Source of the DNA: a virus
Lineage: Duplodnaviria > Caudoviricetes
Reading direction: 5' to 3' (one strand)
Virus record (IMG/VR): IMGVR_UViG_3300020814_000535
Length of the DNA stretch: 64,000 nucleotides
Both the position numbers and the translations under genes were made by a program. Of the stretch, positions 1-64,000 are shown one piece after another; positions within the stretch are counted from its first letter, which is position 1; each line of letters opens with the position of its first letter. The notes under the pieces were generated by a model. It worked only from the letters and a program-made list of their open reading frames with translations. It was not told the origin of the DNA and searched no databases.

Positions 1-293
1 CACGGCAAGAACTCTTCGTTGAGCGAGATGAAGAGACGCGAAAGTTGCTCAAGCAGGAGATCAAGGAGACTCAGGAAGAAATCAGGAATTGGAAGCGGCC
101 CAAGATAATCTACACAACCGTCAGTTTCTCCCTCTCGGAAAAGAAACTGTTGTGGGACACTTGGTTTGAATATACGACCAAGACTGAAGGATCTGTTGTA
201 CTTCCCAAGAGCAGGCAAAAGAGACGTGCTAGCACAAAAAGAACCGAACAGCCGAGACAAGAAGTTCCTCAACCTAGCGTTGAAAGCCACTAA
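1..293 (+). CDS. 3' part of a hypothetical protein (frame open from the window edge)
   Basis: The frame of ORF 45..293 has no stop back to base 3; charged helical sequence. Confidence 0.5.
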   Translation, partial: RQELFVERDEETRKLLKQEIKETQEEIRNWKRPKIIYTTVSFSLSEKKLLWDTWFEYTTKTEGSVVLPKSRQKRRASTKRTEQPRQEVPQPSVESH

Positions 294-597
294 TGCGTCT
301 CAGTATTATCCCTTCCATATCGCAGCTGTCATTGTTAAAGGAAATAGAGTTCTTTCGATAGGAGTTAATAAAAACAAGACGCATCCCAAACAGATTAATC
401 CACACACCAATAAGATTGGAAATTCGACCCATGCCGAATTGGACGCAATTCTTGGTGTGTCAAAGGAGAATCTGCAGGGAGCAACAATTTACGTTGCAAG
501 ACAAACAGCCGACGGAAAACCTGCAAATGCAAAACCCTGTAAGTGCTGTATGAAAGTTATTGAGGCAGCAGGAATTAGTAGAGTTTTCTTTACCTAA
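166..597 (+). CDS. Cytidine/dCMP deaminase-family Zn-dependent deaminase (true start may be GTG near 226)
   Basis: HAE (STHAELDA) and PCxxC (KPCKCC) zinc motifs. Confidence 0.85.
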   Translation: MNIRPRLKDLLYFPRAGKRDVLAQKEPNSRDKKFLNLALKATNASQYYPFHIAAVIVKGNRVLSIGVNKNKTHPKQINPHTNKIGNSTHAELDAILGVSKENLQGATIYVARQTADGKPANAKPCKCCMKVIEAAGISRVFFT

Positions 598-608
598 GGA
601 GAACTGAA

Positions 609-962
609 ATGTTTGGAATCAGCAAAAAGAGACTCGTGGCAAATCTGGAGGCATTGCGTCAGTCTATTTGTGAGTATCATCCTCGCAAATACTGTGATTG
701 CAAGTTTATTAAAGATCCAGAAACATACGTCTCTCGGAAGGAGAAACGGCGCAAACAGGGAATGTGGGCTGGAGAAGATACGGGCTGTTGCGAAGTCCGC
801 CAGGCTCTTGAGCTGATTCAAGCAACGACCGAGGAGGAATTTTATTCGCTTGCAGAACGAGCGGAAATTGAATTGGAGCAGAATCTCTTGGGAAAGATTC
901 GCGAAATTAAAGGAGGAGAAGAAAACTGCAGCGGCAGTAATCCAGCAAACAGAAAAAATTAA
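609..962 (+). CDS. Hypothetical Cys-containing protein
   Basis: AAGGAG RBS; CDCK and GCCE clusters. Confidence 0.6.
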   Translation: MFGISKKRLVANLEALRQSICEYHPRKYCDCKFIKDPETYVSRKEKRRKQGMWAGEDTGCCEVRQALELIQATTEEEFYSLAERAEIELEQNLLGKIREIKGGEENCSGSNPANRKN

Positions 963-1014
963 AATTCAGGAATAAATTGGTTAAAAACAGGTAAGCGAAC
1001 ATAAGGAGAAAAAC

Positions 1015-1401
1015 ATGTCCAGTTTCAATCGCGTCATCATCATGGGGACTCTAGGCCAAGATCCAGACTTCAAGACCTTGAACAGCGGCACAAAGCTCTG
1101 CAATCTCAGCATTGCAACCAATGACGGCTTTGGTGAGAAGAAGAAGACCAACTGGCACAAGATCACGGTGTGGGGGAAACAAGCTGAGGCCTGCAGCACC
1201 TACCTCAAGAAGGGCGCCACGGTGATTGTTGAGGGCCGCCTTGAGTATGAGTCTTTCACTCCGAAGAGTGGCGGTTCTAGACAAACTGTTGCTAAGATTC
1301 AAGCGGATCGAGTACAGTTTATGTCTAAGGCCCCTGCAGCTGGTGGCGAAGCTTCTGATACGAATGAGTCCCAGGAGCCCAACGAAGACTTGCCGTTCTA
1401 A
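1015..1401 (+). CDS. ssb: Single-stranded DNA-binding protein
   Basis: NRVIIMGTLGQDP, WHKITVWGKQAE, VEGRL, acidic tail ending DLPF. Confidence 0.97.
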   Translation: MSSFNRVIIMGTLGQDPDFKTLNSGTKLCNLSIATNDGFGEKKKTNWHKITVWGKQAEACSTYLKKGATVIVEGRLEYESFTPKSGGSRQTVAKIQADRVQFMSKAPAAGGEASDTNESQEPNEDLPF

Positions 1402-1418
1402 GAAAACTAGGAGTTCTA

Positions 1419-1919
1419 GTGACGACAGCATATCTTTCAGGGCCCATGGAGTACTCGGTTTCCCAGGGGATTCGTTGGCGGCGGTGGTATGAAAAGAGAT
1501 TAAAGAAGGTTGGTGTGAAATGCATTGTCCCCAACGATCTTGAACAGGATGTGTTGTCGTCACTAGAAGTGCCGCTGGCCGAGCTGAAACTGACAAACCG
1601 AGAGCGGTACAAGGAGATTGTTCGACGATTCCTTATTACCGATCTCGAGGAGGTAGGAAAGTCGGATTTCGTGATCGTGAAGTGGACGGGCGAAATGACG
1701 GCAGGGACGCCCATGGAAGCCATCCATGCGGTGCTCCGAGGGATTCCTGTCTACTTGATTACAGGAATTCCGCTAGATCGCGTTCCTGGTTCACTTCTGT
1801 CGTGTTGCACGGAAGAGTTTCATTCATTGGAAGCATTGATTGAACATTTAGAAAACAACGGGCTGGAGGGTACGGAGGAGGAAGACCAAGAAGAAGACGA
1901 CGATGGCGAAAATTCTTAG
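1419..1919 (+). CDS. Nucleoside 2'-deoxyribosyltransferase / nucleotide N-hydrolase-like protein
   Basis: AYLSGPM start, DLEEV..SD, GTPME (catalytic Glu), GIPVY. Confidence 0.75.
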   Translation: MTTAYLSGPMEYSVSQGIRWRRWYEKRLKKVGVKCIVPNDLEQDVLSSLEVPLAELKLTNRERYKEIVRRFLITDLEEVGKSDFVIVKWTGEMTAGTPMEAIHAVLRGIPVYLITGIPLDRVPGSLLSCCTEEFHSLEALIEHLENNGLEGTEEEDQEEDDDGENS

Positions 1920-2157
1920 TATTCGACAAGACAAGAAGTCTAAAAGCTGTAACATCTGTGGTTATCCGGCCTACCTAACCTATGAGGAGGAGAATTCTCA
2001 GACTGGCAAGCGAGAGACGAAGACGATCTATGTGCGTTGCCTCGGACATGAGCAACTTCATCCGTCCAAATGGAACCTTCATCCTGATCACGACAAGTAT
2101 CAATCCTATCACGGTCGACAAGTTCAAATTCAAGCTCGCAAGGCTCTAACCAAGTAA
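1903..2157 (+). CDS. Small Zn-ribbon hypothetical protein
   Basis: CNICG...CLGH. Confidence 0.55.
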   Translation: MAKILSIRQDKKSKSCNICGYPAYLTYEEENSQTGKRETKTIYVRCLGHEQLHPSKWNLHPDHDKYQSYHGRQVQIQARKALTK

Positions 2158-2170
2158 GGAGAGTTTTTCA

Positions 2171-2401
2171 ATGAAGGCTACGGCTCGTATGGAGCAGTTG
2201 AAGCAGGCGCGCAAGCAATCTCGGATTAAGCCGGTGTCGTTGGTGGTGAAGGAAGAGAAAAGGCGGGAGTTTCTCCGGTACGAAGATGGCCAATTGGTCA
2301 TGTACGACCGCATTGGCAAGGAAGAAGATCAGGTTCGTCTGACACCCCAGGAAGTTGTCATCCTTCAACAGATGGAGAACGCAAGACAACGCCGCAACTA
2401 A
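2171..2401 (+). CDS. Hypothetical protein
   Basis: AAGGAG RBS, in operon context. Confidence 0.6.
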   Translation: MKATARMEQLKQARKQSRIKPVSLVVKEEKRREFLRYEDGQLVMYDRIGKEEDQVRLTPQEVVILQQMENARQRRN

Positions 2402-2499
2402 TGAGTAAAATTATTGAAACTCTGGGTGATCTCCAACACCTAGATGTTGTTTTAGGCGCCGCTTGGCTTGTGTTTTTATTCCTTAGTCTTTTTCTTTAA
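2401..2499 (+). CDS. 32-aa membrane peptide (not in ORF track)
   Basis: TAATG overlap with upstream stop; MSKIIETLGDLQHLDVVLGAAWLVFLFLSLFL. Confidence 0.5.
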   Translation: MSKIIETLGDLQHLDVVLGAAWLVFLFLSLFL

Positions 2500-2516
2500 G
2501 CTATCGAGGCAACTAG

Positions 2517-3929
2517 ATGCTGGTTGAGCTGAGCATCAAGGAAGACTACCGTCCAAATTGGGGTGTCCCCGAGGGGATTCGGGAGCTGGTCCAGAACTGC
2601 AAGGATGCCGACACCCAGTTTGCGGCGACTATGCACATTGAACACAGCGGCAAGAAGCTGGTTCTGACCAATGACTATGTAACGTTAGACCGCAAATCAC
2701 TCCTTCTCGGCATGACGACCAAGAAGAATGACGACGCGACGATTGGTCAATGGGGAGATGGGCTCAAGATTGGTTCGCTGGCCCTGGTCCGCAAGGGACG
2801 AAAGCTAAAGATTTTCACCAAGGACGAGATCTGGACGCCTGTCATCGTTGAATCCAGGCGCTACAAAGAAAAAGTATTAGCATTTCGGATCTCCAAGGCG
2901 AAGACGTGGATCGACAAGGTTCGGGTCGAAGTTGATCTTTCGAGCGAAGAATGGGGTCAATTAAGAAAGAATTTTCTATTTCTTTATGAAAATTTGAAGC
3001 AGGTGAGATCTTATGATGGGAACCTTTTGTACGAGGAGGGATTTGAAGGTCGAATCTATGTAAAGGATGTTTTTGTCTGCATCAATGACCACCTGGGTTT
3101 CGGGTACAATTTCAAGGATGTAGCCCTGGATGTGGATAGGCAAATTGTAGATACGTATTCTGCCAACTATCGAGCCCGCCACGTTGTGGCTTTGGCTTTC
3201 CGTTATTACAACGAGCTGTCTGAGGCTGACCAGGAGATTATCAGCAGAAAAACGATTGCCGCTTTGAATGATGTAACCGAAGATCTTCGATATCTGACAA
3301 GCTACGAGGTAACCTCCGAGTTCAGTGCGTTTACTTGCGAATGGTTTCTGAAGGTTTATGGGCAGTTGGCAAGACCTGCCCGAGACGAGGTCGAACGCAA
3401 GCGCCTGCAGAGCTTGGGTTATCAGCCGGTGTCCGTGAGCGCCCAGCTGAGCAATGTGTTGCGGGCCGAGTTCGGGACCACCGAGGAACTGGCGGAAGAG
3501 TTCTCCAAACAGCCAGAAAGAGAGTACCCTCTTTCAGAATTAAGTGAAATCGAGCAAGAGATTTTTGAATCGGCCCTTAATTTAACAAGCGTAGCCATCG
3601 AGGTATCGGGCAATCTTCCAGCTCAGTCTGTTGGCGACATGAAAGACTATCTTGATAACCGCAAGATCAAGATAGTTGACTTCAAGAGCGAGGGCGTCAA
3701 GGGAATTTTTGACAAGAAGAAAGAGGCTATTTTCATTGCTCGCCGAACCTTGAAGGATGGGAAAGACTTTCTCAATACACTCGTCCATGAGATTAGCCAT
3801 TTCACAGGAGCGGATGGAAGCCGCGAACACGTTGATACGATCCAGGAGATCATGGGAACGATGGTGATGTTGTTTGCTAACCGGCTTTACAAATATATTC
3901 TTAAAGAGAATATTCAGAAGGCCTCATGA
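2517..3929 (+). CDS. GHKL (HATPase_c) ATPase with C-terminal HExxH zincin-like motif
   Basis: EGIRELVQNCKDA (N box), LLLGMTTK, IGQWGDGLKIG (G boxes); LVHEISH near the C-terminus. Confidence 0.8.
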   Translation: MLVELSIKEDYRPNWGVPEGIRELVQNCKDADTQFAATMHIEHSGKKLVLTNDYVTLDRKSLLLGMTTKKNDDATIGQWGDGLKIGSLALVRKGRKLKIFTKDEIWTPVIVESRRYKEKVLAFRISKAKTWIDKVRVEVDLSSEEWGQLRKNFLFLYENLKQVRSYDGNLLYEEGFEGRIYVKDVFVCINDHLGFGYNFKDVALDVDRQIVDTYSANYRARHVVALAFRYYNELSEADQEIISRKTIAALNDVTEDLRYLTSYEVTSEFSAFTCEWFLKVYGQLARPARDEVERKRLQSLGYQPVSVSAQLSNVLRAEFGTTEELAEEFSKQPEREYPLSELSEIEQEIFESALNLTSVAIEVSGNLPAQSVGDMKDYLDNRKIKIVDFKSEGVKGIFDKKKEAIFIARRTLKDGKDFLNTLVHEISHFTGADGSREHVDTIQEIMGTMVMLFANRLYKYILKENIQKAS

Positions 3930-3984
3930 ATAATTGTTGTCTAATTTACGTTGGAGTGTTAGCCTCTAGTTAAGGAGGCTTATC

Positions 3985-4251
3985 TTGACTGAATTTTTGG
4001 CAGGATTGAGTGCATTCGCCGCTTGGGTTAGAGACAACTGGGCATGGATTAGTGGCCTTTTGTTCATGGTGGCGACGATCTTGAACTCGGCATCTGAACA
4101 CTTTACAAAGCAAGAGGGTGTAAAACGGACTCTGCTGTGGCTAGCCGAAATGTTTTCATTCATCAGCTCGAAGGGCGTTGCCCCAAAACTGAAGCTCCCG
4201 TTTATTTCTCGACCCCCTACCGAAGAGCCTGCACCGGAAATTAAGGAGTAA
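3985..4251 (+). CDS. Small membrane protein, possible holin
   Basis: AAGGAGG RBS; hydrophobic segments and a charged tail. Confidence 0.45.
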   Translation: MTEFLAGLSAFAAWVRDNWAWISGLLFMVATILNSASEHFTKQEGVKRTLLWLAEMFSFISSKGVAPKLKLPFISRPPTEEPAPEIKE

Positions 4252-4254
4252 ATC

Positions 4255-4743
4255 TTGAAGAAAGCCCTTATTACTATTCTTAGCCTATTCTTCCTTTCCT
4301 TTGCGACTATGGGCGCTTCCTGTCAGGGAACCTGGCTTCAGCAGTCAACGACGACTCTGAATAATATTTCGACAGCAGCGGGGATTGCCATCGTAGTGAT
4401 TGAGAATCTGGGTGAACAATGCACGGCTCTGTTGGTAGCTTGCCAGGTGGGGGATAGCGACGGTTCAGTGCCTGTCTCGGAGGCTCGAGACAAGGCTTGC
4501 AAAGCTCTGGATATTTGTGCAAAGAACTACAATATGGTTGTAGGAAAGTTCAACGAGTTGCGAGACCTGCTCAAGAAGGCTTCGGCAGCATTGGCGGTCG
4601 CCAACGAGCCTCTGTCCCTCGAATTTCTACAAAAGGCCCAGGAAGTCTTCAAGCAGTTGCTTACCATCATCAAGCCGTTCCTGCAGGGAACCAGTCTGGA
4701 AAATATTGTGGAGGTACTCGATGGGACTGCTCCTGCCAAGTAA
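4255..4743 (+). CDS. Putative lipoprotein
   Basis: MKK + hydrophobic core + GASC lipobox-like Cys. Confidence 0.55.
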   Translation: MKKALITILSLFFLSFATMGASCQGTWLQQSTTTLNNISTAAGIAIVVIENLGEQCTALLVACQVGDSDGSVPVSEARDKACKALDICAKNYNMVVGKFNELRDLLKKASAALAVANEPLSLEFLQKAQEVFKQLLTIIKPFLQGTSLENIVEVLDGTAPAK

Positions 4744-4957
4744 TATTTCAACAACTGATTTACTAAAACAGGCGGGGTCTGTTGGATTGGATGTTCTCGG
4801 TTTAGCGGTAGCCTACGTCAAGGGATATATTGAGACGAAACGATTTCAGGCAAGACTGGCTGCACAACTGAAGGTTGATAAGCTAGATCTCAAGCTCCAA
4901 GAGATTCAGAATCAATTGGAAGCATTCAATAGAAAGTTGGAAGAGCTGAAGAAATAG
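4706..4957 (+). CDS. Small membrane-anchored coiled-coil protein
   Basis: Hydrophobic stretch followed by a heptad-rich C-terminus. Confidence 0.5.
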   Translation: MWRYSMGLLLPSNISTTDLLKQAGSVGLDVLGLAVAYVKGYIETKRFQARLAAQLKVDKLDLKLQEIQNQLEAFNRKLEELKK

Positions 4958-4978
4958 AAGATAACAGGAGAATGACAG

Positions 4979-6040
4979 ATGTTGACGCCGAAAGATATTC
5001 TGAAGATCGTTGAAAATTTCGCTGCAACCTGTGAAGACGAAATTCTAGAGATGGGCTTGATCTGTTTTGATGGGGATTACTGGATTCGCCCCGTTCGGAC
5101 ACTAGAGAATATTAAGGGCAGTCCTCTTGTTCGTTCTATCAAGCTCTCCAATCACGCCGAGCGCCAGCTACTTCAGAAGCTGGAGATTCCTAGCCCCTAT
5201 TTTCATCGTTGTCCCACGAGTCTTCAGGAACAGAATTTCAACTATTGGCGTGATCAGTACGCCGACTCCCAGCTGATGCTGCGGCAGGTGGGCGAAGATC
5301 GGGTTCGGGCAGTTATGTCTAACCGCTATGTGCCAATTGACGACGTCACGGCTGTACCAGTCGTCCTGGAAACACTGGCCCAGGACAACGTTGTTTATTC
5401 GAGCTTTTGCAAGGCAGATGAAATCACGGCTATGCGGGTGATTTGGCCCGAACTGGCGGCGAATCACAACTTCCGTAGCAACATCGAGATTGTTGCGGGC
5501 CTTTTGTTCGTAAACTCGGAGGTGGGGATTGCGGCGGTACGGCTCCAGCCCACGATCCAATACCGCTACAACATGAACAACTACGGATTCAAGAACTTCT
5601 ATTACCTTTCGGACACCAAGAATGAGGGATGTACAGCAATCCGTCATCTCGCGGAACTTGATCCTCAACGTCTGAGAGAAGGGGTTGATCTTGCTCGCCG
5701 AGCTGCTCAAGCAGGTATTGCCCAGATGATTAGCGCCGACCACAAGATTATCCAAAAGCCGTTTGAGGAGATGCAGCGGATTGTAGAAAATAATGTCTAC
5801 ATCCCTAACGGAGTTCTTGCAATTCTCGAAGAGGAATGGCAGGATGAGCTGGAAGCTTCGAAGCTACAAGTGGCAACAGCAATTTTGGAATCATTGAATA
5901 AGCTTCCTGCCTTTCAAGAAGGACACGACAGGATGAAGCAGTCTTTGGATATTGAACAAAGTTTGGGACGATATCTCGATCTTTTCAACAAAACCGAAGA
6001 GCGAATTGGTCAGGTGTTGGCCCTCAACATTTTGGACTAG
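4979..6040 (+). CDS. DUF932-like phage protein
   Basis: HAERQLLQKLEIP..YF, RAVMSNRYVPIDD, FVNSEVG pattern. Confidence 0.65.
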   Translation: MLTPKDILKIVENFAATCEDEILEMGLICFDGDYWIRPVRTLENIKGSPLVRSIKLSNHAERQLLQKLEIPSPYFHRCPTSLQEQNFNYWRDQYADSQLMLRQVGEDRVRAVMSNRYVPIDDVTAVPVVLETLAQDNVVYSSFCKADEITAMRVIWPELAANHNFRSNIEIVAGLLFVNSEVGIAAVRLQPTIQYRYNMNNYGFKNFYYLSDTKNEGCTAIRHLAELDPQRLREGVDLARRAAQAGIAQMISADHKIIQKPFEEMQRIVENNVYIPNGVLAILEEEWQDELEASKLQVATAILESLNKLPAFQEGHDRMKQSLDIEQSLGRYLDLFNKTEERIGQVLALNILD

Positions 6041-6049
6041 GAGAAAGTC

Positions 6050-6460
6050 ATGAGCCACTTCACAAAAGCACAATTGAAACTCAAGAACAAAGACACCCTG
6101 GCCAAGGCCCTGGTACGGATGGGTGTAGCCGAGTCGGCAATTACGCTTTCAGATACGCCATTTACGATCAAGGATTATTACGGCCACAACCATCCCCATC
6201 CGGTGAGTCTAGCCGTGAAGAAGAATGCTATCCGCACCTCGGCCGACGTTGGATTCGAGGAGCGCGAGGACGGTTCTCTAACAATGCATTACGACAATAT
6301 GGATCACAATCGACTCCATGGAGAGTGGATGCAAAAAGTCACTCAACACTATGCCGCCATCGAAGTAGAAGATGAAGCAGTTCGAATGGGCTTTTCGGTC
6401 AAGGAGCAAGCTTTTGACCAACAAGGGAATCTTCAAATCGTTCTTAGCAGGTGGGGTTAA
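6050..6460 (+). CDS. DUF1257 (Ycf35-like) protein
   Basis: MSHFT..LK.KD.L.KAL..MG, DVGF, QHYA pattern. Confidence 0.8.
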   Translation: MSHFTKAQLKLKNKDTLAKALVRMGVAESAITLSDTPFTIKDYYGHNHPHPVSLAVKKNAIRTSADVGFEEREDGSLTMHYDNMDHNRLHGEWMQKVTQHYAAIEVEDEAVRMGFSVKEQAFDQQGNLQIVLSRWG

Positions 6461-6462
6461 CC

Positions 6463-6657
6463 ATGGAACAGCTAGTCAAAATCACAATTGCCAAGGATGG
6501 TACGGTAACCATCGATGTTGAAGGCATGGTGGGTACGGCTTGTAAGGGGATTACGGAGGCTTTGGCCCGCAGGCTGGGGACGGAAATCGAAAGCCATGAA
6601 AAGCCAGAATACTGGCAAGAGGTTGATGGTCTCCAGCAAAAGCTCTTTGGAAATTGA
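6463..6657 (+). CDS. DUF2997 protein
   Basis: ITIAKDGTVTIDVEG..G.AC..IT..L, KPEYWQ; directly follows DUF1257. Confidence 0.85.
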   Translation: MEQLVKITIAKDGTVTIDVEGMVGTACKGITEALARRLGTEIESHEKPEYWQEVDGLQQKLFGN

Positions 6658-6661
6658 TTCT

Positions 6662-7009
6662 ATGACCAAGAAGTTCGAGCCCCCGTCACTGGACGGAGTA
6701 GTTTCGCCAAAGAAAAAACTGCCCGCAAAGGAAATTGAGGTTGTTCCTGTTCTGCCGGAAGAGAAGCCCTCTCTGATGAAGGAAGGCGAACTCTATCTCC
6801 ACATTTTTGTAGATGGCAAAGACACTAGAAAAAACATCAAAGATATTACGCCCGTAGAAATGGTTGAGTGGGTGAAGAAGCATTGCCCTTCATTGGACGT
6901 GACTGTCAAGGAGGTTGATACCACTCAGAAAAGAAATTCTACTTTTGAGCTTGCAATGAGAACTCTGTCTGGTTTAAAGTTAACCGTTCCAATGACACTA
7001 AGCAAGTAA
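6662..7009 (+). CDS. Hypothetical protein
   Basis: ATG at 6662 just after the upstream stop. Confidence 0.55.
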   Translation: MTKKFEPPSLDGVVSPKKKLPAKEIEVVPVLPEEKPSLMKEGELYLHIFVDGKDTRKNIKDITPVEMVEWVKKHCPSLDVTVKEVDTTQKRNSTFELAMRTLSGLKLTVPMTLSK

Positions 7010-7026
7010 CTTAACGAAAGGAAAAT

Positions 7027-7293
7027 ATGCCGTCACAGTTGTTTACAGGTCTAGAAGTAAAGCGCGTAGAGTCGACTCCTGGAAGTACACTTCTTGGTCA
7101 TGGCAAGGCCGAGTTTATGAATGTTCTGACAATTCGGTTTGCCATTCGTAAGTCAAAGGACGGAACGCCCTTTGTGGCAATGCCTGCCCACATCTCGAAG
7201 GGCAAGTGGTTTGATGATGTAAAGATCAAGGACCTCGAAGAGAAGCGTCGTTTTGAGAAGGCCGTACTCGATGCCTACGAGAAGGCAGAGTAA
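7027..7293 (+). CDS. SpoVG-like nucleic-acid-binding protein
   Basis: FAIRKSKDGTPFVAMP, WFDDV, AVLDAYE resemble SpoVG. Confidence 0.75.
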   Translation: MPSQLFTGLEVKRVESTPGSTLLGHGKAEFMNVLTIRFAIRKSKDGTPFVAMPAHISKGKWFDDVKIKDLEEKRRFEKAVLDAYEKAE

Positions 7294-7316
7294 TAAGAAA
7301 GAAGAAGGAGAAAAGA

Positions 7317-7541
7317 ATGACCCAGAGTCAACGTCGTGCCCGTCGTGAGTTTCGTAAGCAGCGTGGTGAGGCAGTCTATAATATCCTGAAGGCACTCTAT
7401 CGGACAGATCCCTGGACCAAGGCTGGGAAGCGCGCCCTCAATCGGATGAGGGACCTGTACGGGGCTGGAACGGTAGCAGCAGTTCTGGCCAACGACACCC
7501 GTGGCGCCTACCGGGCCTGGGTCCTCGATATGGGGCTCTAA
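7317..7541 (+). CDS. Hypothetical basic protein
   Basis: AAGGAG RBS, Arg-rich. Confidence 0.6.
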   Translation: MTQSQRRARREFRKQRGEAVYNILKALYRTDPWTKAGKRALNRMRDLYGAGTVAAVLANDTRGAYRAWVLDMGL

Positions 7542-7622
7542 AAACTTCACTTCTCTCCGGTAAGCCTCTGGGGCTCAAAACTCTGGGGCCTTATCAGGGA
7601 GGGGTCAAGTTAAGAGGTTAGT

Positions 7623-8039
7623 TTGAGAGAACCGTTAGACCCTTTATTCCAACATACGAATCATCTTCTTGCTGTTAGCCGCGATGGGGAAGATTTATAT
7701 TATGGTTTGTCTTTGCTTTTTCCCCCTGGAGAAGTTTTTGATCGAGCGACAGTCTTATTGATAAAAGAGGAAAAAGGTTTATGTAGTGTTGACCCGGCGG
7801 TAAAATGTCTCCTTGATTTTTACTTTGATTCCAATAATGAAAGGATGTCTTTGTTTAGAGAGCTTCGCGAAATAAACCGTCGCCAATGGGATCTCGAAGA
7901 TCGAGTTCGGACGGAGCAATCCGCTGAAGCGGCAGTAGCCGCGAGGGAAAACAACAATCTCCGTGTAGCATGTAAGAATAAGATTAACAAATTGTTTGGT
8001 TATGGAAATGAAGTGAAGTGTTATAAGGGAGAGTCGTGA
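7623..8039 (+). CDS. DUF6165-like protein
   Basis: PGEVFDR..L.IK, INRRQWDLED..R, N..R...K..IN, EVK.Y. Confidence 0.6.
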   Translation: MREPLDPLFQHTNHLLAVSRDGEDLYYGLSLLFPPGEVFDRATVLLIKEEKGLCSVDPAVKCLLDFYFDSNNERMSLFRELREINRRQWDLEDRVRTEQSAEAAVAARENNNLRVACKNKINKLFGYGNEVKCYKGES

Positions 8040-8269
8040 TCATCGAGAGATGGGTTCGTGAAGAATTGCTGAACATTTATATTTCTAATGAAGTAAAGAG
8101 CAAGGCCCTTTTCGCAGGAGATACTATTAGCCACAAGACAGCTAATGAATGTGTAGCTAGAGGTTGGGCCGCCAGAAATGATGACGGAGAATTTGTTTTG
8201 ACAGATACTGGACGTTTTCTTGCAGCAATCTGGCTTAAAGAAGGCGTCGACTACGAGGGAGATCTCTAG
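8036..8269 (+). CDS. Small winged-helix-like hypothetical protein
   Basis: GTGA overlap; RGWA...FVLTDTGR wing-like motif. Confidence 0.45.
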   Translation: MIIERWVREELLNIYISNEVKSKALFAGDTISHKTANECVARGWAARNDDGEFVLTDTGRFLAAIWLKEGVDYEGDL

Positions 8270-8295
8270 ACAACAAGGAGTAATTCAAGTATTTT
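8267..8295 (+). promoter_or_regulatory. Putative sigma70-type promoter for tmRNA
   Basis: TAGACA-17 nt-TATTTT ending 8 nt before the tmRNA 5' G. Confidence 0.5.
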
Positions 8296-8303
8296 ATTTA
8301 TTT

Positions 8304-8687
8304 GGGCACGATCGGTTTCGACGGGACTGGAGTGGGAATGAAACGCAGGCAGGGGATCCAAGCTTCCTCTAGAAAACAACTTGGAAAAACTAAATGCCGA
8401 ATCAAACGAAACCGCAGTCGCTGTCAGAGTCCAGGGATTCGTCCCCGTTCTCTCTCATCTGGTAGCTTCGGCTGCTAGAGCAGAGACCCAAGCGGTACTG
8501 GCTTAATAGCCGGGGCACTTCTCGTCATTGCCTGGCAACAGAAAGGCGAGACTTGGTTGGTGAACTTGGAAGTAGATAATCAACCGAGCACATGAACTTC
8601 GCAAACTGAGTGTCTGTCTGCAAGCCTGTTGATCGTTTTGTTTTTGCCTAGTTTCGGACGGGAGTTCGATTCTCCCCGTGTCCACCA
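8304..8687 (+). ncRNA. ssrA: tmRNA (transfer-messenger RNA); tag ORF 8396..8506
   Basis: 5' GGGCACG pairs with 3' CGTGTCC-ACCA with a G3:U wobble; GGTTTCGAC D-loop-like motif; GGGAGTTCGATTCTCCC T-arm; resume context TAAAT-GCC. Confidence 0.95.
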
Positions 8688-8732
8688 AGTATCCGTTATT
8701 ATTAACCTCTTTAAGCCTCGCTAAATCCTATC

Positions 8733-9740
8733 ATGCCTAACTTTCTAACTGGTCTTGAATTGGATGATGTTCTGCTGGAGCCCTGCTACTCCCCGTTTCT
8801 TAGTCGTTTCTCGGGGGAAATAGATCTGTCCACAGAACTTCTACCGGGTGTGAAGCTTCGTGTTCCTATTATCTCGGCCAATATGGATACAGTGACGGGA
8901 GTAGCTCTAGCCAATGTTATGTACGAAGGTGGAGGGCTAGGGATTATTCATCGGTTTGACGATCTGGTTATCCAGGCTAATAAACTCCAGCAGCAGAAGG
9001 GACCTGTTATTGTTTGTATTGGCACAGGGGATGAAGCCAAGAAACGGATGGATCATTTCGCGAAAGAGCTAGATAATTACGCTGGGATTCTAGTCGATAT
9101 TGCTCATGGTCATTCAGCCCCCATGGTTGAAATGATCAAGTGGTTGGCTAGAGAATACAACGAGGTCCCTGTCATTGCGGGCAATATTGGGACAACCTGG
9201 GCCGCGCGAGAGCTAATTGATTTGGGAGTTGATTGTCTAAAATGTGGAGTAGGTCCTGGATTTTCCTGTAGAACTCAAGCTAACACGGGTGCTGGTGTTC
9301 CTCAGCTCACTGCTATTCTCAACGTCCGAGAGGGAATAACTCGGGCATTTAATGAAGGTTTGAAACGCCGAGTGACTTTAATCGCTGATGGGGGAATTAA
9401 GTCTGGCGGGTGCATCACAAAGTGTCTTGCTGCTGGAGCTGATGCTGTAATGATCGGGAAGTTATTTGCCGGCACCAATGAATCTTGTGGAAAGAAGTAT
9501 CTCCAAGAAGGGAAAGCTCTTTATCGGGGGATGAGTAGTTTTGAAGCGATGACAGAATGGAAAGGGCAAGTAACTTCGGTTGAAGGAATTTGCACTTGCG
9601 TTCCCTTGCAGGGGCCAACAAAAGAAGTTCTGGAAAGACTAGTCGCGAACGTTCTATCGGGATTCAGTTATTTGGGCGCAAGTAATGTCAAAGAACTAAG
9701 AGAGAATGCTACATTTATCGTAAGGAGCAAGAGAGACTAA
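8733..9740 (+). CDS. GMP reductase / IMP dehydrogenase family enzyme (no CBS domains)
   Basis: PIISANMDTVT, VDIAHGH, GVGPGFSCRT, IADGGI, YRGMSS. Confidence 0.92.
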   Translation: MPNFLTGLELDDVLLEPCYSPFLSRFSGEIDLSTELLPGVKLRVPIISANMDTVTGVALANVMYEGGGLGIIHRFDDLVIQANKLQQQKGPVIVCIGTGDEAKKRMDHFAKELDNYAGILVDIAHGHSAPMVEMIKWLAREYNEVPVIAGNIGTTWAARELIDLGVDCLKCGVGPGFSCRTQANTGAGVPQLTAILNVREGITRAFNEGLKRRVTLIADGGIKSGGCITKCLAAGADAVMIGKLFAGTNESCGKKYLQEGKALYRGMSSFEAMTEWKGQVTSVEGICTCVPLQGPTKEVLERLVANVLSGFSYLGASNVKELRENATFIVRSKRD

Positions 9741-10403
9741 TTGTATACACAGACGATTCTCGGTATTGATGAAGCGGGACGAGGTTGTTTGGTTGGTCCG
9801 CTGGTGATGTGCGGAGTTGTACTTTCAGACGACGATCAAAGGAATTATCTAAGAAAGATTGGCGTTAGAGATTCCAAGCTTTTCGGCGGCAATAAACATA
9901 CTATCCAGCAGCGACGTCAGCAGTTGTACGAAGAGATCAAAAAAGTTGCCACCCACGTCTTTGTAAATCGCGTTACGGCCCTCCAGATCAATTCCACTGT
10001 AAAAAGTCTAGATAGTCTGGAAATTGAATTGGCCTGGGAAATCATTTCCTGGGTTCTCGGATCTCCATTTATTCTAGGAGATGATGGGAATCTAACGGTT
10101 GTTCTGGATGGACACGATATGTTCGAAGAGATGGAGAAAGATTCAGATAATCATCTTCTGATCACTTCGGTTAACCACGCAGATGAGCAAATTGTTGAAG
10201 TTTCTGCTGCTTCCATTGTAGCTAAACATCTGAGAGACCAGATGGTCCTGAGCATTATGGGAGATTACTTTTGGAATGGAGCGGGCTACTGCAACGATGG
10301 AACTATCAAGTGGTTGCGCTCAGGAGAAGCCTGGGCCGTTCAAGACTTTATCCGTCAGTCGTGGTCGTGGTGGGATAAAGTGAAAAAGGAGTTGCGCCAG
10401 TGA
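9741..10403 (+). CDS. rnhB: Ribonuclease HII
   Basis: GIDEAGRG, VRDSK, VSAASIVAK..RD. Confidence 0.93.
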   Translation: MYTQTILGIDEAGRGCLVGPLVMCGVVLSDDDQRNYLRKIGVRDSKLFGGNKHTIQQRRQQLYEEIKKVATHVFVNRVTALQINSTVKSLDSLEIELAWEIISWVLGSPFILGDDGNLTVVLDGHDMFEEMEKDSDNHLLITSVNHADEQIVEVSAASIVAKHLRDQMVLSIMGDYFWNGAGYCNDGTIKWLRSGEAWAVQDFIRQSWSWWDKVKKELRQ

Positions 10404-10591
10404 AAAAACTCACAGGCACGGACTTTGATCTATTTGAGTTGCTTCATCGAACCCAGGAAAGTTTGGTCAAGGGCCTCAATTTTGTAGAATTGCCCGAAGG
10501 ATTGAGCTACAGTGATGAAACAGCAGGAACTCCTCAAACACCTAAGAAAAAAGTGGGCCGCCCTCGCAAGACGCAAACAGGAACTAGCTGA
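10400..10591 (+). CDS. Hypothetical protein
   Basis: AAGGAG RBS, GTGA overlap, KKVGRPRK AT-hook-like tail. Confidence 0.5.
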   Translation: MKKLTGTDFDLFELLHRTQESLVKGLNFVELPEGLSYSDETAGTPQTPKKKVGRPRKTQTGTS

Positions 10592-10724
10592 CACAGAATT
10601 TAGCCCTGAATGTGATGCTGAGGTAGTTTTATTAAAGCACGAACTCTTTGATATTTTTATTGAGATGTTTAACCGAGGATTAGACCCTACAAGTATTTGT
10701 AGTCATTTGAATGAAAATAATTAA
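10512..10724 (+). CDS. Hypothetical protein
   Basis: Fills the gap to thyX; overlaps the previous ORF. Confidence 0.45.
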   Translation: MMKQQELLKHLRKKWAALARRKQELADTEFSPECDAEVVLLKHELFDIFIEMFNRGLDPTSICSHLNENN

Positions 10725-11373
10725 ACCGTCCGTCTCTCTTGAATTCATCACTCCAGACGCAATGCAATTGATTGAGAAGATTGGAAGGACCTGTTACAAG
10801 TCTGAAGACCGTATCACTCCTAAAAGTGCAGAGAAGTTTGTTAAAATGATCCTCGAGCGAGGACATAAGTCGGTTGTTGAACATGCCCACGCGAGTTTTC
10901 GGGTAATTTGTGATCGAGGCGTTAGCCACGAATTCGTTCGCCACCGAATCTTTAGTTATAGTCAGGAAAGCACTCGGTACTGTAACTATTCCAAAGAAAA
11001 GTTTAATAATGAGATTTCTGTCATTGAGCCTCCTGGCCTAACTGATTCACAGCACGTCTGTTGGGCTTGTGCTGTTTTAGCCTGCGAAAATGAGTACATA
11101 CACCTGATTGAAAAAGGAGCCAAGCCTGAAATTGCTCGCTCAGTATTGCCAACCTGTTTAAAAACCGAACTAGTTGGGACGGCTAACTTCAGAGAATGGC
11201 TTTATTTCCTCGAAATGAGGGCTTCGGCGAAAGCTCATCCACAAATGCGAGAAATAGCTTATAATATAGGAGTAATCCTCCATACTCAATATCCAGTCAT
11301 CTTTCCAGTGGATTACACTGAGGAGTTGACCAGGCTTCTTGTCTCTGGGGATTTTCGAGGAAGTACTTCTTAG
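10711..11373 (+). CDS. thyX: Flavin-dependent thymidylate synthase
   Basis: GHKSVVEH, RHRIFSYSQESTRY ThyX motif, ARSVLP, AHPQMR. Confidence 0.96.
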   Translation: MKIIKPSVSLEFITPDAMQLIEKIGRTCYKSEDRITPKSAEKFVKMILERGHKSVVEHAHASFRVICDRGVSHEFVRHRIFSYSQESTRYCNYSKEKFNNEISVIEPPGLTDSQHVCWACAVLACENEYIHLIEKGAKPEIARSVLPTCLKTELVGTANFREWLYFLEMRASAKAHPQMREIAYNIGVILHTQYPVIFPVDYTEELTRLLVSGDFRGSTS

Positions 11374-11449
11374 CTTGGCCTTCTGTGGGCCGTTCTGGCT
11401 TGCGATTTGTGCGTTGTTAATTATGCTACTGTTTGAGTTAAGTGATTAG
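11339..11449 (+). CDS. 36-aa membrane peptide (not in ORF track)
   Basis: TTG..TAG, MSLGIFEEVLLSLAFCGPFWLAICALLIMLLFELSD; fills the gap after thyX. Confidence 0.35.
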   Translation: MSLGIFEEVLLSLAFCGPFWLAICALLIMLLFELSD

Positions 11450-11457
11450 AGGTTCTT

Positions 11458-11739
11458 GTGAAGGTAGAAGGAATTCAGTGTGATTACTGTCCAAAAATTT
11501 CAGACAGAAATGAGATACTAGAATGTTCTTTGTGCGGATCTGACGTATGTAAAGATTGCGCAATTATTCTAAGGTCCGAAATGCGCCGATTTAATGGGCA
11601 GCGCGTTGTTGATTATGAACTTAATGATTATGTTTGCGCAAAGTCTTCTATCTTTTGTCCCCATTGTGCAGAAATTCTTTTTGAAAAACTAGCCGAATGG
11701 TATAAAGAACAGCTCACTAACTTCCGAGAGGAGCCGTGA
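11458..11739 (+). CDS. Cys-rich Zn-finger protein
   Basis: Four CxxC pairs. Confidence 0.6.
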   Translation: MKVEGIQCDYCPKISDRNEILECSLCGSDVCKDCAIILRSEMRRFNGQRVVDYELNDYVCAKSSIFCPHCAEILFEKLAEWYKEQLTNFREEP

Positions 11740-11743
11740 CTTA

Positions 11744-12004
11744 TTGGCCAAAAATAAACCCGTTAGCAAAAAGCAGGCGCAGAAAATGTTAACCGAACTT
11801 GTAGACTTTGATGTTACTTCAAAAGAAGAAGTTCTTATCATTATGCGCTACAATCTCAAGACCGCTTTTGCTGACGCTGGTTTGTTTGGCTCGGAAATGG
11901 AGACGGATGATTTGGCCGAGTTGCTTGACGCGCTAAAGACGATGCTGGTTGGTCAGGTTCGCAAGGACGAAGCCGACGAGAAAGAGGAAAAGATTCTGAA
12001 TTAG
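11744..12004 (+). CDS. Hypothetical protein
   Basis: GAGGAG upstream, tight packing. Confidence 0.6.
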   Translation: MAKNKPVSKKQAQKMLTELVDFDVTSKEEVLIIMRYNLKTAFADAGLFGSEMETDDLAELLDALKTMLVGQVRKDEADEKEEKILN

Positions 12005-12994
12005 ATGCCTGGATCCTACAAGACTAACCTGGGAACAGGTTTTGTCTTTTCTACTAAAGATAAAGGCGAGTTCAAAGCTTCTGGATTAAAAGTGGGAAGC
12101 ATAAATATCTATTCCGACAACACTGGGCCTTTTAGCAATCCCCTTTTTGGCGAAACTCTTACGGTTGGTGACAGCTACTGGGAATGGAAGCCTGTTCTTG
12201 AGAATGGGGTTCAAACGGAGGCTTATCAGATAGTTTCGATTCCAGCGGTTTCGGCAACGGAAGAAAAACCTAAGTCCCTAGATCTCAAACAGTTAAAGGA
12301 AGAGATGAAGGATATTTTGTCTCCCGCTGAGGAAGACGAGGCAACGTCCAAACTTGCAGATATTCTTTCTATCCTGGAGGGCAGAAATAAACCAGCTCTA
12401 GACTTTTGGCAGAAACAAAAGGATCGGTTGGTTGCTTTGGCTGAGAAATATTCGGTTGAAGCTCTGTTGGTTACGCCTCCCGGAAAACATTCGGGCAAGG
12501 ATGTAATTCGAGAAATTTCAGAGCTGATGCTTTGTATTGCCGCCAAAATTCCTCAGGCCACTCCCGATTTGGTTGAGTTAAGAGAGAAACTTGAAGCCTT
12601 TGCTCGTGACATCCTCATCAAGCAGGATGTCGACTTGTTGGTTCTGCAAAAATTTCTACTCTATCTAACTGGTTTCGATTTTGGAAATCAGCTGACAGCA
12701 GTTTGGAGTGCTTTTTTATCTCAATCTCTGATGCATCGGGAGTTCGAGGCGACCTACGAAGAGACGTTGAAGCGAGCTATTGATTGTGCGCACAGGAATG
12801 CCTATGATGAAGCTTATTCGAGAGCGAAGTCCGAGGTTCATCGGGAAATTCAATCCGAGTCGAAAAAACTTCTTGATCAATGGAAAAAAGAAGAGTTAGA
12901 TAGAATGTATGAAGAGATGTGGAATAAGATGATGGCGAGCAAAGATAAGGGTCTTAAAGAGGCTATCATTTCATCGTTGCTTGGAGAGGAATAG
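12005..12994 (+). CDS. Hypothetical protein, helical C-terminus
   Basis: 329-aa ORF abutting the upstream stop. Confidence 0.7.
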   Translation: MPGSYKTNLGTGFVFSTKDKGEFKASGLKVGSINIYSDNTGPFSNPLFGETLTVGDSYWEWKPVLENGVQTEAYQIVSIPAVSATEEKPKSLDLKQLKEEMKDILSPAEEDEATSKLADILSILEGRNKPALDFWQKQKDRLVALAEKYSVEALLVTPPGKHSGKDVIREISELMLCIAAKIPQATPDLVELREKLEAFARDILIKQDVDLLVLQKFLLYLTGFDFGNQLTAVWSAFLSQSLMHREFEATYEETLKRAIDCAHRNAYDEAYSRAKSEVHREIQSESKKLLDQWKKEELDRMYEEMWNKMMASKDKGLKEAIISSLLGEE

Positions 12995-13017
12995 GGTAAG
13001 TCGTCCTAAAGGTTTGC

Positions 13018-13257
13018 GTGTCAAAACACCGCGTTTCTGATTCCTATCTAGACTATCTCGGTCGAAATCCCAAATGTCCCAAGAAGCGTTGTACGGGTTG
13101 GCTGATCCCTGTCCTTGTGAGCTACAAGGGCAAACCACCAATCTGGGAGTACGAGTGTACGCTTTGTGGGAAAGTCGTTCGCCATCCACCATCCGATAAG
13201 CCAAGGAAAAAGGTTTTTTCACATGAAGCTCGAAGAGAAGATTCAGAGCAGTCCTGA
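13018..13257 (+). CDS. Zn-ribbon hypothetical protein
   Basis: CPKKRC...CTLCG. Confidence 0.55.
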   Translation: MSKHRVSDSYLDYLGRNPKCPKKRCTGWLIPVLVSYKGKPPIWEYECTLCGKVVRHPPSDKPRKKVFSHEARREDSEQS

Positions 13258-13492
13258 TTGCGTTGTCTTTGTTCTCTTGAATGGAAAACGAGTTCTCGAT
13301 CCTTTGGACGCGGATGATGGCGAGGGCTGGGTTGAAGTAGAAGACTACGAAGCAGTAGCTCCACCTGTCGAAATGGAAGAAGCCGAACCTGACTTGAGTA
13401 CCGATCTGCCTGAGTCGATTCAGTGTCTTCCGGTTAAGCGACTCTATGGCCAAGTTTCGTTTGCCTGTCTACATGCAAAAACGCACTCGTAA
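13166..13492 (+). CDS. Hypothetical acidic protein (start probably ATG 13223)
   Basis: Acidic ORF filling the gap before clpP. Confidence 0.5.
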   Translation: MGKSFAIHHPISQGKRFFHMKLEEKIQSSPDCVVFVLLNGKRVLDPLDADDGEGWVEVEDYEAVAPPVEMEEAEPDLSTDLPESIQCLPVKRLYGQVSFACLHAKTHS

Positions 13493-14165
13493 AAAGCAAC
13501 AACCCAAAACTCCCAAACCCGAAGAGCTTCTTTCTCAGCTGATTAGTTCGTTGGGTAGTCCATCTCCATCGAATGGAGACCTAGATGATTCCGATTTGAA
13601 CGACGATGGTTTTTCTTATCTGGGGGAACAGCTGGCCAAGAAGGGGATCTTCTTTCTCTCTGGCGAAGTGAACGAAAGTATTCAAAGTCTCATTTCGTTG
13701 TTTTTGCTGAAGCAAACAGACTTGGAGTGGAAAGACCCCCTGAGGCTTTATGTGAATTCTCCTGGTGGATATACGGCCAGTGGGTGGTCCCTGGTTGACT
13801 TAATGGGCTGGATTCGTGTCCCTATCATTACGGTCGGAATGGGGCTGGTCTGCTCGATGGGGACCATCATTCTTGCGGCGGGGACTCCAGGGAATCGTTA
13901 CATTATGCCCAATACAGAGATTATGATTCACCAGCCGTCGTCCAGTACGGGCTACGGAAACTACTCTCAGATCTTGGCGGCTACTGAGGGCATTCAACAG
14001 GAGTATGACCGACACGTTCGCTTCTGGATGCGAGTCAGCAGATACAAGACCAAGGGAGATGTCGAGAAGCATTTATTGAAGAAGCTCGATCACTTTCTGA
14101 CACCCAAAGAAGCTTTGAGCCACGGCATTGTTGATGGTATTCTTGAAAAGGACTCGAGTGTCTGA
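13446..14165 (+). CDS. clpP: ATP-dependent Clp protease proteolytic subunit
   Basis: LYVNSPGG, CSMG (Ser), IMIHQP (His), DHFLT..EAL..GIVD (Asp). Confidence 0.93.
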   Translation: MAKFRLPVYMQKRTRKKQQPKTPKPEELLSQLISSLGSPSPSNGDLDDSDLNDDGFSYLGEQLAKKGIFFLSGEVNESIQSLISLFLLKQTDLEWKDPLRLYVNSPGGYTASGWSLVDLMGWIRVPIITVGMGLVCSMGTIILAAGTPGNRYIMPNTEIMIHQPSSSTGYGNYSQILAATEGIQQEYDRHVRFWMRVSRYKTKGDVEKHLLKKLDHFLTPKEALSHGIVDGILEKDSSV

Positions 14166-14556
14166 AGAGCTAGAAAAGATTAATATTACAGGGCTAGAGA
14201 AAGCCTCGTTCTCGTGTCCGTCGTGTGGGCATAAGATTACCCAGGATAAAGTCCAGGAATCAGCAGCTATTACTCCTGACACCTCGATGTTCTTGACCCT
14301 GGTTTGCCCGAAATGCGAGACTGAATGGATGCCTCCGACATGCGGCTGGATTCCAGAAAGACGAAATCCTCCTGAGCGGGAACGCCGACAGACTGTAGTG
14401 ACTGTCCCTGCGGCTCCACGAGGACGTCCACCTCGTCCCTCCGCACCCGCCCCAGCACCCCAAGCCTCCCGACCGAGGCCCGCCTCCATTCCCGATGTCG
14501 AGGAGTTGATGGCATCTGCATTGAGGGAGAATGATGACAGCGACGATTCTGAGTGA
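14128..14556 (+). CDS. Zn-ribbon protein with Pro/Arg-rich tail
   Basis: CPSCG...CPKC; low-complexity PRP/PAP tail. Confidence 0.6.
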   Translation: MLMVFLKRTRVSEELEKINITGLEKASFSCPSCGHKITQDKVQESAAITPDTSMFLTLVCPKCETEWMPPTCGWIPERRNPPERERRQTVVTVPAAPRGRPPRPSAPAPAPQASRPRPASIPDVEELMASALRENDDSDDSE

Positions 14557-14845
14557 TATCATTAATAGAATTACAGATATTCTCAATGAACATCCATTAG
14601 ATCCGGCAGAGATTACAGTCCTCTACGGGAAATTAGGATACGTTCTTGGCGCATCAATTGAAGGCTTTACCTCTCAAGGACCACCTCTTGAAATTCTTGA
14701 AAAGGCATATTACACTGCTCCGTCGTTAGGAGTCAGTCTAATGTTACAAGGCTTGTTAGTTGAGGGTTGGGCAGAAGATTGGAAGTTAAGGCCAAGTAGA
14801 AGCAAAATTTTGGAAGAGTATCAGAAAAAAGGAGAAGAAGAATGA
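14531..14845 (+). CDS. Hypothetical protein
   Basis: GGGAG RBS; overlaps neighbours. Confidence 0.6.
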   Translation: MMTATILSDIINRITDILNEHPLDPAEITVLYGKLGYVLGASIEGFTSQGPPLEILEKAYYTAPSLGVSLMLQGLLVEGWAEDWKLRPSRSKILEEYQKKGEEE

Positions 14846-15366
14846 GACCCATTAAGTTTGTTGTTTACAAAAAGTCTTCGGCAATGCAGTTTGCTTTGGT
14901 GCCCGCGAATTTCGTCTGTTCAGAGAATCGGCGTCATCGCGTTAAGCAGGTCGAAGGTGAGGCCTGCACGGAACAAGGCTGTTCAGGCAAGGCTGTCTCT
15001 CAAGAGGGAGTCATCTTTGTTGATATTGCTCCAGCTACAGGACCCCAACAATACGACTGGTCTAAGAAGATTGTGTTTGCTCTCTCTCACGGCAATGTAG
15101 CAGAGTTGCTTCACGCCATGCGCTATGGTGTCGAAGCCAAGCTGGTCCATGATCCAGGAGCAAAGTCAGAGAAGGCGGGACAAGTTGTAAAGTCCTTCAA
15201 TATGACGTTCCCCAAGAAGCCTCAGGAAGGTTGCATGGTCCATGTGAACCAGTCCGACAAAGCCGGCGAAAAGAAGAATTACTCCATTGGTTTTTCAGGT
15301 AGCGAGATTATCGCCCTATCTACTCTTTTCCTCTCGGCTCTACCTAAGATGCTCGCGTGGGAATAA
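14842..15366 (+). CDS. Whirly-like ssDNA-binding protein
   Basis: VYKKSSAM, EGVIFVDIAPATGPQQYDWSKKIVFALS, HDP, ALPKMLAW match, in order, the plant Whirly motifs YKGKAAL, EG.LLLQFAPA.G.RQYDW..KQ.F.LS, HDP, LPYL.GW (recalled). Confidence 0.75.
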   Translation: MRPIKFVVYKKSSAMQFALVPANFVCSENRRHRVKQVEGEACTEQGCSGKAVSQEGVIFVDIAPATGPQQYDWSKKIVFALSHGNVAELLHAMRYGVEAKLVHDPGAKSEKAGQVVKSFNMTFPKKPQEGCMVHVNQSDKAGEKKNYSIGFSGSEIIALSTLFLSALPKMLAWE

Positions 15367-15905
15367 TGAAGTTTCTAAATGACTTTCTGTGTTATCTGCA
15401 TGATATTCAGAACGGAGTCTGGGGCATTCATGATGTTTTAGTTCAGACCGCCGATGTTCTTCTAGCTATCAATAAAAAGATAAACTCTCAGGAGTCTAAT
15501 GTTCCTGTAGTTCTTCCTGAAGTAACCTGTCCAGAAATGATCTGTATGTTTATCGACAACCAAGCGGTTATTGTTTTGCAAGCACCAGGGACAAACCCTG
15601 TTTCTTATTCGCGAGCACTCCTAGCTGAAAATTCGGTTGATGAAGATTACATTGCTATGCTTGATTTGATTTACGATGTAGCCAATCGTTATGTATTGTT
15701 TGGCCCAGGAGAAAAGATTCTTCTTCACTTGCCTCAATCTTTTAGATTGATTCCCTACAGCTATCCTAGCGAAAGGAAATTGTCTAGGAAATTGCACAGC
15801 ATTCACAGCGATGAGAGATTTGGCAATACCACAATTTACTTCTCAGAAAGAACTCCTCTTTACGAGCCTTACTATCAATATATTCTTCAACAAGATAAGG
15901 TCTAA
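15357..15905 (+). CDS. Hypothetical protein (start likely ATG 15366)
   Basis: TAATG overlap with the upstream gene. Confidence 0.6.
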   Translation: MGIMKFLNDFLCYLHDIQNGVWGIHDVLVQTADVLLAINKKINSQESNVPVVLPEVTCPEMICMFIDNQAVIVLQAPGTNPVSYSRALLAENSVDEDYIAMLDLIYDVANRYVLFGPGEKILLHLPQSFRLIPYSYPSERKLSRKLHSIHSDERFGNTTIYFSERTPLYEPYYQYILQQDKV

Positions 15906-15908
15906 CTA

Positions 15909-16262
15909 ATGAGTCTTACCGTCTCAGGTATCATTGGCATTTCTTCAGAGATCGAAGAAGTGACGGTAGGAGAGTCAACGTTTTTCAATTTTGAAGCCGC
16001 CTCTCCAGACCACCGAAAGCCTAACGTGAGGCATAAATACCGAGCAAGTATTTCGGTCTCAGCCAGGGATCTCGAGGAGGCGCGTGGGAAACTAAAGAAG
16101 GGCAAAGTGATTTTACTTCATGGCGGAAGTTGTATTTGGTCTGCCGAAGAAGTTGAGAAAGACGGCAAAAAGAATATTTACAATAGACTCCGTATGAGCT
16201 GGCGAGACATTACCGTCCTTGGATGGTTCAACAATCCAAGAAGTGAATCAAAGGAATCGTAA
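15909..16262 (+). CDS. Divergent OB-fold / SSB-like protein
   Basis: LTVSGII, FNFEAAS, LKKGKVILLHG resemble the SSB/PriB strand pattern; no acidic tail. Confidence 0.45.
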   Translation: MSLTVSGIIGISSEIEEVTVGESTFFNFEAASPDHRKPNVRHKYRASISVSARDLEEARGKLKKGKVILLHGGSCIWSAEEVEKDGKKNIYNRLRMSWRDITVLGWFNNPRSESKES

Positions 16263-16873
16263 TGGCAGCTGACAAGGACCGCAATACTGTCTATCTCTTT
16301 AAGGACAAGGCAAGACGAACCGTCAATCTGGTTACTCAAGAGGGCAAGGAATTAGACTTCAATCAGACGGCGACAGATCTGGTTGAATATGTTCTGGACC
16401 AGATTTCTACAAATGACGGCAATGAGATTAGGGACGGCTACTATCTGCTGAACATTTGTTTTGGCACTTTTGCTGTGGACAAATTGGTCTCCGGCCTGAA
16501 GACTCTGACCATTAGCGATCTTGATGATTTGGCCGCCAAACTTATCACGGTTGGTATGGTCCTGTCAAAATACATTGATCAAAACAAGCTGAAGATCGAA
16601 GTTGCAGATAGCCCTCTTACGGAAACGGAAGCATTGGCGAAAGAGCGCCAGCTCATTGCTTCAAACGTTCTCTCGATGGGTATGAGCACTTACGGCTTGA
16701 CTCGAACTCAGGTAGCCGCTACGATGTACGAACTCGGGCTCATTCTCGACGAAGATCTGGAGGCGTTAAACCTGTCCAAGGAAGACGTTTGCAAGGAGAA
16801 TGTTAGGAAGGACTTGTTGAAGGCCTTTGACCTCGAGCCCAAGAAAAACGAAAATCCTTTCAAGAAAAATTAA
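16262..16873 (+). CDS. Hypothetical protein
   Basis: TAATG coupling, AAGGA RBS. Confidence 0.7.
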   Translation: MAADKDRNTVYLFKDKARRTVNLVTQEGKELDFNQTATDLVEYVLDQISTNDGNEIRDGYYLLNICFGTFAVDKLVSGLKTLTISDLDDLAAKLITVGMVLSKYIDQNKLKIEVADSPLTETEALAKERQLIASNVLSMGMSTYGLTRTQVAATMYELGLILDEDLEALNLSKEDVCKENVRKDLLKAFDLEPKKNENPFKKN

Positions 16874-16878
16874 CCTGA

Positions 16879-17463
16879 GTGCCACGAATCGCCATCCTTA
16901 CAACCGACCTCGATTCAGCTCAGCAAGACTGGCTTAACAAGACTCTTGCTTTTTATAAGATAGAACCGTTCGATATCTTCGACGTCTTGAGATATCGACC
17001 CCAAGATAAATTGACGGAAGAGCATCTGGTTGTCCTGGCATTTGGTCAACGAGCCAATCTTATCTTTAAACAAACTTCTAGCTCAGCTGTTCTCTCGCGC
17101 GAGTTTCCCGCTATCTCAAAACTAAAAGGAGATGACAAGATTGCTCGTGCGGAGGCAGCCAAACTCTTCAAAGAAGTTCAGGAGAAACTTCCCGCTATTC
17201 TCTCTGTCGCGCCAGCCAAACAAAAACCTTTGGAACACGTTCTCTCGGTAGAAGCAGTAAGCAAGGTTTGTAGATTGGAAGCTCCTGAGAAAGGGCAGAC
17301 GGTCGTTGCAAAAGTGGGGAATACGATAGTCGAAGTGGGCGAAGAACAGAGATTGCCAGAGAGTATCTTTCTTACCCCAACAGATCTTATCTCCATTGGT
17401 GAGCTGATAAAACTCTTTCCGGGTTGCAAAATTTCCGTTCTTTCAACGAGAAGCAAAAACTAG
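16879..17463 (+). CDS. Hypothetical protein, possibly a degenerate UDG-like fold
   Basis: VVLAFGQRA resembles the UDG 'IvxLGxxA' element; catalytic motifs absent. Confidence 0.4.
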   Translation: MPRIAILTTDLDSAQQDWLNKTLAFYKIEPFDIFDVLRYRPQDKLTEEHLVVLAFGQRANLIFKQTSSSAVLSREFPAISKLKGDDKIARAEAAKLFKEVQEKLPAILSVAPAKQKPLEHVLSVEAVSKVCRLEAPEKGQTVVAKVGNTIVEVGEEQRLPESIFLTPTDLISIGELIKLFPGCKISVLSTRSKN

Positions 17464-17481
17464 ATAAACAGGAGAGAGATA

Positions 17482-20037
17482 ATGACTACGGGCGGACTTC
17501 AGGTTATCACCAAGATAACCGATCTTGTGAAATCTCACGCACCTTTAATCTATGTTGTCTCCGATGAGGAACAACGACTGACCGAGCTGTTGGTTGAACG
17601 AGTGGCCGAACCACTGAAACGAGCCGTCTATCGTTGGTCCTGTTTTCGTGGTTTACAGGGGTTAAAGTCTACGGTCCTGGAGGATAAGACGGATTCTCGT
17701 CAACTCCCGGATGCCTTGAAAGTTATCAATAATCTCAAGCTGCCCTCCAATTCTCGAGGCGGAATCTTTTTGATGTATGACGCCCATTGCCACCTGACTC
17801 CGATTGTGGCAAGGCAGTTGAGAGATATTTATTTTGAATTGATTCAGGGGCCAGATCCCAAGGTCAAGTCGAGTCCCAAGACCATTATTTTTATCAGTGG
17901 AATTTTGGCACACACCTCAGGCGGAATTCGAGACGGCCTAGAACCCAGCCTGAAGACCCATGTCGAGGTCGTGGATTTTCCTCTGCCGGCCCGTTCCGAG
18001 CTAGTAGAGAGTATTAACCTAATCATGGAGCCAGTTGTCGAAGCCGAAGAAGCGAGAAAGAAAGCGGGCAAGCCGGGCACCAAAAAGAGAGTGGACTACT
18101 CGCCCGATGAAATTCAAACTTTTAGTCGTTCTTTGCAAGGTCTTTCACTCATTGAGAGTGGCCGAGCTATTTCTGAGTGTTTTTATTCACATGGTCAGCT
18201 TGATGCTGAAGCTCTACTTTGGAAGAAGAGGCAGATTGTTAGAAGGGACGATATCCTAGAAGTTATTTCTGATTCTGTATCAATGAACAATGTGGGTGGA
18301 TTGGACGAAATCAAAAAGTTCATTGATATGTATGTAGATCAGTTTTCAGATGGAGCCGAGGGATTTGGTGTTGATCCGATCCGAGGAATCATTTTGGCCG
18401 GGGTGCCTGGATGTTTGGGCGGCGATACGATTATTCAATATAACAGAGGTTCGCGAGCCGGATACAGAAAGCTTAAGCTGAAGACATTCTATAAGAGATT
18501 TAATAAGTTCCATAAAAACTGGAGTGAAGATTTAGTTACTTATACTTACTCGTTTGATATGGAAGGCAAAGTTGTAAGGAATAGGATCCTTGGTGTTTTG
18601 GAGTCTGGTAAAAAACAAGTTTTGACTCTGTCGACAAAGAAAGGACGAAATCTTACTCTTACTCCAGATCACCCTGTCTGTATAACCTCTATTGAGGACG
18701 GAGTTGCGACACATAAGTTTGTGCCCGCCAACGAGTTAAAGGTCGGCCAACAAATTCTTTGCCAGGGGAGCATGAAACCTCGAAAGAATGGGGGCAAGAG
18801 GATCCCTGACCGTTCACTTCGCAAGTTTGTAGAAACTCTAAAGTATCATCCAATTGCTTCTGAGCACATTGTTAATGGATGTGTCTATCAACGTTGTACC
18901 TTTGCTAGGTTGGTTGTTGAAGCCCATATGAACTCAATGTCGCCAGAAGAATTGGTTAAGGCGCTTCAAACAAACGAAGAAAAAGCAAAGACGCTCAAAT
19001 ATCTGCCGAGTAATTATGACGTCCATCATCTCGACGAGAATCAATCAAATGATAAATTAGAAAATCTAATGATACTTGAGCACGATGAGCATTCGCGCCT
19101 GCATTCAAAGCTTTGTAATTTTAACGTCGATTATTTGGATGACGACTTTATTACAGAAATAAAAGATGCTGGCGTTCAAATGACCTACGATATCCAGATG
19201 GATTATCCACACAACAATTTTGTTGCCAATGGAATCGTCGTTCATAATTGCGGGAAATCGCTGCTTGCAAAAGCCATTGGTTCCTATTGGAAGTTGCCCG
19301 TGTTGAGATTGGATATCGGCCGAGTGATGGGCGGAATTGTCGGCTCGTCAGAAGCCAACATGCGAGCAGCCCTGAAGACTTTGGAAGCCGCATCTCCCGT
19401 TGTTTGCTGGCTGGACGAAATTGAGAAGGCTCTGAGTGGTACGGCCAGTTCGGGAATGTCGGACGGAGGAACTCTATCGCGAGTCTTTGGGACTCTGTTG
19501 ACCGCAATGGAAGAGCGGATGAAGGGAGTCGTTTTCGTTGCCACGGCAAATGACGTCTCAGCTCTGCCCCCAGAACTAATTCGCCGATTCAACGAAGTCT
19601 TCTTTGTCGATTTGCCAAAGGCTCAAGAACGGAAGACGATCTTTGAAATTCATTTGGCCAAGCGTGGAAGAGACCTGGAGAAGGTTGATGTAAACCTGGA
19701 TTATTTGGTCAGCCTTACCAAGGGTTTTACGGGTTCTGAGATTGAGAAGGCTGTCAAGGAAGGAATCGCGCGGGCCTGGAGAAACAAACTGAAGGACGTC
19801 AATACGGAGTCTATCGAGCTAGCAATTCGGTCGACCAAGCCGATTAGCGACATGATGAAAGATAAGATTCAGAAGCTTCAGGAGTGGGCCAAGAGCAGCG
19901 CTCGAAGTGCTTCCTCTTTCACCGATGAAGCCGTTGTAGTAGAGCCAGGAAAAATCAGCAATCTACCCAACCTGACAATGGCTGAAGAGGAAGATGAAGA
20001 TGAGGCCGAAACGGGGAAGAATCGAAATGCCAACTGA
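17482..20037 (+). CDS. Ycf46-type AAA+ ATPase, intein-containing
   Basis: PLIYVVSDEEQR N-domain, VGGLDEIK, spliced Walker A GVPG/CGKS, Walker B WLDEIEK, ATAN, LPPELIRRF. Confidence 0.9.
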   Translation: MTTGGLQVITKITDLVKSHAPLIYVVSDEEQRLTELLVERVAEPLKRAVYRWSCFRGLQGLKSTVLEDKTDSRQLPDALKVINNLKLPSNSRGGIFLMYDAHCHLTPIVARQLRDIYFELIQGPDPKVKSSPKTIIFISGILAHTSGGIRDGLEPSLKTHVEVVDFPLPARSELVESINLIMEPVVEAEEARKKAGKPGTKKRVDYSPDEIQTFSRSLQGLSLIESGRAISECFYSHGQLDAEALLWKKRQIVRRDDILEVISDSVSMNNVGGLDEIKKFIDMYVDQFSDGAEGFGVDPIRGIILAGVPGCLGGDTIIQYNRGSRAGYRKLKLKTFYKRFNKFHKNWSEDLVTYTYSFDMEGKVVRNRILGVLESGKKQVLTLSTKKGRNLTLTPDHPVCITSIEDGVATHKFVPANELKVGQQILCQGSMKPRKNGGKRIPDRSLRKFVETLKYHPIASEHIVNGCVYQRCTFARLVVEAHMNSMSPEELVKALQTNEEKAKTLKYLPSNYDVHHLDENQSNDKLENLMILEHDEHSRLHSKLCNFNVDYLDDDFITEIKDAGVQMTYDIQMDYPHNNFVANGIVVHNCGKSLLAKAIGSYWKLPVLRLDIGRVMGGIVGSSEANMRAALKTLEAASPVVCWLDEIEKALSGTASSGMSDGGTLSRVFGTLLTAMEERMKGVVFVATANDVSALPPELIRRFNEVFFVDLPKAQERKTIFEIHLAKRGRDLEKVDVNLDYLVSLTKGFTGSEIEKAVKEGIARAWRNKLKDVNTESIELAIRSTKPISDMMKDKIQKLQEWAKSSARSASSFTDEAVVVEPGKISNLPNLTMAEEEDEDEAETGKNRNAN
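18412..19248 (+). mobile_element. Intein (279 aa) with HNH endonuclease in the AAA Walker A motif
   Basis: CLGGDT start, LTPDHP block B, VHHLDENQSND..NL HNH, TYDI..NNFVANGIVVHN/C. Confidence 0.95.
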
Positions 20038-20893
20038 ACATTTTCATGTGCCAATCATTATGTGGCAGCCTACATTCGGGGAAGGACAATGTAATGGCTG
20101 TCCCGAACGGGGAGGCTGTTATATAGCGACCTCGCCATTTTGTAACCAATCGAATGGTACTTGCGAAGTAGTTCATGGGATGCTAAAAGGGGGTAATTTG
20201 ACGTGCGACCAACTGATTGTGGCTAATCAAAAGAAATATTTACACGACTACGTGGACCTTAATCCTAAAGTTCTTCATTTTGCGACAAGGGAAAGACTTC
20301 GGGATTCTGACGAGAATCTTGAGCTGGTGAGGAAACTAGATTATCTATGCATGCCATACGAAACTCTTGCTGGTGAAGGTAGGGTGAAGATAGAGAAATG
20401 GAGGCACTCTGGCTGTAAGATGGTCGTCAATATGATTGCTCCAGTATCTGAGGAGCAGTATTCATCTGAATTTGCCCCAGGAGTGATTAATCTGAACCAG
20501 TGGGCTGTTGATATACTCCATCTTATTCTTCGCAAACCTGCACTAGGGTGCGACTATCGAGTTTCGACATTACAGTATTATCAAAAAGCCATTGATCTTT
20601 TAAAGACGGTAGATCAAGGGAATGTTCAAGTAGTTCTGGATTACTGCTGGTCATGCATGTTGCGTGGGGCTGTTTGTGGGGCGGGAATCGATCGGATTCA
20701 TATCTGGCCGAACAGTGCAGTTACTGGTTGTCCTTACGATTCAACTGGAGTAACTTGGGGAAGTGCGAAACCAGAATTTGGATCTTTTAAAAGCAATTTG
20801 CGAATAGTTCTCAATAATCGTGAAGTTCATTCATCTCACTTTTGTAAGCTTAGAGAAGGCATGGTTAATGCCGGAATCAAGTTAATTACTTAG
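19994..20893 (+). CDS. Divergent radical-SAM/SPASM-like Fe-S protein (start likely ATG 20027)
   Basis: N-terminal CNGCPERGGCY; C-terminal CGAGIDRIHIWPNSAVTGCPY SPASM/Twitch-like motif. Confidence 0.55.
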   Translation: MKMRPKRGRIEMPTEHFHVPIIMWQPTFGEGQCNGCPERGGCYIATSPFCNQSNGTCEVVHGMLKGGNLTCDQLIVANQKKYLHDYVDLNPKVLHFATRERLRDSDENLELVRKLDYLCMPYETLAGEGRVKIEKWRHSGCKMVVNMIAPVSEEQYSSEFAPGVINLNQWAVDILHLILRKPALGCDYRVSTLQYYQKAIDLLKTVDQGNVQVVLDYCWSCMLRGAVCGAGIDRIHIWPNSAVTGCPYDSTGVTWGSAKPEFGSFKSNLRIVLNNREVHSSHFCKLREGMVNAGIKLIT

Positions 20894-20901
20894 GAGTCAT
20901 C

Positions 20902-21456
20902 TTGCAGGATCCCATCACTCCTCACGACGAAGAAGAATCCAAAAAACTCCTCAACTCACTCCGAAAAGGAAAAGGCCTTCAAACCAAGACAGGCCAGCAG
21001 CTTCGAGAGAACTATCTGCTCGAAGGAAAATTAATCGTCGATTGGGAAAAAGACTTTATAATCACGATTCCCGTCGATCCTTCCCCTGCCGAGTGTCGGC
21101 AGCTTTTGGCCGCCATCTCTAATAAATATCAGGATGCGTCCCGACTCATGCGCGAATGCCAGCTGAGAAAATCCTCATTGACTTCTGTCTACAATTCAAG
21201 TTATACAAGAGTATTCCTTGAAGTCCTCGCCGAGTCTAAAGCGAATCCGGGAGGTGGAAGAGGACCTTCAAAGGAAGTGCTAGAACAGAAGGCAAAAGAG
21301 AAGGTGATGGAATATCAAGATGCGATTCGGCATGCCGAGATAGCTTTTAATTTCTTCAAGGGCATTTGCGACAAACTAAATCACGATAGGGAAACCTTGA
21401 AGAGCATTATTATCACCCATGGAACCGAAGCTAAATTAGTAGGAGCCCTATCTTGA
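20902..21456 (+). CDS. Helical protein, possibly a UvsY-like recombination mediator
   Basis: All-helical pattern; weak resemblance only. Confidence 0.35.
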   Translation: MQDPITPHDEEESKKLLNSLRKGKGLQTKTGQQLRENYLLEGKLIVDWEKDFIITIPVDPSPAECRQLLAAISNKYQDASRLMRECQLRKSSLTSVYNSSYTRVFLEVLAESKANPGGGRGPSKEVLEQKAKEKVMEYQDAIRHAEIAFNFFKGICDKLNHDRETLKSIIITHGTEAKLVGALS

Positions 21457-21800
21457 CCACCGAAGAGACACCGACACAGGAGCTTGAAACACAAGAGGAA
21501 GAGATTGAGATTCCAGATGATACTATGTTGGGCTACATTGCGGGAATCACAGCGGACGGAAACTTCTTTCTAAATGTCATTGGGAGTCAGACCAAGGAAA
21601 CAATCTGGATGTTGCCGGGAATTCATTCTGCTGCCGGCAAGTTCTTTGATACCTTTATGGAAGAGAAGTTTAAGCTGGGTCCGATCAGCCGCATCAACGA
21701 GCTGAGTAAGTCTATCCGCAATATGTCGAATGTGGTTGCTAAGACCATCTCGCTAATTAGCCAGAAGATTCTTCCTGCCACCGAACCAGAACCCAAGTAA
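21453..21800 (+). CDS. Hypothetical protein
   Basis: AGGAG RBS, TTGA overlap. Confidence 0.6.
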   Translation: MTTEETPTQELETQEEEIEIPDDTMLGYIAGITADGNFFLNVIGSQTKETIWMLPGIHSAAGKFFDTFMEEKFKLGPISRINELSKSIRNMSNVVAKTISLISQKILPATEPEPK

Positions 21801-21814
21801 AACTGAATACTACC

Positions 21815-24800
21815 TTGCCTACAGAATCCTCGATCTCTGCAGTAGAAGCACTTCTATTCGATAACAACCTAAAGAAGACAAATATTACAGAGAAACTGGC
21901 CCAGAAAACGCTGGATTCTTTTAAAGATGATTTACTAGCCAGTTCGACGTTTCTCAAGAAATACGCTCTTCGGGATAAAGAAAACAATATTCACGAATGG
22001 ACTCTGGCGGAAGCTAAGCTTCGGTGGGCTACTGCGATTGCTGAAGTAGACAAGCGATTTTCAGACCCGCAGGATATCGATTATTTTCTAGAACTGTACG
22101 ACTACTTTCTTCCTGCAGGACGTCAGATGTTGGCTCTGGGAAACCCATACATCGAGAAAGCAACGTTAAATAATTGTTATACTTCTGCAGTAATGGAAGA
22201 TAGCTTGGAGGGCATTTTTGGTGTAGCGCTTGAGATTGCCAAGACGTTTAGTTATGCAGGTGGAGAGGGGATCAATTTAGCTCCTCTTCGTCCGAGAGAA
22301 GCGATTGTGTCGAATACTGCTGGGTCGAGTACGGGAAGTGTTTCTTTCGGCGAGATGTTCTCGTTTATTACGGGAATCATCGGGCAGTTTGGGAGACGTG
22401 GGGCTCTGATGTTGAGCCTGCCTGTTTGGCATCCAGATATTGAAGAGTTCATCACTGTTAAATCTTTAGACAAGAGCAGACTGAAGTTTGCCAACCTGTC
22501 TGTGATGATTGATGACGAATTTATGAGATGTGTCGAAAAGGACAGAGAATACACACTCTATTTCCAGACCAAGCACCAGGAGATCTGTCGCAAGGTCCGT
22601 GCCCGCGACATCTGGAATCTCATTATCAAGGCCGCCCATTCGTCGGCCGAGCCAGGAATTCTGTTCTGGGACCAAATCAAGAGAATGAGTTCGTCAGATA
22701 TTTATCCGGAGCTGTCTCTAACAGGGACCAATCCTTGTATTACAGGCGAAACTCTCGTCTATACTGCCGACGGAAGAGGAAATGTTCCAATCCGCCAATT
22801 AGCTGAAGAAGGAAAAGATGTTCCTGTTTTTTGTTTGGATAAAACAGATAAACCAACTGTCAGATATATGAGGAATCCCAGAATAACTGGTTTTAAACAA
22901 CCAGTTTACAAAGTAACTCTAGATGATGGCAGTGTTATTAGGACTACGTCTAATCATAAATTTTACCTTACGGAGGGCGGGGAGAAAACTGTAGATAAGT
23001 TGCAGATGGGGGACAGTTTGAAAATAGTTACTCGATTTGAATCAAGCATTAATGAAGTAGTTAAGGGTTATGAGGCAAAATCTCAGAATTATCTTTGGGT
23101 AAAGGTCGGTTGTCACACGGCTTATCCAGAACACAGACTTATTGCTGGCTTTCATTACAATGCCGATATGTCTCCCCAGGTTGGTCTAGTTGTCCATCAC
23201 CAAGACCATAATGGCAAAAACAATTTTCCCAGCAACTTGGTTGTGATGACCAAACAAGAACACGACAAAACTCACGTTTTAAAGATGTTTGGCGACAACA
23301 ATCCAATGCGACGTGCTCATGTGGAATGGGGCGCAAAGCAATGGGAATCTTATAGGCGAAAGCAGTCGGCTCGCTCGACTGGGAAGAGAAACAAGAATTG
23401 TAGTGGCGTTTCTAACGACGAATTAAAGCGACATGCTATTTTACTTACAAAGGAGGTTGGTCGCCGGTTCTCGACAAAAGAGTGGGCTATATACGCTAAC
23501 AGACATGGCTTGGTTGCTTATTTTAGCAAATGGAGAAACGATCACCTTGGAGGAGTAGTTGGATTGGCGAAGTGGGCGGCAATGGAATGCGGAATTGAAC
23601 ATTACGATTTAGAACCTCGCAAACAGAGAACCCTACAGACCCTTTCTTGCCAAGGTTATAATTGTATTGTCGAAAACAACGAAGTGTATGTGGTCAAAAA
23701 TTGCGAGATTTGTGGCTCGGAGTTTAAGGTGCAGCACGAGAGAAGAGAAGCGGGAATCTGTTTTTCTAGAGAGTGTCTACAGCAACATCTATCTAGGTCT
23801 CAAACCCCAGAATCTATAGAAAAAGCAAAAGCTGCAAGGTCTTCTACTCTAGTTAAACAAAAGAGCGACAATGCTATTAAGATGGTCAATGTATTTCTTA
23901 ATTTAAAGTTATCTTTAAAAAGAGCACCTACTTATAAAGAATTGAGCGTAGAGTGTAAGAAGCAAAATAAAAGACACAGGCTTGGAGTCCATAGCTATTT
24001 TAAAAACTATGCAGAGCTAAAAGAATTTGCCTCTACATATAACCACCGAGTAGTTTCAGTAGAATTTGATGGTTATGAGGATGTGTATAACGGTACAGTA
24101 GATGAGTTTCATAATTTCATGGTTGGAGGCTTTGAAGGAAAGGCTGCTTCTGGAAAGGCAAAATTTAGCTATTTAGTTAATCCTCAATGTGGAGAGCTAC
24201 CCTTGTCTCCACAGGAGTGTTGTTGTTTAGGATCGCTACTTCTAAACAAGTTTGTTTCGAAGCCTTTTTCTGCACTACAATCTTTTGACTACCAAAAGTT
24301 TACCCACATGGTAATAAGAGCAGTTAGACACTTGGACGACGTGGTTGAACTTGGGGCCTCGAAACATCCTCTGTTGGAACAATCTGAAAAAGCCCGCCTG
24401 GGACGTCGCATTGGACTTGGGGTTACGGGATTAGCTGATATGTTTGCCGCACTCGGCATGGAATATGATTGTCCTGACGCTCTAGTTGAAGAAGATCTTA
24501 TTTTTGAGATAAAGCGAAATTGGGAGACTTGTGCTTCTATTGACTTGGCTAAACAAAGAGGCTCATTTCCGCTTTTCAATAAAGACAAACATTACGAGCA
24601 GGGTTTTGCAGCAACGCTTCCTGATCTTATTAAAGAAGACGCAAAACTTCATGGCCAGCGCAATGTCGATATCGCCACAGTTGCCCCTAACGGATCCGTA
24701 GCCATTATTGCTCAAACAACCGGAGGCATTGAACCGATTTTTGCGCGGGAATACGAGCGAATTACAGAACTCGATGGAGTACGAAAGTCGTTCAAAGTGG

Positions 24801-25564
24801 TTCACCCTGGCATCCTGAGATACAAGGAAATTACAGGGAAGGACGCACCACCTGAACTATTCCCCACAGCTCATGAAATCAACTGGAGAGACCGAATCGA
24901 AGTGCAGTCTATTGCTCAGAAGTATACTGGGGCTTCTATTAGCAGCACCATTAATCTTCCAGAGAATACTTCAGTTGAGACCGTAGGAGAAATCTACCTC
25001 ACGGCCTGGAAGAGAGGACTCAAGGGAGTAACGGTCTATCGCGAAAATTCGCGGGAGGGAATTTTACTTGCGAAAACGGCCAAGAAAACTGAGGAGATCG
25101 ACACCGTCGTATATAAGCTTGTTGCCGAAGGTGGCGACAAGTTTTACATTCACATCTCCTACCGCGACCAAGACATCAAACAGCCCTACCAAATTTTTGT
25201 TACCAATTACAAGGCTAACGAAAATGATAGATTCAGAAAGCTCGCAGGGGACCTCGAAAGAGGATTGGATGTGCTGGATCGAGGAAAGCTCAACCAACAA
25301 CTTGAGAGAAGCAGAACATCTCTCGAACGAATCACAAGACTTGTATCTCTCGGGCTCAAAGAGGGACACCTTCAACTTTTGATTGAAATTCTAGAAAAAC
25401 ACTCTTTCGTTGGAACTCTCGCTTTTAACTTGCATTCTATCTTGAAAAAGAGTTACCTTGATAATAGTCAAATAGTTTGCACCAGTTGTGGTAGTTCAGA
25501 TCTAATTTTCACAGAAGGCTGTAGAACGTGTAAGTCTTGTGGGTATTCAAAATGCGGAGGATAA
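21815..25564 (+). CDS. nrdJ: Class II (B12-dependent) ribonucleotide reductase, intein-containing
   Basis: LNNCY, RRGALM, EPGILF, TNP/CGE, RRIGLG, APNGS, KGVTVYR, C-terminal EGCRTCKSCGYSKC. Confidence 0.95.
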   Translation: MPTESSISAVEALLFDNNLKKTNITEKLAQKTLDSFKDDLLASSTFLKKYALRDKENNIHEWTLAEAKLRWATAIAEVDKRFSDPQDIDYFLELYDYFLPAGRQMLALGNPYIEKATLNNCYTSAVMEDSLEGIFGVALEIAKTFSYAGGEGINLAPLRPREAIVSNTAGSSTGSVSFGEMFSFITGIIGQFGRRGALMLSLPVWHPDIEEFITVKSLDKSRLKFANLSVMIDDEFMRCVEKDREYTLYFQTKHQEICRKVRARDIWNLIIKAAHSSAEPGILFWDQIKRMSSSDIYPELSLTGTNPCITGETLVYTADGRGNVPIRQLAEEGKDVPVFCLDKTDKPTVRYMRNPRITGFKQPVYKVTLDDGSVIRTTSNHKFYLTEGGEKTVDKLQMGDSLKIVTRFESSINEVVKGYEAKSQNYLWVKVGCHTAYPEHRLIAGFHYNADMSPQVGLVVHHQDHNGKNNFPSNLVVMTKQEHDKTHVLKMFGDNNPMRRAHVEWGAKQWESYRRKQSARSTGKRNKNCSGVSNDELKRHAILLTKEVGRRFSTKEWAIYANRHGLVAYFSKWRNDHLGGVVGLAKWAAMECGIEHYDLEPRKQRTLQTLSCQGYNCIVENNEVYVVKNCEICGSEFKVQHERREAGICFSRECLQQHLSRSQTPESIEKAKAARSSTLVKQKSDNAIKMVNVFLNLKLSLKRAPTYKELSVECKKQNKRHRLGVHSYFKNYAELKEFASTYNHRVVSVEFDGYEDVYNGTVDEFHNFMVGGFEGKAASGKAKFSYLVNPQCGELPLSPQECCCLGSLLLNKFVSKPFSALQSFDYQKFTHMVIRAVRHLDDVVELGASKHPLLEQSEKARLGRRIGLGVTGLADMFAALGMEYDCPDALVEEDLIFEIKRNWETCASIDLAKQRGSFPLFNKDKHYEQGFAATLPDLIKEDAKLHGQRNVDIATVAPNGSVAIIAQTTGGIEPIFAREYERITELDGVRKSFKVVHPGILRYKEITGKDAPPELFPTAHEINWRDRIEVQSIAQKYTGASISSTINLPENTSVETVGEIYLTAWKRGLKGVTVYRENSREGILLAKTAKKTEEIDTVVYKLVAEGGDKFYIHISYRDQDIKQPYQIFVTNYKANENDRFRKLAGDLERGLDVLDRGKLNQQLERSRTSLERITRLVSLGLKEGHLQLLIEILEKHSFVGTLAFNLHSILKKSYLDNSQIVCTSCGSSDLIFTEGCRTCKSCGYSKCGG
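22736..24187 (+). mobile_element. Intein (484 aa) with HNH endonuclease; atypical C-terminus ...NPQ
   Basis: CITGET start after TNP, TTSNHKF, VHHQDHNGKNN..NL, DVYNGTVDEFHNF; ends VNPQ before the catalytic CGE. Confidence 0.93.
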
Positions 25565-25920
25565 AACGACCACCTTGGGAGTCTAATTGGTTTGACGATC
25601 TTCTGTTTTGGATTGAGTGGCGGGTGGGATGGACGTCTGTTTGGCTCGCAATAATATTGATAGTATTCCTTACTTTTTCAATTTGTGTGTTGCCCGCGAA
25701 AAGCGCTTCGAATGATACAGTTAATATAAGTATATGGAATCCTTATAGAATTACTTTGGGCTGTGAGGTAAAGTGCGACTGGAACAACAAGACACGAAAA
25801 TTTGACTACTACAACAACATTATTGTTCCTGGAAAAGGAAAATATATTCTTAAAGTAGGGAAACAATATAAGGATTGCGAAGTGTGGGGGAAGGTATTAT
25901 TTTTCGAGAATCATGAGTAA
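25537..25920 (+). CDS. Membrane-anchored/secreted hypothetical protein
   Basis: Long hydrophobic segment followed by a beta-rich domain. Confidence 0.55.
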   Translation: MWVFKMRRIKRPPWESNWFDDLLFWIEWRVGWTSVWLAIILIVFLTFSICVLPAKSASNDTVNISIWNPYRITLGCEVKCDWNNKTRKFDYYNNIIVPGKGKYILKVGKQYKDCEVWGKVLFFENHE

Positions 25921-26146
25921 ATATTTTGTTCAGTGCGAACTTGTTAGAGACAATGGAACTGTTATGGTCAGCTGGATCCCAGAACAGTTTGCTGTTCGTG
26001 GCCGCAAATTGAGACTCCTTAACAACGGGACGGGACGCTGGGAGGAAGGATGGAGAGTGACAAGCACCTACACCAAGAAACTAGCTCAGTGGGTGCTTAC
26101 ATGCGAGCGAGATTACCTACATCAGAGAGATGTTTCAGACGTGTAA
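25913..26146 (+). CDS. Hypothetical protein
   Basis: Overlapping start, Trp-rich small domain. Confidence 0.6.
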   Translation: MSKYFVQCELVRDNGTVMVSWIPEQFAVRGRKLRLLNNGTGRWEEGWRVTSTYTKKLAQWVLTCERDYLHQRDVSDV

Positions 26147-26202
26147 TTTTTCCGTTAATTTTGTTAGCCTAAGTACAGAAATTCGGGGTGCTTTGAAGTA
26201 CA

Positions 26203-26970
26203 GTGTCTTCAGAATTTGACATCTTCCCGGATGAAGCTCTGACGATCCTTGAGAAATTCGTTGAGCAGACAGGTAAAGACTTCGTTAACCCTAACCTTCG
26301 CTTCAGTCACCTTAACTCGGAACGCGAATACTTTGAAACTGCACGAGATTTTGTCGACGGCCTGACAGTCATTCAATGGGGCGACGGCTGGATGTCGTTT
26401 GCTGATATGTTGGCGATCCTAAAGGTAAACGAAGCTTCAATCGTCGAGAAGCTCAACAACACAATCCGTAAGAAGCTGAAGCAATTCCATCGAAAACTAG
26501 GTCGCCGAAGGAGAATTAAAGTGCGAATAGCTTTTGCTTCTCTAGCTCAGGACGAAGATTGGAAGCTCTCGTTTAGTTCCAAGCTCGAGGCGTTTGGAAT
26601 TACCCCGGAGTTTGTGGGTAGGCGCGAGAAGGTCTCGTTCGAAGAGATAAACGATATTGATGCCTATCGAGACGCGCTTCGACGGTTTGTGGATAATATC
26701 GTAGGAACGGTAAGTCGATCAGATGCAGTAATCATTTACTTTAATCGGAAGTCAGACTCGTGGGAAGATCTACGCTTCACGGTTCTGATGTCCTACCTGC
26801 TCTACATTCCTGTTTACATTCTGCTGGGTAATAAATGCTCTCTTGACTCCGTGCCCGCAGAGCTGCTAGCGTTGTGTAACAAATGTTTCAAGACGGAAGA
26901 GGAACTTCTGACCAGTCTTCGCGAAAAGGTGGGAAAGGGACGAGCAAAGATTGGCAATAAGTCTAAGTAG
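26203..26970 (+). CDS. Protein with a C-terminal nucleoside-deoxyribosyltransferase-like domain, apparently lacking the catalytic Glu
   Basis: C-terminal half aligns by eye with ORF 1419..1919 (SD.VI, IPVY, LD.VP..LL..C...F...E.L). Confidence 0.55.
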   Translation: MSSEFDIFPDEALTILEKFVEQTGKDFVNPNLRFSHLNSEREYFETARDFVDGLTVIQWGDGWMSFADMLAILKVNEASIVEKLNNTIRKKLKQFHRKLGRRRRIKVRIAFASLAQDEDWKLSFSSKLEAFGITPEFVGRREKVSFEEINDIDAYRDALRRFVDNIVGTVSRSDAVIIYFNRKSDSWEDLRFTVLMSYLLYIPVYILLGNKCSLDSVPAELLALCNKCFKTEEELLTSLREKVGKGRAKIGNKSK

Positions 26971-26978
26971 GATTTCTT

Positions 26979-27563
26979 TTGCTCAAGCCCATCCTGATTG
27001 GCCTGCACGGAAAAGCTAGGTCTGGAAAAGACTCTATTGCCACTGAGCTAATTAAGAACGGAAGTTGTTTCTTTAGTGTGGTTAGTTTTGTCGAGCCTCT
27101 GAAGCGGATTGTGATGGATCTGTTTTCTATGGATCGAGAACAGGTTTATGGTGACGCCAAAGACGAAGTTGACCCGCGTTACAAGAAGTCCCCTCGCCAG
27201 ATTCTTCAGGAAGTCGGGACAGCAATGAGGGTGATCTATAAAGACATTTGGGTTGACTACGCTCTCCGAAGAAGTCGCGAACTACAGATGTGTGGCTATT
27301 CTGTCATTATTACGGATCTGAGATACAAGAACGAATTCGAAGCAATTCGAAATGCCGATGGTTATATTTGGAAGGTTGTCCGTTTAGATGAAAATGGAAA
27401 TCCTGTGAATCTTATTGAAGCTAAGCTTCAGGCTCACGCATCAGAAGTTGACTTGGATGGATTAAGTGACGAAGAATTTGATGCTGTTCTGAGTGCAAAG
27501 TCTGGTCATCTGCCTCGGCTCTACGATCAGGCTCATCAAGCTCTAAGATTAATCTATGGATAA
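26979..27563 (+). CDS. Deoxynucleoside monophosphate kinase
   Basis: IGLHGKARSGKDS, PRQILQEVGT..R, ITDLRYKNE, HASE. Confidence 0.9.
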   Translation: MLKPILIGLHGKARSGKDSIATELIKNGSCFFSVVSFVEPLKRIVMDLFSMDREQVYGDAKDEVDPRYKKSPRQILQEVGTAMRVIYKDIWVDYALRRSRELQMCGYSVIITDLRYKNEFEAIRNADGYIWKVVRLDENGNPVNLIEAKLQAHASEVDLDGLSDEEFDAVLSAKSGHLPRLYDQAHQALRLIYG

Positions 27564-28551
27564 CAACGAAGAGAAACTCGAAGTCGCCCTCTCTGCCATT
27601 GAGAAGCAGTTTGGCAAGGGTTCGGTTTGGTACAATGTAGATAGAAGTAAGCTTCCTGAAGTAGAGAAGATTTCTTCTGGGTCTATTCTGATTGACAAGG
27701 CTCTCGGTGGAGGTTTTCTGCCTGGAGGTTTTCCGAGAGGAAGGATTGTGGAGATTTATGGTGGGGAGTCTGTCGGGAAGACCACGTTGGCACTCCATCT
27801 TATTGCTGAGGCTCAGAAATTGGGATTTCACTGTGCCTTCGTTGACGCTGAGCACGCCCTGTATGTTGAATATGCCACGGCTCTGGGGGTCGATTTCTCA
27901 AAGCTCGTTCTTTCGCAGCCCAGCTCGGGCGAAGAGGCGCTGCAAATTTGCGATATGTTGATTCGCTCGGGGACGATGGGTGTTGTGGTTGTCGATTCGG
28001 TGGCCGCTCTGGTTGGTCAAGCTGAGCTAGAGGGTGATATTGGCGACAGTCACGTAGGCATCCAGGCTCGTCTGATGGGCCAGGCTATGCGCAAGTTAAA
28101 CGGTGTCGTGGCCAATACAAAGACTATTCTGACTTTTATTAACCAGACACGCATGAAGGTACAGACCTATGGACACGGCGATCCGACAACAACCTCGGGC
28201 GGAAATGCCCTGAAGTTCTATGCCACACAACGTGTTGAGATGAAGCGGATTGGATCGGTCAAATCAGGAGACGAGGTCATTGGAAATGAGATTCAGGTTA
28301 AGGTTGTAAAGAACAAGATTGCTCCTCCATTTAAGGTAGCTAATGTAGTGGTCACATTTGGTGTTGGTGTAAATAAATATCAGGAAGTAATCGGACTGGC
28401 TGTAGAGAAGGGGATTATAAACAAGGGAGGCGCGTGGTATAGTTACAAAGAGACGAGGATTCAAGGACAGAACAAGATGGAGGAAGCTTTGCGCGATAAT
28501 CCAGATCTCTTTAACCAGATTCGCCAGGAAGTTATCGTAGCTATCACTTAA
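27556..28551 (+). CDS. recA: Recombinase A
   Basis: IEKQFGKG, GRIVEIYGGESVGKTT, VVDSVAAL, FINQ.R, GGNALKFYA, KNKIAPPF. Confidence 0.98.
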   Translation: MDNNEEKLEVALSAIEKQFGKGSVWYNVDRSKLPEVEKISSGSILIDKALGGGFLPGGFPRGRIVEIYGGESVGKTTLALHLIAEAQKLGFHCAFVDAEHALYVEYATALGVDFSKLVLSQPSSGEEALQICDMLIRSGTMGVVVVDSVAALVGQAELEGDIGDSHVGIQARLMGQAMRKLNGVVANTKTILTFINQTRMKVQTYGHGDPTTTSGGNALKFYATQRVEMKRIGSVKSGDEVIGNEIQVKVVKNKIAPPFKVANVVVTFGVGVNKYQEVIGLAVEKGIINKGGAWYSYKETRIQGQNKMEEALRDNPDLFNQIRQEVIVAIT

Positions 28552-28586
28552 CGGAGGACGGGTGGGCGTTTGATTTTAAGGAGCGA

Positions 28587-28817
28587 ATGAAGCCTCACAA
28601 GAGACTCGAGTTCTGTGTTGCAATTGGGTTAACTCTTGTATTAACAATCAAACGTGATCCAAAAACAAAAGAGGGAAAAATCGAGTGGAGTCTATATTCA
28701 GCTGATGGGACTCAGATAAAACATATTGATCCAACATCAGCCCTAGCTTTGTTAACTGCGGTTGAGGGATATGGAATATTGGCTTTACAGGATGTGTCAG
28801 ATGAGGGCGGCAAGTGA
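28587..28817 (+). CDS. Hypothetical protein
   Basis: AAGGAG RBS. Confidence 0.55.
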   Translation: MKPHKRLEFCVAIGLTLVLTIKRDPKTKEGKIEWSLYSADGTQIKHIDPTSALALLTAVEGYGILALQDVSDEGGK

Positions 28818-28829
28818 TTTTGGGTTGGA

Positions 28830-29369
28830 ATGCCCGAAAAGACCTTCCTCCTGGCGGGGACGCCACAAAAATACATCTACCAAATTGACGATTATTCGTG
28901 CGGGCCAGTCGCTGTAGTCAATGCGATCAAGTGGGCGGGATTTAAAGCGGGATACGAAGATCTTTCATATTTTCGCAAAGAGTGTCGCACGACCGAGGAA
29001 ATGGGAACCTATCCAGATGACTTGTTCTGGACGTTGAAAAAACTTGAGCTTCAGGGTTTATTTAGGTTAGTCTATCGCATCGAAGATGCAGACCTAGAGG
29101 ATATAGACGAGTGTTGGATCCCCAACTCGGCTATGTTGATTACCACCTGCACTGCGCCAGCAGCCAAAGGTCCTGAGAGCTGTCACTATTCTCTGATTGT
29201 CGATAAACAAAAACGCAAGGCTACGATCTACTATTGGTTGGCGAACTACTATACCAAAAGAGGGCTGGCAAAAATGAGCCGAGGATTCTTGAAGCAGATT
29301 TTACGAAAAAGCAAAAAAGCCGTGAGCGCAGCCAACCTGAGAACCGACGTCATTGTGGTGACTAAGTGA
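28830..29369 (+). CDS. Papain-fold C39-like cysteine peptidase
   Basis: YQ....SCGPVAV.N, GT.P, HYSLI. Confidence 0.7.
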   Translation: MPEKTFLLAGTPQKYIYQIDDYSCGPVAVVNAIKWAGFKAGYEDLSYFRKECRTTEEMGTYPDDLFWTLKKLELQGLFRLVYRIEDADLEDIDECWIPNSAMLITTCTAPAAKGPESCHYSLIVDKQKRKATIYYWLANYYTKRGLAKMSRGFLKQILRKSKKAVSAANLRTDVIVVTK

Positions 29370-30325
29370 CGGATTTTGCCCACCTTCACCTACATTCGGA
29401 ATACAGCTTGCTCGATGGCTGTATCCGCTTTAAAGAACTAGTCCCATACCTCAAAGAGATCGGCCTCACAGCCTGTGCCCTGACTGACCACGGGAATATG
29501 TGTGGTGCGGTCGAATTCTACAAAGCAATGAAGAAAGAGGGACTGAAGCCGCTCGTCGGTATAGAAGCATATTGTAGCGATAATCCAGACGACGTCGCGC
29601 AGGAAGATAAAATAAAAGATAATATGCACGTTGTTCTTCTGCCAAAAGACAACGTGGGCCTCAAGACTTTATTTAAACTCATCTCCGAAGCCAACCTTCA
29701 TAACTTCTATTACAAACCAAGGATTCAGTTCGAGAAGCTAGCTCAGCTGGCGGGGCATTGTGTAGTATCCACAGCCTGTCTAGCGGGTATATTATCTTCT
29801 GTTGTGAAATGGGATTCTGACCGCCGAATGTGGTCCGATGAGACAAATGCGGCGGAAGAGAAAATCTCCTTCCTCCAGGACCATTTTAAAGAAGATTTAT
29901 ATCTCGAATTGCAAGACTGGAACGACGGGACAGATATCCAACCTGCCTGGAACGAATTCTTGTTAATGGTGTCTGAAAAGAGAAATATCGAATGTGTGAT
30001 CACCACAGACGCCCACTATCTCAGAGAAACAGACTACGAACTTCATGAGCTGCTCATGGCCCTTCAATTGAAGCAGACCCTTGAGGAGTATAAACAGGGC
30101 ACCCAACTGAAATACGGACCTTACTTCTGGGTCAAGCCTCCAGAGGAAATGCTAAAGTCTGCCAAGAAGATTGGATGCGAATCAGCTTTCTGGAACACTG
30201 GAAAGATTGCTGATAAATGCAATGTAGAGCTAGAGCTGGGAACGTATTATCCGCCGGTTTTTCATCCAGAGAAAGCTAAAGATTATCAAGATTTCTTAAA
30301 GTGGAGAAAAGAAAGAGGATTATGA
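29366..30325 (+). CDS. dnaE: DNA polymerase III alpha subunit, stand-alone N-terminal PHP domain
   Basis: HLHLHSEYSLLDG, ALTDHG, GIEAY, FYYKPRI, TTDAHY; ends TGA 30325. Confidence 0.93.
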   Translation: MTDFAHLHLHSEYSLLDGCIRFKELVPYLKEIGLTACALTDHGNMCGAVEFYKAMKKEGLKPLVGIEAYCSDNPDDVAQEDKIKDNMHVVLLPKDNVGLKTLFKLISEANLHNFYYKPRIQFEKLAQLAGHCVVSTACLAGILSSVVKWDSDRRMWSDETNAAEEKISFLQDHFKEDLYLELQDWNDGTDIQPAWNEFLLMVSEKRNIECVITTDAHYLRETDYELHELLMALQLKQTLEEYKQGTQLKYGPYFWVKPPEEMLKSAKKIGCESAFWNTGKIADKCNVELELGTYYPPVFHPEKAKDYQDFLKWRKERGL

Positions 30326-30654
30326 ATAAACAGGAATACCGAAAGCATATTGAGTCTGTCGTAAGTTGCAATGGTTCGTATGAAGGCAATCAATGTACGC
30401 TGTTAGAAACGAGATATATCAAGGGTTCTGTTTCGTACCACATCATTATTAAGAATGCTCCGAGAGAAGACTTCGTTCATTGGCACTTTAGGTTCGATGA
30501 ACTAGAGGAAGCCATTGTTAAGTTCATCGAACTTGAACCACTAGACGAAGAGGGTGACGTTCCCTGTGACTGCAAGGAAGAGGCCGAGTGCGAACAGATC
30601 ACTTGCCAGTGCAATGGAAAGTGCTGTAAGGTAACCCCTGATGAAACTAATTGA
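30322..30654 (+). CDS. Hypothetical protein with Cys-rich C-terminus
   Basis: ATGA overlap with the PHP stop; CDC..C..C.C..CC tail. Confidence 0.6.
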   Translation: MNKQEYRKHIESVVSCNGSYEGNQCTLLETRYIKGSVSYHIIIKNAPREDFVHWHFRFDELEEAIVKFIELEPLDEEGDVPCDCKEEAECEQITCQCNGKCCKVTPDETN

Positions 30655-30970
30655 TGAGCTGAGGGATAAGTTTCCAGGTCTGGCAACTAAAAGCAGGACT
30701 TCGCCTCTGGCGGCCATTAGGCTTCATTGCTTGGAGTGCTGTGGTGGCTCGAGAAAAGAAGTCGAGGAATGTACTGCTCCAGAGTGTGTTCTATTTGGAT
30801 TCCGTCTAGGAACAAAGCCAAAGCGCGGGGCTAAACTTGCTCTCCAGCAACCAAGAACTAAGAAGAAGCGAGTTCTAACCGAAGAACATAAGAGGAAGCT
30901 TGTCGAAGGAAGAAAGAAAGCTAAAATGGCTGCTGTGGAGGGGAAGCCTCTCGATTCAGCCAATTCTTGA
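30641..30970 (+). CDS. Conserved phage-type Cys4 protein with basic tail
   Basis: PLAAIRLHCLECCGGS..EV..C...C.L..FR.G. Confidence 0.65.
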   Translation: MKLIDELRDKFPGLATKSRTSPLAAIRLHCLECCGGSRKEVEECTAPECVLFGFRLGTKPKRGAKLALQQPRTKKKRVLTEEHKRKLVEGRKKAKMAAVEGKPLDSANS

Positions 30971-31205
30971 TAACGTTCAGCCCGTAGAAGAAGAGCCAAA
31001 CGAGCGAGGGAGACCACGACTACATCCCAAGATTGCTACCGACAAGAAATGGGTGACGGCATTTTGCAATGACATTTCTTGGGACAATGGGTCAACTTTA
31101 CGGGTCCTGACAGAACCGAAATTAGTTCACGCCAGAAACATTTTCGACACATTTGAAGAAGCTCTCGCTGAGCGAGACAAGCTTCTAGCCTCACTTCCAG
31201 AATGA
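30900..31205 (+). CDS. Hypothetical protein (start uncertain)
   Basis: Ends in an ATGA overlap with the dnaE core. Confidence 0.5.
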   Translation: MSKEERKLKWLLWRGSLSIQPILDNVQPVEEEPNERGRPRLHPKIATDKKWVTAFCNDISWDNGSTLRVLTEPKLVHARNIFDTFEEALAERDKLLASLPE

Positions 31206-34200
31206 CAACAGAATTAGATCTCTACTTTCGTTACAGATGCGAGAAAGGTCTGCACGAGCGCGGGCTCGACCACCTTCCTGAATATGTTAAACAGCTCAAC
31301 TACGAAATCGACGTCATTATCAAGATGGGCTTTCCTGGCTACTTCCTGATTGTCTGTGACTTGTTGGAATGGGCTAGAAGTAAAAAGATCATAGCTGGGC
31401 CAGGCCGAGGGTGCCTTTCGGGCGATACGAAAGTTTTTTTAGACAAGGGAAAAGTCAAAAATATTAAAGATGTTAAGGTCGGCGAAAAGGTTATTTCCCA
31501 CACAGGAGACTTAAGGAATGTCATAAAAGCGTTTGAATATGACGTTGACGAGGCTCTTCTAAAAGTCAACACATACTATGGTGATTTTGGTGGTATAACA
31601 GCCACTAGTGATCATAGGATATTCGCACAAAAGGCAAAGCTTAATAAAGGATGGGAGGCTGCGAGTTCAACGGTAAGAAAGAATATGAGGCGTTGGCAGC
31701 ACCCAACAGACGAAATTTTCGAAGTACCTATTGGGGACCTAGAGGTTGGAGATTGGATTTTTACTCCGAAACCAAAGAGGGAAATTAAACCCCTTCCTAC
31801 TGGAATAGATTTTTCCCTATATTCTTATATTTGCAAATATAATATCGTTGTAGATAACGATCTTTTAATCGAGTACGTCCCAGTATCGAAAGCTTTTAAA
31901 TATTCAATTAGAGATGTAGTAAGAAATACTGGAGTAACGGGAAACTTTCTGAGAGGGCTTTTAAGATACCAAGGGGATCAAGATTCTTATGAGTCACATT
32001 GGTCTAAATCTTGGTCTAAGAAAAAGAGCGCTCAAGCTGTTGAGAAACTCAAAAGTTATGTTTTGCAAGAATTTTCGTCATTAAAAGAATGGTGCTCTTA
32101 TGCAAACGAAAGAAGATTTGTTAAAACTTCTATCGCAAAGTTCATTCCCTTTGACGACGATTTCTTGTGGCTCGTTGGGAAATGGACCGCAGATGGGTGG
32201 TTTAAAAAAGAGGGGAGCAGAGAATGGGGAATTTGTTTTAATAGCAACGAGGTTGATCAAATTTCTAGGGTTGAGGACTGGTTAACCAAGAACTCACTTG
32301 CCTACACCAAGAGAGATGGCTACAAAGGCAAAAAACTAGTTCAAATTCGTGTCAATTCGGGAATATTCTCCAAGTGGTGGAAAATACTTTTCGATAAATA
32401 CAGGTGTAGCTCTCAAACAAAACACTTTCCTTCGTTCGTTTTCTCGCTACCAGATGACAAGTTGAGAATAGTAATTAAAGGATACATGGACGGGGACGGC
32501 CACTATGGAGCAAACAAAAATAGAGCCACTACAACATCCTATATTTTGGCTTATCAACTAAGGTTTTTGTTACTAAGTCTTGGACTGCCATCCTCATTAC
32601 AGTATTCTATTCGCGAAGAAAAAAGGTGGATCTGTTTAAATCCAATAAGAGAAAGCTATGTGATAGATTTTCCCAAAAACGATGGAATTACAAAATATAA
32701 ATATCGATGGAGTCCTCATCCCGATGGAATTTGGACACAAATTTGGAAAATCGCAAAGGTTGTAGATAAAAAGAAGGTGTATGATATTTCGGTAGAAAAA
32801 GATTCTTCTTATCTAACCACCTCTGGCGTAGTACACAATAGCGTAGGCGGGTCTTTAGCTGCATACTCGTTACGTATCTCCCACGTCGATCCGATAAGGT
32901 ACAAACTTATCTTTGAGCGCTTTTTAAATCCAGACAGAGTTAGTATGTGTGACATTGATATGGACTATCCCGACGATCGGCGAGAAGAAGTCATAGAGTA
33001 TTTGGTCGACAAGTTCGGAGAAAACTCTGTCTCTCGTATTGGCACTTTTGGTACAATGAAAGCCAAGGGTGCTATTCGAGATATCACCCGTTGTTTAGGC
33101 TACGATTATGAAATTGGAGACAAACTCTCTAATCTTGTTCTTCCACCCGTCTCGGGCCAACCCCAATCCTTGGAAACTTGTTATGAGCAAGTTGCCGAAC
33201 TTAAGCAACTTCGCGATACTCCTGGGACTCCTGAAGCAGAAGTTCTTCGCTGGGCCGAAAGACTAGAAAATAGAATTCGCACTTCGGGAACTCACGCTTC
33301 CGGAGTTGTGATTTCAGAGGGGCCAGTTTACGAGCGAATCCCTCTGATGTTAGGGAAGGATAAAAAGCCAACCACCCAGTTTGAGATGAACAATGTTGAA
33401 GAGGTGGGGCTGATCAAGTTTGATATCTTGGGCCTAAAAGCTTTAACGACGGTAGATAGATGTTGCAAGCTTATTGAGCAAACTCGTGGCACCAAAATAG
33501 ATCCACTAGAAATCCCGCTGGATGACGAAGAAACGTTCGAGCTACTGTCTCGAGGAGAAACCGATGGAATTTTTCAACTTGAAGGATCTTCTGGACTCCA
33601 AGATCTGACGATCCGTTTAAGGCCCAGGTGTTTGGAAGACATCTCGCTTCTCGTGGCACTCTATCGTCCAGGGCCACTAGCAACAGGAATGGTAGACCAG
33701 GTGATTAAGGTTAGGAATCTGGAGGTGCAGGCAGAATATTATATTCCCGAATTAAGGCCAATTTTGGAGGAAACGGCTGGCTGTATCGTCTACCAGGAAC
33801 AGGCAATGCAAATTGCTAGAGACCTGGCTGGATATTCCATGGGTGAGGCGGACACGATGAGAAAAGCTATTGGTAAAAAGAAGGCGGCTCTGATGGAGGA
33901 GCAGCGAGTTAAGTTCGTTTCAGGAATGGTTACCAATGGTTTTGAGGAGGCGAAAGCCCAACGTCTCTTTGGCGAAATAGAAGGTTTTGCAGCTTACAGT
34001 TTTAATAGGAGCCATTCGCTAACTTACGGATATCTCGGATATATTACCGCCTACCTTAAAGCTCACTATCCTTCAGAGTTCATGTGCGCGTGCATGACTA
34101 CGGATTCGGATGAACCTGAAAAAGTAGTAAGGTATATCTCTTATTGCAAGTCTCATGGAATTGAGGTTTCACCTCCAGATGTGAATGCTTCCAGAGATTC

Positions 34201-35221
34201 TTTTACTGTAGATAAAAATGGGAAGATTTGTTTTGGTTTGGCGGCTATTAAAAATCTAGGGGCTGGACCAGTAAAGCTTATTGTCCGAGAGAGGGAAAGA
34301 GGCGGGGAGTTTGTTGATATATTTGATTTCTGCCGGCGTGTCGACAACTCCATTGTTAATTCTAAGAAGCTAGAGTCTCTGATTCTTTGCGGGGCGTTTG
34401 ATAAAGTCCATCAGGGAATGAATCGAACAGCTCTTCTGATGGCTATGGACGACGTCTGGAAGTACAAAGAAGAGATCAAACGTTATGAATCCAAGATGGA
34501 GACCTACAATAAACGGCTGGAAGCTTGGAATCAACGAGAAGAAGAGCGCAAGACGGGTGTAAAGAAGCCATCCCTCAAGTTTCCCGAGAAACCAGAGAAA
34601 CCTGGAGACCCAAAAATTCTCGAAGGTGTGCCGTCTATTCCTGTGCTCGAGAAGTTGAAACACGAACGAGAACTGTTGGGTTTTTATTTATCGGGCCATC
34701 CGGTGGAATTTGTTGAAAAAGTCTGGCACCGAAAGATTTGTGAATTAGGGGATAGCGGGCAAAACGAAGTAATCATTATTGCTGTCCCTACAATTATCAA
34801 GGAGCTTACGACACGCAGAAAAAAGGAAAGGATGGCTCAGCTTACTGTTGAGGACAACACGGGCTCGATGGAAGTCGTTGCTTTCCCGAAATCCTGGAGC
34901 AAGTTTGCTTCGACGATCGCCGAGGGGACCCCTCTGATTCTCGATATTAAAATGGAAGCAAATGACGAGGCTAGCGATCTAAAGAGAGGAATTCTCGTAG
35001 ACGCTAAACCAGCCCCTCTGAGTACGGCTGGACCAATGGAGCTAGTTATTTCTGTGGATGCGGTTCCACGGATGATAAATGCGCTGAAAGACAGCGAAAC
35101 AAACGATAACAAAGGAGAGATGTTCGACATAGTAATCAAAGCAAGATCTGGAGGAAGTTTGAAGTTGTCAGCTCGAGGAAAGATTGATCACCTCACCTTA
35201 ACGCGGCGGATGGGAGGGTAG
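31202..35221 (+). CDS. dnaE: DNA polymerase III alpha subunit catalytic core (palm/fingers/HhH/OB), intein-containing
   Basis: GFPGYFLIV, GPGRG/SVGGS, FERFLNPDR, CDIDMD, HASGVVI, KFDILGL, LYRPGP, FNRSH, OB domain. Confidence 0.96.
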   Translation: MTTELDLYFRYRCEKGLHERGLDHLPEYVKQLNYEIDVIIKMGFPGYFLIVCDLLEWARSKKIIAGPGRGCLSGDTKVFLDKGKVKNIKDVKVGEKVISHTGDLRNVIKAFEYDVDEALLKVNTYYGDFGGITATSDHRIFAQKAKLNKGWEAASSTVRKNMRRWQHPTDEIFEVPIGDLEVGDWIFTPKPKREIKPLPTGIDFSLYSYICKYNIVVDNDLLIEYVPVSKAFKYSIRDVVRNTGVTGNFLRGLLRYQGDQDSYESHWSKSWSKKKSAQAVEKLKSYVLQEFSSLKEWCSYANERRFVKTSIAKFIPFDDDFLWLVGKWTADGWFKKEGSREWGICFNSNEVDQISRVEDWLTKNSLAYTKRDGYKGKKLVQIRVNSGIFSKWWKILFDKYRCSSQTKHFPSFVFSLPDDKLRIVIKGYMDGDGHYGANKNRATTTSYILAYQLRFLLLSLGLPSSLQYSIREEKRWICLNPIRESYVIDFPKNDGITKYKYRWSPHPDGIWTQIWKIAKVVDKKKVYDISVEKDSSYLTTSGVVHNSVGGSLAAYSLRISHVDPIRYKLIFERFLNPDRVSMCDIDMDYPDDRREEVIEYLVDKFGENSVSRIGTFGTMKAKGAIRDITRCLGYDYEIGDKLSNLVLPPVSGQPQSLETCYEQVAELKQLRDTPGTPEAEVLRWAERLENRIRTSGTHASGVVISEGPVYERIPLMLGKDKKPTTQFEMNNVEEVGLIKFDILGLKALTTVDRCCKLIEQTRGTKIDPLEIPLDDEETFELLSRGETDGIFQLEGSSGLQDLTIRLRPRCLEDISLLVALYRPGPLATGMVDQVIKVRNLEVQAEYYIPELRPILEETAGCIVYQEQAMQIARDLAGYSMGEADTMRKAIGKKKAALMEEQRVKFVSGMVTNGFEEAKAQRLFGEIEGFAAYSFNRSHSLTYGYLGYITAYLKAHYPSEFMCACMTTDSDEPEKVVRYISYCKSHGIEVSPPDVNASRDSFTVDKNGKICFGLAAIKNLGAGPVKLIVRERERGGEFVDIFDFCRRVDNSIVNSKKLESLILCGAFDKVHQGMNRTALLMAMDDVWKYKEEIKRYESKMETYNKRLEAWNQREEERKTGVKKPSLKFPEKPEKPGDPKILEGVPSIPVLEKLKHERELLGFYLSGHPVEFVEKVWHRKICELGDSGQNEVIIIAVPTIIKELTTRRKKERMAQLTVEDNTGSMEVVAFPKSWSKFASTIAEGTPLILDIKMEANDEASDLKRGILVDAKPAPLSTAGPMELVISVDAVPRMINALKDSETNDNKGEMFDIVIKARSGGSLKLSARGKIDHLTLTRRMGG
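31412..32839 (+). mobile_element. Intein (476 aa) with LAGLIDADG endonuclease in the DnaE GRGS motif
   Basis: CLSGDT, ATSDHRI, LVGKWTADG and IKGYMDGDG, VYDISV...VVHN/S. Confidence 0.95.
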
Positions 35222-35225
35222 GACG

Positions 35226-35411
35226 ATGCAAGCATTACTTGATATCCTTTTCAAATTGGCGGGATCGATGGTTTGGTGGGCCGAAATTATCTCGGCTTTG
35301 GCTGGCTTGGCAGCAGCCATTTGGAGTTCGTGGAAGGTTTATCAGGTAACCAACAGCGGAAAAGCGTTTAGGGTGACCCGTGGCCTCCTCCCAATACCAG
35401 CGCATCGTTAA
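35226..35411 (+). CDS. Small membrane protein
   Basis: GGAGG upstream; hydrophobic segment. Confidence 0.5.
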   Translation: MQALLDILFKLAGSMVWWAEIISALAGLAAAIWSSWKVYQVTNSGKAFRVTRGLLPIPAHR

Positions 35412-36210
35412 GCTCACCAAGAAGATTCAGGGCGGCCGTAGTCTGCCTCCGATGCTTGCGGATGACGAATCTATTCTCAGTAAAAATCTCAAAACAGGTT
35501 ATTCACTCAATTTTCCTATTGCTCTGACCTGTAACCCCACCAAGGTTTGTATGAGATTGTGTTACGGCTCAAAACCTGGGGCACCAATTAATTGGGATGC
35601 AAGTATCGCAAAACAGCTGAGGCTTTGGTCGTTCTTTCAACAAGCTTCTACAGAAGAAGTAGCACAACGAATTATTCGAGAGTATGATATGAAAGAGCTA
35701 GATTGGTTGCGGTGGAACGGGGTGGGCGATCTTTTCCCGAGGAGTACGAAGGTAATTAATTATATTACCGAAGAGCGGCCAGATGTTAGGTTGCTTGTCG
35801 TCTCCCGGAAACCTCAAGAGGTTGCAAAACTGAATCCTGGCCCAAACCTCTATATCATGTTCTCGCTTGACAATGCTTCTCGAGATAGGTTAGAAAAGTT
35901 TAATAGGCTAATGCCAAAGGGACATCCAAGACTATTTTTTTCTTTTCTACGAGAAAATCCAGACGATGACACCATGGGTGCGCAAATTATCTTCAACGCA
36001 CATCAGAACAGAGATCAGCTTCCTTATGATTCCAAGCGAAAGTGCTGTCCAGTAGATGCAGGAGTTCTCGACATTGAAGGAGGATGTGATTCCTGTAAAA
36101 AGTGTTTTACTAACTCTATCCTAAAATCGTCTCGGAAGGAGTTTAATGACTACCGAGCCCCTGCAAACTGTCTGGAGTCAACAGGAAACAGATATTCTAA
36201 AGCTGCTTAG
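35380..36210 (+). CDS. Phage Gp88-like (radical-SAM-related) Cys-cluster protein
   Basis: SKNLKTG..LNFP..TC.....C...CYG, LRWNGVGD, C-terminal CP...C..CKKC. Confidence 0.65.
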   Translation: MASSQYQRIVKLTKKIQGGRSLPPMLADDESILSKNLKTGYSLNFPIALTCNPTKVCMRLCYGSKPGAPINWDASIAKQLRLWSFFQQASTEEVAQRIIREYDMKELDWLRWNGVGDLFPRSTKVINYITEERPDVRLLVVSRKPQEVAKLNPGPNLYIMFSLDNASRDRLEKFNRLMPKGHPRLFFSFLRENPDDDTMGAQIIFNAHQNRDQLPYDSKRKCCPVDAGVLDIEGGCDSCKKCFTNSILKSSRKEFNDYRAPANCLESTGNRYSKAA

Positions 36211-37339
36211 GCCCGTTTGTACTACTCTTGAAATCAAAAGCATCTTTGACAATCTAGGTTTTGAACGGTCTCTAGGCTCAATCCGACGAAAGAGCGACAG
36301 AGGTCGTCTCGCTTTTATAGAGCTTGGATTCCCTGAATTAGATACGGTTTCAGACGAAGTCTCTCAGGCAATCCGAATGGCAATTGGAGACCGAGAGGAG
36401 ACCTTCATCTCGTCTCTGATCAAACCTAAACGCTATTCTAAGATCGACCTCCAAGAAGCAGAACAATGGTTTGACGTTCTCTTGGAGATGCGCCAGAAAA
36501 CACCTCGCTTTCCCCTCAAGCCATCCACCCAATCTAACAACTCAGCCCTAGCAATTCTTTTCTCCGATTGGCACGCGGGGAGAGTCTTGTACAACGAGGC
36601 TGGGGAGACGATCTACAATATGCAGATTATGAGCAAGCGAGCGGAGCTTTTTGCCGAGAAGATCGCTTGCTTCTCGAGTGGGTACAACTTCGACGAAATC
36701 TTAGTCTTAATTGATGGAGATATGGCCGATGGAAAAGATATCTTTCCGGCTCAGGGAGAATCCACTCCAGTTACTCCACTCTACCAGGTACATCACGTCG
36801 TCAAAACAATCTGGACGTTTATTCTTTCGCTCAACAGTTTCTTTCCGCGCGTGCGTATCCGCGTGGTAACGTGTCCAGGCAACCACGGTCGAATCGAGAA
36901 TTCCAAGATCAGCAACTTCGACAATTTCATTTATCAGGAGCTAGAACTTCTTGTATGGATGAGTTCGCTGGACAAGAAGACTCGACTTGATGTTAGCATC
37001 TCCAATAACTTTGGGTTTGAATACAACAATGTAGTGTCTAAAGGCTTCAAGATCCACATGCGTCATTTTGCGCCTAAGGAAACAGACACATCAGCAGGAA
37101 GAAGCAGGTTCTTGGGTTGGTATCAGAAGCATGATTATGATTTGATTTGTTCGGGGCATTGGCATCATTTTGGGCATTCACCAGTTAATGGAAAACCGGC
37201 TGTTCGGAATGGAAGTCTTATGGGTGGAGATAATTATGCTGAAGAGTTCGGCGCAGATGATCCTCCATCTCAGAGTATTATTGTCCTTTCACCCAATGGC
37301 CCAATCCCTATCCTTGCAGCTCCTGTACCTCTAAGTTAA
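36146..37339 (+). CDS. Calcineurin-like metallophosphoesterase with N-terminal HTH-like region
   Basis: SDWH, GDMADG, GNHG, H, GHWH motifs. Confidence 0.85.
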   Translation: MTTEPLQTVWSQQETDILKLLRPVCTTLEIKSIFDNLGFERSLGSIRRKSDRGRLAFIELGFPELDTVSDEVSQAIRMAIGDREETFISSLIKPKRYSKIDLQEAEQWFDVLLEMRQKTPRFPLKPSTQSNNSALAILFSDWHAGRVLYNEAGETIYNMQIMSKRAELFAEKIACFSSGYNFDEILVLIDGDMADGKDIFPAQGESTPVTPLYQVHHVVKTIWTFILSLNSFFPRVRIRVVTCPGNHGRIENSKISNFDNFIYQELELLVWMSSLDKKTRLDVSISNNFGFEYNNVVSKGFKIHMRHFAPKETDTSAGRSRFLGWYQKHDYDLICSGHWHHFGHSPVNGKPAVRNGSLMGGDNYAEEFGADDPPSQSIIVLSPNGPIPILAAPVPLS

Positions 37340-37350
37340 GTAGGTTCCTA

Positions 37351-37809
37351 GTGTCCGACAGACCAAACTGGCATGAATACTTCATGGCTATTTGCGATCA
37401 AGTAGCCCTACGTTCCACCTGCGATCGAAAACATGTTGGCGCCGTGATCGTTGACGAAGAAAATCATATCCTTGCTTCTGGATACAACGGAACCCTTCCC
37501 GGTCAGCCTCACTGTAACGAAGTAAACCATTATATGGAGAACGGACACTGCACCAATGTTCTTCATGCAGAAATTAACGTAGTCGCCCATGCAGCCAAAC
37601 GAGGAATCTGTCTAAGGGGGACAACTCTATATTGTAATGTTTTGCCTTGTTGGAATTGCGCGAAAGTTATTGCTGCGGCGGGGATCAAGCGAGTGATCTT
37701 CCGAGAAACCTACGGAGCAGATCCAAGAGTTTTCGACATTCTTTTCATTCAAAGACTCGATCAGGCAGTTGAGTATGATAATCAATGGAAAGGCGACTTT
37801 GACAAATAA
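37351..37809 (+). CDS. dCMP deaminase
   Basis: RP.W.EYFM, RSTC.R..VGAV, GYNG, HAE.N, PCWNC. Confidence 0.93.
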   Translation: MSDRPNWHEYFMAICDQVALRSTCDRKHVGAVIVDEENHILASGYNGTLPGQPHCNEVNHYMENGHCTNVLHAEINVVAHAAKRGICLRGTTLYCNVLPCWNCAKVIAAAGIKRVIFRETYGADPRVFDILFIQRLDQAVEYDNQWKGDFDK

Positions 37810-37810
37810 T

Positions 37811-38503
37811 ATGGAACGCCTCAATCCTCACGGTCTTCTAAGGCGTCTTGCCGCTCAAAAAGTGAAGCCTGACGCTTTCCATGGGATGTTGTTAACTCAC
37901 GGATGTTCAGGCTGTAATCTCGGCTTCCAAGAACAGGCTCATGGCCCAGTTTTCTACCGTGGTGATGTTAATTCTAAGTGGGCTATTATAGGTGAGGCGT
38001 TGGGTGAAACTGAAGTTGAATTACGATTGCCTTTTCAAGGTCCAGCTGGTAAATTGCTAGATCAAATGCTGGGGTTTCTAAATGTGCCATGGGAGCCTCT
38101 GATCAGTAACGTTTGTTTGTGCAGGCCAATTGCTCCAGCAGGTTCGGGCCGACAAAACCTGACTCCAACGGAGGAACAACTCAGTGCTTGCAGGCCTTAT
38201 ATTTCTTACTTGCTTAATTGGGTTCAACCTGATCTCGTGGTACTTTGTGGCGGCACCGCAGTTAAAAGCCTATTACCGAAATTTGCGGGGGAGAAGATAG
38301 GAGATCTGGTCGGGCAATTTATAATCTCCGAGGAATTCGAAGGAATACTGTTTACGGTACTTTATCATCCAGCGTTTTTGCTGCGCAAAAAGAACAATCC
38401 GATTATCTATAAACCATATCAAGAGAAAACAGTAGATGCTCTTAACCGCATCAAAGAGGTCCTCAAGGAAATCTATGAAACTGAAGAAACATCCGCGTCC
38501 TGA
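37811..38503 (+). CDS. Uracil-DNA glycosylase family 4 (4Fe-4S)
   Basis: CSGC.L, IGEALG..E, PF.G.AG.LL, NVC.CRP, C, YHPA. Confidence 0.9.
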   Translation: MERLNPHGLLRRLAAQKVKPDAFHGMLLTHGCSGCNLGFQEQAHGPVFYRGDVNSKWAIIGEALGETEVELRLPFQGPAGKLLDQMLGFLNVPWEPLISNVCLCRPIAPAGSGRQNLTPTEEQLSACRPYISYLLNWVQPDLVVLCGGTAVKSLLPKFAGEKIGDLVGQFIISEEFEGILFTVLYHPAFLLRKKNNPIIYKPYQEKTVDALNRIKEVLKEIYETEETSAS

Positions 38504-38966
38504 CAGAACGCCTCGCGACTCGCAGCAAGCAGAGGGAACTGAAGAGAAGAAGCCTCTTACTATGGAAGAGGCTCTGGTTATTAAACTGAAGTCTCGCCAG
38601 AAGATGCGCGAAGGGGTCCTGAAGAGACTGAAGAACCAGTCTGAGTTAACGGGAACCAAGACTCGTAACTTTGACAAGTCAGTAATGGAGATCGCGAGTC
38701 TACACGAAGAAATGCTTAGTCCTATGATTCTAGATATGGTGAACCTGGTCAAGAAGGTTGGAGTGAATCGTGGGGAGACTTATGAGTTGGCGGCGAATCT
38801 CCGACTCCTGATTGAGATCCTCGTTAAGAAGGGCCTGGTTACCAAGGAGGACTTCGAGGAAGCTCTGAAGGACGTCGAGAAGCGACAGGCTGCCGAAGAA
38901 ACACCAGTGGAAGAAGTTGCTGCTGAAACTCCTGTAGTCACCGAGGAACCGCCTGCCGCTGAATAA
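38475..38966 (+). CDS. Hypothetical protein with acidic tail
   Basis: AAGGA RBS before ATG 38475. Confidence 0.65.
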   Translation: MKLKKHPRPDRTPRDSQQAEGTEEKKPLTMEEALVIKLKSRQKMREGVLKRLKNQSELTGTKTRNFDKSVMEIASLHEEMLSPMILDMVNLVKKVGVNRGETYELAANLRLLIEILVKKGLVTKEDFEEALKDVEKRQAAEETPVEEVAAETPVVTEEPPAAE

Positions 38967-38972
38967 TTTGCC

Positions 38973-39434
38973 GTGAGCGAGATTGTCTCTCTCAATCCCT
39001 GCCGAGTTACCGTTGAGTATGGTGGCGACCTTACTGTTCGTCAATACGCAACTTACTTCCTTTCTAATAGAGCCAAAATAATTCAGAACGGCAGTCTCGT
39101 AATTATTACGGGCAGATTTCTTTCAATAAATAAACTAGAGGCGGCAACCATCCAGGTGCCATCACTACTTACAGTGACTTCGGAAACGGATTTTGGTGGG
39201 GGACCTCCATCTGGGACACTTCTATTTGAGAGTCAAATGCGTCTGGTGATCGTTCATGGGAGAGAGAGCAATAAGACCTATAACGCTTATCATCACACAG
39301 GCATAACAGGAATCAATCCTCCTGTGTATGATAATCTATTTGAATTGACCGGCTACATCAAACCAGTTGAGCCCGAAAAGAAAACCACATTTGCTGGTAT
39401 GTTAGGGAAAATAATTGCCGACGATGAAGAATAA
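38973..39434 (+). CDS. Hypothetical protein
   Basis: ORF in tight operon. Confidence 0.6.
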   Translation: MSEIVSLNPCRVTVEYGGDLTVRQYATYFLSNRAKIIQNGSLVIITGRFLSINKLEAATIQVPSLLTVTSETDFGGGPPSGTLLFESQMRLVIVHGRESNKTYNAYHHTGITGINPPVYDNLFELTGYIKPVEPEKKTTFAGMLGKIIADDEE

Positions 39435-39873
39435 TACAATTAAACTTAGCGAGATCCCAGATATAGATGAATTTCTGCTACAAGAGCATAAAACTATAGT
39501 GATAAATACGGGTGGAAAGAATATAGTCCTTCTGATGGAAATACTTCAGTCAAAGGGATGGGAACTTAATGGGCTTAAGCCCCTTGAATTTATTAAAGTG
39601 GTTTTTCACGACAAGGCAAGGAGCGTCTCGGATTTAAAAGTTGTTATTTTGCGCAAGATTCCTAATGTCAGTAAGCCCTATATGAGCTGGTGTCCAAGCG
39701 GTTGTGACAATCTTTACTGTATAAATGAATCTTTTTTCGTAGACTGTCACCCAAAAAACTCATTTCACTTAAAACTAGTCATAGACGAAGCTTCTCAAAA
39801 AGTTCCTCAAAAGAGTGAATCTCTCGTTAGTTTGTTTGGAAGGCTAATAGCTGGCAATGACGACTTTAAATAA
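39415..39873 (+). CDS. Hypothetical protein
   Basis: ORF in tight operon. Confidence 0.55.
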   Translation: MPTMKNNTIKLSEIPDIDEFLLQEHKTIVINTGGKNIVLLMEILQSKGWELNGLKPLEFIKVVFHDKARSVSDLKVVILRKIPNVSKPYMSWCPSGCDNLYCINESFFVDCHPKNSFHLKLVIDEASQKVPQKSESLVSLFGRLIAGNDDFK

Positions 39874-40111
39874 AGAAGCAGCCCTCAATCGTGCCAAAGA
39901 ACAAGGCATCGACGAATTAACTGACGATCACTGGAAAGTCATCCAGTATCTTCATGACTACTACACCAAATACGACTTAGCTCCAATGGTCAGGACATTA
40001 CTAAAAGAGACAGGAATTACATTGAAGAGGCTGTATGAATTATTCCCTGCAGGACCAGCTAAGGGGGCTTGTTTTGTGGCGGGGTTACCGAAGTCGCAAA
40101 GCTGCGTCTAA
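39857..40111 (+). CDS. dsrC: DsrC/TusE-family sulfur carrier with both C-terminal Cys (DsrC-type), short N-terminus
   Basis: LTDDHWKVI.YL.DYY, APMVR.L.K.TG, YELFP.GPAKGAC..AGLPK...CV (C-x10-C). Confidence 0.9.
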   Translation: MTTLNKEAALNRAKEQGIDELTDDHWKVIQYLHDYYTKYDLAPMVRTLLKETGITLKRLYELFPAGPAKGACFVAGLPKSQSCV

Positions 40112-40540
40112 TTACTTTAGCAATTCAGTTCTCGGGCTCATTACATCAATAACCATTCCCTTGATCTCTGGGCTACGACGAATACGGCCCCATTCCTTGA
40201 AAGCTTCATCTTTGGTTCCAAGAATTAGCTTCCTGGTGTCGTAATCCGGGAGAGGGATATTTCTTCCGTAACGGTCTAGTATTGGAGAACGTCGATAGAT
40301 GACTGTCATGTAGGGGAGGTTGATATTTACCTCGATTTTGATGATTCGTTGGCGGCACCTACGAAGCAGATTCCAAACTTCAAAAGAATCTTCCAGCTCT
40401 CCGTATAGAAGCATTTGCAGACTGTCTCTCTGAATAGGGATTCGCTCTTCGCACTCCTTTGGATCGAATCCTGAAATACGATTCTCTTCCTCGAGTTTCT
40501 GTTCTACGATAATGTCCTGGGGGATGATTTTCTCGGCCAC
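40112..40540 (-). CDS. Hypothetical protein
   Basis: AGGAG RBS; last gene of the - strand block. Confidence 0.6.
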   Translation of the reverse strand: MAEKIIPQDIIVEQKLEEENRISGFDPKECEERIPIQRDSLQMLLYGELEDSFEVWNLLRRCRQRIIKIEVNINLPYMTVIYRRSPILDRYGRNIPLPDYDTRKLILGTKDEAFKEWGRIRRSPEIKGMVIDVMSPRTELLK

Positions 40541-40544
40541 AATC

Positions 40545-41246
40545 TTACTCCTTTTTACTCCTTTGATTTACCCTTGGAGGTAAACCAGCAAATTTCTCTA
40601 ACCTGTGGATTCGGATGAGTTTGATATTTAGTTTTTGCTCGCAGATACCAAGGATTCTGGCTGATTCCTCCGCTGTAAAGTTTTCAGCATGATGTAAGTA
40701 AAGTGCTACACAGTCAGTGTAGCTCAGGTCCTTGAAGAAGTCAAAGTCCAGAGATTCTTCACAAAATTTTTCTACCAAAGCATCTTCGGGCAATTCTTCC
40801 CAAGAGACTTCGTCTTCTAAGCTTCTCAAGTACTGTTTGGGCCTTGTCATTCTGTAGACCAGGTGTTTACTAAGAATGTTGACCACTATGTGCCCGCGCG
40901 GACGGTAGTGCGGAAATCTATTCTCATAGCACATCAAATACATTTCGTTAATTAGTTCGTCGTCTTCTACCCACCAAGACTTCTCCAGAAACTCTTGGAC
41001 TTCATCCAGGGACGTCCACTTGTATCTCTGGTCTACTTGGCTGAGAAACAGGGCTAGAAACCGTTTGGCGGGCTTCCTGTTTCGGTAGGTTCGCCGGCAT
41101 TTAAACTGATCGACTAGGAAATTGATCTGGGGAATGTAACGAAGGTGTTTATATCTTCTGGAGTAAGATCTTTTACGATTCCCATTCCGGGATGGTATGC
41201 TTGCATTTCTTAGCCAGTTCGGAATAGTAGAAGAGGGTTGTGACAT
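40545..41246 (-). CDS. Putative phage sigma-factor-like protein (region-4 HTH)
   Basis: C-terminal LSYTD...LYLHH.ENFT.EE.ARILGI resembles sigma70 region 4. Confidence 0.5.
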   Translation of the reverse strand: MSQPSSTIPNWLRNASIPSRNGNRKRSYSRRYKHLRYIPQINFLVDQFKCRRTYRNRKPAKRFLALFLSQVDQRYKWTSLDEVQEFLEKSWWVEDDELINEMYLMCYENRFPHYRPRGHIVVNILSKHLVYRMTRPKQYLRSLEDEVSWEELPEDALVEKFCEESLDFDFFKDLSYTDCVALYLHHAENFTAEESARILGICEQKLNIKLIRIHRLEKFAGLPPRVNQRSKKE

Positions 41247-41784
41247 TTTGTTCTGAAAAGAATTTTGCCGCCCCCGTTTTCGCAGACCCGACTACACAAT
41301 ACAGTTTAGCAAACTCTTCTGGATAATACTTCTTAAATCTTTTGATCTTGGTTCTATCTTGTTTGGGAAGGAACCCCTTAATCTCTATCCAGATGTATTC
41401 GCCAGATTTAAAAGTCACTTTGAAATCAGGGGTATAACTGACTGTGCCGTGAAGAATCCCGAAAGGAGCAAAGGAGAACGTGGTCGGCTCAACTTCGATA
41501 TGATGAACATTATCTTGTGTTTTCAAATATCTGTAGGTGTTTGCCTCCCATGTTGAGCGCATAACTTGGTTATCACAATCTTTACGTCTGCCGATCTTGC
41601 TGACCTGTCGTTTCTTGGGTCCGCGCGAAGGTGTTTCGCCATCTAATTCTGCTAGCTTAGTTTGAATAGCGTAGCGACTCTTGGCCATATAGGCACAAAG
41701 CTGGTTAATCTCCAAGCTCTTATGTGTTTTCAGATAATCTTCTTCGAGAGGAGACCAGGTGGTTGGCTTAAAGTGTTTTCCCAT
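41173..41784 (-). CDS. PD-(D/E)XK endonuclease with N-terminal HTH
   Basis: RSTWEAN, YTPDF, IEIKG. Confidence 0.8.
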   Translation of the reverse strand: MGKHFKPTTWSPLEEDYLKTHKSLEINQLCAYMAKSRYAIQTKLAELDGETPSRGPKKRQVSKIGRRKDCDNQVMRSTWEANTYRYLKTQDNVHHIEVEPTTFSFAPFGILHGTVSYTPDFKVTFKSGEYIWIEIKGFLPKQDRTKIKRFKKYYPEEFAKLYCVVGSAKTGAAKFFSEQNVTTLFYYSELAKKCKHTIPEWES

Positions 41785-42475
41785 TCTTCTTCAGAAATTC
41801 CTCTTTCCAAGCTTTGAGTGCAGCAATTGATTTAGAGCCGAAATCTCCATCAATTTTTGCTAAATAAAAGCCATCGCCAGCCAGTTTCTTTTGCAGTCTC
41901 AGAGTTACTTCTTTGCGCAGTTTACTTAAATCTACAGCCATTCCAGGACAAATGTGTTTGTACTTCTTAGAACCATTTCCGAGTAAAATAACCATCCCAG
42001 GAACTTCCCTGTGGCCATAAATGACCTTGGGTTGGAGGGTAAAAAATAAACACAGCTTCACTAGGTGTTCTAGTAGACTCTCATATTGTACCTGCGGAGG
42101 AGCTTCTTTTCCTCCAGGATAAGCCATTACAACTCCAACAGATGTTTTATTCCAGGCCCCACAATGCCAAGTCCAATCGTCATATTCGTTACAGTGAAAT
42201 ACCACTCCGTCCTTGTCAATAAAGTCAGCGTAGCAAATACGAGGACAGCCCTTTTTGGAGATATGATTAGGCCCAATGTGATAGGTATTCGTTTCAAAGG
42301 GATCTTGGTTTGTCCCGCCGGTACAATGGACGATAATACGCAGAATCTGTTTGCGTTTAGCCCATTTTCTAGTCGGGTGACGAGGCAGAGTTGCTCTAAG
42401 ATCTACTAGTTTATAAGCCAAAACAATTCCCCCTTTCGTTGCCTCTATCTTCTCATAATTTGGCTTGCAAACCAA
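41768..42475 (-). CDS. N-acetylmuramoyl-L-alanine amidase (endolysin) with C-terminal PG-binding domain
   Basis: IIVHCT, WHCGAWN..S.GV, GHRE, CPG; LQKKL...IDGDFG..S..AL. Confidence 0.88.
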   Translation of the reverse strand: MVCKPNYEKIEATKGGIVLAYKLVDLRATLPRHPTRKWAKRKQILRIIVHCTGGTNQDPFETNTYHIGPNHISKKGCPRICYADFIDKDGVVFHCNEYDDWTWHCGAWNKTSVGVVMAYPGGKEAPPQVQYESLLEHLVKLCLFFTLQPKVIYGHREVPGMVILLGNGSKKYKHICPGMAVDLSKLRKEVTLRLQKKLAGDGFYLAKIDGDFGSKSIAALKAWKEEFLKKNGKTL

Positions 42476-42855
42476 TCCTCCGAGATAGTATCAACGTCAT
42501 TAGCATCGATAACTATATATACGAACCCTATCTCTTCTGCTGCTTTCTTCTTGATACCGTCTCTATAGATAATCTCTTGATATCTGGTCTCAGCTTCCTC
42601 CTGGGTGGTGCTTTTGGACCAGTAGGTGGGCTTGTAATGTTGTGCGCCCATCACTTCGATAACGACTCGAAGATCTAGAATTACCCAGTCAAACTTACAT
42701 CGGCCATCCCTGAAGGAGGGGTTAATCTTATTAACCGGATACTCCTGGTAGATCCTGTAATTTTTATAGGAGGACGCCCTTAAAAATTCGCCCACTTTTT
42801 TATGGGGGTAACTGGCTGAGGAAGAGGGGGAATACTTGAAACGCTTGGTTTTCAA
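42445..42855 (-). CDS. DUF559/Vsr-like endonuclease
   Basis: QEY, FDW, IEVMG.QHY, RD..KK..A. Confidence 0.75.
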   Translation of the reverse strand: MKTKRFKYSPSSSASYPHKKVGEFLRASSYKNYRIYQEYPVNKINPSFRDGRCKFDWVILDLRVVIEVMGAQHYKPTYWSKSTTQEEAETRYQEIIYRDGIKKKAAEEIGFVYIVIDANDVDTISEDWFASQIMRR

Positions 42856-43151
42856 GTGAAATACTTTTTATCGATAGGATTCTTTAGCCACTCGTTATCT
42901 GGCAGATCTGGCTTGCTGGGATCGAGGATACCTTTCTGAGTCAGGTATTGTTCCAGGGCCAAAGCCAGGTTATCGTCCGTGATGAAAGCAAAGTCGCTAC
43001 CACCCGTGTCTTCTTCTATATATTTTTTCCCACTAAATCGATCCGTAAAAGCGACGAAGGTTCTGAAGCCATAAGATACCGTGGCTAGGTGAAGACGACC
43101 TAGAAAACCTGGAATAGAATACTTTCTATTATCTTTCAGAACAAAATTCAT
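42852..43151 (-). CDS. Hypothetical protein
   Basis: ATGA/TTGA overlaps. Confidence 0.6.
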   Translation of the reverse strand: MNFVLKDNRKYSIPGFLGRLHLATVSYGFRTFVAFTDRFSGKKYIEEDTGGSDFAFITDDNLALALEQYLTQKGILDPSKPDLPDNEWLKNPIDKKYFT

Positions 43152-43450
43152 TGTACCTTAGGAAAGGGAGGGAGAGGCAAATCGTCCTTGCCAAGTTCCT
43201 TTTCCATCTGCTCATAGAGCTTCCAAGTCTGGTCAGTTCTTCCTGGCTCCAGAGAAGGGAGAAGAATATTGCCGCACTTTGGACATAAGTAAGCAACGAA
43301 GTTAATGTCTTTTACCTTGGGAATAGTTTGTCCAAGAATAACGTTGTGAAAAGCTTTAAATTGAGAAAGCTTCATTTCATACAGAAAACTATTATCGCAT
43401 CGTTCGCAGCGCAAGGGTTCGTTCATGGGATCTAGGGGTTCTCGGGCCAA
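43148..43450 (-). CDS. Zn-ribbon hypothetical protein
   Basis: CERC...CPKCG; GAGGAG RBS. Confidence 0.6.
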   Translation of the reverse strand: MAREPLDPMNEPLRCERCDNSFLYEMKLSQFKAFHNVILGQTIPKVKDINFVAYLCPKCGNILLPSLEPGRTDQTWKLYEQMEKELGKDDLPLPPFPKVQ

Positions 43451-43452
43451 GA

Positions 43453-43620
43453 TTAGCTCTCCTCTTGTTCTTTTAGATCACAATCAACACAGATTCCTCG
43501 GTCTGTTATAGCATCAACTAGGACTTTGTTGCCACACTTTTTACAAACAGCCTTGATTTCGGGTTCGGCGTCTTCCCAAACAAAACGTACTTTTCCGTTC
43601 TTATCGACTACTTCTAGCAA
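43453..43620 (-). CDS. 55-aa Zn-finger protein (not in ORF track)
   Basis: AAGGAG RBS + TTG; MLEVVDKNGKVRFVWEDAEPEIKAVCKKCGNKVLVDAITDRGICVDCDLKEQEES. Confidence 0.65.
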   Translation of the reverse strand: MLEVVDKNGKVRFVWEDAEPEIKAVCKKCGNKVLVDAITDRGICVDCDLKEQEES

Positions 43621-43651
43621 GGGGCTCCTTTCTCTCTTTTAAATACAAATA

Positions 43652-43680
43652 TTGCAAAAAGTAACTATATATGGTATTTT
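43652..43680 (+). promoter_or_regulatory. Putative sigma70 promoter for tnpB (leaderless)
   Basis: TTGCAA-17 nt-TATTTT with extended TG; ATG 7 nt downstream; no SD. Confidence 0.55.
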
Positions 43681-43687
43681 ACAATAA

Positions 43688-44839
43688 ATGCCTTACAGAG
43701 TATTTAGATTACCTCTATTTCCCACAAAGAAACAAGTATCTATATTAAAACACACGTCTCAAGAATTTACTAGGGCATTTAATTTTGTCTGTGAGATTGG
43801 TTGGGAGAACCATTGTAAAAATGGAGTTATTCTTCACCATTTAACCTATAAGGAATCAAAAACTAAATTTCCTAGCCTTGTATCAGACTTCCACGTACAA
43901 GCACGGGTCAAAGCTACAGGAGCCTTAAAAGCTCTTTTTACAAAAGCCAACAAGGGTCAAAAGGTATCGCAACCTAAATCGCTTGGCATTTCTCCTTTAT
44001 ACGAAAAACATACATTTAAAATATATTGGGACAGAGGCTTCGTCCGTCTATCGACCACTTCTGGCAGGCAATCGATATTATTTAGCATTCCAAAATATGT
44101 CGCAAAATACTCTTCGTGCAAAGAACGTTCAGCCGAATTAAAAGAGAGAGACGGCAAATGGTTCCTTAATGTTTCTGTAAAATTAGAAATTCCCGAAATC
44201 CAGAAGTCAGCCCAAATCACAGGCGTCGATCTTGGTCTTTCAAACCCCGCAGTAACTAGCAACAACAAATTCTTTGGGAAACGTCGCTGGAAAGCCACTG
44301 AGAAAAAGCATTTCAATCTTCGAAGGAATCTTCAAAAAGCGGGCACCAAAAGTGCTAAACGACACCTGAAACGCCTTCGCAGGAAACTTGCTAGATTTCA
44401 TCGGGATTGCGACCATGTCCTTTCGAAACAAATTGTTCAGTCTGTAGAGCCTGGAAGCACTATTGTTCTTGAGAATCTAAAAAACATTCGTAAAACTGCC
44501 AAGGTCCACTATGGCGCTCAAGCACGACGTCTTCATTCCTGGAGTTTTGCACAACTAAAATCCTTTATTGAGTACAAAGCAGAAGAACGCGGTTGTACGG
44601 TGGTTGGGATTGATCCCCGACATACCTCGCAGACCTGCAGTCGCTGTGGGCACGTAGCCCGCAACAATCGGCGTTCTCGTGCATGGTTTAAATGTAGAAA
44701 GTGTGGTTTTCAACTCCATGCCGATCTCAATGGTGCAAGAAATATTACTGCAAAGTACCTTGCTAACGAGAGTAAATCCCTCGTTAGTGGGCTGCCTGTC
44801 GATCAGCCTATTGTAGATATATCTCTATCTACAAGTTAG
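43688..44839 (+). mobile_element. tnpB: IS200/IS605-family TnpB RNA-guided endonuclease (solo, no TnpA)
   Basis: RuvC triad GVDLG / IVLENL / HADLNGARNI, Zn finger CSRC..CRKC; opposite strand to both neighbours. Confidence 0.93.
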
Positions 44840-44858
44840 ATTTATTCTAGCAATCGAC
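44762..44858 (+). ncRNA. Putative omega-RNA scaffold / right-end hairpins of the tnpB element
   Basis: Hairpins CTAACGAG..CTCGTTAG and TTGTAGATA..TATCTACAA overlapping the tnpB 3' end. Confidence 0.45.
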
Positions 44859-44860
44859 TC

Positions 44861-45616
44861 TTAGAAGTTGCACTTCTCCCTAAATTCACAGGTTAAACAC
44901 TGGTTGGTGACAGATGGATAATAGAGATCGTTTGCGATGTTCTTCAGGATGGATTCTATTTTTTGAAACTCGTTCATATCTTTAATGAAAAAGGTCCTAG
45001 TGCTTACCTTATTTGTATCACAGTCTATGAAATGTCTAACTAATTTGTAGGGTTTAATTCCAGAGGCCTTCCAAAAGCTGAATATTCTCGTGCGAGTAAA
45101 GATATCTCTCAGGAATTCTTGGGCTGTTTGAGGAATGTCGGAGAAATCTACAAGGATAATTTTATCTTCGTCTCTCAAAATCAGGGGAATGAAATCTTCA
45201 TAGGTCTTATGAAGACTCATAAAGTTGAAGCTATGCCTCACGGGCAACTCGCCTAAAAGAAACTTCTCGTGTTCATGTGGAAGATAGATTTCGTGGAACC
45301 AATGGTAGAGAGCAGTGAATAGAGGCTCTAGATCGTAGGGTAAGTCCCAGCCTTTCTTACCTAGGTCCGTAAGGACATAGCCTGCAAGTTGTCGTACTTT
45401 GGGCCAACCGTGTTTTTGCGCTCCATTCGAACGTTCCGCATAGACATTTTTCTGGATATGGAACTTCCGAATGGTTTCGGCCAGGAAGTGGCCAAGGAAA
45501 GAGTTGAGAAGGGAGAAGTTGCTTTTCTTAGCGTAGAAGAGGCGCTGAGGACACTGAGTGTAGAGCAGTACGTCAGCGGGGGAAATTAATCTGATTGATT
45601 TAGAGATGTACGCCAC
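44861..45616 (-). CDS. Cas4/RecB-like PD-(D/E)XK-fold protein with 4-Cys cluster, catalytic motif degenerate
   Basis: YTQCPQR...CLTCEFREKC; ILVDFS where IIDYK is expected. Confidence 0.6.
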   Translation of the reverse strand: MAYISKSIRLISPADVLLYTQCPQRLFYAKKSNFSLLNSFLGHFLAETIRKFHIQKNVYAERSNGAQKHGWPKVRQLAGYVLTDLGKKGWDLPYDLEPLFTALYHWFHEIYLPHEHEKFLLGELPVRHSFNFMSLHKTYEDFIPLILRDEDKIILVDFSDIPQTAQEFLRDIFTRTRIFSFWKASGIKPYKLVRHFIDCDTNKVSTRTFFIKDMNEFQKIESILKNIANDLYYPSVTNQCLTCEFREKCNF

Positions 45617-45786
45617 AGAGCCCAGGAGAGATGTTTTTCTTTCATTCCGCCAAGAAGTTTCTCAGCAATGGCACCGCATTCGGGACATAGCTTTTCGTGC
45701 CCAATATCAACTTCCATCAAAGACAAATCGTCTTCAAAGATTTCTACCTCACAATCTTTATTTAGGCAAGCAAAATCGAAAAGCAT
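45586..45786 (-). CDS. FmdB-like Zn-ribbon protein
   Basis: FDFAC....C..FE...CPECG..AEKL; AGGAGG RBS. Confidence 0.7.
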   Translation of the reverse strand: MLFDFACLNKDCEVEIFEDDLSLMEVDIGHEKLCPECGAIAEKLLGGMKEKHLSWALWRTSLNQSD

Positions 45787-45795
45787 GTGACCTCC

Positions 45796-46983
45796 TTAGA
45801 GCGTAGGTGCGTACAGTACCTTCGTGCCCTTAATTAGCTTGCGATTCACAGAGGTACTCTGAATGAAGATCTGATAGTTTCCGTGGTCGCCAGGCTTTAC
45901 ACGAATATCCTGGGACGGGAGCTTAAGAAGTTGTCTCGCTTGGTGCCCGCCATAAATACGAGAGCCATTCTTTTCCATAATCAAGATCTTCTTGTAACTA
46001 TGAATCTTTTCAGGCTTTGTTAGCTCGTAGTAAAGCCCGCCAAGAACATAATTCCCAAAGCGCCCAACACAGAAAGTCTTTACGTCAGTATCTTCGGATA
46101 CCGAGGCTTCCTGAACCTTGGGACTTAGGTCGTCGAGATTGGTTACTTGCTTCTTGGTTACATGGGAAAGATCTGTATAGAAAGTTTGCGTTGACGTCTT
46201 GCCAAGAGAACGAGTCAGATAGAAATTCTGCACGCCAGTGTTGAGGTTCATAGAAACAGTATTCATTCCTTCAACTGTCCCGATTTCCCACTCAGCGATA
46301 TTGCCTTGCGGAATGCCAAGCTTTCTCATTAGGACATGCTTGTAGGCCCCGCCGCCTGGAACCATAAAAGCAAAGGTCCAACGGTCAGTAAGCTGCATAT
46401 CAGTAATGCGTTGTCTCAAAGTTTCGGCAACACGATATGCCCCACGAGAAGCGTTCTCGTATCCATCAGTCACAATCATAAAAACATAGCTCTCATCGCT
46501 ATTTGCCTTTGCGTCCTTTAACAACCGATCAATCGTTGTTCCTACTGAATCAAAGAGGGCTGTACATCCAGTAATAAGATAGTCTGACCTTGGAATTGCC
46601 TTTACTTCCTTCGCTGGCCTCTTATAGAAAATATTCCTAACATAGTCGCCAAACGTAAGAAATGTAATCGTCGAATTCATCCCCGTCCGATAAGCCTCAG
46701 ACTTAATCGTTTCGATATTTTTGTTTACAGCTGTAAGAGCTTCGGTAGCCAGAGTACTCATAGAATATGACCCATCGAGGATAATCACAAAGTGATTTAC
46801 TTTCTCGTCCTGCGGAGGAGCTGGTGGCGCAGGAGGAGCTACAACTACGACCGTCATTGCCTTTAGACAGGCCGCCCGAAGCTCTTCCTTACTCATGTGT
46901 CCGCGTCCCTGAATGTTAAGCTGCTTGGCTACTACACGAAGTTCGTCACGGGTCATGTTTTCTAGGTTTTTACTGATTTTCAT
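45796..46983 (-). CDS. vWA-domain protein with N-terminal Rho_N-like module
   Basis: AAGGAG + ATG 46983; LENMTRDELR.VAK.LNI.G...M.KEEL; MIDAS DGSYSM, TALFD, TDGYEN. Confidence 0.85.
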   Translation of the reverse strand: MKISKNLENMTRDELRVVAKQLNIQGRGHMSKEELRAACLKAMTVVVVAPPAPPAPPQDEKVNHFVIILDGSYSMSTLATEALTAVNKNIETIKSEAYRTGMNSTITFLTFGDYVRNIFYKRPAKEVKAIPRSDYLITGCTALFDSVGTTIDRLLKDAKANSDESYVFMIVTDGYENASRGAYRVAETLRQRITDMQLTDRWTFAFMVPGGGAYKHVLMRKLGIPQGNIAEWEIGTVEGMNTVSMNLNTGVQNFYLTRSLGKTSTQTFYTDLSHVTKKQVTNLDDLSPKVQEASVSEDTDVKTFCVGRFGNYVLGGLYYELTKPEKIHSYKKILIMEKNGSRIYGGHQARQLLKLPSQDIRVKPGDHGNYQIFIQSTSVNRKLIKGTKVLYAPTL

Positions 46984-46999
46984 TAATTCTCCTTGAGCT

Positions 47000-49492
47000 T
47001 TAACGATCGAATGCTTGGCTGAAGACGTCTCCATTCCCATCTTCTTTGCCACCACTCTCTCTAATTTTCTTCATCTCTGCTTGTTCTCTCAGAACAGTCG
47101 ACTGAGGCACACAGTTATAATCGCTAGAATCGGGGTAGAAATTCAAGAAAAAAGTGTTCTTCGTGGAAGCAATTTTGTTTTTGCCGATAATGACCTCAAT
47201 TCTAGGGAGATAGATTTGTTCGTTTCGGGCATTCATTCCACGGTGGCAAACCGTGAAAGAATCTGGAAGGTCCGTAACGTCATTGTAGATATGAGCCGAG
47301 AAGTTGGCGTCATAAGAAATCTGGTTGGTTTCGCCGATGTTGGAATCATTGGGGCGAGTTCCTGGAGTGAGTTTTGGATACTCTACCGTAGAGAAGATAG
47401 AGACGTGATATCGCTCAGCAAACTTCTTCATCTGTTGCGAGGTTAACTGCCAACGAATACGAGCATCCTTAACATTCTCAAACCACATCAGTTTGTGGAA
47501 GTTGTCTAACATGTAGAGGACTTTTCCGTTAGCGGAATGGTAGGCAATAAGGCTTTCGATATAAGACATCGACTCGCCATTGTTTACGTCTTTCACAATT
47601 AGTCGTTTTGTTCTGACTAGGTTAAGTAGACGTTCATAACCAATCCTTCTCATCTCAGGAATCAGAGGGGCTAGAGGGATGTTTTGTCTGGACCAGTAAC
47701 GGGGATTCATTACGTGGGCCATAGCTAAAGATTTCGTCCCTTCAGCAATGGTCACCAGGCGGGGAGTTACTTGTGCGCGCGTGTCATCGATTGTGTGAAG
47801 AATAACTGTTACATCTTCATTGTACTCAGCTACCGAATAGGCAATTTTGGAGAAGAGAGCAGATTTGCCGCAATTGGGCCGACCACCCAAAACCATAAAC
47901 ACATCCTTGGTCCAGTCACCAGGAAGATTGTCTTGCAGAAAACGCAGGTCTTCTCCTAGCTGGAATCCTTCATAAGTATCTGGCTTAGTCTCTTCTTTCT
48001 CCCTCTGAGACTCAATAGCCTGAATAAAGTCATCGGCTCCAAAAGAATCCTTGTTGTATTTGATCGAAAGATTAACTAGGTCGGTGTAGGTATCGCGAAC
48101 AATCTCTTCCGCCGAATCAGGACGCTCTCTCAAAGAATAGGTCAGCTTCTCAATAATCGTCTCTCGTTCTTTTGAAACCTGGAAAGCCTTGGCGTCAAGA
48201 AGAACTCTTACATCCTCACGGATAGTCTGAATAGGAAAATCTGTTCGTTCAGAAAGGGTTCGACACAAACTTTCTCTTCTGACAGAAGATGGTTCTGTAG
48301 CAATGAGAGGAATCATTGCTTTACAGATTTCTTCTGGAGTGGCGTTCTCGTCAAAGCAATTCATTCTCCATTCAAAAGCAGTCCATCTAGAAAGCTTCAG
48401 AAATTCATCTAGTCCAAACTTACGAATGAAACTGTCTGGATCTTCATCTCTAGGAAGGACAACGATTTTGACGTCTAGGTCTTTGTGGCCCGCGAATCGT
48501 TCATCCAAAACTTTCTTGAGAGTCTTCTGCCCTGGCTCGTCTCCATCGGGACAAAGAATAATCTCGTAGACGCCTTTCTGTTTAATCAGGATGATCTGGT
48601 CTTCAGAAAGGATTCCTCCTGAGTGGCAAGCACAGTTGAGAAGCCCAGCTTGTTTAGCGGTAATAACATCAGACTGTCCTTCAAAGATCCAGAGGGGAGG
48701 ACAATGAGGAAGAGCTGTATCTAGACCATAGAGCCTAGAGTTCTTCTGGAAGATGTTACATTTCTGTCCAGTTGTTTTTAGTGCATCGTATTTGTGAGGT
48801 TTGGCTAATGTGGCATCTGCATCTGCTTGTTTCTTTTGCTCTTCATATTTCAAGTTCCGAGAGGAGAAACCAATCGGACGTCCATATTCATCTCTCCAGG
48901 TAAAGATCAGATTATCCGAGCTGAATAGATTGCGGCGGGTAAGATCGATTTCCCTTAGAAACTGGAGTTGGAATCCTTGATTGCGCAGGTTATTAATGAA
49001 ATCGTTGTAATCAAAGATCGCTCCGATGTTGTATTTCTGGAGTGTTTCTTTGGTCCAGCCCCGTCTTGCTACTTCCGCTTTGGCTGCTTGCTGAACCTGC
49101 TCGCCATTAAAATCAACCCACAAGAGATCTGCTGCTGCCTTGTAGGCTCGGTAGGTATCTAGTTCGTACAGATCGTCTTGGGTTAACTCTTCTACTTCAA
49201 GCTTAATCTCGTACTTGTCACACAGATACTTGATTGTATCTGTCATCCAGAGCTTTCCGCCTCTGGGCTTCTTTTCTAGAATACAAACAGCATCCAGGAT
49301 ATCCAACCCCTTGTTGCACCCAAAACACCAAGCCTTCTCGTCGTTGATTAGCTTACAAGAGGGAGTTGAGTCTTCATGGTCTGGATGAATGCAACAGAAG
49401 TTCCTGGTGGTATCAATACCTCGTTCCTGGAGGTATTCGCGTAGATGGTGCTTGAGCTGCTTGATGATTTCACCAAGTTGGCGGATTCTCAA
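47000..49492 (-). CDS. Primase-helicase fusion (CHC2 Zn finger + TOPRIM + DnaB-like helicase)
   Basis: CCIHPDH.D.TPS..CFGC, FEG..D, DGD, DPD; Walker A GGRPNCGKS, YMLDNFH, YDAN. Confidence 0.9.
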   Translation of the reverse strand: MRIRQLGEIIKQLKHHLREYLQERGIDTTRNFCCIHPDHEDSTPSCKLINDEKAWCFGCNKGLDILDAVCILEKKPRGGKLWMTDTIKYLCDKYEIKLEVEELTQDDLYELDTYRAYKAAADLLWVDFNGEQVQQAAKAEVARRGWTKETLQKYNIGAIFDYNDFINNLRNQGFQLQFLREIDLTRRNLFSSDNLIFTWRDEYGRPIGFSSRNLKYEEQKKQADADATLAKPHKYDALKTTGQKCNIFQKNSRLYGLDTALPHCPPLWIFEGQSDVITAKQAGLLNCACHSGGILSEDQIILIKQKGVYEIILCPDGDEPGQKTLKKVLDERFAGHKDLDVKIVVLPRDEDPDSFIRKFGLDEFLKLSRWTAFEWRMNCFDENATPEEICKAMIPLIATEPSSVRRESLCRTLSERTDFPIQTIREDVRVLLDAKAFQVSKERETIIEKLTYSLRERPDSAEEIVRDTYTDLVNLSIKYNKDSFGADDFIQAIESQREKEETKPDTYEGFQLGEDLRFLQDNLPGDWTKDVFMVLGGRPNCGKSALFSKIAYSVAEYNEDVTVILHTIDDTRAQVTPRLVTIAEGTKSLAMAHVMNPRYWSRQNIPLAPLIPEMRRIGYERLLNLVRTKRLIVKDVNNGESMSYIESLIAYHSANGKVLYMLDNFHKLMWFENVKDARIRWQLTSQQMKKFAERYHVSIFSTVEYPKLTPGTRPNDSNIGETNQISYDANFSAHIYNDVTDLPDSFTVCHRGMNARNEQIYLPRIEVIIGKNKIASTKNTFFLNFYPDSSDYNCVPQSTVLREQAEMKKIRESGGKEDGNGDVFSQAFDR

Positions 49493-49507
49493 GATTTAAA
49501 CCTAGCC

Positions 49508-50401
49508 TTAGATGCGAGGACGGCCGTCCTTGTACCAACATAGTTTTTCGTATGGACATCCGGCGCGGCATTGCCAGTCACCTGGAATCTCTTCGCCCTT
49601 CTTGTATTTGTCCATCGCGGTTTTGGACAGGTCACCGATTTCGGCATAGAGCTTAATCTTCTCGGGAGAGTAGATAAGCTCATAGTCGTTCTGAGGGATA
49701 GTGTCGGACTTGGCGCACTGATCAAGGAGTCTATATCTAGCATAGATGTCTTCTATTGTGAAGCGGAAGTCTGTAACTCCGTTAATCGTAAAGCGAGTTC
49801 CTTCGAGGGTATCTTTCAGATCGAGATCGAATTCTGCGCGCTTGCTCGAATCGCGTGCGTAGTAAATCAATTTGGCATAACCAAAAATGTTTCTAAACTT
49901 GTGCAAATAGAGAAGAGCCTGAAGAGCATTATGAGTTTTTGGTTGGCCAGGATAGCCTCGCGAACCACAGACCTCTTTAGTGGCAAACCATCCGTATATA
50001 GTTTTGCACTCTACAACAACCAGCTCACTGGTATTCGGATCTTTTACAACACAATCTACTTCTCCAGAAATATTCAACTCCTCATCATAGAAGCGAAGAT
50101 TATTTTCAACCCAAATACCAGCTTGCTTCCATTCTTCAATCATCATCTGCTCAATAACTTTGCCTAATCGGAAGAAGTTCCATTCTGTATAAGCATCAGC
50201 TTTCCCACCTGGCTGACCTTTAATCCTGAAGTAGGACTTGCGAAGACAGGTTCCTGCTACACGTTTAATGTCGTGAGCATCGATCCATTCTACAGAAGCC
50301 TCAGAGGGGTAGTAATGTTTTCCGCGAGGGAGAGATAATTTATCGCGCGTAATCCACTTGTCGGTGAATTCCACCAAACTAAATCTACTTTTGTTTTCCA
50401 A
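49508..50401 (-). CDS. Cas4-like PD-(D/E)XK exonuclease
   Basis: CLRK, SGEVD, VECKT, Q...Y, C-terminal CRAGCPYEKLC. Confidence 0.8.
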   Translation of the reverse strand: MENKSRFSLVEFTDKWITRDKLSLPRGKHYYPSEASVEWIDAHDIKRVAGTCLRKSYFRIKGQPGGKADAYTEWNFFRLGKVIEQMMIEEWKQAGIWVENNLRFYDEELNISGEVDCVVKDPNTSELVVVECKTIYGWFATKEVCGSRGYPGQPKTHNALQALLYLHKFRNIFGYAKLIYYARDSSKRAEFDLDLKDTLEGTRFTINGVTDFRFTIEDIYARYRLLDQCAKSDTIPQNDYELIYSPEKIKLYAEIGDLSKTAMDKYKKGEEIPGDWQCRAGCPYEKLCWYKDGRPRI

Positions 50402-50409
50402 TAAGATTC

Positions 50410-50631
50410 CTATGACTTACTTTGTATCTGATTCAATCGATTGGTGAGGAGAGTTACTGATGTCTCTAGAGCAGTGAGGCGAGTAGTTATGTCGTCAAAT
50501 TCGTTCTGACGGATAAGGAGTAGTTGGCGGAACTGTTTGTCAGAAACAGTATTCCTGAGCCAAACCAACATCTTATTGATCGTTGTTTCGATCAGAGACA
50601 TGCGAGATTCTTCGGAACTAGTAAAAGCCAT
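50410..50631 (-). CDS. Coiled-coil hypothetical protein
   Basis: Heptad pattern RLTALETSV. Confidence 0.6.
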   Translation of the reverse strand: MAFTSSEESRMSLIETTINKMLVWLRNTVSDKQFRQLLLIRQNEFDDITTRLTALETSVTLLTNRLNQIQSKS

Positions 50632-50634
50632 TAA

Positions 50635-50937
50635 CTACTTCCAAATCGGGCAAGAGGTGAAAAGCATCAGGATTGCGCCAAGAATACTTGTTAATACCGT
50701 GCCATACATGCCAAAGATGAGCTTTTGTTTAAAACCGATAGTAGCTGTTCTATCTCTAAGGGTATTTACTTCGCCACAAACCTTAGTTTCAAACTTATCA
50801 AACTTTTCATCCAGAGACTGAAAGCCTCTGTCAATCTTGTCTTCCATCCGTTGCATTTGGAGTTCGCGCTTGTTTTCATCTTCTTTAAGGCCAGCTACTT
50901 GGGTTTCGAGAACAATAACCCTACTAGATAGTTCCAA
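50635..50937 (-). CDS. Coiled-coil protein with C-terminal TM helix (XhlA/holin-like)
   Basis: GGAGG + TTG 50937; RVIVLE..V coiled coil; hydrophobic C-terminus. Confidence 0.5.
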   Translation of the reverse strand: MELSSRVIVLETQVAGLKEDENKRELQMQRMEDKIDRGFQSLDEKFDKFETKVCGEVNTLRDRTATIGFKQKLIFGMYGTVLTSILGAILMLFTSCPIWK

Positions 50938-50989
50938 GCCTGACCTCCCTAAACTAGTGTCAATAGGTATATAGATTATTATATTTGAA

Positions 50990-51559
50990 TTATTTAGAAT
51001 TGCTAGATTTGTTGATAAACTCTTGTTTAACAAAATCTTTTAGAACAGGAAGAAGGGAGTCGCGAAGAAAAACATATTCTGTATTTGGCTTGTAAACTAT
51101 CCATTCGTAGAGATTATACCAAGCCTCCCAAAGACAATCAGGAGCATTGCTAAGAAACAGGTCTTCGCTCCTTGTATCCAGGGTGTCATCACTCAAGGAA
51201 TCCCAAATCTCTCTAGCTTTTTCTTTTGAGATAAAGTCGTTCTTGCGGTTACAGATCACTTGCGTCTTGAGATTCAGGATAGTCTCTTTTGCATCGAATT
51301 CCCTATTTTTATGAAGGGGTGCTAATTTAGCAGCCAGATACTCGTTCCCAGCAGTTGTAAAGAAGTTCCACCAGTCTTCTTCAGTTCGCCTCCAGGTATA
51401 TGCCCAAGTTCCCCAATCAGAGTTAATCATCAAACAAAACACCTTGCGTGGACAAACGTCTTTGAAGATAACGTAAGCCCAACCAAAAGATTTGAACTCA
51501 AAATGATACAGCGTTACAGGTTCTACAAAAACGCCTTCTGTTTCCAATGGATAGGCCAA
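50990..51559 (-). CDS. Hypothetical protein
   Basis: 189-aa Trp-rich ORF (SDWG.W.Y.W). Confidence 0.65.
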   Translation of the reverse strand: MAYPLETEGVFVEPVTLYHFEFKSFGWAYVIFKDVCPRKVFCLMINSDWGTWAYTWRRTEEDWWNFFTTAGNEYLAAKLAPLHKNREFDAKETILNLKTQVICNRKNDFISKEKAREIWDSLSDDTLDTRSEDLFLSNAPDCLWEAWYNLYEWIVYKPNTEYVFLRDSLLPVLKDFVKQEFINKSSNSK

Positions 51560-51569
51560 ATATCACCCT

Positions 51570-53594
51570 TTACTTAAAATTACTCAAATCATAATCGACC
51601 ATCCGATGAACTAGCGTCTTGAAATCAACCTCTGGCTTCCAACCGAGTTCCTGTCTTATTTTGGTGGAGTCGCCGATTAACACATCTACCTCTGCGGGGC
51701 GAAAGAATCGAGGATCGATCTTTACATACTGTTGGTAGTCTCCCAATCCAGCGTATTCAAAAGCTATCTCACAGAACTCTCTTACTGAGTGAGTTTCCCC
51801 AGAAGCTAGAACGTAATCCTTGGGTTCAGGAGATTTGGTCAACATCAGGATCTGCCCCTTACAAACGTCAGAAGCACAAGACCAATCTCTTTTGGCGTCT
51901 AGGTTTCCGAGAAAGATAAAATTCGTGCGCTTGTTCTTAATAGACGCAACACCAAGTGTAATCTTTCGGGTAACAAAGTTGGGGCCGCGCTTTCCTGGAG
52001 AATTAGATACAACCAAATTTCCTACGCCAGCCATCAATTTTCCGCTTTCGGTTTCTACATTGAAAACAAAAGTATGTTCGTTGTCTCTTGTAAAAGAGAA
52101 TTTCTTCTTCAATATATCTGTTTCTTTTTTTGCAAAACCACGCCCTTCGTGCAAGTCAGAATGCAGATTCACTTGATAATACAGTCTGTCTCGTTGTTCA
52201 AACTTATTGATATTAAAAGTTTGTCCCGTTATGTTTTGAACCAAGAACAATAACCCTTGACAAAGAAGAGCGGAATTACTTTTAAATGACTTAAACTCAT
52301 ACACGCAGGAATCTTTTTTGAGACCATCGCCAGCGTAGTATCCCCTAAAAAATGCTAATTGAACTTCTTTGGTAGCATTTAGAATAATAGAGGGCACCTT
52401 CTTGTGTTTTGTATTTTTGTCGTAAAGCTCCTTTCTCAGGAAGTCTTTCTGCTCCTTCGGAATCCCATTGACGCAAATACGCTCACTAGAAGAATTTTCA
52501 AACCCAGATTCTCCAATTCTCTTCACAAAGGTCACATCGCAAAAACACTTTTTTGTAATTTCAATAAAATATTGTTGTAAATCTGGGTCGATATTTGAGA
52601 AGCCCACATCGTGAGAGTCTTCTGCGATGTGGCCTTCTGAAGTCAACATTCCTAAGAATTCTGCAAAAGGAAGAGACATCTCCTTGGCATTAATGTGAGG
52701 TGGAAAAGTTCCAAGCTTAAGTATGTCTCCTTCGGAAAGATTAAAACACTCCGTTTTCTCTTCCGTCTGTAATATCATTTTGTGATTAGGCGTTACATCT
52801 ACACACCCACCCCGACAGTTCACAATCTCTCTAGACTGATACTTTTCCTCTAATGTTTTAATTTTTCTTTTTGATACAAGAATCAATTTAACAAACTTTT
52901 CTCCATCCCAAATTTCAGTATCTGCTTCTGAATAATCTTTTTCCTTATATAAAATATCCGATTTATTTGTTACCAAAGATGAAACGTAAACGATGTCAAT
53001 ATCTTCTTTATTTCGCCTAATAATAATAGGCGTGTCAGGAAAGAAACACTCATGGTTAAAAGAAATGCTATTACAAGCAAAAATCTTATATGATTCTCTA
53101 TAGTTTACACATGCCCAGAATCCAAAAAGTTTTGCTACCCCATACGGACTTCTTGGATGAAAAGGAGATTCCTCATTGCAAAGGTTGTCAGACATCCCTC
53201 CAAACAATTCGCTTGTGCTGGCCTGAAGAAATTTTGTATGAATGCCTGACTGTCGAATAGCTTCAAGGCAATTGATAACACCCACGCCGGTTACTTCGGC
53301 AGTAAAAATAGGTTGTTCAAAGGAAGTTCCAACGTGGGATTGTGCAGCTTCATTAAAAAAGAGATCAGCTTTCGCTAATTTACACAACCTCAATAAGCTT
53401 GGTAGGTCCGTCAAATCGCCTTCAACTACCTCGAGATTCTTGTTTCCCTCGAGATTTGCGGCGCAACCCAAATCCAACCCACGAGACGAACGCCTGATAA
53501 AACCAAAGACTTTGTATCCATCTTTCAATAGTAGTTCAGCCAGGATACTTCCATCCTGTCCTGTTAGACCAGTAACAATAGCTGTTTTCTGCAA
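51570..53594 (-). CDS. gmd: GDP-mannose 4,6-dehydratase, intein-containing
   Basis: TGLTGQDGS, AAQSHV..SF, QASTSELFG, PRSPYGVAK, FNHE/SP, FVTRKI, LGNLDAKRDW. Confidence 0.95.
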   Translation of the reverse strand: MQKTAIVTGLTGQDGSILAELLLKDGYKVFGFIRRSSRGLDLGCAANLEGNKNLEVVEGDLTDLPSLLRLCKLAKADLFFNEAAQSHVGTSFEQPIFTAEVTGVGVINCLEAIRQSGIHTKFLQASTSELFGGMSDNLCNEESPFHPRSPYGVAKLFGFWACVNYRESYKIFACNSISFNHECFFPDTPIIIRRNKEDIDIVYVSSLVTNKSDILYKEKDYSEADTEIWDGEKFVKLILVSKRKIKTLEEKYQSREIVNCRGGCVDVTPNHKMILQTEEKTECFNLSEGDILKLGTFPPHINAKEMSLPFAEFLGMLTSEGHIAEDSHDVGFSNIDPDLQQYFIEITKKCFCDVTFVKRIGESGFENSSSERICVNGIPKEQKDFLRKELYDKNTKHKKVPSIILNATKEVQLAFFRGYYAGDGLKKDSCVYEFKSFKSNSALLCQGLLFLVQNITGQTFNINKFEQRDRLYYQVNLHSDLHEGRGFAKKETDILKKKFSFTRDNEHTFVFNVETESGKLMAGVGNLVVSNSPGKRGPNFVTRKITLGVASIKNKRTNFIFLGNLDAKRDWSCASDVCKGQILMLTKSPEPKDYVLASGETHSVREFCEIAFEYAGLGDYQQYVKIDPRFFRPAEVDVLIGDSTKIRQELGWKPEVDFKTLVHRMVDYDLSNFK
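52002..53048 (-). mobile_element. Intein (349 aa) with LAGLIDADG endonuclease in the Gmd NHES motif
   Basis: CFFPDT, VTPNH, FLGMLTSEG / FFRGYYAGDG; ends VVSN/S. Confidence 0.92.
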
Positions 53595-53649
53595 TGGGAC
53601 TCCTTAGAAGCTTATTTCTAGGACTATCAGGTTTGAAGAGGATTGTAAA

Positions 53650-54342
53650 CTAGAAAGTAAACTCAGGATGGGGAGCAATGCCGACGATTGGGTTGTCGGA
53701 TAGCTGGATCGTTTTGGTGTTACCGGCCGATTCTAAGACTAGGGTACCGTCGCCATATCCAACAATGAAGCCTGTTTTCAATTCGACACAAGAAGTTATA
53801 GTTTGTTCTCTACGTCTACCTCTATATGAAATTTCGGCCAAAGAAGAAATGTTAAAATATGCCATTCCTGCAAGATTTGTATCTAAGTTAACTTTAGACA
53901 AACACCCATTAGCTTTGATCAACACATTCGGAGGCACAACGTCCAAGATCTCACCAGGAAGGCTGCCCAAATCTTTCAGCAGATAGAACTCTCCCCACGG
54001 GTTGAGATAGAAGACTTTCTTGTTCCCGCCGGAAACAACTAAAGTCCCTCCGTCAGTTGGATGGATAGCTTTAATATCCCAGCAGTCGAAATACTTGTAG
54101 GCAGCTTGGATATCGAGTGTGTCGGCATTAAGCCTGACCACGGCATTGCCAAATGCCACCCAAATTGCATTGTTAAAAAAGGCGCAGCCGACTATCTCGT
54201 AATGCGGATTTATTCCTCCAAGAAATGGGAAGTCTAAAAGTTTCCGAGAAATCGGCCAACCACTAAAATCCCAGCAGATCACCTCTCCCGGATACATATT
54301 TGAAGGAGCAAACTTTGTTGCTACATAAATCCTATTACTCAT
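53650..54342 (-). CDS. Beta-rich (possible propeller) hypothetical protein
   Basis: Repeated short beta strands, GYGDGT blade-like motif. Confidence 0.5.
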   Translation of the reverse strand: MSNRIYVATKFAPSNMYPGEVICWDFSGWPISRKLLDFPFLGGINPHYEIVGCAFFNNAIWVAFGNAVVRLNADTLDIQAAYKYFDCWDIKAIHPTDGGTLVVSGGNKKVFYLNPWGEFYLLKDLGSLPGEILDVVPPNVLIKANGCLSKVNLDTNLAGMAYFNISSLAEISYRGRRREQTITSCVELKTGFIVGYGDGTLVLESAGNTKTIQLSDNPIVGIAPHPEFTF

Positions 54343-56561
54343 CGCAAATTACTCAAAAATACTTTAATATTCTCAAACTCAGCATCAAAATCAACAATCT
54401 GTTTAAACCTCTTATAAGCATTCTCACACATCTTTCTGTGGTTATCTGGTTGAGAAAAGAAACGAATCAATTGAGAGTTTTCGTGAATTGAACGTCTGGA
54501 GATATCGATGCAGGTGGAACCGTCAATAAGAAGAGGTTCGGCTAGCTTGCCTTTATAGTAATTTACTTTCATAAAAGCAGGGCGTCCGACAGCATAGGCA
54601 TTATGAAGGCTATTGCCCGTCACAACCGGGATCCCATTTCTTCTTGTAACAACCAATGAGTTGGGGACAGTCACGCAATAAACCATCCCTTTGTAGGAGA
54701 CCAATTTATAAGGCTCAAACAGCTTTCTTTTTGTCAGAAGATGAGAATAACTTGGGCTTAATTCTGTGCTTATACTCAAACTCCAGAGATATTGTTTCCC
54801 AATATTTACAGGGTTCTTTCTCCTCATCCGAGAGCGAAGGCCTAGTTTAATTGCTATCTCTTGCAAGCTATCTGCCATTCTTTTGGAAGAAATGCTTATT
54901 GTAATAGCGGTAGATTTCCCCTTTTGGATCTTATTAATTCCGTCCTCTTGAGCAACAGAATCTATTCGTTTGAATCTACACATCTTTTCCTCACCACCCG
55001 ACCTTTGATCGATAGTTCCGTCTCCAAGGGTAAAAGCTTCAAGGAAGCTCCATAATATCTCGCGGTTCCCGTTAAGAATTTCCGGGGGAATAAATTTGTC
55101 GTAACATTTTCCATATTCCTTAAAAACGTCATACAACTCCTTGCTTCCAACCCATAAGCGATAAACCTGCTTCTTAGGGCAAGGATCTCCGTTTTTGCGA
55201 TAGAGCTGTCTTTTTCTTTCCATAGAACATTTTGATATGGAACTATTTGTATAGCCTAAACTATTCAGAAGTTTTTGAACCTCTTCAATATACTGAAAGT
55301 TTGTATTGTCTATTATAACTGCGTGAGCGCCCTCTTTGGCCTCGCCAGTGATCCTGCTTTTGTAATTAGTTTTCTTGACACAACCTTCTGCTAAATACCA
55401 GCCAAGGAAGCGGGCTTTTTCTATAGAGCAGGTGTTTCCGCCCTTCCATTCGTCAGCAGCTACCTTGAATCCAACTCTTTTACGAGGAGACCGACTTATA
55501 TAATTTAGATCTTTGGCCTCTTTGAAACGCCATCCTTTAGAGGAACTGTCGTCGGCATATTCTTCAATCCACATTCGATGGTTCGGGGTTACCAATACAT
55601 CCATGATTCGACTATCAAAATGACACATATCTCCTTTGTATTCGAAGGCATGATAAGCGGTTGGTTGCTGATATTGCAGTTCTCCTGTTTTCTGGTTTAG
55701 AGTGGCAACCTTGTCTTTTGGATTTAACTCGGGGAACAACTTCCAGCCGGAATCCGTAAGCACTTCAGTGTCTTCTGAGTGACAGTGGCCCATTCCGTCC
55801 CCCTCCGGCTTCGTGCTGTAAAACCATCCCATTTCCCTGCATGCATCTGCTATATCTCCCATGTAACACAAATCATATTCCATCCCCGCTCCGTACGTCT
55901 TAAACTCAAATTCAGGAAGAGCCTGCTTGTAAGCTCGGTGGAGTTCCATCTCTCTCATGTAGTGGATGAACGAGTAGACCTTGTTGTGGCTTGTCGGCGG
56001 TTCGTAACGAAAGACGTCCAGGTCGAATTCCTGGTGATAATAACAAACATTAATATCTGGAGGCACTGCGAACGGAGCTGTAGATGCCAGGATATTCTTT
56101 ACACCAGGCAGATGTCCCCAGGCATTCCCCACTTGGAAGATATGTTTCGCTTGCGGCTGAAACTGGGCAATAAGATTATTGTAAATAGGAATATGGGAAG
56201 GTACGGAAGAAATAATGATATCAAACTTTGTCTCTTTGAACTTCTCTAGAGTAATCCCTCTGTGGACCTTTTTAGTAGAAGGATCTTCGATGTAATAAAT
56301 ACCGTCTTCTACTGTGTAATGGTCGTTTAGCTTCATGCGTTCCGGGAGGAGGAAACCATGTACATCTCTTTTGAAGCACTGCTCTAGGGTCAAGTATTGT
56401 CTGGCCGTGCTTTCGTGTACTCCTGGATAAAGTTGCCAGTAGCCTTGTTGATGCCATTCAATACCTGCTGGACGATAAAGTTCGCAGTTCAGTCGTTTCT
56501 CAAAGAGAAGTTGAAGAGAATAAAAGAGCGCACAATGATGAAGATCTGCAAAAACTTTCAT
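54339..56561 (-). CDS. GT-B (GT4-like) glycosyltransferase, intein-containing
   Basis: Spliced motif KPEGDGMGH/SLHNAYAVGRP, LIDGSTC, MCENAY..F; cluster context. Confidence 0.75.
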   Translation of the reverse strand: MKVFADLHHCALFYSLQLLFEKRLNCELYRPAGIEWHQQGYWQLYPGVHESTARQYLTLEQCFKRDVHGFLLPERMKLNDHYTVEDGIYYIEDPSTKKVHRGITLEKFKETKFDIIISSVPSHIPIYNNLIAQFQPQAKHIFQVGNAWGHLPGVKNILASTAPFAVPPDINVCYYHQEFDLDVFRYEPPTSHNKVYSFIHYMREMELHRAYKQALPEFEFKTYGAGMEYDLCYMGDIADACREMGWFYSTKPEGDGMGHCHSEDTEVLTDSGWKLFPELNPKDKVATLNQKTGELQYQQPTAYHAFEYKGDMCHFDSRIMDVLVTPNHRMWIEEYADDSSSKGWRFKEAKDLNYISRSPRKRVGFKVAADEWKGGNTCSIEKARFLGWYLAEGCVKKTNYKSRITGEAKEGAHAVIIDNTNFQYIEEVQKLLNSLGYTNSSISKCSMERKRQLYRKNGDPCPKKQVYRLWVGSKELYDVFKEYGKCYDKFIPPEILNGNREILWSFLEAFTLGDGTIDQRSGGEEKMCRFKRIDSVAQEDGINKIQKGKSTAITISISSKRMADSLQEIAIKLGLRSRMRRKNPVNIGKQYLWSLSISTELSPSYSHLLTKRKLFEPYKLVSYKGMVYCVTVPNSLVVTRRNGIPVVTGNSLHNAYAVGRPAFMKVNYYKGKLAEPLLIDGSTCIDISRRSIHENSQLIRFFSQPDNHRKMCENAYKRFKQIVDFDAEFENIKVFLSNLR
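54612..55784 (-). mobile_element. Intein (391 aa) with LAGLIDADG endonuclease
   Basis: CHSEDTEVLT..GW, VTPNHRM, FLGWYLAEG / FLEAFTLGDG, VYCVTVP...RRNG...TGN/S. Confidence 0.93.
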
Positions 56562-56564
56562 AGT

Positions 56565-57359
56565 TTACCTTCGACCTTTATTGCCGACAATGGCTCCTTT
56601 TAAGACTGGCGACTTAATGTTGTAATCTTCGAACAAGGTGTAAAGATCTCTGCTGTCTTTCGGCAAGCATTTTCCACCAAAACCTCTAAATCCATCTGGA
56701 CCTGGGACATGAGTATGTTGATCTAGAACCCATGCGTTCTTGCCTTCCCATACAAAATTCTCTCTGAATTCTGAATAGTCGATTCCCATTACTTCACATA
56801 AATCAAACAGCTCGTTCATGTATTCGACCTTAATGGCATACAAGCTATTTCGCGCCATCTTAATTAACTCAGCCACTTTTGGTGTTGTGATTTTTATTTT
56901 AACGCCTGGACCAAGAAGATCTCTGTAAAGCACAGAAACCTTTTCTGCGGCCTCCTGATTAATCGTTCCAATGATAACTTCGTCTGCATGTAGAAAATCT
57001 GTATTAGCTGTTCGCTCCGTAAGAAATTCTGGGTTAAAGACAATTCTGTCTGTCCCGAAGTATGTTATTAAATCTTCGGTCACTCCAACGGGGATCGTAG
57101 ACTTGATAACAAGAATGCCTTCTCTATTGCTCCGCTTCTCCCATAACTCCACAGATTCTTTAACAGCTGACAAATCAAGTTTCTTGCCATTTAGATTTGT
57201 TGGGACACACACAAAGACGACATCTTGTTCAACCACAGACAAAGAGTTGTCTTTGTGTTCATCGATAAATTTGTCATATATAACAATTGGCGAATTTAGT
57301 CTCATCGCACTCGTCGCTTTTCCGACAAAGCCGTAACCAATAATCCCTACAGTTATCAT
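56565..57359 (-). CDS. UDP-glucose/GDP-mannose dehydrogenase family (short form)
   Basis: GYGFVG, FVCVPT, IKSTIP, NPEFL, AEL.K, GFGGKCLPKD. Confidence 0.9.
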   Translation of the reverse strand: MITVGIIGYGFVGKATSAMRLNSPIVIYDKFIDEHKDNSLSVVEQDVVFVCVPTNLNGKKLDLSAVKESVELWEKRSNREGILVIKSTIPVGVTEDLITYFGTDRIVFNPEFLTERTANTDFLHADEVIIGTINQEAAEKVSVLYRDLLGPGVKIKITTPKVAELIKMARNSLYAIKVEYMNELFDLCEVMGIDYSEFRENFVWEGKNAWVLDQHTHVPGPDGFRGFGGKCLPKDSRDLYTLFEDYNIKSPVLKGAIVGNKGRR

Positions 57360-57368
57360 GCTTCTCCT

Positions 57369-58187
57369 TTAGTACCTAAGAGCTGGAGGAGGATTCCAAT
57401 TTCCGGGAAACTTGGGATGATAGAAAGGCTCACAGACACTCCATTCATTTACCCCTTTAATCGGATCGTTAAACGGAGTGCAGTATTGTTCGCTTCCATG
57501 GTTCCCACCCCATTTTGCCACATAGTAGGTCGACCATCTATGGCAATTATGTTGATGCAGGCTTAATAAATCTGGATCTGTATTACAAGCTACAGATGCG
57601 CCGTAGGAGTGAACGACGTCTTCTTGTCCCAGACATTTAACAAGAGAAGAGCTTTGAGTATTTATAGTTGAACGCTCTCCAGCTTTTGCAACTCTGTGGC
57701 CTACGCCGTTAAATTTTGACCGATGACTATAGTCTGTATCTTCATAATAAATAGGCCAAAAGTTCTCATCAAAATACCCGCCCATTTCAACTCCGAGCTT
57801 TGTATGAGCGAAACAATGAAGGCTGGCCGAGCTAGAACAAATATACCTGCACATCTTTTCATTTTCTTCTTGTCGAAGAATGGCCTCGACAAACCATTGG
57901 ACAGGCTTATCAAAGACAGCTGATGCAGATAGGATAATCACAAAATCATCTTGATCTTCCATCATCCGACGCATACCCAGGTTCCAGCTGGCCCCTAAGC
58001 CAAGGTTGTAAGTGCAGCCGTAGGTCTCGGCACCTCTACGAGCAAATTCTTTCACAAACTTTTCTGTCTCTGGATCGGTCCAGTTATTTACGACGATCGT
58101 TTGCTTTTCGAGACCAGCAAGATCAGAAAGTTTTTGTTCGACCAAAGAAGCTGGGGTAGTTACGGGAAGAAGAATTTTAAACGACAT
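57369..58187 (-). CDS. GT-A (GT2-like) glycosyltransferase
   Basis: NLGLGASWNLG, G.FDENFWP.YYEDTDY..R, YY..KWGG. Confidence 0.75.
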   Translation of the reverse strand: MSFKILLPVTTPASLVEQKLSDLAGLEKQTIVVNNWTDPETEKFVKEFARRGAETYGCTYNLGLGASWNLGMRRMMEDQDDFVIILSASAVFDKPVQWFVEAILRQEENEKMCRYICSSSASLHCFAHTKLGVEMGGYFDENFWPIYYEDTDYSHRSKFNGVGHRVAKAGERSTINTQSSSLVKCLGQEDVVHSYGASVACNTDPDLLSLHQHNCHRWSTYYVAKWGGNHGSEQYCTPFNDPIKGVNEWSVCEPFYHPKFPGNWNPPPALRY

Positions 58188-58738
58188 TATAGCTTTCTGT
58201 ACGCAATCACTTGATTTCTAGGACTATTTTCATCAGTATCTCCAAACCAACCAACAAGCTCTATGGGTAAATACTTGCATAATTCAAACCAAAAGTCTCT
58301 AAGAAACCTCACACAATCAACAGGTATTCTGTGCAGCTGAAAATCTGGACCAACGGTATGAATAAAAATATAGCCACCTTGCTTGCACATATTAGCCATA
58401 TTTTCGACAAATATGCTAGGTCGGCATACATGCTCAAGTGTAGCTTGGGAGAAAATAGAGTCGTATTTTTTTGTAACCGGCTGAATAATGCACAGATCTT
58501 TCTCTGGAGTTTCTCCTTTTTCTCCCTCATATCCTAAAGCGTAAAAAACTATATCAGGAAACTGACCTTGAAGAACGGAGATAACTTCTTTTGGTTCTGC
58601 CACCAAAAGACACTCTCCGGCCGGGGAGTAGTGCTCAAGCATATCTAAAAGCTGTTTTACAAAGAAACGAGAGATGTTCGGGGCTACAAGATGCTCTCTA
58701 GTCGAAGGGATCTTAGACCAGTCTTTAAATTCTGACAT
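58187..58738 (-). CDS. Class I SAM-dependent methyltransferase
   Basis: YDSIFSQATLEHV, KQGGYI, HR.P.DC.RF. Confidence 0.75.
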   Translation of the reverse strand: MSEFKDWSKIPSTREHLVAPNISRFFVKQLLDMLEHYSPAGECLLVAEPKEVISVLQGQFPDIVFYALGYEGEKGETPEKDLCIIQPVTKKYDSIFSQATLEHVCRPSIFVENMANMCKQGGYIFIHTVGPDFQLHRIPVDCVRFLRDFWFELCKYLPIELVGWFGDTDENSPRNQVIAYRKL

Positions 58739-59707
58739 CTATTTATTTTCTTTTGTTTTGCTAATTGCAAATTCCACAATATCTTTTAAAGTTCTAGTCG
58801 GCTGCCAACCAGTGTCCTTTTGAACGAGATCGATATTAGGTATCTTTTCCCAAGCTTCTGCGAAAGTTGGCCCATGCTCAATCTGTGGATCAACGATATT
58901 AATTGGAGAGCTTGACCCCGTGTACTCGACAACCATCTTTGCTAAATCCATAATCGAATGCAGATTAGCTGGATTCCCCACATTGTAGATTCGGCCGTTC
59001 GAGCCCTTTCTCATTATAAGAATAATTCCCTCAACAAAGTCTCTAACATCGGTAAAAGTTCTGCGTTGTGTTCCTGGCTGATAAACCGTCAACGGAAGTC
59101 CAGACAGTGCTTGTTGTAGAAAACGAGGCAATACAAACCCTGCAGCCGCCTGTTGTCCGTAAGAAACGATATTATATGGGCGAACAATATTGCAGCGTAA
59201 ACCAAACCTGGTTACGAGATTAGTTAAGAATACCTCGCATAACAACTTAGATACACCGTATTCCAGACGCACGGTTATATTAGAAGGAACAACCTTCTCG
59301 ATATTTTCCTTTTGAGGGATTCCATTCGGGTCTTTTCCGTAAACCTCAGAAGTGCTGATATCAATCAGTTTTGCACCTTGTTCCATGGCCAGCTTTGCCA
59401 TCTTCGCTGTATCCGCCACAATCATTGGCCCCATCTCTCCAGCCCACTTCAAAACTCCAACTGGGCCAACAGGCGAAGCTAGATGGTAGATTTCATCATA
59501 CCTATTGTTGGCCTCAAATTGCTGAACCGAACAAATCTCTATATGGACTCGAGGATCGGATAGAATACTGTCCCCTGAAAGGAGAGAACTGTTCGACAGA
59601 TTGTCGCAGCCATCAATAAGCTCTGTCTCAGAATCTTCGAGGAGATAGTTTGTGAGAACTCTGCCAATGAACCCGGTAATACCAGTAACAAGAATTTTTT
59701 TAGACAA
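58739..59707 (-). CDS. NAD-dependent nucleotide-sugar epimerase/dehydratase (UDP-glucuronate decarboxylase-like)
   Basis: VTGITGFIG, IYHLASP, STSEVYG, YGVSK, QRRTFTDV.D. Confidence 0.9.
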   Translation of the reverse strand: MSKKILVTGITGFIGRVLTNYLLEDSETELIDGCDNLSNSSLLSGDSILSDPRVHIEICSVQQFEANNRYDEIYHLASPVGPVGVLKWAGEMGPMIVADTAKMAKLAMEQGAKLIDISTSEVYGKDPNGIPQKENIEKVVPSNITVRLEYGVSKLLCEVFLTNLVTRFGLRCNIVRPYNIVSYGQQAAAGFVLPRFLQQALSGLPLTVYQPGTQRRTFTDVRDFVEGIILIMRKGSNGRIYNVGNPANLHSIMDLAKMVVEYTGSSSPINIVDPQIEHGPTFAEAWEKIPNIDLVQKDTGWQPTRTLKDIVEFAISKTKENK

Positions 59708-59715
59708 AATCTCTC

Positions 59716-60315
59716 CTATAGTCTAGAGGCGATCTCTTTAAACTCCTCTATTGTGTAAAGACGAAGATCTGCAGTCTTCTTGCGAAAATCTTCGTAAGAT
59801 AAACAAGCGTCAACCTCTTCAGGTTGAATTGAAGAAAGTTTTTCTGCTCCTCGCACAATGGTAACGCCATAATCGCTGTCACAAACCCAAAGGTCAACAA
59901 GCCCTTGCTCAGCTCTAACCTTCAAAGGAAGAAGGACTTTGTAAGCATCTTCGCAGTACCAACGAGCGGTAAGACTGGCTTCCTGTGGAAAGAGATCGTG
60001 CAAAATGATAATTCCGCCTTTTTCCAAGTGAGCAATTGAGTTGTTGAGATCTTGCAGAACGCATCGCCAAGCATGATCCGCATCAATATAAATTAGATCC
60101 CACTTTTGACTTGGAAAAATACTCTGAAAAAACGAACCTGTATCTGTTAAACAGAATTTAAAATCCGGAGATTCTATAAGGTGGCTTTGGATATCTACGC
60201 CAATCTTCTCCCTCGCTCCTACCGACGCAAGGTGATGTCCACCAGCGACCCCAAGCTCTAGATAACGCGCCACTTGAAGCTTCGGCCAATTGCAAATAAA
60301 CCAACTAATCGCCAT
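59716..60315 (-). CDS. Class I SAM methyltransferase (Methyltransf_24-like)
   Basis: YLELGV..G, DLIYIDADH, GGIIILHD. Confidence 0.85.
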   Translation of the reverse strand: MAISWFICNWPKLQVARYLELGVAGGHHLASVGAREKIGVDIQSHLIESPDFKFCLTDTGSFFQSIFPSQKWDLIYIDADHAWRCVLQDLNNSIAHLEKGGIIILHDLFPQEASLTARWYCEDAYKVLLPLKVRAEQGLVDLWVCDSDYGVTIVRGAEKLSSIQPEEVDACLSYEDFRKKTADLRLYTIEEFKEIASRL

Positions 60316-60992
60316 TAGATTATTCCTTTCATATGGTTAAGGAAAGCAAAATTGTCTCTAGCTTTCTGGAAAAACATCATACCACGGGGATTAGGAAGCG
60401 CGATAGATTGAACCTTCAAAGACTTCATATAAGGCCCAAGGCTCTCTCTAAAATCCCCATAGGGCCAGTCGTAAACATCGTGATAAGTCATGCCATGATG
60501 AGCCATATGATGATCTAAATCGTGAATAAAAATAAAGCCTCCGTCACGAAGGTTGGGCCAAAACTTTTCGAATTCAGCAAAACGATATTGAGGTTCCGAG
60601 TCCAAAAAGAGAATGTCGATCTTTACATCTTTGTCCAAAGAAACGTCCAAAGAAGACTTAAGAACACTGTCGATCTCATTTGCGACATCTACATCAATCC
60701 ATAGAGCCTGCGCCTCTTGTCTTAATCCTTCTAGAACCTCATAAGTCAAAACCTTACCTCTTTTATTTCTTTGACAAGCAAGCGCCATGTAAACAGAAGA
60801 GATTCCTAGATGAGTGCCAGTTTCAAGTATAAGATCAGGCTTGGCCATTCGGACAAAAGAATAAAGAAACTCCCCAACCTCAACTTCGACTCCCCCAGTA
60901 TTATACATTTCAAAGCCGGGCGGAATTTGATACTCTTCTGGCTGTCTCTCTAGTTTATTGGTTTTGCTAAGGATGTAATTAGTAATATCCAC
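60315..60992 (-). CDS. Class I SAM methyltransferase (Methyltransf_24-like)
   Basis: ILETGTHLG.S, IDILFLDS, GGFIFIHD. Confidence 0.85.
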   Translation of the reverse strand: MDITNYILSKTNKLERQPEEYQIPPGFEMYNTGGVEVEVGEFLYSFVRMAKPDLILETGTHLGISSVYMALACQRNKRGKVLTYEVLEGLRQEAQALWIDVDVANEIDSVLKSSLDVSLDKDVKIDILFLDSEPQYRFAEFEKFWPNLRDGGFIFIHDLDHHMAHHGMTYHDVYDWPYGDFRESLGPYMKSLKVQSIALPNPRGMMFFQKARDNFAFLNHMKGII

Positions 60993-61000
60993 TTTGTTCC

Positions 61001-62965
61001 CTAAATCTTAGACTCAAGAAAAGCTTTCCACGCATACTTAATCATATCTTTGTCAAAATGATGGATAGCCGATTCTCTTCCCTTTTGACCAATCTGTCGG
61101 GCAAACTCTTGGTCATTAAGAAGGAGCTGAATGTACATTCTCAACTCTTCTTTGCTATCAGAAACAAATCCATCTACTCCATTGGTAATCAAGCGGGGGA
61201 TTTCGTAGAGGTTGTGGCCAGCAAAATAACTCGCATTCCCTTTCTCAGGGCCAATAGCTACAATAGGGATACCCGAGTTATGGACTATAAATCCTTCGGC
61301 TCGATAGACTCCGTCTTTTGTTGAAAGATTATATACTCTTCCTTGAAATGGCTTTCTGGTAACAGATTTAATCCTCTTTGGTTTAATGTTCTTATCTTGG
61401 TCAAGCAATCTATTTCGTATTGAGAGTAAGCTGTCCTGTACTTCTGATTCAATCTGCTCTTGATGAAACCAATCAAAATTCCACATTGCTCTTTTTTTAT
61501 CAAGAGACAAGGATGCAATGCCTCCAACAAGTTCAACATCTTTAAGCCCTTCAACCAGAATTCGAAACTTACTTTTCGTCTCTGAAAAAACTCGTTCGAC
61601 CTCTTTGAAATCCCCTGGTTGGCTGTCTCGAATTTCTTCCCAAGCCACTTCGTTAAACATTGATCTGTATTTGTTATCTGCAAAATCGGGACTATTTTTC
61701 TGCGTTTTTTGTCCACCTTGAAGGACAGCGTCCCCTCCCCATCTATGATGCCTGCTAAGTAAGAGATCTCGCATGGCGTCATAGAAAATTCCAGAGGTTT
61801 GAAAGTAATCGAGTTCTGGCGTTTTAAACCCTCTGTTCTGAACTTCATCGTTATTGACCAATAACTCCTGTTCGGGAGCAAAGGCATCAATTCGTTCATC
61901 GGTTTTTTGTAATTCTCTAGCAATATCTCCAATTCTTCTTTTGTCCACTGAGTCACAATTAGCCTCCTGGTATTGATAGATACTATCTAGTATACCAAGA
62001 TTCTGCGCTTCTACAAAACCTCTTTGTGTCAAAAAAGGATGAGTTGGCGTACACGAAACGGATTGGCCATCCTCTGTAACAATTGTCAGCAAATCTCCTT
62101 TGTACTCCTTGATTAAAACATCTTCTATTTCGGTGTCAGAACTCACTAAAGTTTCTTCCGGAAAACACATCCAAGCCTCCATAAAATTCAGCGTGTAACT
62201 AGCTGGATGAGTTCCTGTGTAGAAATAAACTCTATTGCTATTCATCTCTTTCCTGAGATCGTCGTATTCGAGCTTGCCGCCCCAGAAAGGAATCCCGTCA
62301 TTACCGGGTCCATAGAGAACTCGATTGAATGGCCGAGTCACATCTTCAAAGAATGTGTAATTGCACGCGGCATCTCGAATCTGCATCGACTGACAAAAAG
62401 TTACGACCCGTTCTTTCTCTCCCGTCCAAGGTCCATATTCAGCAGGATCTTTGCCAAAACGAATAAAAGCATCCTGTCCAATAAAGCCAGGAATGTTTGC
62501 TTCCATCGGCGAGTAACGAACAACCTGCATTCCTCGTTCTCTGTAGGGACGCATGGTGTTTTCCGTGCTAGCTACAGACTGACCAATTGTTCGCCAGATA
62601 ACTCTCTTGTGTCTAATATTGACCCAATTCTCTGTAATGTATTTAGGCACATGCATTGCGATAATGACATCAAACTTATCTGCAATCTCTCTCGTAATAT
62701 AGGTTTTGCCGTCTTGTCCTGGACGAGCTTCCTCAAGCTTTTGCCACATCTCAACCATTTCGGGATCATACTGGAGATCTGGCATTGGAGGCCGCATGCC
62801 ACCTCCACCCGTAGCTGGATGCCAATAAGCTCCAGGGGAGAAAACCTCGTATCCCAATTCTCGAAAGATTCTTAACTCGTCATACTCGAGAATGGAATGA
62901 CAAGACAGATAAAGAATCTTCAATGGTTTGCTCCTAAGAATTTTTCTTTTGATTTTCATTCGCAA
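61001..62965 (-). CDS. GT-B (GT4-like) glycosyltransferase, intein-containing
   Basis: Spliced motif LNFMEAWM/SGIPIV, LITNGVDGF, IGQKGRE.A. Confidence 0.82.
   Translation of the reverse strand: MRMKIKRKILRSKPLKILYLSCHSILEYDELRIFRELGYEVFSPGAYWHPATGGGGMRPPMPDLQYDPEMVEMWQKLEEARPGQDGKTYITREIADKFDVIIAMHVPKYITENWVNIRHKRVIWRTIGQSVASTENTMRPYRERGMQVVRYSPMEANIPGFIGQDAFIRFGKDPAEYGPWTGEKERVVTFCQSMQIRDAACNYTFFEDVTRPFNRVLYGPGNDGIPFWGGKLEYDDLRKEMNSNRVYFYTGTHPASYTLNFMEAWMCFPEETLVSSDTEIEDVLIKEYKGDLLTIVTEDGQSVSCTPTHPFLTQRGFVEAQNLGILDSIYQYQEANCDSVDKRRIGDIARELQKTDERIDAFAPEQELLVNNDEVQNRGFKTPELDYFQTSGIFYDAMRDLLLSRHHRWGGDAVLQGGQKTQKNSPDFADNKYRSMFNEVAWEEIRDSQPGDFKEVERVFSETKSKFRILVEGLKDVELVGGIASLSLDKKRAMWNFDWFHQEQIESEVQDSLLSIRNRLLDQDKNIKPKRIKSVTRKPFQGRVYNLSTKDGVYRAEGFIVHNSGIPIVAIGPEKGNASYFAGHNLYEIPRLITNGVDGFVSDSKEELRMYIQLLLNDQEFARQIGQKGRESAIHHFDKDMIKYAWKAFLESKI
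61277..62167 (-). mobile_element. Intein (297 aa) whose central region carries an out-of-frame endonuclease gene
   Basis: CFPEETLV, CTPTHPFLT.RG, VYNLST...Y.AEGFIVHN/S; no endonuclease motif in its own frame. Confidence 0.9.
61285..61956 (-). CDS. Single-motif LAGLIDADG homing endonuclease with N-terminal Myb/SANT-like HTH, nested in the +1 frame inside the intein
   Basis: AGGAGG-6 nt-GTG start; WTKEELEIL..RS..SI; YLAGIIDGEG; ITNTD; HPCLLIKKEQ. Confidence 0.88.
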   Translation of the reverse strand: MTQWTKEELEILLENYKKPMNELMPLLPNRSYWSITMKFRTEGLKRQNSITFKPLEFSMTPCEISYLAGIIDGEGTLSFKVDKKRRKIVPILQITNTDQCLTKWLGKKFETANQGISKRSNEFFQRRKVSFEFWLKGLKMLNLLEALHPCLLIKKEQCGILIGFIKSRLNQKYRTAYSQYEIDCLTKIRTLNQRGLNLLPESHFKEEYIIFQQKTESIEPKDL

Positions 62966-63464
62966 CAGTAGTTGTCGTATTGATTAGCTGTTTTACAGAC
63001 TTCTTATATCTTTTGACAGCCGTTCTCGCTGCGCCAACCGTCTTAATATTTCCCTTTTCAAAATGCTTACATGTAGTCAAACGATGAATCGCTCTTTGGT
63101 ATTTGTTACACCAACCATTCTTTCGTTTACCATGAGAGCGAAGAAATTCCTGGGCATCTTTTGATAGCTTGTTAAATTGCGCGTACTTACACCATGTACA
63201 ACATTCAGCTATCTCAAGGTCAGGAAGTTCATAGAGAGCAATCATCGGCTCAACAGAAACATTGTAAAAATCGCCAGGAGACTCGGCCAAACGAACATAA
63301 TCAACAGTTGGCTTTGGTTTGTTAAGCATAATTGGCCTTGAAGACAATAGCTTTCCTTTTTCAACATGGACTCTATCTTGCAAAGCGTCAACCAACATTT
63401 CGGGAGGCAGCGGCCTTCGTTTCTCTTGTTCTTCTCTTGAAAGAGGAGGGAGTCTTTTTCTCAT
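62934..63464 (-). CDS. Basic hypothetical protein with Cys cluster
   Basis: CCTWCKY...GWC...TC..F. Confidence 0.6.
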   Translation of the reverse strand: MRKRLPPLSREEQEKRRPLPPEMLVDALQDRVHVEKGKLLSSRPIMLNKPKPTVDYVRLAESPGDFYNVSVEPMIALYELPDLEIAECCTWCKYAQFNKLSKDAQEFLRSHGKRKNGWCNKYQRAIHRLTTCKHFEKGNIKTVGAARTAVKRYKKSVKQLINTTTTVANENQKKNS

Positions 63465-64000
63465 TTAGACCTTTCGAACCCATATCGTCTGCTGAAAATC
63501 CAGGAGACAAATCCAGCCCTTCTTCTGGAGATATTCCTTCAGAAACTTGGGCTTGCCACCACTGGGAAGTTGGTTGTCGTCGGCCATTACGATTACGTCC
63601 TTAGGAAGCCTTGGCTCAATCGCCTTGAACTCATTCAAGCAATGGAGTTGAGCGGCGTCCCTCATTTGGATATTATCTTTGTCTTCTCCTACCGGGTAAT
63701 CCAGGCTATCAAGATAAAGAAGGTCGACTCTTCCCTGAAAATCCTTCAGAAAAGAAAGAGAGTCCGAGAGAACGTAATCGATACAGTCACACCATTCAAG
63801 TGTACATTCCTGACAAGTTACCAGATGGGGATGGAAATTGTCTACGGTAATTAGATGGCCGCCGTACTTGTGTAGGAACTCTCCAAAAATACTAGAAGAC
63901 ATTCCTGCCCCAAGATCATTAGCCAACCTTTGACAACCCGTTTCAAGGATTACTGGATCAGTCTTCTTCTTTTGCGAGAGAAGATTCAGGGCAATTTGGA
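63465..64000 (-). CDS. Class I SAM methyltransferase, 5' end beyond the window
   Basis: Frame open to the edge (..VILETGCQRLANDLGAG..); SDSL.FL, DLLYLDS.D, DD. Confidence 0.8.
   Translation of the reverse strand, partial: QIALNLLSQKKKTDPVILETGCQRLANDLGAGMSSSIFGEFLHKYGGHLITVDNFHPHLVTCQECTLEWCDCIDYVLSDSLSFLKDFQGRVDLLYLDSLDYPVGEDKDNIQMRDAAQLHCLNEFKAIEPRLPKDVIVMADDNQLPSGGKPKFLKEYLQKKGWICLLDFQQTIWVRKV

Follow-up and report, generated by a model that had tools for sequence, protein, structure and literature searches.

A +1-frame LAGLIDADG homing endonuclease gene overlaps the intein of a phage glycosyltransferase gene

The window analyzed here is the whole 64,000-nucleotide stretch of phage DNA, with a GC content of approximately 41%. 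It contains a GT-B glycosyltransferase gene interrupted by an intein, and the DNA of the intein also carries a homing endonuclease gene (HEG) in the +1 frame (Table 1). The glycosyltransferase reading frame is open from position 62965, and the initial annotation had given the gene as 61001..62965. The ORF (61001..62965, minus strand) and the intein within it were as described, but the start is most likely a TTG at 62923, which is preceded by AGGAG and yields a product of 640 aa. Database protein P0062, also 640 aa, is identical to the window glycosyltransferase, and glycosyltransferase homologues begin with MKILYLS. A fold search matched PimA/BshA GT4 enzymes. Most of the homologues are intein-less; more than 100 of these, of ~340 aa, align in two stretches, up to query residue 266 and again after residue 563.

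Table 1. Features of the interrupted glycosyltransferase locus in the window
Feature	Position	Strand	Basis
GT-B (GT4-like) glycosyltransferase gene, intein-interrupted	61001..62923	minus	ORF, homologues, fold match
Class-1 intein, 297 residues: Cys1, block B TPTHPF, terminal VHN, +1 Ser	61277..62167	minus	Pfam Intein_splicing, intein-less alleles
N-terminal splicing region, single-coded	61957..62167	minus	Glycosyltransferase-frame periodicity, divergence pos3>pos1>pos2
Intein-frame read-through linker ("filler"), ~200 residues, overlapping the HEG	61346..61957	minus	Stop-free, poorly conserved, predicted disordered
C-terminal splicing region VYNLST...GFIVHN, with the HEG stop TAG within	61277..61345	minus	Alignment, glycosyltransferase-frame periodicity back at ~residue 541
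HEG, +1 frame, 223 aa: three-helix domain and one LAGLIDADG core	61285..61956	minus	PHROG, I-MsoI, AF2, Foldseek
N-terminal three-helix putative DNA-binding (Myb/SANT-like) domain, HEG residues 4-44	61825..61947	minus	AF2, pattern
Single LAGLIDADG motif YLAGIIDGEG with catalytic acidic residue	61732..61761	minus	D72, G73, E74, G75 invariant
Internal Shine-Dalgarno AGGAGG (61963..61968), 6-nt spacer, HEG GTG start (61954..61956)	61954..61968	minus	Sequence
Invariant 36-nt block directly 5' of the HEG start; possible hairpin, 3' arm running into the Shine-Dalgarno	61964..61999	minus	3-way alignment
Second invariant block, 32 nt, inside the overlap	61454..61485	minus	CGILIGFIKSR (HEG frame) / MWNFDWFHQEQ (intein frame)

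The intein had been described as complete, with Cys1, a TxxH block and a VHN/Ser end at 61277, and both the sequence and a Pfam match bear this out. Pfam Intein_splicing (PF14890) scored 38.9-41.7 bits on the window intein, above the cut-off of 35.8, and the inteins of two relatives, L011 and L014, likewise exceeded it. Cys1 (62167..62165) is conserved in 7/7 related inteins, and the +1 residue, Ser in the window, is T or C in relatives. Cys1, TxxH, the terminal HN and the +1 nucleophile are kept across inteins that share only ~25% identity. The junction EAWM-[ST]GIP is contiguous in the intein-less alleles P0065 and P0067 (EAFM/EAWM-TGIP), indicating a precise in-frame insertion. Protein splicing by the window intein is probable. 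Between its splicing regions, the linker is more charged and less hydrophobic than the HEG product or the extein. An AF2 model of the full precursor gave pLDDT values of 27-35 for linker residues 356-460, which is weaker evidence of disorder than it appears because the model was built on an alignment of 10 sequences only.

The +1 frame was reported to hold a 223-aa ORF with one LAGLIDADG motif, and its coordinates, motif and fold all agree with that report. All 64 aligned family members share residues D72, G73, E74 and G75. For the HEG product, AF2 gave a model with a pLDDT of 90.2 and a single core (residues 61-150), and Foldseek placed I-CreI, I-CvuI and I-MsoI on top with a probability of 1.0. 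By sequence, the protein matched PHROG 5046 (E 8e-15; the PHROG label says "HNH") and I-MsoI in PDB (E 1e-4). Pfam did not call the LAGLIDADG domain on the window HEG, with no match at E<=1; the L011 copy reached 19.6 bits against a threshold of 22.5, and several relatives have precomputed PF14528 or PF00961 matches. Motif and fold confirm that the HEG encodes a genuine single-motif LAGLIDADG endonuclease, which presumably acts as a homodimer. The N-terminal domain had been called a Myb-like HTH. Three helices are indeed predicted (residues 6-14, 20-26 and 32-41, each with pLDDT >90), and the pattern W-T-x-E-E...L...LPxR is common to free-standing relatives, but the match to Pfam Myb_DNA-bind_6 is sub-threshold (E 0.074).

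Five further independent assemblies, four phage-like contigs and one archaeal MAG, showed the same +1 geometry, with +1 ORFs orthologous to the window HEG (L007, L008, L010, L011 and L014). The openness of both frames, proposed earlier as a check on homologous inteins, is maintained in all five: the glycosyltransferase frame has 0 stops, and the third frame has 22-33. L010 lies in a different GT4 host gene, the L011 glycosyltransferase has an identity of 36%, and L014, from the archaeal MAG, has a different insertion site. HEG identity among embedded copies falls to 28-31% over three insertion contexts in phage-like and archaeal contigs, and the DNA of this embedded lineage has ~32-45% GC. A decayed form is found in L012, where a 157-residue mini-intein occupies the same site as the window intein and its 76-aa +1 ORF joins the HTH of the HEG to the C-tail, the nuclease core being deleted.

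Relatives that are ~30% identical to the HEG and have the same HTH and LAGLIDADG architecture stand alone between other genes, in keeping with the earlier assignment of the HEG to a free-standing, single-motif type. A 130-aa fragment, P0001, shares 76% identity with the HEG. Close HEG relatives were not found in IMG/VR or JGI metagenome contigs with back-translated patterns. GenBank phages yielded no blastn match to the gene, and their only tblastn match to the HEG was a 28%-identical gene of Sphingobium phage Lacusarx. There were no cyanobacterial loci among the best 80 genomic relatives of the HEG in a single-motif scan.

Over 224 codons (~670 bases), neither the intein frame nor the HEG frame contains a stop, and 27 stops interrupt the third frame. 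When the HEG protein was held constant and the codon usage of the window applied, 20.2 stops were expected in the intein frame (P~1.7e-12); the estimate of ~1e-5 first given for chance dual openness was therefore conservative. With the intein-frame peptide fixed, the probability of an open +1 frame was ~5e-4. In 33 reference ORFs of the window, open runs off the coding frame were 96 and 116 codons at their longest, compared to 224 here. T-ending codons before AAN, AGN or GAN were absent from the six embedded HEGs (0/383) and accounted for 136/448 in eight free-standing relatives, as expected if the intein frame had been purged of stops, which the initial annotation had proposed. Elsewhere in these embedded genes, T accounts for 18-30% (Fisher p 2e-4 to 5e-9 for each gene). 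In the frame equivalent to the intein frame, free-standing relatives have 14-21 stops; a free-standing relative with 70% GC, L027, has 0. These results support the view that the intein frame is kept stop-free by selection. At ~32-45% GC, a double-open stretch of 224 codons cannot be accidental.

Selection in the +1 frame, another check suggested at the outset, was examined through position-specific divergence and substitution classes. In the exteins and the N-terminal part of the intein, divergence by glycosyltransferase codon position followed pos3>pos1>pos2. Within the overlap, glycosyltransferase position 1, which is HEG position 3, was the fastest (0.35-0.45 vs 0.15-0.23), and the change of periodicity to the HEG frame mapped to residues ~337 and ~541. 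Substitutions that are silent in the HEG but alter the linker were over-represented 2.2-2.4-fold, whereas the converse class stood at 0.8-0.96-fold. HEG-frame identity exceeded linker identity over the same DNA in 10/10 pairs, and the global score between L010 and L011 was 152 for the HEG and -32 for the linker. Because the substitution periodicity switches to the HEG frame exactly inside the overlap, purifying selection acts on the HEG protein, whereas the linker frame is for the most part simply kept open. Any constraint on the sequence of the linker is weak at best.

The perfect AGGAGG 6 nt before the GTG and the HEG stop within the C-terminal splicing block both lie where they had been placed; the TAG (61285..61287) is glycosyltransferase codon 561 of 563, within the codons of the ...FIVHN block. 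In the clade formed by the window, L007 and L008, the Shine-Dalgarno sequence is kept as AGGAG(G/A), and the start codon varies in type and position, being GTG, ATG 3 nt later, or both. A strong Shine-Dalgarno is limited to this clade. No obvious Shine-Dalgarno was seen ahead of the HEG start codons in L010, L011 and L014, where initiation may be weak or follow another mechanism. In 7/7 copies an ATG or GTG is nevertheless kept 3-10 codons before an invariant Trp, with shifting type and position. A scan for sigma-70 promoters found nothing at the HEG start, and its overall counts equalled those of shuffles. The HEG would be translated from the internal Shine-Dalgarno and GTG, independently of the glycosyltransferase.

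The 36-nt block upstream of the start is the longest invariant run in a 3-way gene alignment of diverged relatives, with 12/12 wobble positions fixed. The same hairpin was predicted at this block in 3/3 relatives, with z scores of -1.7 to -2.0, modestly better than shuffles; the invariance of the block leaves no possible covariation. Synonymous divergence was 0.43-0.46 in the N-terminal part of the intein, compared to 0.56-0.65 in the exteins. This difference might have pointed to an intein acquired recently by horizontal transfer, but most of it disappeared after removal of the 36-nt block, and we do not claim such a transfer.

A dual-coded, non-canonical intein with a separate HEG in the +1 frame best explains these observations, and we assign this reading a probability of roughly 0.8. 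The glycosyltransferase mRNA would be read in frame 0 through the 297-residue intein, in which two Hint half-domains would be joined by a disordered linker of ~200 residues in place of an endonuclease domain. Splicing at EAWM-SGIP would restore a GT-B enzyme of ~343 residues. With the reading frame moved one base downstream, the same DNA is a separate gene, which would start at the internal Shine-Dalgarno and GTG and encodes the 223-aa I-CreI-like endonuclease with its putative N-terminal DNA-binding helices. As a homodimer, this enzyme would cut intein-less glycosyltransferase alleles of co-infecting relatives, and repair would copy the intein and the HEG into them (homing). The overlap is under selection at two levels, with purifying selection on the HEG amino acids and stops banned absolutely from the intein frame.

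We also considered that ribosomes might shift from the intein frame into the +1 frame and so make the HEG product as an N-extein-IntN-HEG fusion ending at the TAG of the C-terminal block. Frameshifting can be stimulated when a Shine-Dalgarno-like AGGAGG lies within an ORF that is being translated, as in prfB and dnaX, and here the invariant block and its possible hairpin lie just upstream; the lack of an obvious Shine-Dalgarno before the start in L010, L011 and L014 would also fit. Yet the start codons ahead of the invariant Trp are retained in every copy, and free-standing relatives begin at the same point of the protein. In the window clade a TAG ends the open +1 frame 11 codons upstream, leaving a short interval without a slippery or stop-codon shift site. 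Frameshifting is therefore unlikely. The +1 ORF could also be a recently dead relic, open by recency, with only the glycosyltransferase-intein frame functional. HEGs in inteins commonly decay, according to the homing-cycle model, and L012 shows decay within this lineage. However, in six assemblies the +1 frame has stayed open and can be aligned at identities as low as 28-31%, its catalytic motif is invariant and its AF2 model confident. The relic reading is contradicted by this depth and by the HEG-frame periodicity and substitution classes, and we rejected it as highly improbable.

A non-splicing insert, accommodated by the glycosyltransferase as a surface loop, would have a precedent in ShiLan, where an out-of-frame HEG lies in a stop-free insert without splicing domains (PMC11855218). 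The insert described here has a Hint domain above the Pfam threshold, conserves its splicing residues at ~25% intein identity, and breaks the conserved GT-B donor-binding motif EAxx-xGxP, where a loop of ~300 residues is unlikely to be harmless; a surface loop is accordingly very unlikely. An assembly or sequencing artefact, in which two compensating indels push an in-frame endonuclease domain out of frame, has only its a priori possibility in its favor. The same +1 geometry in six independent assemblies from different projects led us to reject it, and an artefact would leave the stop-free "wrong" frame (P~1e-9 to 1e-12 per genome) unexplained; its probability is negligible.

The dual-coded intein had been suggested as a possible intermediate between canonical inteins and split inteins flanking a free HEG. 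This suggestion was not supported, since the arrangement persists to 28-31% HEG identity and in three insertion contexts, across phage-like and archaeal contigs; the overprinted arrangement looks like a stable state. A broader scenario is tentative, and we rate it at below even odds. It may be that the intein and its +1 HEG form a long-lived mobile composite, not a transitional accident, which has persisted while the HEG diverged to under 30% identity and has moved, in phages and an archaeon, among three or more GT-B insertion contexts, that HEG expression in the window clade is gated by the 36-nt hairpin-plus-Shine-Dalgarno block, tying internal initiation to translation of the host gene, and that such composites were born in GC-rich genomes, in which chance would leave the read-through frame open, and then carried into AT-richer ones under continuous selection against stops. 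The free-standing relative L027, at 70% GC, is the example with 0 stops in that frame.

The initial annotation knew of no described case. Out-of-frame HEGs within inteins were, however, proposed by Gorbalenya in 1998, as that work is cited in two preprints (bioRxiv 10.64898/2026.09.14.751524 and bioRxiv 10.1101/2025.01.02.630785), and both preprints describe examples. The window element is a well-supported new lineage of this rare, already described kind of intein. Phillips, DeSimone and Gogarten analyzed a cyanobacterial dnaX intein with an out-of-frame LAGLIDADG HEG (bioRxiv 10.64898/2026.09.14.751524). The two systems share a predicted disordered in-frame region and a predicted LAGLIDADG fold for the alternative-frame protein, putative Shine-Dalgarno motifs ahead of the start codon, low-omega selection in the HEG frame with a relaxed intein frame, and full-intein, mini-intein and intein-less alleles side by side. 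Secondary invasion of a mini-intein was proposed by those authors, who overlaid their endonuclease model on I-WcaI. In contrast to dnaX, a bacterial clamp-loader subunit, the host here is a phage or archaeal GT-B glycosyltransferase. The HEG here is single-motif and I-CreI-like, carries a three-helix domain at its N-terminus and has free-standing relatives that can be identified, whereas the ancestor of the dnaX endonuclease was not identified.

Actinobacteriophage inteins with an out-of-frame HEN (bioRxiv 10.1101/2025.01.02.630785) similarly combine a HEN in another frame with an in-frame segment without recognizable structure, and the authors argue that a free-standing HEN invaded the intein. 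Those cases comprise LAGLIDADG and VSR-like HENs on the antisense strand and EndoVII-like HENs in frame 3; the hosts are GC-rich phages, and the interrupted genes are those for DNA polymerase, minor capsid, terminase and thymidylate synthase. Here, a sense-strand +1 LAGLIDADG gene lies in a glycosyltransferase gene at ~41% GC, where a frame is much less likely to be open by accident.

Fractured genes (Dassa et al. 2009, PMC2677866) also have a free-standing-type HEG with its own start and stop at the endonuclease position, a point relevant to the model that puts the splicing domain before the HEG, but they consist of two ORFs whose products are joined by trans-splicing. In a split-intein test, no stop was found after IntN, and a single continuous ORF crosses the intein in the window and all relatives, making the intein frame continuous in 6/6 members. 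The ShiLan-type insertion (PMC11855218) resembles the window element in having a stop-free in-frame insert in a phage gene and a GTG-started out-of-frame HEG with its stop right at the end of the insert. It differs in carrying an HNH gene in a methylase without detectable splicing domains, whereas the Hint domain here is complete. With I-CreI, I-MsoI and I-CvuI the HEG product shares a single LAGLIDADG motif in each chain and the alpha-beta-beta-alpha-beta-beta-alpha core (TM by target 0.65-0.73, probability 1.0) at 15-19% sequence identity, and this group also supplied its best PDB match by sequence. Those enzymes are encoded by group I introns and lack an additional N-terminal domain, whereas the HEG here lies in an intein and adds a helical domain of ~55 residues.

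Inteins with a HEG in another frame are rare and are missed routinely by automated annotation (bioRxiv 10.1101/2025.01.02.630785). The lineage described here is an unusually clean example, with six diverged members, free-standing relatives, empty alleles and a decayed mini-intein. It provides material for the model in which the splicing domain came first and the endonuclease later in intein mobility, and it places two selective regimes on one DNA, one acting on a protein sequence and the other on a frame that is merely kept open. As the linker shows, a Hint domain tolerates ~200 arbitrary residues where an endonuclease would normally sit, and the HEG product is a new HTH-fused, I-CreI-like scaffold. 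The element also offers a testable case in which the dose of endonuclease would be set by its own ribosome-binding site, not by the host protein.

The record that holds the window is a 188,653 bp virus with direct terminal repeats. The initial annotation had described a homing endonuclease gene (HEG) overprinted in the +1 frame of a complete intein in a GT-B glycosyltransferase (GT) gene, and its coordinates, splicing blocks and dual openness were all found as claimed (see table). Block B of the intein reads TPTHPF, the Pfam Intein_splicing match was above the curated threshold, and the HEG ends at a TAG within the codons of the intein-terminal FIVHN block. Over the 224 overlap codons there were 0 stops in the intein frame, 0 in the HEG frame and 27 in the third frame. 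The HEG copy number in the whole virus genome was 1. The ORF assigned to the GT gene is open from 62965, but within 62921..62965 (minus strand) the true start is more likely TTG 62923, 7 nt after AGGAG, because homologues and a 640-aa database copy of the window GT (P0062) begin at the MKILYLS equivalent. The first 14 codons of the mechanical ORF are probably untranslated. At least five further inteins, each with its endonuclease domain in frame, were found in the 64-kb window; only the GT intein was dual-coded. The phage genome is unusually intein-dense.

Features of the window and of related loci carrying a dual-coded intein
Feature	Position	Strand	Details
GT ORF with intein	61001..62965	-	long ORF, mechanical start TTG 62965
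Intein	61277..62167	-	Cys at 62167 to ...VHN ending 61277, then Ser
+1-frame HEG ORF	61285..61956	-	223 aa, GTG start 6 nt after AGGAGG
Invariant 36-nt block	61964..61999	-	directly upstream of HEG start; all twelve wobble positions fixed (window, L007, L008)
AAA ATPase, intein host	17482..20037		HNH
Ribonucleotide reductase, intein host	21815..25564		HNH_3
DNA polymerase III alpha, intein host	31202..35221		LAGLIDADG_3
GDP-mannose 4,6-dehydratase, intein host	51570..53594		two LAGLIDADG-like motifs in translation
Unassigned 740-aa protein, intein host	54339..56561		LAGLIDADG_3
L007			Logan; GT ortholog, 66% identical over intein region; +1 HEG ORF 220 aa
L008			ENA; GT ortholog, 55% identical over intein region; +1 HEG ORF 222 aa
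L010			ENA; different GT4 host, homologous EAxx/TGxP site; +1 HEG ORF 204 aa
L011			JGI, 62-kb contig; GT ortholog, only 36% identical; +1 HEG ORF 227 aa
L014			archaeal Ca. Terraquivivens MAG; GT4-like gene, different site; +1 HEG 241 aa as listed, 233 aa from ATG 2034

The HEG matched PHROG 5046 (E 8e-15, residues 60-188) and, among PDB sequences, I-MsoI (E 1e-4); Pfam profiles called no LAGLIDADG domain in the window copy. An AlphaFold2 model built from a 64-sequence alignment (pLDDT 90.2) predicted a bundle of three helices at the N-terminus and, after it, a single alpha-beta-beta-alpha-beta-beta-alpha core. In the Foldseek ranking I-CreI, I-CvuI and I-MsoI, homodimeric enzymes with a single motif, came first (prob 1.0, TM by target 0.65-0.73), and the D-G-E-G core of the LAGLIDADG motif was invariant in 64/64 sequences. 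The proposed Myb-like HTH corresponds to the modelled three-helix domain, but the Myb label had only a sub-threshold match (E 0.074). The W-T-x-E-E...LPxR helical domain and the single LAGLIDADG recur in relatives with about 30% identity across 87% of the length. One of them, P0003 in locus L002, is flanked by other genes and set off from them by intergenic spacers of its own. This comparative evidence of stand-alone relatives with the same architecture upheld the view that the HEG is a separate +1-frame gene of free-standing type. P0003 (L002, 4001..4768) carries two tandem W-x-x-x-E...LPxR helical domains before the LAGLIDADG core, and the putative DNA-binding module is thus duplicated in some family members.

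We compared the double openness with chance by fixing the HEG protein and drawing synonymous codons at the frequencies found in 33 long window ORFs. Under this model 20.2 intein-frame stops were expected, and the probability of none was ~1.7e-12; with the intein-frame peptide fixed, the probability of an open +1 frame was ~5e-4. In those 33 reference ORFs, off-frame stretches stayed open for at most 96 and 116 codons. An intein-frame stop requires a T-ending HEG codon followed by a codon starting AA, AG or GA. In the window HEG none of 74 such risk contexts was T-ending, against 26% of other codons (Fisher p 3e-8). Over the six embedded HEGs (window, L007, L008, L010, L011 and L014) the count was 0/383, whereas eight free-standing relatives had 136/448 and carried 14-21 stops in the frame that corresponds to the intein's. 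One exception was a free-standing relative from a Chloroflexi MAG of 70% GC (L027, 2450..2914), whose equivalent frame had 0 stops for purely compositional reasons. The comparison of embedded with free-standing genes backs the earlier suggestion that the intein frame was purged of stops. The low-GC background makes this purge statistically stark.

Relatives were found by searching with the intein region and then with the whole GT-intein protein. In all six members the HEG phase was +1, with 0 stops in either coding frame and 22-33 in the third; homologous inteins thus keep both frames open. HEG-frame identity exceeded that of the linker, the intein-frame read-through over the HEG DNA, in every pair (73 vs 60%, 68 vs 49%, 56 vs 37% and 31 vs 24%), and global alignment of L010 with L011 scored 152 for the HEG and -32 for the linker. 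The L014 HEG stops two codons before the intein end. This locus (914..3100, Candidatus Terraquivivens tikiterensis MAG, NDWU01000039.1) has its intein at residues 282-609 of a GT4-like gene, at the site MDI/CDLYF; its +1 HEG (2034..2732) had 0 stops in both coding frames and 33 in the third, and the contig may derive from an archaeal virus or provirus.

Codon positions were analyzed in an alignment of the window, L007 and L008. Divergence followed pos3>pos1>pos2 in the exteins and in the N-part of the intein, which is single-coded. The fastest position within the overlap was GT-frame pos1, equivalent to HEG pos3 (0.35-0.45 differences per site against 0.15-0.23), and the periodicity changed over near residues 337 and 541, where the conserved part of the HEG begins and ends. 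When the differences observed were sorted into classes and compared with every possible single change, HEG-synonymous, linker-non-synonymous changes were enriched 2.2-2.4x, linker-synonymous, HEG-non-synonymous changes stood at 0.8-0.96x of expectation, and changes non-synonymous in both frames at 0.55x. The substitution classes favour HEG-silent changes, and therefore the HEG is conserved as a protein; purifying selection in the +1 frame was seen in both analyses. For the linker, the main requirement is to stay open. It is less hydrophobic and more charged than the HEG or extein, and was modelled at pLDDT ~30 from a shallow alignment. Among HEG-altering changes, linker-silent ones were tolerated ~1.7x better than linker-changing ones, a difference that could reflect weak selection acting on the linker peptide itself or a mutation effect specific to position. 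A 32-nt block in the overlap (61454..61485, minus strand), the second-longest invariant run in the GT gene, was invariant at all three codon positions in the window, L007 and L008. It encodes the conserved helix CGILIGFIKSR in the HEG frame and a Trp-rich linker peptide, partly kept in L010, in the intein frame; its invariance may reflect dual protein constraint or a nucleotide-level element.

These results bear on other explanations of the arrangement. An assembly artefact that put an in-frame endonuclease out of frame is excluded: six independent assemblies share the +1 geometry, and an artefact would not account for the stop-free "wrong" frame. That the +1 ORF is a dead relic is likewise excluded by the frame-specific selection on the HEG and the deep divergence among members. 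A non-splicing loop, as in a ShiLan-type paper of 2025 describing an in-frame insertion that hides an HNH gene (PMC11855218), is unlikely since the Hint catalytic residues are complete and conserved. The dual-coded intein is thus preferred, and the depth of its conservation argues against a fleeting state; an intermediate between intein types had been proposed.

The intein site lies within the conserved GT-B donor-binding motif, and the extein fold matched PimA and BshA. Most GT homologues, ~340 aa long, align in two segments that meet exactly at the insertion point. The intein-less GTs P0065 and P0067 read EAFM/EAWM-TGIP, and such alleles are potential homing targets. A Logan contig (SRR5574655; L012, 1334..1804) carries a 157-residue mini-intein at the same EAxM/CGIP site of an orthologous GT. 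Its 76-aa +1 ORF (1527..1757) is the HEG helical domain fused to the HEG C-terminal tail; therefore, the LAGLIDADG nuclease core was lost by a deletion keeping both frames.

In the window, L007 and L008 the SD is retained as AGGAG(G/A), and none of the three lacks a start codon, although it varies: the window has GTG, L007 has ATG 3 nt further downstream, and L008 has both. No obvious SD precedes the HEG start in L010, L011 and L014, which have start codons at the equivalent place. The 36-nt block, the longest invariant run in the GT gene, is predicted to be able to fold into a hairpin (z about -1.7 to -2) with its 3' arm next to the SD. RBS-occluding hairpins regulate phage HEGs in T4-like phages. 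Internal initiation would be the most economical reading of how the HEG is made; its production as a +1 frameshift fusion is a minor alternative.

The initial annotation knew of no described case, but there are precedents. Gorbalenya 1998, as cited in two preprints, proposed out-of-frame endonuclease homologues in inteins. In the cyanobacterial dnaX intein, a LAGLIDADG HE is encoded by an overlapping "+2 ORF"; SD motifs, frame-dependent omega and disorder of the in-frame region were reported, and secondary invasion of a mini-intein was proposed as the origin (bioRxiv 10.64898/2026.09.14.751524, 2026). HENs encoded antisense (LAGLIDADG and VSR-like) or in frame 3 (EndoVII-like) were reported in actinophage inteins, with the same origin model (bioRxiv 10.1101/2025.01.02.630785, 2025), and Dassa et al. 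2009 described the split-intein version (PMC2677866). A typical free-standing member adds 14-21 stops to the host frame; therefore, one-step invasion at ~40% GC should be lethal to the host gene. L027 suggests capture in a GC-rich genome, with the read-through open by chance, as one origin route. The composite would then spread to AT-richer genomes under continuous selection against stops.

A +1 HEG of free-standing type in a stop-purged intein frame is supported by these sequence comparisons, and we infer its expression and activity. The GT element belongs to a known but rare kind. New are the host family, GT-B glycosyltransferases of phages and an archaeon; the HEG subtype, a helical domain with a single I-CreI-like core and identifiable free-standing relatives; and the depth of conservation and low-GC background.
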